A stretch of 64,000 bases of DNA. Origin: Pavona decussata (lineage: Eukaryota). Under the pieces are notes generated by a model that was given only the letters and a program-made list of their open reading frames with translations, ran no database searches and was not told the DNA's origin. The stretch spans positions 992,001 through 1,056,000 of the forward strand of contig CDRNST010000143.1 in NCBI GenBank assembly GCA_977016875.1. Direction: 5' to 3'. Shown piece by piece: positions 1-64,000 of this stretch. Made by a program: the position numbers and the translations under genes. Position 1 is the stretch's first letter. Each line of letters starts with the position of its first letter.

Positions 1-11500: not shown

Positions 11501-14500
11501 AAAACAAACCATGTTGGGGATAGAGATAATAATCCTCTTTTCGACTCGTGTTTTTTTCACTTTCTGTTGTTTAATTCAGAGGAGAGAGATTTTATAGTCA
11601 ATCCCTGGCCAAACAGAGGCGAAATTTGACATCAATTTTTTAAGGTGGTCTTTTTCACAGCCTTGTATGGAGTGGCCAAGGGGACTTACATGTTAGTAAC
11701 CCCATTCCCAGGACCCTGGGTTGACAAGTTAGACACAAGATGCTAAAGAGCCATTTCAGAGTAGTCTTACAGTTTCGCTTGGAAGAAAACAACACTGACA
11801 CAAAGTTGTATTGGATGGTCAAACGACGGGAAACTGCTGGGCCAATCAGCATTCGAATATGAGCTTGATCAAAAGTGATAGGGCTGTCATTAGCAACCAG
11901 CTGTTAAGACTAGCAACCACAGTGAAGTTAGGCGGCTAATGAGGGATTGAAAATGGTTTAATTAAAGACAACAGGCGTGAGAGACTCTCTTTTACGACTT
12001 GTGGAGCCGGCTTGTCCAAAGCTTGAATAGGGAAATTAAGCAACGACGACAGCGATGGCAACAAGAACGCCACCAAAACTAAAGCTCTAATTAGCAAAAA
12101 CAGTCGCTATTCATCTGCGTTTTTCATTTTGGTACGTTTCTTTGCCGTCCTCTGCAAAACAACGTGAAATAACCAAATTCAAGATTTTGTGCCAACTATT
12201 TCTATTTTAACTTGAGCCCCGTTCAGCCTTCTAATTTAACCACTACTAATTCACAAATTGAGTGAGGTGGAATCATTGTTTCGCGAATTATCTCAAATAA
12301 TATGAAATTATATTTTCAAGACACCTTTTCGCTGGCCTCGTCGCCCGTCAAACGCGAGTCATTTTTACCTATTTACACACCTTAAGGTACAAAGCGATAG
12401 TTTGATCACAGCTTCTCGTGTCTTAAGAAACGATGCAATGGCGGACTAGGCTTGGACGAGATTGGCCTGAAGTCAGGTGCGCACTTCTATATATCAATAA
12501 AAATCTCATTTCATGTGTTCTTTGCTTGTTAGACTCCCTGAGATGGCGGAATTTATCAGCCGGTGTGAAGAATTTCTTGTTGAAGAATTCAGTCCGTTAG
12601 ATTCCCAGTGGTCAAATGAAGACTTTCTCTCTCTGAGTTCCAATGGGTTACAGAAAGGTTGGTTTTCTTAAAGTTCGTTCTTGGCCTGGACGCAGATTTT
12701 GATTATAAGGAAACGAACAGCTCTCTTTTTGAGGCTTTAACTGAAACACCGTTAACTGCTCAAAAGTATAACAAACCCACCCTGGAGAGCACTTTTAACG
12801 GTAAATCCAACGATTTTGTAAAAAACCTCGAATGTCATTTCCAGAAAGTAATGAAATTAAAAGGTCTCTAAATCTTAACTCCAAAAAATTTTTTTCGCAT
12901 TTTAACGTTATCTTTAACGGATGCTTGACCGCGTTCTCATTGACTAGGTTCATTTTCATTACAACTTGTTGTGATAAATCTTTCAGTCCTTTCCAGTAAC
13001 GATCTCTGCGTATCTTCGGAGAACACCGTATTCCTTGCTCTCATGAAGTGGGCGGAGGTGAATGAAGTGTTTGATGATCAACTCGAGCCGCTGCTGGAAC
13101 TGGTGCGGTTCAAATCCATGACCATCAACTATCTGCATGATGTGGTAACCAGCGACCATCCCATAGCCTCTACAGTTACTAAGTTTCCGCTGTTGTTCGA
13201 GGAAGCTGTATTTTACCATGCATTTTCTAAGGTACGTATTTGTCACTGTTAGATCTAAGCTTGTAGACGCCGACGGTGTGAAAACATAATGTGATGGGAC
13301 TGGTCACTGACCAAACTTTAAAAGTTTGTGTGTGGGTCAAGGTGATTCCATTTGATTGCAACGTGTATTGTTCTCAATAGTGTTTCCTAGTTGTACTACA
13401 ACAACAACAACAACATGTGAAATTTATTTACCTTAGTTCACATGAAGTAGTTACAAGAATTAAACAACCATATCGAGTAAAATTCCACCCAGAATAACTA
13501 TAAGGGCTAATCTAGCTGGGTGGCTGATCTGGCAAAATATTGAAGAAAAGAAAGGTCGATGTCTATTCAAAAATAAACACACAAACAAACATGGATACAC
13601 AAAAAAGAAAAAGAGAAAAGAACTGATAATGATAAAATAAAAAGATAAACAAGGCGGCATTGTATGAACAACATGTATTTGCTATGTCTTGGGAGTGGTT
13701 TTTCGTTTTAGTCTTTAGGGCCACAACTTTATTGGTGTTAGACACTATTATGTACTACCTTCGCTAAATAAAGACTCTACTACTACTAAGTAAACCAGAC
13801 CTTTCCCGATGAAGCATGCGCCTGAAACTCCTAAATCGTCTAATGCGATCGAGGCTTAAATGGTACTAGACCTTGTGCAAAGATATCGAGTCAGGTACTT
13901 TGTGCTGGCGATTCTGGTGCGTCTTGAATCTATAAGCGAAATTTGTGACTGGAAATTTTACCGCTTTCTACTCACGGCTTTTTGTTCTCAAATTTCCAGG
14001 AAAGGCAATGTGAAGAAGGGGAGCCTGTTGCGAGGAAAGCCTATGACGAGCCAGTTGTATTCAATTGGTCAGTGGACATTGGTGAAGACGTGGAAGTGGA
14101 GAAGAAAAAGAAGATCATTAAATCGCCGCATTTCTGGGTCAGCGGATACGAAATGTAAGATTACCTCAATCTGGTTACTAGGGTCCTTTGGATCTTTGGC
14201 CAGCGGATGGTCGCTAGGAGAGACGTTAAGCGGGCAGCCAATCAAAAAATTCAAATGTTTTCGATTTTCCTAGTCTGTCTTCAGGCGATCAACGAAATTT
14301 TCGCAAAAAAAGTTTCTGTCACAATGTTTCTTCGTTTTTTGAGAAATCTTCTGATAGCGTTCGCTTCATTTAACAAATGGTGAAATCCAAATCGACGGGA
14401 AGGTATGAGGGAAAAATTAGTGTGGAGCGTTCCTTACCAACGATGTTGGAGAAGGCACATGGTAAAAGAATATTGGAATGGACTTTGAAAGTATATGCGT

Positions 14501-15104
14501 CAGTTGGCGCACAACAATTTAAGAATTCAAGGTTGAAAATGGTTGGACATTTTGATTTCCCGTGTATATAAGAAACTAAAACTATTTCAGTCTGGTATTT
14601 GAAATAGGTTTAATTTAAAAAGTCCAAAGATAAAATAATAGACAAACATTAATAAAATTTATATTTGAACGGAGTTCATGTTATGTGGTCATAACGGACT
14701 CGTATACAGCTGTTTCGACAAAGACAACCTTTGTCGAAACAGCTGTATATTCTTTAAAAATATTCAGTGGACAAGATTCACGATTTTACAACTTACAGCT
14801 ATATTGTATTCTGGTTTTCAGGTTTCTAGAGCTTAAACTGAGGACTTCTGGTTGTCAAGGTCTCTACCTGACAATAAGCACACGTGACTTCCGCCACAGC
14901 AGCAAGGGATTCGTTAAACTGGCTTACTCTCTGACGTCAAACTTTCCCAAGGCCACGCGAGTCATCAACGAAGCGGACGTGTTTGACCGGGAGGGGTCTG
15001 GGTGGGGTTATGAAGAATTCTTCCCTCTAAGTTGGGCTGAATTCAAAGACCAACTGAAAAGAACTCCTTTGATAATTACGTCACAAGTTAGTCTTCTTGA
15101 ATAG
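8563..15104 (+). CDS. BTB/POZ-BACK-MATH domain protein, POB1/LRB-like CUL3 substrate adaptor (601 aa)
   Basis: Exons 8563-9327, 10289-10452, 10952-11020, 12533-12657, 12987-13231, 14000-14154 and 14822-15104 total 1806 nt, open and phase-consistent. Split BTB (FNNPEMSDRILVVKI ... VHSFWLALNSSYFRSLFFSSGMKET), BACK (VLSSNDLCVSSENTVFLALMKW, LLELVRF) and a C-terminal MATH-like domain (SPHFWVSGY, GWGYEEFFPLSW). Confidence 0.88.
9707..9977. mobile_element. PIF/Harbinger-type MITE with an internal 59-bp tandem duplication
   Basis: TAA|GGCCTGGTTCA ... TGAACTGGGCC|TAA; duplicated segment at about 9798-9920. Confidence 0.75.
10545..10750. repeat. CT-rich low-complexity tract
   Basis: Almost pure pyrimidine run in an intron. 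Confidence 0.9.
13395..13680 (-). mobile_element. 5'-truncated LINE 3' end (CR1/L2 group)
   Basis: (TTG)n tail at about 13398-13415. The stem-loop CCACCCAG-CTAGATTAGCC...-CTGGGTGG resembles the 3' UTR of the full-length LINE at 52519-52562. Confidence 0.55.
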
Positions 15105-15171
15105 GGGAGTCCAGAATAACTCAGTTAGTTTTTGGTCCCGGGAAAACCAACATTACTGCCTTAATGTGGGC

Positions 15172-15520
15172 CGGACAGGGTATTTTTTTTACGCCCGCTT
15201 CAAGATGGCAGATGCTATATTTATTGTATAAATCACACTTAGCTACTTTTTCGTACTTTTTTAAGTTAGAAAAAGAAAAAAAAAGAAAAAAAGATGACCC
15301 CAAGAAGAGTCGAATCCGGGTCGTCGGATTACTAAGCAGGAACCTTACCACTTTTTTGCTAGATATCCTAACCCCAAATATAAAGGCTAACCGCAGGCTG
15401 CCTAAGCTAAATTAGGCTAATCGTAGAGCTATTTAGGCTAACCGGAGCGTTTTTGTTAGTTACCAGTCTGTCACGGTAAGTATCCGCCATCTTGAAGTGG
15501 GCGAAAAAAAAAATTGTCCC
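15172..15520. mobile_element. MITE-like element with about 40-bp imperfect inverted repeats
   Basis: GGACA...TTTTTTTTACGCCCGCTTCAAGATGGC versus GCCATCTTGAAGTGGGCGAAAAAAAAAATTGTCC. Confidence 0.55.
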
Positions 15521-16124
15521 GACAGGGGCGAAGGAAACAAAAGCCCCTTCGCAGTTTTGCGTTCAAATCTTTAAATTAATAGAGCGCTCGCTTATTATTA
15601 AGTAACGACATAGCACCTTATGTCCCACCAAGCTTACATGGTTTCGTGTTTATAAACGTGAAGATATTTTGAGCGGTCGGCAATTTTCACCGATCTTTAG
15701 CTGCTTAGGGACTGTAGGCTACTAAAATATTCAAAATTCGTTGCGTACAAAGTGACGGAAATTTCGGAAAGTGGCGAGGATTTAGCTGCCCTTTTGGTAT
15801 ACTTACTTTTGGGGGCTTGGTCCTTCCAACTGGTGCCTTGAAACATTCATGTATATTGTGTCGTTCTTGCTGACGTGAAAAGTGTTTAGAAATACGCACA
15901 ATTTTGAGTACCTCTGTGCTTTACACCTTTACCTTTAAGCGCGCTTTTTTCTACAAAGGTGAAAATTTTTTTTTAATAATTCTTAGAATTTATAACTGTT
16001 TGAGACTTCCTTTAATGTTACTATCCTAGACTATTTGTGATCTCCTTTTATTTATTTATTTTTTAACAGGACCTGCATTGATAGCAGTTTCCTTTATAAA
16101 ACTGATGTAGCAATCCTGTATAAA

Positions 16125-16383
16125 NNNNNNNNNNNNNNNNNNNNNNNNNNNNNNNNNNNNNNNNNNNNNNNNNNNNNNNNNNNNNNNNNNNNNNNNNNNN
16201 NNNNNNNNNNNNNNNNNNNNNNNNNNNNNNNNNNNNNNNNNNNNNNNNNNNNNNNNNNNNNNNNNNNNNNNNNNNNNNNNNNNNNNNNNNNNNNNNNNNN
16301 NNNNNNNNNNNNNNNNNNNNNNNNNNNNNNNNNNNNNNNNNNNNNNNNNNNNNNNNNNNNNNNNNNNNNNNNNNNNNNNNNNN
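16125..16383. other. Assembly gap
   Basis: Run of N. Confidence 1.
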
Positions 16384-16650
16384 TTCTTGCTTTCGTGAAA
16401 AATGTTAAGACATACGCGCAATTTCGGATACCTGAAAACATTTTTTTATATAAAACTTATACAGGCCGTTCTTGCTTCCGTGTCAATTTGTACTAAAAAG
16501 GTGTTATAAGTGATTTTCTAGTAAAATTCATAGAGATCACCGAGATCAGAGACCGTTTCTTTTTGCAGACCACAACAGTTTACTCTCTCGTACCATTGGC
16601 ATAGAGTTCGGGATACTTTTGACACCGTTTCATTCGGAGTTGTTGCTATT

Positions 16651-16863
16651 TTGGATATTTCTGAACTGTTGAAGTATTACCAGCCATATCGGACAGTTAG
16701 GTCAACAAGATCAACAAGCTTAAGTCTACTACAAATAGCTAAAACGAATACCCTCACCTATGGCGATAGGGCGTTTTCTGTTTGCGCGCCTAAATTGTGG
16801 AATAAGCTGCCACTTGAAATAAGAAGCTCAGACACTCTAGCTAGACTTCTCTTTTCTAGATAA
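16651..16863 (+). mobile_element. LINE (L2/CR1 group) ORF2 C-terminal remnant
   Basis: YQPYRTVRS...TLTYGDRAFSVCAPKLWNKLPLEIR is the typical L2-type ORF2 C-terminus. Confidence 0.8.
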
Positions 16864-17589
16864 ATTCTAAGTATATTTATATAAGTATAAGTTTAAATCG
16901 TTCAAGCATCATTATTGTAAATATTGCGTACTTAATTCTCCATAGTTGTAAGCTGCATGGAGACTGAGTGGGATGCTCCTAATACCTTACTGTTATTACT
17001 AAACAACGGTCAAATCTTATTGCTACTTCGTAAGGGTTATGGCAATTTTGTTTCGGGGCAGGGGAGGGGGGGGGGTTGAACTTAACGGTGCTAGCTGATA
17101 CATGCTCCTTGCCCTAACTTGTGGAGGCGCGGTTACACAAAGAGTAAGCACGCTGAGGTTTCGAAAAGGACGGTGGTTCTGCCTCATCTTTCTTACCATG
17201 ATACTGACAAAAACGTCTCCGAAAGAGATTCTCATCGTTTTAACACATTTCACATTCATGTGGTTGAAGATAAAAAAAAAACCTTAAAAAAAAAAAAACC
17301 TTGATCATTGTCGTTGTTTTTGCGAAGTGAAATCAGCCAGATCTAAAAAAAATTCTTGTTTGTTTTCAATAAAACAATTATCCCACTGGCGCTAGTTGGC
17401 TATCTATCATCTCATATCCAACGTGCGCTCGTGGAATAATTGTTAAATATTGTTATAAATGAAACCAAAACGCGTCTACCGTACATTTGGGGTCAGTCCG
17501 TTGAATCTTATTTTAAGATCATTTTGGTTGCTGTTCTCGAAGATTAATACTCATATGCAATGTATGTATAAATGTACTTGCGTTCTGGA

Positions 17590-17835
17590 ACGGTTTGGAT
17601 TGAGTGTCGTAAAACCAAAACGAAAGTAATTGCTCTGACCAATCACAACAGACGTGGACAGCCTAATGAACCAATCAGAATTCGAAGGAAATACATGTAA
17701 CAGGCGCCAAGCGCGGGAAAACGCGTGCGACCAAGACACACGAGTGGTTTTGGTTTGGCTTCCTATTGGTTGAAAAAAATGGCGCGAACTTTGCCAACCA
17801 ATCATAAAGCGCAGTAAAGCAAAACGAAAACAAAC
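17590..17835. mobile_element. MITE of the same family as 45734-46067
   Basis: ATTGAGTGTCGTAAAACCAAAAC terminus and multiple CCAATCA motifs, homologous in reverse orientation to 45734-46067. Confidence 0.65.
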
Positions 17836-20328
17836 GCAAAAGCGCCAACGCTATAATCTGATTGGCCACATTACAAGCGCAGTTTTTGCACTAAATAACG
17901 TTGTACATAATAAAGTAAAACTTTAAACTTTTCAGTTTAGTGAAATAGTAACCAAGATGAAAATTATAACAGGTTCTTGACTGAAATTATTAGACCATTC
18001 TTTAGACCAGACTGTTCGTTCTAGCACGATTTTCTACATCGCGCAGAATGCCTATTGTTCTCGGGACATTTACTTCCAGTTCAACAAAGTTCGAAGATCT
18101 GTCATATCACGCGCAATCATGCAGAGGCTCTATGAAAGCGCTTCAGCCATTGGTTGCCAAGAATGCAAGACGAAGCTCATTAATATGTTGTAGGTGGCAA
18201 ACTAAACAATGAATGCAGCACGCTATTGTTTTCTCCTTTTAGCTATTTTGTTTCGCAAAATCGCGAATATGCGCATATTTCACAGTGAACGTTCAAATCC
18301 AGAGAATACAAACACTTTGCTTTATTTTGCGGGAATTTTGTTCACAAGTTAAACCACAGAAAGAAAGATGAAATTTTCCATTTATTTTAGCGCATGCGAG
18401 ATCTCGATTATGTTGTAAATAAACTCGCTGCGAGGTGAGCAAAATTGAGCGCGGAAGCCAGAACACTCGTCGCTGATTGTAAAGTTTTGCTTCTCCATTC
18501 GAAAGATGTTAGCTCTTATATTGACCCCCAAAAGAAATTTAACCAAAATGGCGATTGCGTGCCCAATATGATCTCGAGCAGACTCCTCGAACTGGTAACC
18601 AAGCGGCTTGACACTCACTTGAAGGAAGGCGAACACTGTCGCCGGCTTCCCGCAAATTTGCAGGTGGAACGTCGGGCGGTTTTCGTCAACAAATCAAGGA
18701 GCCATGTGAATTTTAAAAGGGTGGATCGGGTTTTCGAAGAGCTCTGAAAAGAGCTCCCGATCCGCGACATTTTCTTTTTTCAAGGTTTGGTCGGTAGATG
18801 CAATGAACCAGCTGGTGCAACGCGATCAGTTTAAAAGTTCGCGGCTTCTCTGTACCATTTTACAATTGAGTGATTTTCTTGAATGGACATTGTGTCAGTC
18901 TTGACAACCATTGTTATTCAGTCGTGGACTTAAAACAATAGCCCACTCGCCCAAAGTGCGCCATTTTCAAAGTCAGCAGCAACTAGCAGTCTTCAAGTCG
19001 AAAAGAACAGTGGTTCTCGTTTATCGATTTTAAAAATTAAAACGGATTCTGTTCTAGAAAGGCCCCATCTTTCTTTTACCGCGCGTCAAAATATGAAAGC
19101 TGGTGAAAATGTTCAGAAAATCGCTGTCAAAAGTGGCGTCCATACTGAAAACGACCAATTTTTCCGAATTTTCGAGTTTAAAAAAAGTCTTTATACTTCC
19201 TTATATTCCTTCGTTTAAGGCTTAAAGTGTTCATACGTCATTGCTTTCCAAAAAGCCGTGCGTCAAAGATAAGATTACAACTTCTGAAAAGCGGAAAAGC
19301 ATGTTTTACTAGCTCTACTTGACCAGTTTGGGCCCTTTCTCTTCTAATTCTGGGCTATTCAAAGCGCGCTCGCATTCAAATTTGCCGCTTCGATGACTAT
19401 GAATAATTAATGATGTCCAGGCATTCTGCGCGATGATGTGTCTGATTCGGACTGCGCCCTCATAACCTGTCACACGATAGAACTTTCGTGTTCATAATCT
19501 AGTTGTTATTTTGCACGATGTCCTTTTCTTACGTCACGCTCCATATTTTGACACATTTGGCCGAATGGGGGACTAATGCGAACGATGGGTGAAAATATCG
19601 ACAAGACTGCCTTCACTTCTAGCGCTCGTAAAAAAAAAAAAATGGATTCAATATTTCTCAAAATTTTTTTCGAAAATGAGTTCTTGAAAGATATGGAAAT
19701 CTACCAAAAGAAAACAAATTGAAGGGTTAGGGGCACTTTAAATCGTACGCAACAACGTTAAACCAAAGCAAGGATTTAGGCTTTTGAAGTGATCGTCGGG
19801 CATGCTGCACTATCAAAAAAACAAACAAACAAACAAAAAAAACAGCAACAAAAATCCTCACACACATTTGATAGTCGTGATAAATTTGACTTTTCAGTGT
19901 AACTTTGATCTGACTTTTATTATTCATACTTTCATACTTTTCTCTCGGCTAGTTTTACTCAATGAAACACAATGAAACTGTTAACTTCTATTAAATAAAT
20001 TCAATATGTTGACCAATCTTCGTTTCTGTTTTAAGTTGAATGAGTTGGGACATCCTTATTTTCATTTCAGAAACTGCATCGATGTGAATTAAATACTAAA
20101 AACGTTATCATCCAAGTCAAAATGTCAAACAAATTCAAACTCAACACTAGTCTTGCTGGAGTTAAATAAGGCAACGTCTTTTTCGATGACTTTGGTTCCA
20201 TGCGTAGTGATTATCTCCTATAATCACAGTATCATCTGTAAAGCAATCAGTTGCTGCATGCAATGCTGAATCAATTGCGACAAACTGTATTCACAAAAAA
20301 TAACCAAAGCAAGAATCCGTGAACGTTT

Positions 20329-23300
20329 CTAGCGCCATATCGGTCTATAAGAATACACCCATTTGTTAGGAGACAAGAAGGGTTCTTGCGTGATGGCCAT
20401 CACATGAAGAGGGGTTTTATAAGGGACATCCGGTCGCTGGAACCATTTGGTCGTTGTCGTTGCTAGCGGGGCTGAACTGGGTTTAGCTTCAGGGTGTACC
20501 CTTGGGAAACGTCTATACCGGTTGTTATCTGCCCCCGGGGCTCCTTGATATGAAGCCATGTAGCACGAGCGGGCGTCACTATCCGCGCTCCACGTGATCA
20601 GATTGTTGGAGTAGTGTTGGCATCGATCGGGAAAAGTTCGACGTCCAAGACCCTGGAAATAGAGAAGAATTAACTGATGATAAACAGAAAGCCTTGAGAA
20701 AGATCAACGCGGCCAAATTTTGATGAGTTTTGCCAACACAAGTATACCAGGATACGTTCGACATCTTCCACCGCATGCTATTCGGTCGCACGGATATCAT
20801 GAGACGCATTTACAGTCAGGAAAAATTAGGTCCTTACCCATTAAAAGTATAATTTTAATGGAACAGCTCGAAAATATGAGCACCCTTTTGAAAAACTTTT
20901 ATTGTGATCCTCGCCAGTTTCCATGCGAGCGTACGCTCGTTTTGTCCCATAAAATATGAGGTGCAGACACAAGAAGCGATTTAGAAAGAGCCGGCTCTTG
21001 AATTACCCCAAGCACGGGTCCAAACCCATGGAAGAGAGTCTGCATGGTGTTAACTGATAACCGAAATTGGCCAAAATTTTAACTGTCGGCTGAGAAATTG
21101 CTTGATAGCTGAAAAACGTTAAGGAGACTGTTAGTTGAGATGGCTAAACTTTCCAACAACTGGGGGAGGGGGGGGGGGGCTTCAGACTCCGCACACGTCA
21201 TGCGCAGCAGCTAGTGGTTGCCGACAAATTCGCCATTGCCTGCATTTGTGGACATAGGTGGGCTCTTTAAGGCAAAATCTCAATTGCAAAGTGCTGCAGG
21301 GCTTGCCGCGTATCACAACATTACAGCAAAAAGTATATTAAGGCTGGCACACCGAGTGGTAGCTAGGCTGTCGTCTGACAGAGTAGCCTGCACGCTGACG
21401 TCTCCTATTTTCTTCAAAGGGAAGAAAGAACTAGGAGAAGTTTCTATCGACAGAGCGGCTCACTTAGCCGCTTTGGGCTAACTGAGGTCCTTCGGGTAAA
21501 ATATTCAAGGTTGGCTTACATTTCCAAAATATTCTCCCTGATCTTGAAATGCGTGTCTGTTATCGTGGCTAGAAAAGGAGAATCTCTGGAATGGAACCTG
21601 AAAACAATAATACATCAAGTTTAGTACACTTGCTGTAGAAAAGCGCACGGCCCGCAGTTATTCTAATCAAACCGACAAATTACAGCCGGTTTTCGCTACT
21701 AATTTCCCGTTGCTTTTGAGGTTCCAGCGAAATCTCCCAAAGCACTCGGAGACACCTCCATTTTGGTTGGTTTGGCCTGAATTTCGTTTGTCTGGATAAT
21801 AAACCCACTAGAAACAGAGAGACTTTAACGCAATCGTTTCCAAAAAAAAAAAAAAAGTAATGCCGGAACTGTCAATGTATCAAATGTACACTTCTTTTCG
21901 CAGCCATGGCGTTAGCCTGCGTAGCATAGCATGTATATTTAAGCCGATTTAAAGATTACGAGCTCGAGATTTCTATCGCGTGATAGCTGATGAGGGCACA
22001 GCCCGAATCAGCTATCACGCATAGAAATCTCGAGCGAATAATCTAATTGTTTTAGTATAAATCTCCTAGTCGTTCAAAACTAAACAAGTAAATTATCTAT
22101 ATCCTCATCGCAGACACTTCGAAAACGCGAGTAACCGGCCGCCATTTTGTTCAAAACCGCTCAGTAGTCGCTATCTATCACAGAATAGATAGCGAGTAGC
22201 GTAGCCAATCAGAGAACGGCATCCGTAATAGAGCATTATATTATGAGCTCGAGATTTCTATCACGCATGGAAATCGAGAGCGAATAATTTAATTGTTTTA
22301 GTAAAAATCTACTAGTCGTTCAAAACTTAACAAGTAAATTATCCAAACCCTCCTCACAGACACTTCGAAAACGTGAAGAAGCGGGCTGAATTTTGTTGAC
22401 AACTGCTACTCACTATCTATCACAGAATAGATAGCGGGTAGCGTAGCCAATCAGTGAACGGCATTCATAATAGAACGCTAGTAGATTTATACTAATGATG
22501 ATTATTAAAACCTGGACGCGAGAAAGAGCGGGGCGAGCGAGGGAGGGACTGACATGCGCCCGCTACGTATAGCTTTATAGGCTACCATGGCGTTACCCGT
22601 ACACCAGTTTTTAACCATTTGTCAAAGAACGGTCACCGTTTACACAGCTTGTCTAAAGACTTGACAACAATACATGGACTGCATAATCCTTTTTAACTCT
22701 GGGCCTAGAACTGAACGAGTTTTAAGAGAACGAAAGGTTGATGAAGCGTCTAGTAGATTGCAAAACAGCCAGGGTTTTTTCTGTTTATCTTTCCGCTTAT
22801 CACAAGCGTGTGAAGACCGAGCGCGCATCCGAATGACAGGCTAACGAAAAAATACGACTGTTTTTCAGTCTATGAAACGCACAAGAAACGTTTTTGTTGG
22901 AATGGATGAATATATTCACCTCGTGCTTGTCGTCAAACCTCCTGGGTGGAGATGGTATACTCTTCTCGGGTGGTTTGGAGTCGTCAAGCCTCCTCGGCCA
23001 ACCTCGTGTACAAAACTGAAATAAAGAAGATCAACGAGAGAAATTCACATCAGTGGAAAGCACCACACACTAAGCTAAATGATTTAGTAGTTGTAGGGCA
23101 CGTAACCATACGTTACGTTACGCGCTCTGAGTCATATGGCCAACATGTGCCGGCGGTGAAGTTCCACTTACGCAACTATGAAATTGAAGTGTCCAGAGAC
23201 AACAGCCGGAGGAGAAGAGAGTCAGCTGAGGATAAGTAACCTGCGATCATGCGTTCTTTTTTTCGGGGAACGCGAAAGCCAACTCTCGCGCTGCCACACT

Positions 23301-23357
23301 TTCGCGCTCCCCGAAAAAAAGAACGCCTGGGCTGAGTTGCTCGAAGCATGGTTAGCG

Positions 23358-23394
<37 letters not shown>

Positions 23395-25039
23395 GTCGTG
23401 GTATTTATCCCGGGTTAGCGCTAACCATGCTTCGAGCAACTGGGCTGACCGCAAGGATAAGTTGCAGACAAACCACAGCGTGATCAGTGTGGCTTGATAT
23501 GCTCGATTCACGATTTGGACTTTTACTCACAAACAGTTGTATTGAGAACAGAAAATAATTCAGCAACGGCGGCACATTCGGCACATCTCATTATAGCCCT
23601 TCGGGTTTGACAGATACTAACAACAAATGAAAGTTTCTAAAGCTAACAGAATAGTGCCTTTGGGTACGCATGATCAGGAGGGAAATGGAAGTTCCGCTAA
23701 CTTTGTGTCTTAGAAAAATCGCTTAAAACCCATTATAGTTTGCTCTCGCCTTGAGAAAATCACTTGTTCTCCCGTTTCTTTAGGAGTTTATGGAGCATTT
23801 CGAGTGAAGCTATTCAAAAGTAAGTACAATTCTGATCTAAAAACGCAAAACTCAGTGTTATGACCCGTGATGAAGGCTCACGAAGAAGGTTTCAGCGCCA
23901 AGAACCTTCTTTAATAATTGCGCCTCAAATTGCATGAAAAAATTGCTAGTAGTACTGAGCAACGGACAAATGTCGCGCATTTTCGGTTGCGCAGTTAATC
24001 CAAAAAGTATTGAGAATCTTTGACTATGAGGTTTCTCAGTTGGATTCTCGGAAGGACGTGGTGTTCTAAAACCTGTGCGCATACATATGCTGCAAAAGGC
24101 ATTTTCTTTTTCAGTGCAACCTGTGCATAACGCGACGTATCATAGCGGAAAAAAGTTTGGCCTGTTTAAAGAAAATAACCAAAAAAATTAACAACAGGAG
24201 AAAATTGTCCTAAATTCTCTCCAGGTACAGGTGTCCAGCTTTTTCATCAATCCACATTGAGGGAAAAATACCCATTTTTGGTAAGCAAATTCAAACGGTT
24301 AGCAGGTTAGGGTTGGAATTTCTATTTGTCTATTCTCTGTTGTATTCTCAGTTAGCTTCGTTTGTCAAGGAGTAAATAGTTTCCATCATTTTGAAAAATT
24401 TATTTACTCAAGCTACTGTTATTGTTAGTCAAAGACAAAACATCTGCTCTATTGTCGGGCCTTCTGTTCTCCAAGGATTTCCATAAAAACAAAACGCTCT
24501 TATTGCCTTTTGTTTCCATAATAGGGACGTTGTCTTCGTAATTAACAGAGCCATGGAAAGAAACACGAATGGATTTTTCTTGCAAGCTTGGTCAAGCTTG
24601 ACTATAGATCGACCATTTAAAAATGTTTTTTCAACAAACGAGAACACTCGCTTTTACTGATTGACTTCGATGTTAGTAAATATTAACTAACCAACATTCG
24701 CGGATCTAAAAAGCTTTTGTAAAATGGGGACGGTCGTAGCTTGCTGCTTCAGTCACGGCACAGGCAAGGTCAATTTGATCGAAATTCTTTCTCCGATTTC
24801 CTTTACTGATTAAAACGATATCTCGCTTCTATCCTTAACTGATTCATACTTGAAGCATTTCCGTATCTTTGCATATATCAATGAACTTCTCAGAAAGATA
24901 CACTTGAATGGAATTGACTTACGAGACGCGTTGTCGAGACGCGTTGTTCATTTCAAGTCTTTCAAAAATCAACTCACAACTCACTCACCCAATTTCCTTC
25001 TTTCTCCTTCGATGGAACAAATCTTCGTCCTTTTGCCAT
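20329..25039 (-). CDS. TEX36: Testis-expressed protein 36 homolog (HDNR domain), 182 aa
   Basis: Exons 25039-24989 (MAKGRRFVPSKEKEGNW), 23015-22920 (FCTRGWPRR...DDKHE), 21597-21520 (VPFQRFSFSSHDNRHAFQDQGEYFGN) and 20652-20329 (GLGRR...YRRFPR...*), all phase 0 with GT-AG. Matches the TEX36 motifs MxKGRRF, FSxHDNRH, GLGR and RRFPR. Confidence 0.9.
21958..22495. repeat. Diverged tandem dimer of a 250-290-bp hairpin-rich repeat
   Basis: GAGCTCGAGATTTCTATC...GCTATCTATCACAGAATAGATAGC...GCCAATCAG occurs at about 21960 and again at about 22244. Confidence 0.75.
23329..23447. mobile_element. Short Harbinger-like MITE with 28-bp perfect inverted repeats
   Basis: GTTGCTCGAAGCATGGTTAGCGCTAACC ... GGTTAGCGCTAACCATGCTTCGAGCAAC. 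Confidence 0.8.
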
Positions 25040-25238
25040 GTTGCTTGTTCAAAGAATTCGACCTAAGGCTTTATCGTTACATCGCTGAGAGTTGCAGACG
25101 GCTGTAAAGCGTAACTTGTTAAGTTTTGTTTCTCTTGTTGCTAAGACGCCTTGGTAACCATGACCGCTGACCTTCAATGCGCGCTGGGATTCCTTCAATG
25201 GCGGCCAAGTGAGGCCAAGTGGGTTGTTTAGCTCATGA
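25040..25238. promoter_or_regulatory. Putative bidirectional promoter of TEX36 and PLPBP with RFX X-box-like sites
   Basis: Divergent ATGs about 200 bp apart; GTTGCTAAGACGCCTTGGTAAC at 25137-25158; YY1-like AATGGCGGCC near 25197. Confidence 0.6.
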
Positions 25239-27529
25239 ATGAAGCGATTTTCAATCTTGTCCATGGACGGAATTGGAGTCGCTCTTCGGAGTGTTATTTC
25301 TCGAGTTACAGACGCAACAGCTAAGCGGTCAAGTGTAAGTGTAGAATCAAAGAATTAAGTACTTGTTGTTAATGTTAAAACGATACACTGAAAATGCAAG
25401 CAAATTATACTCATGTAGGTCAAACTTGAGGACCTAATATATTAAACTTAAACACAACCCACAGTTAACTTAATTTATTGGTTTGCTTAGTGAATTGAAT
25501 TTCTAGTACTACCTATAAATGTGTTAAGGCATAGCACGTAGAATAAGTCCAAACAATTAATTTACATTGCAATATAATATTATTATTAAGTCTTACATAA
25601 CATGTAAGAAGCCTACAACAAAGAAACTATTGATTTCACAATCAATAACATCACGCAGCATAATGCATACTCTTATACATACATATGTTTTTATTTTCTC
25701 TGCTTTGCTGCAATCGTACCCTCATTATCTAGCAGATAAGTGAACATAATACCATAATAATTAGAACTCAAATTAGGTCTTCTGTAATTTAATAAGGCCA
25801 TACAGTAAGTAAGTAAGTAAGTAATTTATTTAGTGTCAAATACACAGGGGGTGGTCTCCCAGTCCCCCGAGCCACAGGCTCATGATATAAGTGTTTGACA
25901 GTATGCAATTAACCTGTTTGTTTAGGGACAAATGTCGACATTGCATTTTTCATGAAACTATCTGAATGCATAAATATTGCTTTCAGTGCATGAATTTCTT
26001 GATATTTTTTTTGTAATTCAAAACAAGTACGATCCAGTAAGAATTTACTTGTTTCAAACAGAAAATGGACTAAATCTAGGCTTTTAATGCCTGTAGTGTA
26101 AACAAAAGGTACAGTGACACAATTTACACTTATGTGATTGAGCGTGAGCATGAATCAATGGAAAGAAAACAGTGAAGACTATGTAAGGAATGGCCAAGAT
26201 CTAAAGAAATAAGCAATATTGGCCAAGACCTGCTCTTCTTGCTGTCAAAATGATACAGAAAATGTGAGTGAACAGATGTTGCTTTCACTTAATTAAAAAC
26301 AAACTTCCGCTGTCACAAACTGTCACACTTTTTTTAGTCAGTTCCAGTTGGTTGTCGGTATTTTTGCAAGAAGATTGCCACCATTTTTCGGAACCGTGTT
26401 GCTAGTCATTTCTACCCCTTGGAAGGCCTGTTTAAGATGGGTAACTGCATAATATACTGCCACTTGGAAGAAACACCCTTGAATAGCCTGGATACGAGGA
26501 TACACAGTGGTAAAGCCCAATCCCTCTCCTACTAAAAATTATTTCATGTATATGTTGTGGTTCAAATTTATCCTCTGTACTGACAAGTACATAATTAATG
26601 TGGCCATTCATATGTAAATTAGTAGTTAACAACTGCATTAAGCTGAGTGGAGGAAGGGTGCCCGGGAAGTCCCAGGAGCCTCCACTGTGACCAGCCGGCC
26701 CCTAAACAGTAACACGCTCCCATGGCTGGCAATCCCTGTAACCCCGCCATGAGCCCCCACACCCAGTCATCTGGACACCCATCACACTGCGTAAGCAGTG
26801 GAAAAGGGGAGACACGAAGAGAGGGGGAAAGGGGAAAAACCGAGATTAACCAACCAGATACTCCACAAAGTCCGCTACGCACTGCCATGCTTTAACACAA
26901 CCACAACGCGGTGCTCTGCGCATGTGCTACAGTGTACCTACCAAGAGCCGCTGACGGCCCAATGAATGCCAGCTTTTCTTTGTTGTTAACTTAGTTAAAT
27001 TGCATTTAACTGCATTAAAGTCATAACATTTTAAAGTGACTCTGTATGTAAAAATGTTTGCTTTTATTTGTAGGAATTACCTAACACTGTGCCTCGTCTT
27101 GTTGCTGTCAGCAAATTAAAGCCTTTAGAGTGTATTATTGAAGCTTATCAGCACGGGCAACGACATTTTGGAGAAAACTATGTAAGATGATAACTGGCTT
27201 ATGCACATTCTTACAAGTGACCCTTCAAATAAGCCCAATTAATATCAACATGTAGATTCTCTTTACTATTTTCCATATATTTCTTATGGTATACTTTGAA
27301 GAATTAGTTTGGCAATAAAAATCAAGCTAAAGTGCTGTCTTTATTATCAAAAAAGGAGGCAAAGGACAGGAGGAACGTTTGCCAGAAACGTAGATTACCA
27401 ATGACAGCAAAGTGTTTAAAAAAACATACAGCAAATAGAGCAATGCTTTTCCATTGAATGGAAAGTCACATGTTAAAATTCAGCTACTTTGGAGCAAAAA
27501 AACAAATAGTAACAATAATAATAATAATA

Positions 27530-27598
<69 letters not shown>

Positions 27599-27868
27599 CA
27601 GTCTTCAGTAAACATTTCCTTTGTTACTATGGTTTGAATGTTTGCTCAAGCAGTGATGCAAAGTGAAGTTAGGTTCTATTTTAACTTTTAAATCTTGTCT
27701 TAAAACATATCTTTTTAAGTTAGCTTTTAGCCTTTAACACCTAATTACTTTATTATTGTTAAATTTAGTTTATGTCCATATTTACTAAATTAGTATATTC
27801 TAATATTGTAGTGCACTTTTGATCATCGCATGTTAAAAAGCGCAATATAAATTAATAAATAACACATA

Positions 27869-27900
<32 letters not shown>

Positions 27901-28355
27901 CATTATTAGATGCTGGTCACCTTTGGGTAACATGGGCTTGACTTTTACAGCTATCTTTAATAAGATACACCCTAAATACTTTTTAAATACAATACAATAC
28001 TATCTATAATAATATTGTTTTAAACGTTCTTGCTTGTGCTTGACTACCAACAACTGATGAGAAATACTCTCAGTTATGTAATGTTCTCATATAGGCAAAG
28101 AAAAATGGATAGGTAGAGAGATCATGTTATATTTATAATTATTAAAAACTGAATCATTGTATAATGCAATTCGAGGGATTTGATTGGCTTAGCGGCCATG
28201 GTATATGAGCAATTATACCATGGCGGAGAAATAGCGACCATTAAATTGTCTGCTGGTTATTCTTGCACAGCGAAATCAGTAAGATCTAGCAATATTTCTT
28301 GATTGTTTTTAATAAAACAATTATTCCACTTGCGCTTGTTGGATATGAGATGATT

Positions 28356-28413
<58 letters not shown>

Positions 28414-31400
28414 GCTCGTGGAATAATTGTTAAGTAACATATCAAACACTGAAAGTCAGAGTGTTTCATCGGATATCCGAACACTGAGAAGTGGGTTGAA
28501 AAAAATGAGGTGCAGCCAAATCTTTTTATCAAAATATATTATTTGGGTGTTTGGAAATCAGGTGAAACACTCTTTTGAATGTTTGATGTAGCTTTTCAAA
28601 CCAATGTCAGATAATTCTTGGAGAAATTCAAAGCAAAACTTCACCAAATTTTATGATAATAAAATTGAGATTACATTTCCAAACCTCCTTCATGGTAGTC
28701 ATTTGCTTTGTCTTCTCTTTATAAATTATTTTAAATCGCTTTGAGAAGTATGTGTAATAATCTTTTCAATTCATATTTTTAAGGTTCAGGAACTGATAGA
28801 AAAATCCAATGATCCAAAGGTATGTTTTGTTTCCGCATTATTCTTGTTTTTGATTCTTCTTTCTTAGTTGTGATGAGCTGTTCTGGCGGTTGTCACAAGA
28901 AATCAGATTTAAACTCAGTGGTTTCATTTATTTGCTCTTTAATATTTACATCTACACTGGATATTTGTATTTGAAGGGCTCAGAGCATTAAACCAACCTA
29001 TGTGCATTTTAGATCACTTTTTGTTGTTATATCTCAGATTTATCAAAGATTTTGTTTGTGGCCTTGAATTTCTTCAGGAAACGCTGCTTTGCACTTTGTT
29101 TGCAATGAAAACCTATGATTATGAGCAAGATTGCCGTTTTTAACTCAAAATGAAGTGCATGAAGCAGTGGATAAAACAGTGGAGCAACATTTCCTGAAGG
29201 AATTCAAGGTCACATGCAAAAACTCTGGTGGACCAGTGAGCTAAAACAACAAAAAGCGCCTTCGATCTGAACTGCACATGTGTTGCTTATGGGCAGACTG
29301 AGCCTTTCTTCTGTGATCATCTGTATTTTTTCTTTTAGGTTAAGGAACTTAAGGACGTGAGATGGCATTTTATTGGTCATTTACAGACCAACAAATGCAA
29401 CAACCTTGTTGGTAAGGACTTGCACATTTTGAGTGTGGGAATTTGCTTTTAGCTAGAATTTAAAATTGTGCAGTTCCAGAAAAAATCCATACCCACCCCA
29501 TGGAAGGTCATAGGAAATTCCTAGGGGGAGGGGGGTCTTAAAAGTCAAAATTTTAGAAGCAAAGTATGAAGCTTAACTGGAATTTCCTGGGGGGGGGATG
29601 GGGGGTGCAAAACAAAAAACCTTCCATGGGGGGAGTATGGACATTTTCTGGAACTGCACATTGTGTTTTTTAAGTCATCAGTGAAGGAACTACATGTCCC
29701 CTCATTCCCATACTGCGAGTGGTCTATCTTTTGCTTGAGAAATATTATTATCCGCGCAAAGGAGAGACTGCTCATAGTCTACCTCATTCCCAGAAATATC
29801 TGTAAAGCCAGCAAGAAACTGCTGTGGGAGTAGAATCAAGATTTGGTGTGGAAATAAGGACGTTTAGCACATCAGTAAGCATCTAACTACGCCACACCTG
29901 TTAAGGCTGTTGATTCTCACCGCACGTGATTGATTGAAAACTGATAAGTGCTAATCCATGATTAAAAGATAGCGGATGTTTTCATCTTGCTTGTGCAAAA
30001 TGGTTTTGAAAGCTAACGTCATGCTAGAATGCTAATGTCATGGAGAATTCAAAAGCAAAATGGAAGGGCAAAATGTTTCTGGTACAAGGTTTTTTGTTAG
30101 CCTCCCTTGCAGATGCTCTTTTGGCTCGTCACAGAATCTACTCCTCCCCAACAAGAGGAAAGATTGCGTGACAAGCCCAAAGAGCTTTTGCGACAGAAGC
30201 TAGATCTTTGTTAACAGATGACGTAACTGGAATCAAAGCTCACACTGACCCAGGGTCAGGGGAATGGTACATGTAATCCATGATTCTCAAATAAATGACT
30301 GCATGTTTGATTTTTGGCTGGCGGTAACTGCAATTCACCACTTAGGCTTCTCATGTGTGATCTTTGGGACCATTTTGTGCCATTAGTCAGACAAAGTTAA
30401 ACTCACTTAAATTATAATTCTGTCAAATTTTTAACTTCTGTGATTTTAAAAGTAATATAAGAAAGAAGAATTCTGGGTGGTATTGTCTCACTTTCTTAGT
30501 AACATCACACATGATGAATATGGTGGCCACTAAGAAAAAATGCATAAAGACATTTGCTAATAATTTTAATGGTATAGTTTAGTGGCGAGTGGATTCAGTT
30601 TAACACCTGGGTTAAATTGCCCTTCAGTCGAGCTTCTTTAATAGCTCTCCACTAAAGTACTATACACATACATGTACCATTTTACAACTGGACTCCAAGT
30701 TTTGAACATTTTACGGCATCATTTTATGGTCTATAAGAGTATAAACCATAGAAAACTGCTGCAGATTTGTTTTTTACAATAACATGGAAAGTGAGCACGT
30801 TATATCTGATGTCATTTTTGTCTGTACTCTTATGGACAATAGCTACGAGCCTATCAGCACTTGAATTTTGACTGTTACTGTGAAATAAAATATTGATATC
30901 CAAGGCTTGATATGTTCTCAAGGGTGCACATTCACCTCAGGTTGTTAAATTCCACCCTTCAAATTTGTTGAATGAGTGAAAGGTTATGTGCCAACAGCCC
31001 TGACTCCTTGTCTCACCTCAACTCAGGTGTGCCTAACCTGTTCATGGTAGAGACTGTGGACAGTTTAAAGCTTGCAACTACACTCAACTCTTCATGGAGT
31101 AAACAGAACAAGCCAAATCCTCTTAATGTGATGGTGCAAGTGAACACCAGCCAGGAAGAAAGTGAGTATTCCATTTGCAGCAAGTTTATAACCCATGAAT
31201 GAGTGAGTAAACGAACCACTAGGAGCAGCCAAAAGCTCCATATTGCTGATTCTGGACAACGAATCTGCTACTTTAGAACTACATGTACTTGTATTGGACT
31301 TTAGAGCAGTTATGCTATGGAATCATTTTCAAATATTTTGTTTCTCTCTTCAAGTTTTTAATCATTTCTTAAGGACGGTGCCTACTAATAGTCAGGTATT

Positions 31401-34400
31401 TTTGTGCGGTTATGACTATGCAGGAAAAGCAGATCTTATTTCGGCCTATTGGAACCCCAAAAAGAAAATGCGGCCTAACAACGCATTTTTCAGAGATATT
31501 TAAGCAGCAATAATTGAAAAAAGCGTTAAAATATAAAATAATGTATGGATATGTACGGCCTTTTTTTCCCAAATTGAAGCCTAATTATCTCTGAAGAATG
31601 CGTGGTTACCCCTAATTTTCTTTTCGGATTCCAATAACCCGTGCAAAGATCTGCTTTTCACGCGTAGTTATGAACCGCACAAAAGTGTATGTTAAGTGCT
31701 AAGTAAAGTAAGTAAGTAAGTGAACTTTATTTAAGACTGGGTGACCCAATCAGCTACGGGGCTGTTATCCTGAGGGGCCCTGTATACACCTAAAATCATT
31801 ATAGCAAAGTAATGAATTACAATGAATGCTTGTAGTCTGAGAAAAAGATTACAATATATGGGTTTCTAATAAACACTTTTGGGCTAAAATATTACAAGAT
31901 AGAAAAAATATATAAAACATTTACACACTGAGAAAAATCTATGCAAAATCGTGTTTCATCATTAGTCGCTTAAAAGCCTCCAAGGACGCTGCCCGTTTGT
32001 ATGTTTCAGGTAAGGAGTTAAATAAAATCTCTCCGGAGTATCTAAAAGTTCTCTTCCCGAGGCTAAGTTTGGGTCTTGAAGGATGAATGTCTTCACGCCG
32101 ACGTCTATTGTAACTATGGAAACTGTGGTTTCTTTTAAAACAATCAGAAAGATACTGGGGCACTAAATCATTAAGACATTTGTAGACTAAGATAGATTTG
32201 TTCTTTTTCCTTCTAAGTTAGGCCATCCTAGCGTCTTGAGAGCTGCGCTGGTGCTATCTCGTCTGACAATTATACGTGCAGCTCGATTTTGTAGGCGCTG
32301 CAATCTACTCTTGCACTCAACAGACAATTCACCCCAGGCCGTGTCGGTGTAGCACAGGACTGGTAACACGAGACAGTTGTATACGCATTTCGCTGCCTTA
32401 AGCGTTAAACATGATCGGATGCGGCCGAGTAGACCCAAGCGCTTGTTAACCTTGGTAAACACTTTACTAACATGCCCTTTCCATTAGAGGTATTCGTCAA
32501 GGGTGACCCCTAGGTAGCAAAAATTTCTCACTTAATCGATGAAGCTGGGCATTTGCAAGTTTCTGTTTAGAACCAAAGAGCATACATTTGGTCTTCGTGA
32601 GATTTAGAACAAGCTTGCTGTTTTTCATCCACTGTTCAACTCTTTGGAGGTCTTCTTGGATTTCCGTCATGATGCAGTCTGGCTCCGAGCCAGTACTGGC
32701 ATGGGGCAAAGAAAAAAGTCTGTAATCGAACCCACGACCTGATCGTCCATTGCTCAACCGATTGAGCTACGAGGCCAGACCGGAACAAGTCGTGGGTGAT
32801 AGTGCTGGTAATTGTGACAGTGTGAATGTGAAGGGTGCTTTACNNNNNNNNNNNNNNNNNNNNNNNNNNNNNNNNNNNNNNNNNNNNNNNNNNNNNNNNN
32901 NNNNNNNNNNNNNNNNNNNNNNNNNNNNNNNNNNNNNNNNNNNNNNNNNNNNNNNNNNNNNNNNNNNNNNNNNNNNNNNNNNNNNNNNNNNNNNNNNNNN
33001 NNNNNNNNNNNNNNNNNNNNNNNNNNNNNNNNNNNNNTGTTTGTTCATAGGCAAGAGTGGCTGTTCCAGTGATCACTGTGTGGAGCTTGTCCAGCACATT
33101 ATCACCCACTGCCCTTACTTGAAATTCACAGGACTAATGACTATTGGTGAGATGAACTTTGACTGGAGTCAAGGGGATAATCCTGATTTTATTGTAAGTA
33201 TTAGTAAGTACCGGTAAACAGTCATGTATTGTAACGATTGGGTGGGAGGGCCATATTGGAAATAATAATTAGGAGGATAAGTTACATGACACCAACATCA
33301 CAGTTGAACGACAACTGTATACGCTGGTGTAAGATTTTCTGCCAAGGTCATTGTCCAAGAAAGTGGGGGTGGTGTAATGGAGATTATTTTTTTTTTGTCA
33401 AAATTTATTTAAATATTATTAATTTATTTTATTAAATACCTTGCTAATACATGAGCTGCTTTCAGTCGACCAACAAGATGAAATCGAAGGGATGTTCACA
33501 GAAAATTGCGATGCGCGGGAATTATAATTAGCGCAGTCTCTTGATATTGAAGCAGCGCTGGAATTTTATGAGAATGAACTTCCTTCTCCTCATGTGGTTG
33601 ATATTGAGCTCCAGCGATGGAAGAGAAAGTGGTAGAGCACTGAGGATGCCGACCTTCCCACCAGTGCAGTTCAGACACTCGCAGCATGCGATCGAGAGTT
33701 CTTTCCTAACATCCACACCTTAATCCGCATTTTGTGTACGTTGCGATGACGTCAGCTGAATGTGAGCGCTCATTCAGTGCACTAAGAAGGTTAAGAACAT
33801 ACCTGAGGTCGACCATGTCAAGCGAGCGAGAGTCTGGGCTGGCGTTGATGAACATCAATTACCACCGAGACATAAATATCGAGGAAGTGATAAACACGTT
33901 CGCTCAACGGCAACCAAGGCGTCTTCTGTTTGCGTAGCGTAAACGCCAAAGTCTTGTACGTACGTAATGTAAGGATTTTAGACCAACTGTTTTCGTTGGA
34001 ACCAATTTGGAACCCCCCCCCCCCCCTTCCCTCCTAGAAATCTTGGCTACGCCCCTGCGTTTTGTGTTTGACCACTCAGTTTCTGCTCGTTCAAACAGCG
34101 AAAAACACGCAAGACCTCACGGAGACACTTGATACACAGGCTAACTCATATCTCAAGGTCCCTTCTGGTATCAAGGGGAGCGGTAGAGTCACCTATGAGT
34201 TTGATAGTCCAGTGATTACTTTTTCTTTAAACTTTTCTTATCGGGAAAAAGGGTCATCAGAAGAAGTGTAATTTTGGAGAACCTAGTAAAAATAACTTTG
34301 GATGAATGTAATTCAAGTACCCCGCCCCCAACCACCCCCTCCAAAAAAGGGTGGTTCCTTGGTGTAAAAATTATTTTTTAAGGAAAAAACAGTATTTTAC

Positions 34401-35944
34401 TGTGTTATATCATAATGTTGTGAAAATAGCACGACTGCACTGGTGTTGAAACTGAGACTTGCTCATCGTTGTGGTTTTCTCTCAGTGTTTAGTAGACTGC
34501 CGGAAAGATGTTTGTGAAAGACTTGGCATTCGTGTGGAAGATGTGGAACTTAGCATGGGAATGTCAAATGATTTCGACAAGGCGGTAAGATCCCTGGAAA
34601 ACAAATTACGTACTGTGTTTGTTGTCACTGTTTCATTATTAATAGCCCTTTTGAATAAAATGTTCCTTTCCCACCGTCCTCTCTCAAAAAGTGGGTTGGT
34701 CAATCGCCTAAGAAAAGATAAAAAAGCCGAACAAACAGCCATTGACAAATGATCCCTTGACTGCCATTTTGCAATGACCGCCTATCACTTCAAAGTGTGT
34801 TCAGTATCATCTGGTTATTACGGCTGATTTTGTGTCAGACTCACGTTAAGATGTATACAAAGCTTTAACATGCGATCGGGTCCAATTTAGTCGCGCCCTT
34901 ATTTTCTCGGCAAATTTTAATCTCTCTCTAAAACTTCGCGTTTCCCGCGGGAATGGAGGATTAACAATGGAAAGGAAAGTAGAGCCAGATCCCAGGTTAA
35001 CCAAGCTTAGTAAACTTGGAAAAAAAAACTGGGAAAAATAACTGGCGATGAAATTAGGAACGTTATGTTTGTTTGTTTTTTTTTTTTTTTATATATTCAA
35101 GCAAACGTTGGCACAAGAGCAAAACTTTTCGCGCGGCCCAGAAGCGAAAAACTATTTTAATGTACAGAAAAAGCTATGAGAACGTTTGCTATGCATGTTT
35201 CGTTAGGGCAACTTAGCTCTTTTTTTGGTCGATTTTATTTGCCTTCTTAATGCTTTTGCTTATGACAAAATCCATATACCGTTTGTATTATGCTATTAAA
35301 CAAGCGATCAGAATTTAAACTCCCCTTAATACAAATACAAAAGACAAGGAACTGATTTTCTTTCTTTCTTCCTCAACGTCTGTTACCCTTTTGGCAGAGA
35401 ATTATCCCCCACCCCCCCCCCCCCTTACCTTCTTATAAATGGTGCTATTACGAGAGGCAATTTTTCCTGTAACTTTCAACGTGCTGCCGGTTACGAAACG
35501 AGTTGAGGCCGAAATCGCGCGTGTCACTCTCCCTCCTCACAGCTTCCCTTGAAACTAAAATTGACGTTGCAAGTTGCAGGAAAAGTAGACTAGTCTTTTA
35601 CCTTTCGCAACGTTACCACTTGCCTGATTCGTTGCAGCCTGTAACATGTTGTTTGCAACTTGCAACGCAATGCTTTCGTTGAACAGCGTTGGGTTGCAAG
35701 TTGCAGAAAAAAACATCCTTCAGGTAATAGCGCCTTTTGATAAGGAAATTCCAAAACAATGCTTGTATAATCTAATCTAGTTTATTTAATGTTCAATCAG
35801 ATTTTAATGGGAAGTACAAACGTCCGAGTAGGCAGTACTATATTTGGTGCGAGACAACCCAAACGTCCAAACAATTCCACAGCGGCGGAGGGAACTTCTC
35901 AACAAATCTCCCAGGGAACAACCATATCCAGCGGGACTTCCTAG
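25239..35944 (+). CDS. PLPBP: Pyridoxal phosphate homeostasis protein (PROSC/YggS family)
   Basis: Exons 25239 (or 25263)-25334, 27074-27181 ([11 protein letters not shown]...GQRHFGENY), 28784-28819 (VQELIEK), 29339-29411 ([11 protein letters not shown]), 31027-31161 ([12 protein letters not shown]), 33051-33193 (GLMTIG), 34486-34584 (LSMGMSNDF) and 35801-35944 ([15 protein letters not shown]). Phases are consistent. Confidence 0.96.
27505..27596. repeat. (AAT)n microsatellite; a second (TAT)n tract at about 27868-27908
   Basis: Directly visible in the sequence. Confidence 0.95.
28140..28750. repeat. Two adjacent interspersed repeats (related copies at about 17368-17445 and 41995-42140)
   Basis: Shared AATAAAACAATTAT...CTCGTGGAATAATTGTTAA and ATATCAAACAC...GTGTTTCATC segments. 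Confidence 0.65.
29467..29660. mobile_element. MITE with long TIRs
   Basis: TGTGCAGTTCCAGAAAA...CCATGGAAGG / CCTTCCATGG...TTTTCTGGAACTGCACA. Confidence 0.8.
31700..32690 (-). mobile_element. 5'-truncated, frameshifted L2/CR1-group LINE
   Basis: RT C-terminal motifs ([41 protein letters not shown]) are split over three frames; (TTAC)n tail near 31701-31720. Confidence 0.85.
32844..33037. other. Assembly gap
   Basis: Run of N. Confidence 1.
33455..34057 (+). mobile_element. Defective hAT transposon 3' portion (dimerisation domain and right TIR)
   Basis: ELQRWKRKW*...[42 protein letters not shown] has one stop and one frameshift. Terminal GGCTACGCCCCTG at 34045-34057. Confidence 0.85.
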
Positions 35945-37116
35945 CAAGCTCCCCAGGGAACCGAATCAACGTCTGGTGGATACCTTGAGGAGCGGAATAA
36001 ACATCCGGCGGGACGTTGCAACCGAACCCCCGGGGGGAAAATTCGACCTCCGAGGATACGCTTCAATGGCCTGCGTTGCTGGCGGTTTTGTTCGCGCGGG
36101 GTCAAAAGTTTTGGCGGCGGAGACGCTACAATGAGTGGAAAAGCCGCTAGAGGAACAAAACTTTTGACCCCGCGTGAACAACGCAGGCTAACGCGTCAGA
36201 ACTTGGCGGTGCTGGCCAGAGACTGAGACTTGCCATGGCAGAAATAAGCGCTGATTCACTTGCTGTGCATAATAATGTGACATAGCAAACACTACATCGA
36301 CAAAAATACATTTGTTATTTTTGTTTTATTCTGACATTCATGCTGGCAAATCAAGAATCAATCAATGACGATTATCCTTTCATTGTCGTATAAATTATTT
36401 TTAGTTCAAGAAACCAAAATCGTGTATTCAAAAATTTCCCTAAACATTTTCATGACGTGCAATATATCACGAGTTTACAGAATTAACGGCCAGAGAGGTC
36501 ACACTTTTAATCATGACTAAATTAAAGGGAACTGTATTTAAAAATGATTTGGGGAGATTCTAGCCTGCAAAGCTTGCGGAATGTTGGGCGAAGGCAAAAG
36601 TTGGGCGAACAAGCAGTGAAGCCGCGAGGGGAATGGAGAAAAGGCGATTTGAATTTTCTCGTTGCTCCGCGCGTGGACATTACCGCTAGATTCGCAGGCT
36701 AGAGAGATTCCGCTAAGTCTTGCCCAAATGTGCGGATCTCGTCATAGGCGTTGTTAAAAGCAACAACATTCGAAGAGCTCGTGCTTCTTTTATTGGCGAA
36801 TTTAGAGCAAGAGTGCGGTGTTATATCGAAGATGACACGCGTTACGGGGCATGCATATGGTTCAGTGATGAACCGATAAAAAATACTATAAGTACTTATG
36901 TGGAAAAGATACAAGTTATTTAATCTTTTATGGAAACTGTTGTTGATCCTTTTGTAGAATTATGATTTGTTTCCATCGGGTGGTGTTACCGGTTAACACT
37001 TGTTTCCATTTCTCAAACTTACCTTGGATGTATTTTCGTATGAATTTTACGAGCGGTGTATTTTGCAGTAAAACACTCCTGTTTGTGTAGTAAATGGGGT
37101 TCTGTTTCCCCGACAT

Positions 37117-37358
37117 GGGCCCGGTTGTTCAAAAGCCAATTAACGTTAATCGACGATTATAAGTTAACCGAGGTTTTCTGCTCGCTCCTCAAAATTGTTT
37201 TTAAATTATAATGTTAATTAAGCAAGTGGTAAAGTCAACGTGAAAAACTGAGGGACAAAAATCTTTTTGAAAAATCTTAATCATCGTGTTTTTAAACTCG
37301 AACCTGAAGTTGTTGTTAATCCAGGATTAGCTTAATCGGGCTTTGGACAACTGGGCCC
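37117..37358. mobile_element. Harbinger-like MITE (related copy at about 53887-54125)
   Basis: GGGCCCGGTTGTTCAAAAGCC ... GGCTTTGGACAACTGGGCCC. Confidence 0.75.
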
Positions 37359-39289
37359 ACTGCTATGACGGTTGGAAATAAGCCATTGTGTAAACTTCAT
37401 AAGGTGTCCAATATCACTTTGAGATATGGAACAGTTAACCCGGTTACTAATGCCCCAACATTATAGACTTTTTCTTACCTAAGGATTTATTCCAGATTAG
37501 CACATTGTAGGATTACCGCAAAAAAATTCGTTAAGTGTGCCCGTTCCCACGTTTTTTTACGCTCATCACTGCGAATCGCCAGTAAAGTCAACTAATCTGT
37601 TTGGGCGATTTTATCACGACTTTTTCAAAACACTCCTCGATGGAGCCCGGGAACAAGGTTGAAGTGCCACATCGTCGCGATCAGCGAAAAAAATCGCCAG
37701 GTGTGCCCGCATCAATTAGTGGCGAAAATCGCTCGCTGGCGATCAAATTCGCCGCGATCGGCGTATAAAATCGCCAGGTGTGTCGCCAGCTTTACTGCCT
37801 AAGAAAATAGCGGACTATTTGAAGTCTTGCTACGTTCCTTAGCAAGATATTTGACAACTAGATATATTTTGCGAAAATTGGTACATTATTTGAAATCTCT
37901 CTGCACTAAAAAAAAAAAAAAGAAAAAAAATTAAACCCGAAAACACTTGCTCACAGGTTAGCTATGCTACAAATTTCATCTCCACTTTTACAGAGTTCCC
38001 TATCTTCGACATGCAAAACTTTACTTTGTAACCATTGGTTTATCGTTACTTCTTATATTCTGTATTTGAAGCTGAAATATTTTAGGCCCAGTTCGTGAAG
38101 AAAAGGCCTTTAAAACATCCGAAGGGGATCGTTAAGAATAATGAGGATTTGTAGTCTGAAATGTCAGCCGTCTCCTCTCCCTGACCCACAGGGGGCGCGC
38201 CCCCTGTGGGTTAGGGGATAGAGAGTCAGGCATGGAAGGGAAAAAAAGGCTTGGAAGGGGGGAGGTGAGGGAGACCTAAAAAATTGGATGGTTACTGAAT
38301 CAATTGAGAAACTCTCTCAATTTGGTTGTCAAAGTATGACCAAGCTTTTCTTTAATGGTCTGTCACGTGGAAACGGGATGCACGAACCGTGTGCCCACCT
38401 GCGCGGCATGTGTCTCATGAAGTCCGTTCGTCTTGTTGAAGTACAGGGAAAGAAAACGATCACAGTAGCTTTTATTGGGATCAAACACAGGGGGCTGTAG
38501 CGGGGTTTGTAGCTTGCTTGTCGCCGCTCATGGCTGGAAATTGCGCTCAGGCGTAATAATTGCAATTAGACCACAAGCTTAAAGTTTTTATTGGCCGATA
38601 ATTGGCGATTAGATTGACGAAGCCTTTAGGCAGGCCTGGCCTCGAGGTAATTATTTTACAAGATCGATAGTACCCGACTACCCGAGAGCGAGTTGTCAAA
38701 TTGTTTTCGTTTAACCGGTGACCGATTTATTCAAGAAAGATATCTGGTAACAGTGAGTTATTGCTAGTCTGTTGTTTTGAGAGTCAAGTAAATTTTTCTT
38801 GCCTGCTCGTGCGAGTCTCGCGGTCCCCACCTCGTGTCGAGTCTCCTCGCGGGAGGCAATTATCGCGCGCGCTCGCGTGGTTATACAAGAGACTGCTCGT
38901 AGTCTATCTTGTTTTATATAATAAGCTCAGTTATGCACGCATTCTGATTGGTTCTCACTTATGATCTAGTGGAGGACAGACGTATAGATGACGTCATTGA
39001 CATTAAAACTTTTGCCCTGCGCCTCATGTGCCACATTTTTGCTCTTACCACATTTTGACGTTATATTGGAGTGAGTTTACTGAACAGACGCACGGCAACA
39101 TGGAATCTAAAGCGAGATTCTCGGTCGCACGAAGTTTCACCGTATTTGTTCAGCCTGGATTTTCAAGTTAAACCAGAAACCCATTTAGGCTCCTGCTTTA
39201 CTTATAACGTAATTTTTGAAATTACAAAGGTTATTCTACTTTGTACCCTTTAATGGTACTGTTTACAGACGTATGACTTAATTATGTAT

Positions 39290-39569
39290 CGAGGGAGGTT
39301 TCCCGGAATATGATTTTCGGTTTCTCAGAAATTTGGCTCGATTTTCATTGGCTGACGATTCGCATCGTCATAAATTTTCATATATTAAAGTGTAGACTTT
39401 TCCCGAAAGTGTAAGTTCCTAGGTGAAAACCCTCGGTTAAAAGAAAGATACAAGGTGAACAACGAGTTTTAAAGCTGTAAACATTTCCTTAATGAAACAG
39501 CTTGGTAGACAAAACCGTTCTTCGTTCGCTGCTCAACCCAAAGGCTGTTTTAAACCTTCGGAGTTTCAG
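39290..39569 (+). promoter_or_regulatory. Putative ZNFX1 promoter (GAS/ISRE/kB-like cluster) and non-coding first exon
   Basis: GGGAGGTTTCCC 39293-39304, TTCCCGGAA 39300-39308, TTTTCGGTTTC 39314-39324, TTCTCAGAA 39322-39330, ATTGG 39347, TATATTAAAG 39381. Donor CAG|GTAATT after 39569; acceptor TTCACAG at 43402, just before the ZNFX1 ATG. Confidence 0.5.
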
Positions 39570-40914
39570 GTAATTTATTTAGCTTTACAATATGATTTTA
39601 ACGTTTATGAAAGCTCATATACACGACAGAATTTCGATAATTTCGGCGAACAACGGTTTAAAACTCGGTCTTCAAATTAGAATTCTCGCTAACTCGAAAG
39701 TCAATAGGAATTTAACATCGGACTTTTCGCTTATAACTAAATATAACCTGTTTAGGTAGAATAAACATCGGGATTGAAATGTGTAAAAATTATTTATCCG
39801 ATGATGTGGATATCGCTCAAGCGGATTGATTGTGTTCAGCTCGAAACCTTTGAGCTGGTTGAAGAAGAGCAACAGCAATGCCTTAGTTACGTTGTAATTT
39901 ATTGCTTCACAAACTGCTGCGATCAGAGTTGGAAACTTGCAATCAATCGAAAAGATAAAGGAATGATTATTATTTAATCCATTTTTGAAAATGTTTTAAA
40001 AAAATTTGCCGAGTTGGCGTTGCTTATAATTTATCCCTGACGAATACCGTTCTTTAGGCGTTACGTTTAAGGTATTCTTACTACTTCCGCAAGACAACTC
40101 AAAGCGCCGAGTCTGATATACAAACCGGAAATGCAAATTTTACTTTTGGTTTCGATATAAAATTTAAAGGATGTATTGTCATTTCACTGGATTTCAAAAC
40201 ACTTTTTGAACCGTATCTGGCTACTTTCAATTTTCCATGTCTGCGAATATCTTTTTTTTAGCTTCTAAACTTTAAATTTCCAAGTTTATTATAAAGAAAT
40301 ATGCGATGATACTCACATGACGTTAGTTCGCAAGGTGTTATGGGAGCCATTGGGGAACTTAAGCAACGATGACGGCGACTTCGCAAATAGAAATTTAGTT
40401 TTGTAAGTATTGTTTGTATTGTAAGCAGTGTTAGTGTTGTAAACACAAATTCAAGGTTTTGTGGAGAACGTCAGAGCACACGAAGGTGAGTTTTTCATTC
40501 TCTTTCCTTACTAAGGGACCGATCGTTTATTACGTCCTAGGGGGGAGGGGGGTAATTTTTTTCAAACGAGCTCTTTTTTTTTGGGGGGGGGGGGTAATTT
40601 TTTACCTTGTACGAAAAAGGAGGGGGGTAAAATTGTAAGACATACAAAAGGTACCAACTAAATGTATTTAGCAATTATTCTTCTCATCATTTAAAATCAT
40701 AGAGTTGGTAAAATCGACAAGAAACTTCTCCATATCGCTACTATTCTTTAGAGGGACAAAGATCTTGCACATAATAGGTTGAGTAATGACATAGACAGGC
40801 AAAGATTTTTTTTGTTTTTTTTGGGGGGGGGGGGGGTGGGGAGTAAAATTTTCATACACTCGATTTTTTAAAAAAACCACCTACCCCCCTAGGACGTAAT
40901 AAACAGTAGGATAG

Positions 40915-40945
<31 letters not shown>

Positions 40946-43417
40946 CGCTACTTAGATCAGTCCCTTAACGCACTGTTGAACGCCATTCCTATCAATTTAG
41001 TTCCCGGATAGTTCGGCCACACTGTACAAATTGACAAATTGGAATAATCGCAAAGTAGTAGAAGAAACGCGAAGTTATATTTTCAAGTGACATTTTCGTT
41101 GGCGTTGCCGTCGTCGTTGTTTTTAAAGTTCCCTAAATTACAACATGTCCGAGAGCTCACCGCGTTCTTTCATATAATCAATAGAGACTCTGAGAAACAA
41201 CGCCAACGAAAACGTCGTTTGAAAATAATAGTTCGCGGTATTTGTTACTACCTCGCGATTATTCCAATTCGTTCAACTTGTATAATGTGGCCAAATTATC
41301 CAGGAAGAGAACAGGTGGAAACGGCGTTCAAGTTGAGACAGAGATAAAAATATAACGTTATAAAAATATTTATCCTCGAGCTCATGAGCTTTGTTTCTCC
41401 AGAAAACCTTGAATTTGGTCGTGGACGAGTAAGGCGGAGAAATGTACCGAAATTTATAACGCACGTGCCGGGCCTTTGTTTTTCTCATTTTAAAAATTCT
41501 ATTATTGACGTTCTCGTTGCCTTCGCCGCAGTAGCTTTTTACTCCCTAGTGACTCTCTTATGCGGTTTTTTTTTGCGGTGCTGTTGTATCTCAAACAGAA
41601 AAACATTTTAAAAGGGGACAGGCTAAACACGATTCCCGCTGGTTGCCAAATGTGCATGGCTATAGCTCGCCGGAGTTAGCTCTGTTGCAACTTAACGGCT
41701 CAGATAGCCTGCAAGATTTCAACTAGCGCTAAATGTTATATGAAAAGGTACAAAATCTTCACTCGCGATATGCAGTTTATACTTTTAATCTACAGTAAAG
41801 TTGCAGGATGTTTTTGTAGTGTAATACATCCAGATATTGGAAAATCGATTCTCAAACTCATTAATAATTCATCAAGAGAAAACAATGAAAGAAAATCACT
41901 ACAGTGACCGTGGTTTGAATATATATGTGTTCCTAATTACCATAAAATTTTGCCAACATTAGTCTTGAATTTCTCCATTATCATCTGAGAAGCCATATCA
42001 AACACTCAAAAGTGTGTTTCATCAGATATGCAAACACGGAGAAGTCGTTTAAATAAAACAGGCTGTGCCTCGTTTTTTCAACCTACTTCTCAGTGTTTGG
42101 ATATCTGATGAAACACGCCTTCTCGTGTTTGATATATTACTTATCCCACGAATTCGTTTCTTCGAGTTATATGGATTTCCAATATTTGTCGATTATTAAA
42201 TTTTATCGCCTAACAAAGATCGATTTTTACTGACTATCCAAATAATCATTCCTGGTGTGGTAGTCAAACCACTTCTCGAAAAACGTGAATGTTGTTTAGA
42301 ATGCAACATGTTCGGTATGTACATGTGACACGAAACATGCTAATGTTCACTACTGACCGAAATTTCATCGGTCTCGCTTCGCTTTCTTGACGTAATTGGC
42401 TATTTTCGAGTTGCTGTGAACCTAAGGTTAAGTGCAAAACGTTTCATATGAAAATTAGTTTTGTTTGCATATGAATGAAAACTAATTTTCATAACTAAAA
42501 CTTTGCACTTAGCTTCGCTTTCATAATGAGGTTCAAAGAATCTCGGAGGTCTATTGATTTAACCGGTCGGTAATCGAACTCAATCGAGCCACCCCGGCGT
42601 CTCCGCCCCCAGAGGGACTTCTACAGGCCGATTTAGACGGTACAACGTTTGCTTGCCACTGTCTGATACGATTTCTGTAGCGCGCGCTGCTAGCGTCATG
42701 CAAAAAATAGCACACAACTAACGTAGTTCAACATTCGCTACACCTAGGATTGCTAGGTATAGGCAATGTTGAATGAAGACATTTTTGCCACGCAGATGCA
42801 AATTTTGTTTCGGAAACATACAGTTTAGCCAGCGAGGAAATATTTTGGCACAAAACTCTGTCGAACGGAATATTCGCTTTCAGGAGAAAGGAAGCGTTTG
42901 AGACTTTCGTCCCAGTTGCAACCTAACATCCTCAAGGTAACATAATTGAAGATAACAAAACAGAAGAAGGGTATCCGGTAACATATTTCACAATGGACCA
43001 TTAAAAACAATTACAATTATCGAAACGGAGGACTACAGTTCCACAAGAGCACGCCCTTGGTTTTATCCACCCCGAGGAAACAATGTTTCCTAGTTAAATC
43101 TTATAGCCAGGGCCGTACGATAAACGGTCAATCAAAATATGCTGGTTATTGACGTTAAAAAGTAGTCAAAAAATTCGCGTCAAGTTATTTTATACTTTTT
43201 ACATGTACTGCGTTACCTACACCACAGTTAATTTCAAAAGATAGCAACAGCATTTGGGGAACACAGGCAGAGGAATGATCTTTTGTCAGTGATTATTAGT
43301 CAACTGTATTAATTTGTTTGGATGTTATTTCAAAACGTTTTATACAGTAAGACCCTCCGCTTTTGATTAAATTTACAATTCAACATTTCGTACTCGTTCA
43401 CAGACACCCAGCTCTTT

Positions 43418-46400
43418 ATGGAAGTTGTAGTTAAACCGTATAGGCAAGTTCCACGTGGTGGAGGTGGAGGAAGAGGCCGGGGGCGCGGAAGAGGGGGCGG
43501 TAGGGGCGGAAGGGGTGGAGGATCCGGAAGAGGGGGGCGCAGTGGAGACGGAGCCTCGCAGCATCCCCGTCAAGTTAGGCTTGGATTCAAAGCACTTCAA
43601 GATGTAGAGAAAAAAAGCCCGGACGAAATCGTCCTCGATTTAACATCCAGTCGATGTTTCCCTGCAACAGGGGATTTGTTAGAGCAGTCACCAATGAAGG
43701 ATGACTGGATCGTTCTGATCGTCAGCATTGTTGCCAAAGCGTGTGGTTGCAGCTCTAAGGAGTACTTGTTAAAGCTGCTTAACCTGCTACCACAGTCAAT
43801 GTTTCTCAAATTACACCTGAGAGCATTCCTCAACAGGCTGTCCGCTTGCAGAATGTCTGCCTCCGACGTCGCTACGTTTTTGAGAAATGTCCTCAAAATA
43901 ATGAACGAGTTGCTCCGAAGATTTCCGAACTCCTACGCCGATCTTCCGGTGAACGACTTGTTCTGTGGAATCAAGTTTTTGTCTGACAGTGGAGAGCTAA
44001 GCGACGTCTCACTTGTGAAAGACGTGGAAGCACTGTTAAAACTGAAAAATCAAAAGGCAGACGAGCTCAAGAAACAAGAAGAGGAAAAGCAACACAAAAG
44101 GAGGCCTCGCAGAGATGGTGAGAATATTTTTTAAAAGGAAAAAGAACTGACGCCGGCTGTTTCAGTAGTTGATCCGTGTAGGTCTTCTTCTTGAGCTTCC
44201 TTTGGGGATTTTGGAGAGCCTACTTTCAATTCATGACAGACAGCCCAAGATATCAGACTTCTCGTACTTAAGATATTTTAACCTGCGTGGCCGTGTGCTA
44301 GAAAGGAGGGGGAAAGAGGAGATTCGGCCGCGCGCGAGGCGAGTGATTCCCTGGCTCTTTTCTCGGCCTTTCTAGCACCTTCCACGAAGGCTAAAGATAT
44401 TTAAACTTCTTTAATTTGTCCGGCTCAAGGAAAATCGAGGGATGATTGAGCGGTCGATCACGCAAACGAGTGCAAAACAGGCGTCGCCTCCCGCGAGGAG
44501 ATTCACCACGATTTTCACGCGCACTTGGTTGTTTGGCTTGCTCTTCTTAATCCCTTGGAGAAATAAAGCACTAGTCTTTCGCGGTAGTCTGTGGCCATGA
44601 AACCGGTATTCGTGAAATTTTGAGAAGAAATCGAAGGATCTGTAGAAGTTCCCTTCATTAACCTGTGTTTGCACAACATTTCTTGTTCTCAATTTCTTTT
44701 AGCACAGTTTAAAGGCATCATTCATGTCCATGGAATTAGAAGATGGGAACTAAATATTTTCTCGAAATTGACAACTGAAATCGCCAACTTGAAACAGCCA
44801 AACAGAACCTTTTCTTGATTCACTCTAAAGGAAATTACTGATATAACTTTTTCACTATGTTTAGCTGGCGAGAATGACGATGTAAATCCACCTGACGATT
44901 TTCGTACGCTAAGCGTTATACCAACACAAGAAGACATCTTGACAGCGGAGCGACCCTTTCTCAGAAGAAACATAGTTGATGGGAGTTACCAAAACGCGGA
45001 GCATTATTTGGACGTACAATTTCGGCTCCTTCGAGAGGACTTCGTCAGGCCTCTCCGTGACGGGATCGCGAAGCTTTTGGAGCGTATCGGCTCCGCAAAT
45101 ATTGGCGCCTTGCAGGACATTCGCGTTTACAAGGATGTTCGCCTGTTGTATCCCGTTTGTACGTCTAACGGCCTCCGTTACAGGATCAAATTTGATAACA
45201 CCAGGCTTAGGCATGTGCGCTGGGAGAACAGCAAGCGTCTTATCTTTGGCTCGCTGATGTGTTTGTCCAAGGACAAGTTTGAGAGTTTTGTCTTTGCCAC
45301 TGTGGCTAATCGCGACGTCAAAGAGCTAAAACAAGTAAGCTGACAATTAAAGCAACTGTAAGGTTTTAACTTTGCTTCGTCTCTCCCGCGGTCTGGACAA
45401 ATTAAATTTTGCAATCTGACATTGACAGCGATTTTCAATGTCCACGTGCACAGTGGACTATTCTCTGCTATGCTCGTAACACTGAAAGTGTCACGAGAAG
45501 ACAAGATTTCTTTTATCTGGGCCCTCTCTTTTCATGTACTTCACACGAGCCAAACCTGATTACAGTTTAGGTGGACCCAAATTCGCACGTCTTTTCGCGT
45601 TTCACACCGGTTATCGTGTTTTTACTTTCACAACTGAGATGTGATTGGGTTATTGCAACAGTGGTTTTGTTTTATTTGTTTTCCCTTTTTCTTTCTCATT
45701 GGCTAGATGTAATAAGTGTGCTTTTGTTTACTTTAGAGCAGTTTCAGTTCAATTGAGTGTCGAAAGTAATTTCGCGTTTGCTTTAGTTTTGCTTTACTGC
45801 ACTCTGTGATTAGGTGGCATCATTTGGGTCACTTTTTCAACCAATGAAAGTAAAACTGGCAAACCCAGTCGTGACCTGCTCGCATTCACTTTCCTCTGTC
45901 TGGCGCCAGTGACGTATCTTTGGTTTTAATTTTGATTGTTTGATTGCGCTGTTCAAGAGAGGTTGAAAAGGTACCCCTTCATCTTCTCTTGGCTATTTTA
46001 ATCCTTCCTGATCGATCAGAGTAATAAGTTGGTTTTGGTATTCGACACTCAATTGAAAAGCGCTCTAATGGCAAATGCCTTTTTAAGTTCCTAATCGATG
46101 GTCAAGACTTAGAAAAGCTAGGGCAAGATGTCATTATTCAATTCATAATTCTATTTACAAGAGGTTCACCCTTTATATTAAGACTACACTCTTGGCACTC
46201 TTGGTATTTTTTGTTTAGGGTATCGTAGAAATCCAGTTTATCAATTTCTCTGATAACGTGAGACTTGAAGAAGGAGATGTGTACCAGATGGTGGAAAGTA
46301 CTGTTTACTTCGAAGCTTATCGCCACATACTCGAGGGGCTCAAAGAAGTTGATCCACAACATTTACCTTTACAGGTAATGCTTAATCAATCACTGAAGTG

Positions 46401-49400
46401 ACTATTGACTGCTAAATGGTCGCGTTTTTCTTTAAATAACGAGGGAAAGAGGTGAAAGTTATCAAAAATGGAACAACATAATGAGACTTGTGAATTGAAT
46501 TATAGAGCTTGCATTGGAAACTTTGATTCTCCTCAAATTAAGTTATCAGGCCTCCTCCTAAGATTGCGACTCGCGACTGATCAAGTAGAAATTTGAAGAT
46601 TGGGTGTGTAGCTGGCGCCGTAAGTTTTCATTTTAGGAGAGTTGTCCAGTTATAGCAAAACTTTTGCAAATAATTCGAACACCGAGGCTGTGAACTGTGG
46701 ATATCTGTCGCATCAGATCACAAGCCACAACGGTATTTGACCTTTGATAGGTGAAGGATGTTAGTGACACGTTTCTTTGATGTTTTATTCAAACAGAAGT
46801 ACATTGTCAATTGTGAGAAACTAGTTGAGCCTCCTGCGTACCTGAGGAACAGGTATCGTGGACGAGTGACCTTTGACCTCACGCCCATCATGAGCAAAGA
46901 CAGCAGGAATGCGACTACAAGGTATTACAAATAAATAGCAGCTACAAGGAAGAGCAGCCCGACTGATTATAAAAAAGAAGTTTTTTATTTTTCTGGTTGT
47001 AGAGTCGTGCACTTCTGCCAGATGTGATAACTAATCAAGGGACACGTCCTCTGTTTTCATCTAATCAGGGCAAACGTCCAGTGTTTTCAACCAATCAGGG
47101 CAAACGTCCAGTCTTTTCAACCAATCAGGGCAAACGTCCGGTTTTTTCAACCAATCAGCGGCAATCCCAAGACATTTCATTCTGTGTATTTTCGCGCGCT
47201 TATCGCTGTTCGGTGTACATGTCGGATCAGTTTCATTGTGTTTTTCTCGGCTTTTGGTGGCGAAGAGATGACGATGTTCTCTTGGTCAGATATGATATAA
47301 GAACAGTCGGTACCAGAAAACGAAGGTACAACATCAGCCGATATCAAGTTTGCATACTAGCGATGTACGTGAAAGGCAATACTGAAAACGACAGTCTTCC
47401 TCGGTAGGGGTAATAGAAAAATCGTAAACAGCTTGGAGACGTTAATTTTGTAGGGATGAGTCAGACTAGAAAAGGCCGAGCGCCTGTGAGACGAGAAAGA
47501 AATATTGTCAATAACAAGGGAACAATGAACCATAGAGATACAATGCCGTTTCTTTTTGTTTTTCGTCTCCCCATTTTCTCCACAACCTGAGTGCCCACCC
47601 GCGCGAAAATGCCCGCCCACGAACGCTAGACGTAAATATCAATTCCGACTGTTAGCTCTATTACATTCTTGCTAAAACGCTTTTGTTGATTCAATTTACA
47701 GCACTCCTTCTCTAACACAGATGAGACTACGACTTGCAGGGCTTAACCTCAGAGACGGCGCTCGAAAAGGTGAGTGACACGCTCTCTAATTGGAGTGACT
47801 CTTTCGGTGAAATGAATTAAATCTCCGAGTCCAGAAGAACTTAAGCCTTAAATCGATTTCTATACTTAACGAAGCGGCTAAGTAAGCATAACAACTTCCC
47901 AGAAAATTTAGAGATTGCTTATACACGATTATGTATCTAGGCCCAATCTTTCAATTCAAGGTTAGTTTCACCCTATAATTTATCAGTGAAACTTAAAATA
48001 AATGTCAATTCCAGTTCATCTTGTCTTGTTTTTCGGTGTTACTTTCCCTCGGCTATACTTTCTACATTGGACCAAGAATTAGCAGCAAAAATGCTTTTGA
48101 ATAAGATGAAGACGAGCCTAGTTACCGTTCAATCCGGGATCAACGTTAATCGTCCAATCATGTGCGCGTCCGTGCTGATCGGACGTGTAAATCGTTCGTC
48201 CGCTCGAAAAAGTTACTAAAGTTGAATTTAACTTGTATAATGACTGCCAAACAGTCAAAGAAAGAGAATGATTCTCTTAAAGCACAGCTGGAAGTATTGA
48301 CCAAAGAAATTTCAATGCTAAAAGCGACAATTAGTAATGCTGAATCAGCAAATGACACTCGTGCAAATGACCGAAGCCGCCATGATGGAGAGAATCGATG
48401 CAGTAGTTCCGCTAAAGCCGACGCAGAGAAAGAAGAGCGCGAGCATGGCCTTCAATTCCTGAGCAATGAGTACGACGATCTCTCAAGTTTTCGCCGTGAA
48501 GCCATCAACAAAATAAATCTTATAGAGGAAAAATTGAAAAAGCTTGGAGATCGAGTCGAAGAGCTAGCAAACGCCGTTGACTCGGCTGAGCTTTACAGTT
48601 ACCAATACAACTTGAAAATTGTTGGATTGCCTCAAGCAGCGGAGTACGAATCTTCGGAAGCGACCGCAGCTTTATGTCTAAAGCTATTTGAAACCATGGG
48701 AGCTGATCGAATCAACATTAACGACATAGACATTGCTCATCGTGTTCCATCACGAAGAAGATCGAACGAAGGGGCATCGAATGGTAACAGGCCAGACCCA
48801 GTTATCTGCAAATTTACCCGCCGCCTTGCAAGAGATAAGGTCTTAAGCAAAAGACAAGAAGTTAGAAAGGTGTAGTATTCAGAGCTTGGTCTTACTTCCG
48901 ATGACACAGTCAATTATCTTGCCGTCTACGAGCATCTAACTCCAAGATTACAGAATCTACTTTTTGAGGCCAAGAAATTCCAAACCAGCCATCGCTACCA
49001 ATTTTGCTGGGCGAAAGGTTCTACAATCCTACTAAGGCAATCCTCCGACTCCCGTGTCATTAAACTAAAATCCATGAGCGACCTGGAAGTTCTCACCAGC
49101 CGACATCAGAGATAAGTTTGTTACCACAACTCTTAATCTTATTCTAAGCCTCATGACTGTAATAACAAACATTCAAACTTCTCGCCAACGCAGAAATGAT
49201 CTTAAAGAACTACCATATTATAATGTAACTTCATGTCTACTTACCGTCCATGGTCAATTTAATAATAGTTTGGCTAACGATTTACCCACAAAACAACTTC
49301 TAGACAAATTACCTAGTCTTTACGATTTAGATCTCTTTAACCTAAACATCAATGAAGACATAAATCCTGATGAGAATTTTGCATACAAACAATCTCGATC

Positions 49401-52400
49401 TAATTATTACTCCCCGTACAAATTTTCCGAGATAAAGAGTTCCGTATCGGACTCGTCTTTATCCTTTATACATCAGAACATTAGGAGTCTAAAAAGAAAT
49501 ATTGAAAATTTCCAGGATCATTTACTTCATGAATTAAACTTTAATTTTAGCGTAATAGGCCTCTCAGAAACACGGATTACCAATGCTGATGCTAATTTTC
49601 TCACCTTTAATCCTGATATACCAGGTTATTGTTTTGAATATGTCCCAACACCTCTCTCTGCCGGAGGTGTTGGTATGTACATAAAGGAAGGAATTAGCTA
49701 TAAGGTAATTGAAAAAACTTCGAATGTCTCTTTTCAAGGACTGTGGATAGAACTTCAATTTCCCAAAAAGACAAATGTCATCTGCGCTATTTTGTATAGG
49801 CAGCATAACTCTCCTGAGGATTTTCAAAACTACCTTGACTCGTGTCTAGAGAAATATAGCTCCTCCTCCAAACCTATTTACATTCTCGGCGACTTCAACA
49901 TAAATCTCCTCAATTTCGAAACTTGTAGATACGCCAACGACTTCCTACTTTTACTCCAAAGTTATGCTCTAACCCCAGTTATCGATAAACCAACCAGGGT
50001 CCATAGCAGCTCTGCCACACTAATCGATAATATCCTTGCCAGTCAAGTTGATGATCTCGATTCCGTCTTAAGTGGTAATGTTGTGTCAGACATCAGTGAT
50101 CATTTTTCCCAGTTCTGCCTCTTGCCTGCTTATAAACTGCAATTTTCACCTACAGCCATCTGTCGTGAATATCGCGATTTTTCTTCCTTTTCTGACGATT
50201 CTTTCCTAAATGACCTGGAGCAAATTGATTGGGACAGTATAGGCCACTCGAATCGCGATATAAACAAATCATTCTCCACTTTTTTCCACAAAACTCTCAG
50301 GGTGTTAAATAAACACGCTCCTACGAAAATTACCTCAAGGCGTAAAGCCAAACAGCAACTGAAACCTTGGATCACAAAAGGCATCAGGAGATCTATAAGT
50401 CTAAAAAACCAATTCTATCACTCGGGAGAAAACCAAAAATATAAACTCTATCGCAATAAAATTTCAACTTTAACTAGAGTAAGCAAAAAGCTTTATTTTC
50501 ATAACTTTTTCTCGCGAAACTTACACAACACTAAGAAAACATGGAAAGGGATAAATGATTTAATTGGCCGCAGGAAGAAACCGAAACAGACAATTACCTC
50601 AATAAGAGCACCGAACAACAAGAGAGTGATTTCTGACGCACAGGATATATCGAATGTGCTTAACAAACACTTTGCTACCGTGGGCCATAAACTGGCCTCG
50701 GGGACGCCACATTCAAAACTTAATTTTCGTACATACCTCCAAGGGCTGTCGCCCGCAAATTCAAACTCTTTCTTCTTCGATCCAATTATACCTGCAGAAG
50801 TTAGTAATGAGATCGTTTCCTTATCATACAATAAAGCTCACGGATTATACTCATTCCCAGTTCGAATATTGAAATGCGCTAGCCACATATTATCAAGCCC
50901 ATTGGCAAGGATTATGAATTTATCGGCTGAAACAGGAACTTTTCCCAATAAACTAAAATATGCAAAAGTAATCCCCGTTTATAAAACCGGCGACAAACTT
51001 GAATGTGGAAATTATCGCCCTATTTCACTTCTATCTAATATTAATAAAGTGTTCGAGAAACTAATGTTCAACAGAATTAAAAAATTTATTGCAAACCACA
51101 ATATATTATCCACATCACAATACGGCTTTCGCGAATATCATTCCACCGAACATGCACTATTAGATATAATTAACAAAATTCAAACAAACATGGATAATAA
51201 ACTTTTTTCATGTGGCATATTTATTGATCTGCAAAAGGCTTTCGATACTGTTGATCATGGAATATTACTGCATAAACTCAACCACTACGGTGTACGAGGC
51301 ATTGTCAATGATTGGTTTCAATCATATCTATCATGTAGGTCTCAATCAACTCAAATCGGTTCTGTGGTGTCGGAGAAAGAAAATGTATTATGTGGCGTTC
51401 CTCAGGGGTCAATTTTAGGACCGTTACTATTCCTTCTATATGTTAACGACATTCAAGCTTCATCTAGTAAACTAGATTTCTTTTTATTCGCTGATGACAC
51501 GAATCTGCTATTTGCTGACAAATGCTTAAAGACCCTGGAGCTTATAATAAACAAAGAATTGGAAAATGTTTGTGATTGGTTACTAGCTAACAAGTTGACT
51601 TTAAATACTAAAAAATCTAATTACGTATTATTTCACCCTCGCCAAAGAGCGACAGCAAATCGCCTTCACATAAAAGTATTCGACTGCGAACACAATGTGT
51701 TCGAACACCTTGAACAAAAAGATTGTGTTAAGTATCTGGGTGTGTTGATCGACAGCAACCTCTCTTGGCAATATCACATTAATTATATTTCGCTTAAGAT
51801 AAGTAAAACAATTGGTATTATATCACGGTTGAGATACGTTCTACCCACTTCTATTCTTCTTCATATTTACCGTTCTCTAATCCATCCTTACGTTTCTTAC
51901 GGTCTTTCAGTATGGGGCCAAACTTCAAAATCAAATCTGGAGAAAATCTTAATCCTCCAAAAAAGAGCCTTACGTCTAATTTATTTCCGCAATAACAGAG
52001 AGCATGCCATCCCGTTATTCGTATGTTCTAATATCCTTCCAGTTGACATGCTTTATTTCAAATCTATAGCCAGTCTTATGCATGATATCAATAACCAAAG
52101 TGCTCCCCTGAACCTAATAAATCTTTTTGATCGAGTAGATTCTGTGCACTCGTATAGAACCAGGTCTGCATCCACGGGCAAATTTCATATAAAATGCTCA
52201 AAGCTGACACAACTGAGCCACTCATTTTCGAGATTAGGTTGTAAAATCTGGAATGAATTACCGGAATCTTTCCTTGCAAAAACTAAAGCCTCCTTTAAGA
52301 AATGCCTTCAGACCAGATTACTAAAACTTCTTGATCAAGAGGATATTTATGTTGACGTCAACACTCTGATTAAAAACTTCAAATATCAGTGGTATGATTA

Positions 52401-55400
52401 GCTAATATGAAACTTTCTTAATTTTAATTTAGACAGTCATTATTTTTTACTTAACTTATTACACATTAATTATTGGTATATCTTTAAATTATATTCTGTA
52501 AATATATACTAATCAACTGCACTACCCGCCTAGATTAGCCTATGCTATTTGCGGGCTAGTGCATTCTTGCCTTACCTTCGTGAAAAATGTGCTTTAATAA
52601 ATTGAATTGAATTGAATTGAATCAGCGAGTTTGCTAAAAACTGTCGAAAAGCACCAAGCCTTGTTTGCGGACGACAAAACACGAGGATTTCTCCTTTTTG
52701 TTCTCAGGAACTGATGTATCAATACTAAACCTGGCCTCATGGCCGTCTGCTGAGGATCTGGAACTAGACGACTCTCAGTATCGAGCCATACAGATGGCGC
52801 TGACCAAAGAGTTTGCTGTCATACAAGGGCCACCTGGCACTGGAAAAACATACATTGGGCTGAAGGTAAAAATACAATCTGTGAAAGTGTATCAATTGGA
52901 ATTCTATAAATTATATTCAAACTCCTCTTTACAGTCATCAAACAGATGTATGACCGACGCTCTTCGAGGTTATTACAACCCCCCCTCCCCCCCCCCCCAA
53001 AAAAAAAACACCCCATCCCAAGGGGAGACATCTGTGTTGGATGTACTGCTAGGCGAAGTTGCAAGCCCAACGTCCTATCGTTTTATCCTTATCAAACGTG
53101 ATCGACACTCCCGTTGCATTTAACTTAAATTCTGTCAGTCTTTGTGAGACAGTGCTTTTGTTTGCGCATTATCATTGACGACATTAGCATAATAGAGAGA
53201 AATGAGAAAAACGATTGGCATATCTTAACCTGGGACCAGGGTATGATAACACATAAGACGTCCTGAGAATCGTTAGAAACTTTTCTGCCAAGGCATACTG
53301 GCTTCCTTCTTGCACAGATTGCCATTGATTGCCATTGCCGTAGATTGCCATTGTTTTCAGTGTTTTATTTCGCGAATCGGCCGGAAATTGGGTGTCAAAA
53401 TACAAGTTCACTTTGCGCTCCGATACTGTCAGGCCAACTCGAATCATAGCTTGTAAACCGGCGTTTAGAAACTTCTAAGAGGTACTGGCTTAAACTTAAT
53501 CTTTCTGTCTTGTTTGCCGTAGATTGCCAACGTTTTGTTGCATAACAAGTCGAAGTGGGACACTGGAACCGAGCTTCTTGATGACGATCTTGACGAGCGC
53601 TTGCTGCTTTCTGAGCGCCGTCCAGTCCTTGTTGTCTGCTACACCAATCACGCGCTGGATCAGTTTCTAGAAGGAATCCATCAGTTTCACCCAAAAGGCA
53701 TCGTGCGCATTGGTGGCCGGAGTCAGAGCGAGGTTATGAAGGCCTGTGGTTTGTCAGAGTTGAAACACAAAATGCACAAGGTTAGGCTGGTTGATTGACA
53801 ATCTGGTTGGTCAGGCCATGGGTTTGACCAAAATTAGACTGTAAGCGCAGAAGTGAGGGGTTTTTAGGTTGAATTATAGAAATCTGAGCCCAGTTGTTCG
53901 AAGCACGATTAAGTTAATCCTGAGTTAATGTGAACTTTGATTCACGTTCAATTACTAATCAATAAAGATTCGTCAAAAAAATGTTTGTCCCTCAGTTTTG
54001 ACGTAGCCTTTTATTTACCCTAAGGTGGAAATTAGCTTTTGAAACATTATTAACGAGCGGGATAAAAACCTCGGTTAACTTTTAATTGTTGATTAGCTTC
54101 AATCGGCTTTTAAACAACCGGGTCCTGAATAACTGTTAACTCAGTGAAGTCTGACATTTCTACTGCACTATTGTACTGCTTTCACTGACAAAAGACCAAC
54201 ATAGTCACTGACAATTATAAATTTAGCATCTCCACGTTTTTCATATCCGTGACAGTTTGCGGAATGCAAGCTCGAAGGTTCCATCTTTTGAGTGATAATT
54301 GGCGGAGGCAAACAGTGGCAATATTCCATAGGCTATCTTAAGGAAAACAACACAGCGTTTTCTATGCCTGCTTCGTTTTCTACATTGTTGCGATGGTGGT
54401 ACAGAGTAGTGCCGAAAAGTAGCTTATTTTTCGATATCTTGTTGTCTGAATTGCAGAAGACTAATACTGTACTACTCCTCACGTTTATTAAATTCCTACT
54501 TTTATTAAGAATTTAAAAAAAAGATGCACTTTAAACATTTAAAAGAAATCCGAACAGCCACGTAAACCTCTCGCCTGTTGTTCTTGTTGACCATGTTTCC
54601 ACCACACTGTAGCTTAAATGTTGCTTATTCCATAAGTATAATTCTTTACTTTTATTCTAGGACAAATCAGTTCCCCTACACATTAGAAGGGCTTTTTATG
54701 ACGCTCACAGGGAAATGGACGACATCACTGGAAAACTACAGAGGGCAGCCGAAGATCTGAAGAGTTGCTTCGAAAACGTGCTTCATGAAGATGATTTGCA
54801 CGAGCGCGCCAAGAGTATGACTGAGGTTCAATACGAGTCTTTGAAGTCCTTGGTACTGGGAGCAAAAGGCAGTGCTATATTGCACTGGCTTCAGCTGTCT
54901 TCGAACTCAGGAAACCCCAATCTAGGAGGTAATAATCTGTTTTTTTTTTCCAAACAAGGTATTCAAGACCTCTTCTTTGGCAGCTAGATGATGAGGCCAT
55001 TTCCGCATTGCCCCCATCCTCGTTTTCAAAGCGAAGCTTGGTTAATGGGGGAAGCTGCATCTTTTCATTCACATATAAATAAAATTCATTTTCGTTTGAA
55101 TGGCTTGAACCAGAGATTCATTCCAAAAATGGACTATTCCAGTTGTTGCACTGTGGTCCCGAGTTCACCTACTTAGCCACGCAATCAGATGTCAAGAGCC
55201 AACTAGCAAGGCACCTACCAGTTAAAATGGCATTGTTCAAATTTTTCGATATTGTTTTATAATATTTAGGACCACAACGCTAAGTAGTAATCAGTTGTAT
55301 CACCAATAAAGCACAAGTTGTGCATGTAACAAGTTGATGCAAGATAAATATATAATGTTCATCAGATCTCGGTGATGGAGCAGATTGAGACTTTTATCAG

Positions 55401-58400
55401 AACGCACTAGAAGTCGTTATCTAGCCTATCCCACGTATACCCCCAAATAATGGCTCGCTTATTTTAAAAATAAGCCCAATGGTTTTGTAGAACTATAAAT
55501 AGGTCTCTTTTTTAATTTGGCAAGAGGCAGACCAGTTGTCCATTTGTATGCGTAACCGAGTCGTTTGAATGTGTACGTGGCACTTGCTCCAACGCCTTTC
55601 GATTACAAGTCAAGTGCTTTACTGATGCTACGGCATTCAACTGTTCTGGACACAGTTGCATTCATTTGGCGCAGCAATGTGAAATAAATTCAACAAATCA
55701 ACATAACTGATCACATGATCCTTGCTTCCCCTTTAGCTTCAGTACAACCTGTAGCGGTCTTCCCGCTAAACAGTCTCTGTGGTGGACTGGAGAGGATATC
55801 ACGAGCTAACATGGCTACTTTTTCCCGCATTAAATCGGCTCCTGGTGTTGATGGGACTCAAAATGGCTCCATTCTACTAACAGGAACGCCTAATTCATTC
55901 GTTGAAATCCCCAACCGTGCCGGAGGTGGTCTAGATACTACGACCTCTATCACACTCCTTTTGCACGTGTTTCCACTTGGAAACAGAGGACCAATCTTGA
56001 GTTTCCACGAGGATGGCCTGGGAATCCAAATATGGCAAGAAGGCGTGGATGACGGAAAAGGACTTTTGACAGTCCGCTTCGCATGGAGAGATTGTTCCCA
56101 GCCCCCCGCTCTTACCAAAGCAGTGCTGAATATAAACGCCTGGAACTTTATTGGCGCTTCCTATGATCACGACTCTGGAATTGCGCGCCTATGGCATGAT
56201 GGGAATGAAGTAGAAGCTAAGTTTTTAGGCAGAAAAATGGAGCTAGCAACTCAGTTTTCCATCAGAATCGGGGCCTTAGCGACTGCTGGACCGGCACATT
56301 GCTTTCGAGGGAGGGTTGCAGACCTCCATATTTTTGCTGAATCCCTGAGACGAGAAACTGTTCGAGCTGTTGGTGGAATTGTCCCACAAGGTAATTCATT
56401 TATGCGTGTTAGGAGATTTTATTTGCAACTTCGAGACACTAAGAAATTAGTTAATTATAGTCGTTACTCTTGAAGATTGCTCCACTCCTGACACCATAAG
56501 CGGAGAGAGGAAAAAATGTTTTGAATCAGACAAGTTTCTTGAAACTTGTGTGTGGAAATGTTGTCTCAAATATGGAGTTAAAAAAACTCGACTTTTAAAT
56601 ATGGAAACTTAACGTACACAGAGAACGAATCAAACGGCATAGCGCTGGCCCACCATGCACGAGAGCGCATAACCACCGTCCGTAACATCAGTAGTCAAAG
56701 CATTTCTGTCTTAACCTTAGCCTAAATTAGCTTTAATCGTTTTATAGGCAGTTCAATGTAGTTGGCAAATGGATAAGACAAGATGACTAATTTGATATCA
56801 AAGACACAGGAAGTAGGTTTCCCAGTCTTCCGAGCCAGAGGCTCATCAGATTTAAGTTTGAGACGAGCAAAGATGTAAGCGTTGCCTGACTGTTTTCCCT
56901 GACGAATTTCAGTACTTAAGTGGAAGCGTTGACACAAGGAAATATGATATATGTTTTAACACAATCGGAAATAACACAACATAATTTCAACTTAGCTATT
57001 TGTTCTTTCTCAAGCTGGAGCTGAAGCGGCAGGAGAGGACGATGAAGCAAATGCCGAAGAAGAGGAAGATGACATTTACGACCCGGATGTGCTGTATGAA
57101 GCGGATGCTATGCAAGACCAAAGAGTCTTGGACACCGATGACGTCAGTGTGTTCATTGCGAAGTCAGTTATGGTAAAAGGAAAAAGGCTCAAAGTTGTCG
57201 ATCCCTTTTCATCCGGCGGAGAAATCGACGCTGATGGCTGGCAAGTCATGAACGCCGATAAGTTGAAGAAGAGGCTGAAGAGAACAATAATTCAAGAATT
57301 GAGCAGAAAAGATGTTATGCCAGATGAACGAGCGAGAATGGTGAGTCAATAGAGAGATTACCAATGACGCTTACGGCAAAAAGGCAAACGTGAGATATGA
57401 TCACGTGACCATGTTTATCCTATATTGGCCGCTTGGTGTTTTCATGATCAGTTTCTCTGTCAAAACGAGTAGTTTTGCGTTAGCATCAGAGACTTGAATT
57501 AGTTTGCACTATTCACATCTTTGTACTCTTTATTTTAAGAAAACATAAACACGAATCTCACGTTTGAAAGAGAGATTTAGCATCGCGTTTGCGGCAAACG
57601 GCAAACGCCAGGCTGAAATTTTCTCTTTGATGAAAAACCAATGAAGCTTTTTTGGTTTAAGCTTATCTCCACCCAGTCGGCGAGAGCTATCGAGCAAACA
57701 CGAAAAAGAGAGAAGTGAGTGAGAGAAACGCAATCTATGCATTTTGGAACAAACAGCGGCTTGACGTTTCCCGTTTGGCGTTAGCCGTAAACGCGAAGCT
57801 AAATCTCTCTTTTACGGCAAACGGCAAACGAGAGATTCGTCGCGTTCCTCTTTTCTGGAAAACTCGGGTATATAGATGTACATAGTGCAAGGTAATTCTG
57901 GTCTTTGGTGCTAACGCAAAACTACTAATTTTTTCTAAGAAACTGAAAACATTGAACGGCAAATGTAAGGTAAACATGGTCACGTGGTCATTTCTGCCGT
58001 TTGACGCAAAGGAGGTGCTTAATCTGTCTACTGATAAAGTTCATAATCAAGAAAACAAAAAGTAAACAAACCAACAAAAGCTTACTTAGCGTATTTTCAT
58101 ACTAAAGCCAGACCCGCGCCGTTCATTATGATATTTTTTCATGTATTATATATCCGAGAAGTTTCCCTTTTAAAACTAAAACTTGGCGTTAACCGTCGGT
58201 ATGTTCATTTAACCAACAAAGCATAAACAGGTGCAACAAGAAGCAACTTTTCTACGGTCACTAACATTGGGATTTGTGAACCTTTTGTAAGAAAGTACTG
58301 TTGGACGACTGACTAAAGTACATCTAAACTTGCCAATCAGGTTCGAAAAACTGAATCTGAATCGAGATGTTAGCCCAATCCGTTAGTCTCTTGTTGGGGT

Positions 58401-61400
58401 AGTAACTACTTTAACCATTTCCCTGTTTTGATAGTGTGTACCTAGTAACTGACGTAACAATGAGCGGGGAGTGAAAGGACATACTGATTCACGTGAATCA
58501 CTTTTAAAGTAACGGAAGGCACAGCCATATCACAAATCCCCTTCACGTAGAAACCATTCGAGAAACAAATCAGTGAACTGTCTCGTTCCAGATATAAAGT
58601 GTTAAGTTTCGTTTTTCGTTTCCTGTTAATATTTTGTTGCAGGTTAGGAATGTGTGGACGTTGAGCGTTAAAGACCGCTGGCGTTTGTATCGCCGCTGGA
58701 TAATGGACGTTTGTGAGCAGTACCGCCGCACCATTTCGCTTTTCCAAGAACAATTTGAAGAGGGTGCCAAGCGACTGAAGGATATCAAAAACATGGAAGA
58801 CTTCGAAATACTTAAGAACGCTGATGTTGTTGGCTTGACAACGACGGGTAAGTGCAATTGACAAACAGAGGCACTTCTTAGGAACCTTCCGTGCAGGGCT
58901 GGTCGCCATCCTCGTACCCAATTCCTAGGATCGTTTTGGTTAGCGATGGCTCGTCAGCTATCACTTCTAACTTTGACCTCAATTCACCTCTCGGTGATCA
59001 GTTGCACATTACGCTTCCAATCTTTTTTGCCTAACTTGAATTGGGTTTCTTTTTTCTTTTTCGTTTTCTTTTTTTTTTCTGGTTTCCGAGCTGCTTTAAG
59101 GTTACTGTAGGAAACAAACGTATGGCTGTGGAGAGTTTATCGTCTTAAACATGGAACCAAACTTCCGATATTGTTGTTTTGTAAAGCGCAAGATAACCGA
59201 CGCAATGTTGTTTGTTTCAAATACACTTGTTTTGATCACTCAACAATACGGATGGATTAAATCCTTAAAGTACAAGCTTCCAAACTTATCTTTTACAAGA
59301 AATAAGTTCAAGCAAATTTCTCGAGAGAGCCGGCTTTGTTTCAAATCATTTCAAAATCATTTCGAATTTGAAACTCGTGCTTAAGCTTAACGCTCACTCA
59401 GAATGTCGGAATACATTCTAACACTGTGTGGTAACGAGAAAAAGTAGCTCAGAGCGGAAATAACTGGTTTCTTTTTTTAGCAAACATTAGTGTGTATATA
59501 GGAATGCGTGGCAAGCCCAATTAAACACGGAATGTCTACACTGGATTCTACCTATGACTAAACATACAAATTATCTATCTTCACTGTGGTCACTTGCACA
59601 AGGTAGTAGGTCATTACAAAAAATTATCTATGAATGGCACGTGTTCGGAATAACGATGCGGTTTTGATATGAAAACTGACATAACGTGCTTTTGTTGGGC
59701 TAAAACGCGTCTGCAATAACGAAGCGGTTGCCAGTTGTTATACGGTTTTATTATTTTTATATTTTGTTCATTTTGTGACTAACAAACCATAGTAGTTTCA
59801 ATTTCTGTTAATGTCCTTTCCTGTTTATGTAACCTGAAGTGCTTACAAGCATCGCTACCTCTCTCACATGGATGGAATGTCTTAGTTAATTAATTGATTT
59901 TTGCCCGAGTTTCCTTGGTTCGTTGGTTCCTGGGTGGAAAAAGCTTTGGTGACAACTCAGTAAATGAATTAATATGGAAGTTTCCGTCATTATATGTTAT
60001 TTAGGTGCTGCAAAGTACCGCAAACTGATACAAAGACTAAAGCCACGAATAACGATCGTGGAGGAGGCCGCTGAAGTATTGGAGTCGCACATTGTTACCT
60101 CACTAACTCCCGGATGCCAGCACTTGATTCTGATTGGTGATCATCAGCAACTCCGCCCCAATCCCACTGTCTTTGAGCTCGCCAAACACTACAAACTGGA
60201 CGTGTCGCTGTTCGAGAGAATGGTAAAGAATGGAATGCCATTTGAGCGATTGCGCTTGCAGCATCGTATGAGACCGGAAATCTCCAAAATAATGGACCAC
60301 ATTTACGTCAATCCAAAGCTGGAGAACCACAAATCGGTGCAGAATTTTGAAAACATCAAGGGCGTGTCCTGTAACATATTCTTTGTAGACCACGACGAAA
60401 GTGAGGTGGGTGGCCAGTCTCGTCGCTTCTTAGCTCTGATTAGCCTAAAAAAATCGGTATTAAAGATACCGTTATCTGATGAAGATCAAAAAAATATATA
60501 TTGGCTTGACATTTTTTAAACATTTTCCCCGTGAAGCGTCCTCGTTGAAAAAGTAGAGATATGTATAAATTTTAATTCGGCAAAACCGAACAAGAAAACG
60601 AGTAGAATAGAATTGTAGTGGTCGACTCAACCTCCGCTAGCATTCTTCAAGAAGAATGGTTACTCTGGAAACGAAACAACAGTCTCATTGCATGAGGGCA
60701 ACAAATGGTGTTGGGTCAATAAAGATGTTTTTCAAATATGTTTTGCATAGTTAAATCATTCTAAAACTTATCAGGATCACTATTGTTCTAAAATACACTT
60801 CTTCGATGCTACTGTAGGATTTTCATGAGGAAGGAAAAAGCAGATCTAACGAACATGAAGCCAAGTTCCTGGCTGCTCTCTGTCGGTACCTTATCCTTCA
60901 AGGCTACACAAGAGAACAAATCACAGTCCTCACAGCCTACACTGGCCAGTTAATCCAGCTCAAGAAAGAAATGCCCAAAGATTTCTTCCGTGGTGTGCGA
61001 GTCTGTGCCGTGGACAACTTCCAAGGAGAAGAAAACGACATCATTCTGCTTTCGCTCGTTCGAAGCAATGAAGAGGGCAAAATCGGCTTCCTGCAGACTG
61101 AAAACCGAGTTTGCGTCGCATTGTCCAGGGCCAAGAAAGGCTTCTTCTGCGTCGGTAATATCAGTCTGTTGAAAGAAAAGAGCGAATTGTGGGGCAGGAT
61201 AATCGGTGATATGGAAGAGCAAGGGAACGTGGGGAAAGCGTTGACGCTCGCGTGTCAAAATCACCCGCACAACGTGATCCGCGCGTCACGTGCAGATGAC
61301 TTCAAGAAGGCGCCCGAGGGAGGCTGCACGGTGCCTTGTGCCACAAGACTGGAGTGCGGTCATGTGTGTGAAATGGTTTGTCATCCAACAGACCCGGAAC

Positions 61401-63523
61401 ACAAAGAATACAAATGCAATAAGCCATGCAGTAAGACGCTCTGCGCACGCAAGCACAAGTGTCCCAGAAGGTGCTTCCAAGAGTGCGGTCCTTGTGTGGA
61501 GCCTGTGGACAAGCTCCTCCCATGCGGCCATGTCCAAAAGGTCCCTTGTCATCAAAAACGCTCTGAAGTGAAATGCACGTCACCTTGTGGAAAGATTCTA
61601 CGTTGTGGGCATCAGTGTCAGAATAAATGCTCTGAAGAGTGTACCGTGAAGTGCGCCGCCATTACAAAGAAAACCTGGCCCTGCGGACACGAGAACAAGA
61701 CACAGTGTCACGTGAATGAACTCCAGACACCATGTAAGGCGCCTTGTGGTGTGACCTTAAAGTGTGAACACCCTTGTGCTGGTAAGCGTGTGTTCTGTTT
61801 TGCAGATTAATTTTAACTGGTTCTAATTACAAAATGTTGTCTCACGAGTGGGTTTACTCCATAAATATGACAAATTCAAAGAAAATTTAATCAGTAAGGT
61901 TTTCAACACTAATAAAAGCGAAACTTACCTTTAGGCCTAGATGGTTCTATCAGGAAGCATTTAAAGACATTTTAAGAGGTTTTTAGTAAGAAGGCTTGTT
62001 ATAAAATTCAAACTGGAATGACCTGAAGTCAGATGGACGTTTGAGTTGTTACTTTTCCCCAGGGGTTTTAAGAGGACGGATTGGGACCTAAAGGGTCCTA
62101 GTTTCAAGAAAGAATCAGCGTTTCGTAGAGGCTAATATAATTATTTTGATCTTGAACAAGAAATTCAAAAATGAAACAGTTTAACTTAACAAGCAAAGTT
62201 AAAACTGACTGACGTACGAGACTCAATAGTGCAGAGGAATAGAGGATGGCTTCATACTTCATGTGTGTTAAATAAATAGAGATTCGCAGTGGTGTTAATA
62301 TCGAGATATTTTAATAAAATCTACTATTGGCCGGTTCTTGTTTTGTTTTTGTTTTTTTTATAGCGTGTAATTCCAAATCTCCTTTTCGTATGTTCTAGGT
62401 AATTGCAGTCTCTGTTTACGAGGTCGTGTCCATGTTCCATGCAAATCAAGTTGTGCCCGCCCACTCTTCTGTGGCCACGCCTGCACTGAACCCTGCACCA
62501 AGAACTGTCCGCCATGTAAAGAACGCTGTGGCAACTACTGCGGACACAGCAAGTGCCGGAAAAAATGTGGCGAGCCTTGTGAGCCCTGCAATGAGCGATG
62601 CACTTGGCAATGCGAACATCAGAGATGCACAAAATTGTGTGGGGAGCCTTGCAATCGTAAGCGTTGTGATGAACCGTGTAAAAAGCTTCTTCCTTGCCGA
62701 CATCCCTGTATTGGTCTATGCGGGGAACGATGCCCAAAGAAGTGCCGAGAGTGTCACAAGAACGAAGTCACGGAGATTTTCTTCGGAACCGAAGACGATC
62801 CGGACGCAAGGTTCGTGGAACTGGCTGACTGTGGTCACATTTTTGAAGTGGATATGATGGATCAGTGGATGGACCAGGCTCAGGCAAGGGATGATGGGAA
62901 GGCTGTTGATGTACAACTCAAGCGCTGCCCGAAGTGCTCAACTCCCATTCGCACCAGCTTGAGGTACGGCAACATTATTAAGAAGATCCTTGCCGACTTC
63001 GAGCTAATTAAACAGAAGATTTTACTCGGAAACGAGCAGCGCACTCTCGCAGTAAGCAGGCTGAGATTGGAGGTACGCAAGATTGAGAAGTTTCCTGAAG
63101 ACCAGGAGAAACTTGAAAAGTCACTGGGTCAGAGGAGCCTCACTGATGAACAGGTTAACGTGTTCGAGAACCAGATTAGCCTTTTGTCTTTCCTTCAGAC
63201 GCTCAAAGCTAAGATAGAAAAATCCACAGAGACCGAGAGTGAGAGAGCCGCAAAAAGAGTTCAGTCACGCTTTTTCCTACAAGAAACTAAGGAAGATCTA
63301 GAGAGTCTTGTGGAACAAGTCCGGGGGCGTGTCATGGAGATGCGAGTTCGATTCAGCGATCAAGAACTGGAGGAGCTCAGCGAAGAGATGTACAGAACAG
63401 AGCTTGCCGTCGACCTGAAGTTATTGAAGATGCAGCTTGAAATTCGTGGTGTTAAGATGGATGTCACCCACTCCATGAAAGTTGATCGCGTGCAAAAAGC
63501 ACTGGATTCCGGAAAAGCAATTG
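43418..63523 (+). CDS. ZNFX1: NFX1-type zinc finger-containing protein 1 (UPF1-like SF1 RNA helicase), 3' partial, with an inserted LamG-like domain
   Basis: Exons 43418-44117, 44865-45334, 46219-46374, 46797-46921, about 47290 (or 47266)-47347, 47721-47769, 52708-52865, 53523-53780, 54661-54928, 55737-56390, 57015-57340, 58643-58847, 60005-60405, 60818-61781 and 62399-63523 (about 1970 codons in the window). Motifs: YLDVQFRLLREDFVRPLRDGI, QGPPGTGKT, VCYTNHALDQFLE, VEEAAE, GDHQQLRP, VDNFQGEE, VALSRAK, then Cys/His NF-X1 repeats. The terminal RZ-finger exon is beyond the window. Confidence 0.96.
45734..46067. mobile_element. MITE with TA ends
   Basis: TAGAGC...TTCAATTGAGTGTCGAA / TTCGACACTCAATTGAAAAGCGCTCTA. 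Confidence 0.75.
47030..47160. repeat. Minisatellite, about 4 x 30 bp
   Basis: AATCAGGGCAAACGTCCAGTGTTTTCAACC repeated. Confidence 0.85.
48240..49115 (+). pseudogene. LINE ORF1 (coiled coil, RRM-like and C-terminal domains) interrupted by one in-frame TAG at 48873-48875
   Basis: NLKIVGLP...IDIAHRVP...PVICKFTRR precede the stop. The same frame continues with YEHLTPRLQNLLFEAKK...YQFCWAKGSTILLR to TAA at 49113-49115. Confidence 0.85.
49153..52401 (+). CDS. LINE ORF2: AP endonuclease plus reverse transcriptase, 1082 aa, intact
   Basis: APE motifs HQNIRSL, GLSET, GDFNINL, ISDH; RT motifs YRPISLL, QYGFR, IDLQKAFDTV, GVPQGSILGP, FADDT, KYLGVLID. Confidence 0.95.
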   Translation: MTVITNIQTSRQRRNDLKELPYYNVTSCLLTVHGQFNNSLANDLPTKQLLDKLPSLYDLDLFNLNINEDINPDENFAYKQSRSNYYSPYKFSEIKSSVSDSSLSFIHQNIRSLKRNIENFQDHLLHELNFNFSVIGLSETRITNADANFLTFNPDIPGYCFEYVPTPLSAGGVGMYIKEGISYKVIEKTSNVSFQGLWIELQFPKKTNVICAILYRQHNSPEDFQNYLDSCLEKYSSSSKPIYILGDFNINLLNFETCRYANDFLLLLQSYALTPVIDKPTRVHSSSATLIDNILASQVDDLDSVLSGNVVSDISDHFSQFCLLPAYKLQFSPTAICREYRDFSSFSDDSFLNDLEQIDWDSIGHSNRDINKSFSTFFHKTLRVLNKHAPTKITSRRKAKQQLKPWITKGIRRSISLKNQFYHSGENQKYKLYRNKISTLTRVSKKLYFHNFFSRNLHNTKKTWKGINDLIGRRKKPKQTITSIRAPNNKRVISDAQDISNVLNKHFATVGHKLASGTPHSKLNFRTYLQGLSPANSNSFFFDPIIPAEVSNEIVSLSYNKAHGLYSFPVRILKCASHILSSPLARIMNLSAETGTFPNKLKYAKVIPVYKTGDKLECGNYRPISLLSNINKVFEKLMFNRIKKFIANHNILSTSQYGFREYHSTEHALLDIINKIQTNMDNKLFSCGIFIDLQKAFDTVDHGILLHKLNHYGVRGIVNDWFQSYLSCRSQSTQIGSVVSEKENVLCGVPQGSILGPLLFLLYVNDIQASSSKLDFFLFADDTNLLFADKCLKTLELIINKELENVCDWLLANKLTLNTKKSNYVLFHPRQRATANRLHIKVFDCEHNVFEHLEQKDCVKYLGVLIDSNLSWQYHINYISLKISKTIGIISRLRYVLPTSILLHIYRSLIHPYVSYGLSVWGQTSKSNLEKILILQKRALRLIYFRNNREHAIPLFVCSNILPVDMLYFKSIASLMHDINNQSAPLNLINLFDRVDSVHSYRTRSASTGKFHIKCSKLTQLSHSFSRLGCKIWNELPESFLAKTKASFKKCLQTRLLKLLDQEDIYVDVNTLIKNFKYQWYD
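55737..56390 (+). CDS. ZNFX1 internal exon encoding a LamG/concanavalin-A-like (Laminin_G_3/pentraxin-type) domain
   Basis: 654 nt; acceptor CCCCTTTAG, donor G|GTAATT; phase 1-1, matching both neighbouring exons. Translation PVAVFPLN...SFVEIPN...LDTTTSITLLLHVFP...WNFIGASYDHDSGIARLWHDG...IRIG...FRGRVADLHIF. Confidence 0.85.
57350..58030. repeat. Cluster of nested interspersed repeats (ACGGCAAACG family)
   Basis: Repeated CGGCAAACG and CACGTGACC motifs in both orientations. Confidence 0.55.
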
Positions 63524-63784
63524 GTGAGAGAAAAACCCCATAGAGTAATGATACATAAGATGCAACACTGTTTCGCTTTAGGACGAAAAGGATAAACTTA
63601 GGAGTGATGCTAGGCACGAGAACGAAGTGCAGAAATTTGAACCGGCATTAATTCCCAACAAATTGGTTTAGTTTCAATGCGTTTAGGATTTGAGAATAAA
63701 GCTTTCAGACTGAATTTCATCCACCCAACATCCAACAAAAGTAGGTTAAAGGTTATTATTTAATATGCTGAATTCTACACACAT

Positions 63785-64000
63785 TTTGATTGGTTCTTAC
63801 TTATGATCTGTTGGAGGACAGACGCACCAGATGACGTCACCATTACCAACTTTTGCTTCTTCGTTATATAAAACAAATGGATTCCATGTTGCCGTGCGTT
63901 TGTTCATTAATGGATCACAGATGACGTCAAAATGTGGTAAGAACAAAAAAGTGCGCCTCGTGTGTCACTGATGTTCTTACCACATTTTGTCGTCTTTTGT
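63785..64000. repeat. Interspersed repeat (related copy at about 38935-39110)
   Basis: Shared GATTGGTTCT.ACTTATGATCT..TGGAGGACAGACG...GATGACGTCA. Confidence 0.7.

Follow-up and report, generated by a model that had tools for sequence, protein, structure and literature searches.

A coral ZNFX1-family gene and its LamG exon

The window analysed here, a stretch of 64,000 nucleotides from the stony coral Pavona decussata, carries on its + strand most of a gene in which a lectin-fold domain (LamG) is encoded between the two ATPase motifs of a helicase. ZNFX1, an antiviral helicase and ubiquitin ligase of ancient origin, has had its regulation worked out only lately; protein and profile searches, run exon by exon, confirmed that the host of the LamG exon is a stony-coral gene of this helicase/E3-ligase family. 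The parts of the gene are as follows.

44939..45340, + strand: ZNFX1 domain (PF25396), upstream exon region; E 7e-31, 106.8 bits; boundaries are those of the open reading frame
52706..52863, + strand: Walker A exon (GPPGTGKT), start of AAA_11; profile positions 1-31, E 4.4e-7
53521..53778, + strand: E2, helicase motif Ia region (VVCYTNHALDQF) and entry into insertion 1C; RNA joints 52863>53521 and 53778>54659
54659..54928, + strand: E3, first part of insertion 1C, ending in the ...ILHWLQL... helix; RNA joints; ends in phase 1
55737..56390, + strand: LamG exon; 654 nt, phase 1-1, 217 full codons from 55739
57015..57097, + strand: start of E5, a D/E-rich linker of ~27 residues from LamG to the plug motif
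57098..57124, + strand: plug-helix homologue EADAMQDQR, by profile match to 9q9z_A
57125..57340, + strand: remainder of E5 (1C insertion); donor GTGAGT at 57341
58643..58847, + strand: E6, end of insertion 1C and return to the helicase lobe; acceptor ...ttgcag, donor gtaagt; 3' border from sequence
59998..60420, + strand: E7 (matched part), deviant Walker B IVEEAAEV, end of AAA_11 and start of AAA_12
60971..61780, + strand: end of AAA_12 (profile 139-194, E 4.9e-19), then Cys/His-rich, putative NFX1-type finger repeats (stalk)
62635..63540, + strand: C-terminal-region exon with Cys-rich fingers, a CGH...CPKC motif and a coiled-coil-like tail

Of the SF1 RNA helicase core, the Pfam AAA_11 domain is split over 52706-52863 and 59974-60420, with the matches in E7 covering AAA_11 profile positions 192-252 and AAA_12 positions 1-74. 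Downstream, the Cys/His-rich stretch 61100-63000 and the exon 62635-63540 resemble the C-terminal region of an intronless paralogue; Pfam zf-NF-X1 gave no match at E <= 1 in the Cys/His-rich repeats, and the exon itself had zero Pfam matches. The gene extends past the end of the window, and its RZ finger lies ~1.7-1.9 kb beyond, in the last exon (PF20173 at L026:2706-2900, E 5e-16, 58.5 bits; the first half of the finger lies at L026:1640-1668). The key RZ residues (four zinc ligands together with the catalytic Cys and His), at offsets 0, 4, 11, 20, 23 and 32, correspond to human C1849/H1853/C1860/C1869/C1872/H1881. Judged by its motifs (Walker A, the EEAA Walker B and all six RZ residues), the LamG-containing copy in the window looks catalytically complete. 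In two sister paralogues the catalytic Cys and His of the RZ finger seem to be missing, so the E3 coupling may not extend across the subfamily.

The LamG exon is open over 55737-56390 in a single frame only, starting at 55739, and is preceded by ...ttag and followed by gtaatt. The chance of 217 stop-free codons is ~(61/64)^217, or ~3e-5 per frame, by our own estimate, which assumes uniform codon use. A longer ATG-started open reading frame, 55715-56473, encloses the exon. Spliced RNA contigs from 4 runs, belonging to 4 studies, contain the joints 54928>55737 and 56390>57015 exactly (raw joints 54926>55735 with 'cut +2' and 56386>57011 with 'cut +4'), with GT..AG at both and a depth of zero across the introns. 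Contigs of 4 runs likewise contain the joint 52863>53521, and individual contigs, 6471 and 6012 nt long, join five exons: the Walker-A exon, E2, E3, LamG and E5. The contigs reach 57342 (2 ambiguous bases), where the loose end reads the first bases of E6. LamG was included in every contig seen, and transcript variation within the exon amounts to 6 synonymous and 4 conservative changes with zero disruptions. A preliminary description of this DNA, made from the letters alone, had proposed a stop-free 654-nt phase 1-1 exon with good splice sites, lodged in a ZNFX1 helicase-ligase after Walker A and before Walker B, and had named the two junctions as the place to look in RNA; frame, Pfam parts and spliced contigs now bear out this account.

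Fold and origin of the inserted domain

Pfam assigned residues 53-208 encoded by the exon to Laminin_G_3 (PF13385; E 6e-8, with 33.4 bits where the cutoff is 27.6), in a match that spans profile positions 5-150 of 151. An AF2 model of the domain has a pLDDT of 94.4, a pTM of 0.92 and 15 strands. Foldseek compared it to ConA-like modules with probability 1.00 and TM 0.62-0.74; the best match in VIA was domain 4 of AbnA (Z 21.4 over 190 residues), followed by other lectin-like modules at Z 16-20. The profile match and the predicted structure confirm the complete LamG/ConA-like domain of the preliminary description: the exon encodes one whole ConA-like/Laminin_G_3 beta-sandwich. Overall 614 homologues were found at E <= 1e-3, and all 13 invariant residues of the family core are retained in this domain.

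Two narrower assignments were rejected. Pentraxin structures resemble the model at the superfamily level (VIA: PTX3 Z 18.0, SAP Z 15.4), while the Pentaxin profile (PF00354) matched only in part, with 17.1 bits against a cutoff of 25. Structures of the classical laminin/neurexin LG (LNS) class reach just Z 13-14 over ~140-150 residues, below the lectin-like modules, and neither Laminin_G_1 nor Laminin_G_2 matched the exon in Pfam at E <= 1. The resemblance to carbohydrate-binding modules is one of fold only, seen in a predicted structure. A shared fold alone is no proof of function, as many ConA-like domains bind proteins or merely scaffold.

In a tree of the family, the LamG copies embedded in ZNFX1-type genes form one clade (support 99/98), the sister group of which consists of LamG exons from PKD/REJ receptor ectodomains; the wider relatives are modules of extracellular mosaic proteins. 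The PKD/REJ exons share with the ZNFX1 copies the Pfam family, the 13 core residues and the arrangement of one domain per phase 1-1 exon, a phase also seen in array modules and in the paralogues' LamG exons. They differ in their company, since receptor and mosaic LamG exons are paired with PKD, REJ, C-type lectin, F5/8-C, WSC, EGF, CUB or Sushi domains, and in a cysteine pair (position 195 and tail) that these receptor and mosaic exons keep and that is missing throughout the ZNFX1-LamG clade. Identity between the ZNFX1 LamG and its nearest receptor relatives is 36-40%. Because the embedded copies form one clade and their PKD/REJ sisters share phase 1-1, the comparison indicates that LamG was captured once by exon shuffling, as a phase 1-1 exon of the ectodomain LamG family, and that the family's cysteine pair was then lost. 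The extracellular-type shuffled module proposed earlier has thereby acquired a likely source. In cnidarian immune genes, domains are often shuffled in a lineage-specific way. In the representative sequence search, ZNFX1-type LamG was returned solely as short ORF-like fragments (P0001 etc.).

Position within insertion 1C and conservation

In human ZNFX1, insertion 1C comprises residues 688-978, with the plug at 828-836 and Walker B at 1006-1009, and the acidic plug fills the RNA groove and auto-inhibits the helicase (bioRxiv 10.1101/2025.10.14.682297). The coral exons were placed on the solved chain 9q9z_A in order: E2 at chain positions 735-787 (E 4e-15), the E3 profile (A3) at 798-879 (E 0.0012), the post-LamG profile (A2) at 914-1003 (E 3.2e-6, a short match) and E7 at 1072-1205 (E 9.8e-49). 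The A3 alignment pairs coral ILHWLQLSSNS with MLEWLGLGVGS of the chain, and the A2 alignment pairs coral EADxMxxQR with EADLIQADR. Chain numbers exceed the published residue numbers by 87, an offset taken from one motif only (EEAA at chain 1093-1096 versus residues 1006-1009); applied to the A2 match, it equates coral EADxMxxQR with human plug residues 828-836. By this alignment EADAMQDQR is a homologue of the auto-inhibitory 1C plug helix, and hence a putative plug in the coral. An AF2 model of the post-LamG segment is of low confidence (pLDDT 50.6), and its helix over LYEADAMQ is weakly supportive. The plug motif is kept in all LamG-type genes. The E5 linker varies in sequence and is acidic in all five of these genes; in the window gene, the first 45 residues of E5 carry a net charge of -18, and LamG ends ~27 acidic residues ahead of the plug motif.

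From the helix to the plug, the LamG-less 9q9z chain has a flexible tether of ~35 residues, compared with ~34 residues plus the LamG domain in the coral gene. At the level of aligned protein sequence, this shows that LamG was added cleanly to the tether of ~35 residues that runs from the LEWLGL-type helix to the predicted plug, inside the regulatory insertion 1C of the N-terminal helicase lobe. The preliminary description had named the vertebrate LEWLGL helix and acidic loop, and the lack of any such domain there; both points agree with the profile matches and with the short tether of the solved chain. What is new is that the profile mapping onto 9q9z puts LamG inside insertion 1C and on the putative plug's tether. 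In this region the ZNFX1 structure was reached only by profiles built from several coral copies; single-sequence searches of solved structures with E3, E5 and the 1C of the intronless paralogue did not find it. When E3 and E5 were compared by BLASTP with the paralogues in this genome that lack LamG, the alignments were unusable because 1C has diverged too far, so the argument for a clean insertion rests on the 9q9z chain and not on the paralogues.

The LamG exon stays open in the paralogues L013 and L014/L015, which lie on the same contig as the window gene, in an orthologue from another assembly (L016) and in a compact metagenomic gene (L021). In all four loci the order of exons around LamG, including E6, is colinear with the window; the contigs L022, L023 and L024 are too short to contain flanking exons. 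Relative to the orthologue, splice sites are retained while introns are unalignable, and the LamG exon has a dN/dS of 0.106 at a dS of 0.77 (for the Walker A exon, protein identity is 96% and omega 0.019). LamG is 85% identical to its orthologous counterpart, against 71% for E3 and 80% for E5, and 50% identical among paralogues, against 31-34% for the neighbouring 1C segments. These coding comparisons show that the exon has evidently been held under purifying selection through at least 2 duplications of the host gene and a speciation. This occurs in a variable setting: the genome has at least 11 copies of the ZNFX1-type family with a highly variable 1C, whose length ranges from ~280 to ~450 residues and which in some copies has duplicated plug-like motifs.

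Of the checks that the preliminary description had put forward, the structure model and the dN/dS ratio thus favour its account, with a complete beta-sandwich in the one and purifying selection in the other. Taken together, we consider it highly probable that this is a coding exon of a coral ZNFX1-family gene, with a complete LamG domain that was captured in one phase 1-1 event, is maintained by purifying selection and lies within the 1C tether. No published description of a LamG-containing ZNFX1 was found in the literature searched.

Possible roles of the domain and comparison with known systems

The placement of LamG beside the plug suggests an extra, non-RNA input to coral ZNFX1. We tentatively favour, at somewhat less than even chances, a putative binding module for a ligand or partner other than nucleic acid (a glycan, a lipid head-group or a protein) that would control plug release or placement of the enzyme. 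Because LamG hangs on the plug tether, its engagement would shift the plug or anchor the enzyme: it may favour the plug leaving the groove, which would license the helicase and its RNA-stimulated E3 activity, or it may instead keep the enzyme, still auto-inhibited, on a particular surface. A more specific version, which we regard as doubtful, is a dual-input sensor in which the putative ligand pulls the 27-residue acidic tether, displaces the plug and licenses both the helicase and the RZ/Miz ligase; candidate ligands would be a microbial or symbiont glycan, a lipid head-group, a damaged membrane or a host partner. If true, coral LamG-ZNFX1 would be a helicase-E3 gated by a lectin domain, a kind of regulation that no SF1 helicase is known to have.

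Alternatively, LamG could serve assembly, providing homotypic or heterotypic contacts between 1C insertions and thus altered filaments or condensates, with no ligand sensing. The 1C insertions of human ZNFX1 contact one another homophilically in both of its polymer forms (bioRxiv 10.1101/2025.10.14.682297), the LamG fold is near that of the oligomerising pentraxin domains, and the ZNFX1 clade has conserved residues of its own (S21, F54, Q97, N156, F173). Against these points stands the Pentaxin score, which is under its cutoff, and we judge the assembly role rather unlikely.

It is also unlikely that the exon is a cassette, with skipped and LamG-containing isoforms coexisting and the domain used under some conditions only. 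The junction codon is GCT at each side of the exon, so that, in phase 1-1, the frame survives skipping, and some runs contain only ~0.2 of the sampled words, which low coverage may explain. However, all 4 runs have the included form alone, and the joint 54928>57015 was absent from their contigs, which drop rare variants and could therefore miss one. The skip isoform suggested in the preliminary description hence retains its frame-keeping property and lacks an observed joint.

An integrated decoy, in which LamG imitates an ectodomain that a pathogen or symbiont factor targets and an attack on LamG triggers the helicase-ligase, as is the case for some plant NLRs, appears improbable. While the nearest relatives are exons of PKD/REJ-type surface receptors and the host belongs to an expanded immune-type family with a highly variable 1C, identity to those relatives is at most 40% with the cysteine pair lost, a dN/dS of 0.11 is without an arms-race signal, and an extracellular target with a cytosolic mimic makes an awkward topology. 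It is very improbable that LamG is a passive passenger, tolerated as a spacer within a variable loop and itself without function: 1C is indeed the most variable part of ZNFX1, but LamG is better conserved than the flanking 1C in both orthologue and paralogues, with low omega, and its frame has remained open in all copies seen, after duplications and in different species alike. Finally, an artefact or separate nested gene has next to no probability and is ruled out, since in contigs from four studies the exon is spliced, with the frame kept, to a helicase exon at either end and the colinear arrangement recurs at four other loci, even though ORF callers list pieces such as 55715-56473 as stand-alone proteins. 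Inclusion in transcripts of the helicase gene, and open, low-dN/dS copies in relatives, are the opposite of what the preliminary description had said would undo its reading (an exon never included, nested in another transcript or decaying neutrally).

A conserved domain of extracellular origin on the plug tether makes it testable whether the plug is controlled by inputs besides RNA and, as a second question, what the cnidarian ZNFX1 expansions recognise. It also offers a clean, datable case of exon shuffling, from an ectodomain module to a cytosolic enzyme with loss of the disulfide.

Human ZNFX1 (9q9z) shares with the coral gene the ZNFX1 domain, Walker A, motif Ia, a 1C with a LEWLGL-type helix and plug motif (EADLIQADR in human, EADAMQDQR in coral), the EEAA Walker B and an RZ finger at the C-terminus in which all six key residues are spaced identically; a Cys-rich region of the coral gene is the putative counterpart of the human stalk. 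The fold of human 1C is reportedly unlike any known one (bioRxiv 10.1101/2025.10.14.682297), whereas the coral tether holds a lectin-fold domain of 218 residues. LamG-less coral paralogues (C51 and C263 types) are alike in the ZNFX1 domain and helicase core (53-74% identity in E7) and differ in being intron-poor, with one ORF of 2653 aa, a ~450-residue 1C and a duplicated plug-like motif. A homologue search with the 2653-aa intronless paralogue recovered the LamG-less coral clade only, which includes 'NFX1-type zinc finger-containing protein 1-like' of the stony corals Montipora, Oculina and Stylophora; PF13385 was absent from the LamG-less paralogues and from the 120 closest database relatives.

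UPF1, structurally the nearest relative that the ZNFX1 helicase has, has its activity tuned by insertions 1B/1C in the same lobe, but its 1C is short and, unlike that of the coral LamG-ZNFX1, has no extra globular domain. In the DEAD-box helicase DDX1, a SPRY beta-sandwich is inserted in the first RecA-like domain. Like LamG-ZNFX1, DDX1 has a beta-sandwich interaction domain between ATPase motifs of the N-terminal helicase lobe; it differs in superfamily and fold family, its insertion is ancient and universal with no plug nearby, and the sequences are unrelated. Two further cases involve unrelated host proteins and are analogies only: plant NLRs with integrated domains, where a foreign recognition domain is fused into an intracellular immune protein, and the cytosolic BEACH proteins (LRBA/neurobeachin), whose ConA-like lectin domains indicate that this fold works in the cytosol.

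A lectin-fold exon within a ZNFX1-type gene

In frame translations, the interval 55737-56390 holds a sole open frame, which starts at 55739, runs for 217 codons and lies between a polypyrimidine acceptor (...ttag) and the donor gtaatt. Since the exon on its 5' side leaves one spare final base (…GGA G|gt) and the 3' exon opens with CT, this exon is phase 1-1, with GCT as the junction codon at both ends. Pfam assigns the encoded sequence to Laminin_G_3 with nearly the entire profile covered (positions 5-150 of 151; 33.4 bits against a cutoff of 27.6, E 6e-8); its score against Pfam Pentaxin lies under the cutoff. The surrounding ORF pieces are parts of a plus-strand ZNFX1-type gene.

Pfam matches along the host gene
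44939-45340, +, ZNFX1 domain (PF25396), Pfam match in an ORF piece
52706-52863, +, start of AAA_11 with GPPGTGKT (Walker-A exon), Pfam match
59974-60420, +, end of AAA_11 and AAA_12, Pfam match
60971-61780, +, end of AAA_12 and Cys-rich fingers, Pfam match and ORF translation

Frames, splice sites, the Pfam match and the flanking domains confirm the stop-free phase 1-1 LamG exon that the preliminary description placed inside a ZNFX1 gene. An intron of this gene also contains a LINE-type retrotransposon-like open frame of 1082 aa, endonuclease/reverse-transcriptase-like (49153-52401, +); 5' of it, a 237-aa coiled-coil ORF (48162-48875, +) could be its ORF1.

Several same-organism runs contain 0.40-0.42 of the sampled words from 54700-57300, about the exonic fraction expected with all three exons present. 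Four of these, from four studies, were mapped as contigs on 52650-58640; they are labelled merely probable RNA, and their spliced contigs and empty introns identify them as RNA. GT..AG joints 52863>53521, 53778>54659, 54928>55737 and 56390>57015 occur in all four runs, so that both junctions proposed for the LamG exon are found, and depth is zero across all four introns between the Walker-A exon and E5 (57015-57340). Contigs X1 (6471 nt) and X6 (6012 nt) each chain the Walker-A exon, E2 (53521-53778), E3 (54659-54928), the LamG exon and E5, and past 57340 a loose RNA end continues into the start of the following exon, at 58643. Because these spliced contigs join helicase exons on both sides, they rule out a nested separate transcript as well as an exon never included in ZNFX1 mRNA. 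The skip joint 54928>57015 is not reported in the four runs' contigs, which are unable to prove its absence.

Transcripts of other individuals carry ten LamG-exon variants, six synonymous and four conservative. At the exon positions 52829, 54699 and 55811 the assembly differs from all four RNA runs (in the LamG exon, for instance, 55811 A>C gives Met25Leu); the alleles of the reference individual there are minority or private ones. Intronic positions 57450-58050, with summed RNA contig depth of about 95-720 versus 6-64 on exons and many divergent loose ends, belong to a repeat family whose transcripts come from other places in the genome and are no part of the ZNFX1 mRNA.

The host gene extends 1.9 kb past the window end, where it encodes an RZ finger (PF20173, E 5e-16); the four zinc ligands, the catalytic Cys and the catalytic His of this finger are spaced exactly as in human ZNFX1. 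Two other LamG-type paralogues keep the zinc ligands (…KCSKG|HVYS…KCP.C…), but Arg stands in for the catalytic Cys (offset 11) and the general-base His is missing; unlike the window copy, they look RZ-inactive by sequence.

RZ regions of the two paralogues (sequence)
L032 about 3042-3215 and 4479-4560 (C143 about 494.5-496.1 kb)
L033 about 3295-3495 and 4311-4400 (C143 about 520.3-521.4 kb)

A C-terminal-region exon also encodes, at 62900-63000, a CGH…(about 35 residues)…CPKC motif, without a match in a Pfam search, that may correspond to the Miz-like single-zinc E3 domain known from human ZNFX1.

Conservation and origin of the domain

The LamG exon has 126 relatives in its own genome, nearly all of them open modules of ~200 codons on one exon, and many stand in tandem arrays. 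The two with the highest identity (50-51%) share the window's contig, one of them about 504 kb upstream, and each sits between the ZNFX1 domain and the AAA_11/AAA_12 exon of another ZNFX1-like gene; all exons of these two paralogues are colinear with the window gene, and their LamG exons are likewise phase 1-1. C51-type and C263-type ZNFX1-like copies, named for their contigs, are intron-poor and without LamG, and PF13385 is absent from 120/120 closest database relatives of the C51-type protein, all stony-coral 'NFX1-type zinc finger-containing protein 1-like' proteins (Montipora, Oculina, Stylophora); these relatives also mark the window as scleractinian coral DNA.

An orthologue from a different assembly (L016, a 58.6-kb contig) keeps the order of 7/7 exons tested. 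Its LamG exon has the same length, 654 nt, aligns without gaps and retains AG/GT (82% DNA and 85% protein identity); the introns beside it are no longer alignable. The LamG comparison gives dN 0.081, dS 0.768 and omega 0.106, and two helicase-core exons give omega 0.019 and 0.064 (Nei-Gojobori); with frame and splice sites intact, the neutral decay considered in the preliminary description is not borne out. LamG is better conserved than the adjoining exons of 1C, an insertion within the helicase's N-terminal lobe, in the orthologue (85% versus 71% and 80% protein identity) and the paralogues (50% versus 31-34%) alike. A 3805-bp metagenome scaffold (L021, ENA ERZ23499559) contains E2, E3, LamG, E5, E6 (58643-58847) and E7 (59998-60420) in order, so that the architecture is present in another organism too. 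Its introns are very short, E2 nearly abuts E3, and all six exons fit within 3.8 kb; this copy groups with the window copy and its orthologue.

Long database matches to the domain (30-37% identity), from searches run one exon at a time, are extracellular mosaics that combine C-type lectin, F5/8-C, WSC, pentraxin, CUB, Sushi, EGF, PKD-channel or REJ domains; a helicase domain is absent from all of them. In a maximum-likelihood tree that included other modules, five ZNFX1-embedded modules and five further fragments from short contigs form one clade (ultrafast bootstrap 99, SH-aLRT 98). Its sister group includes modules on contigs C90 and C72 (union support 98/98), each found a short way upstream of, and in the same orientation as, long exons for five or six PKD domains plus a REJ domain, which are polycystin-1/PKD-REJ-type receptor ectodomains. 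Array and receptor modules share the ...ag|AT ... G|gt phase 1-1 layout. Two cysteines, one at reference position 195 and one in the C-terminal tail, are kept by most extracellular modules; every ZNFX1-clade member has lost both, which is what transfer of a module into the reducing cytosol would lead one to expect, and one array lineage is also without both. In this clade the in-genome paralogues each have a fragment from another sample as partner, and duplication of the host gene is therefore older than those species splits. Together, these observations support one single capture of the exon by exon shuffling.

Dozens of Laminin_G_3 phase 1-1 exons stand in tandem arrays at a spacing of ~1.2-1.5 kb; C180-type modules have Gln at position 195 and no tail Cys.

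Laminin_G_3 tandem arrays in the same genome (G000)
C180:885-947 kb
C70:89-188 kb
C318:3452-3466 kb
also C266, C78 and C436

Fold and position beside the plug helix

The AlphaFold2 model of the domain (38-sequence alignment; mean pLDDT 94.4, pTM 0.92) shows fifteen strands plus one short helix at the C-terminus, and 13/13 family-invariant residues are kept. Foldseek places it among ConA-like lectin subdomains (probability 1.00, 9-16% identity). The best VIA exhaustive match is arabinanase AbnA carbohydrate-binding domain 4 (Z 21.4, 190 residues, rmsd 2.6), followed by lectin-like subdomains of clostridial toxin binding regions (Z 18-20), the PTX3 pentraxin domain (Z 18.0) and sialidase lectin/CBM40 modules (Z 16-18). 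Pfam and VIA together place it nearer such lectin-like modules (Z 16-21.4) than classical LG/LNS domains (Z 13-14), though the matches of this model are resemblances at fold level only. Model, structural matches and a near-whole Pfam profile agree with the complete beta-sandwich first described.

In human ZNFX1, as described in a 2025 cryo-EM preprint, the N-terminal lobe has two insertions, 1B and 1C; 1C (residues 688-978) is long, variable and without known fold, and makes homophilic contacts in ZNFX1 polymers. Hung on flexible loops inside it, a strongly acidic plug helix (828-836) occupies the RNA groove and auto-inhibits the helicase, and Walker B is a deviant EEAA, 1006-1009 (bioRxiv 10.1101/2025.10.14.682297). 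Against the solved human chain (9q9z_A), E2 matches 735-787 (E 4e-15) and E7 matches 1072-1205 (E 9.8e-49), with EEAA at 1093-1096 and hence a chain-minus-residue offset of 87. A profile of the post-LamG segment from five coral genes aligns with chain 914-1003 (E 3.2e-6), pairing coral EADAMQDQR with EADLIQADR at 915-923, that is, the human plug. The E3 profile aligns with 798-879 (E 0.0012), ...ILHWLQLSSNS against ...MLEWLGLGVGS. From helix end to plug there are about 35 residues in solved ZNFX1, in line with the vertebrate 'LEWLGL' helix and acidic region, with no domain between, of the preliminary description, and about 34 in the coral gene minus its 218-residue exon; LamG has thus been added cleanly to the plug's N-terminal tether. 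About 27 residues with a D/E-rich linker separate its end from the plug, and the first 45 residues of E5 have a net charge of -18. AlphaFold2 models the plug segment at low confidence, with a helix over LYEADAMQ.

The C51 paralogue (L018:1576-9534) is intronless and LamG-less, with a 1C region of ~450 residues and, at residues ~850-915, an acidic plug-like motif (…IAIE[RK]EADLI[EQ]YQRRIQGDEELLM…) that occurs twice in tandem; 1C is therefore a remodelling hot spot among coral ZNFX1 copies.

Possible roles and known systems

The LamG domain is expressed, predicted to fold, under selection, and on the plug tether of an otherwise complete helicase-E3. We tentatively favour, at somewhat less than even chances, a binding module that, when occupied, would either shift the plug's balance away from the RNA groove or keep the auto-inhibited enzyme at a target. 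That the domain acts chiefly through polymer contacts made by 1C seems unlikely, structure prediction of LamG self-association giving no verdict either way; an integrated decoy is more doubtful still, and a passive spacer has little likelihood.

ZNFX1, LamG_3 domains and exon shuffling are each already known, and cnidarian immune genes commonly show lineage-specific domain shuffling; their combination, above all the placement beside an auto-inhibitory plug, was not found in the literature searched. LamG-ZNFX1 is a well-supported conserved architecture that gives a sharp testable hypothesis, with a putative function here. Where human ZNFX1 has a helix-to-plug tether of ~35 residues, the coral gene has a whole LamG exon added in that tether.
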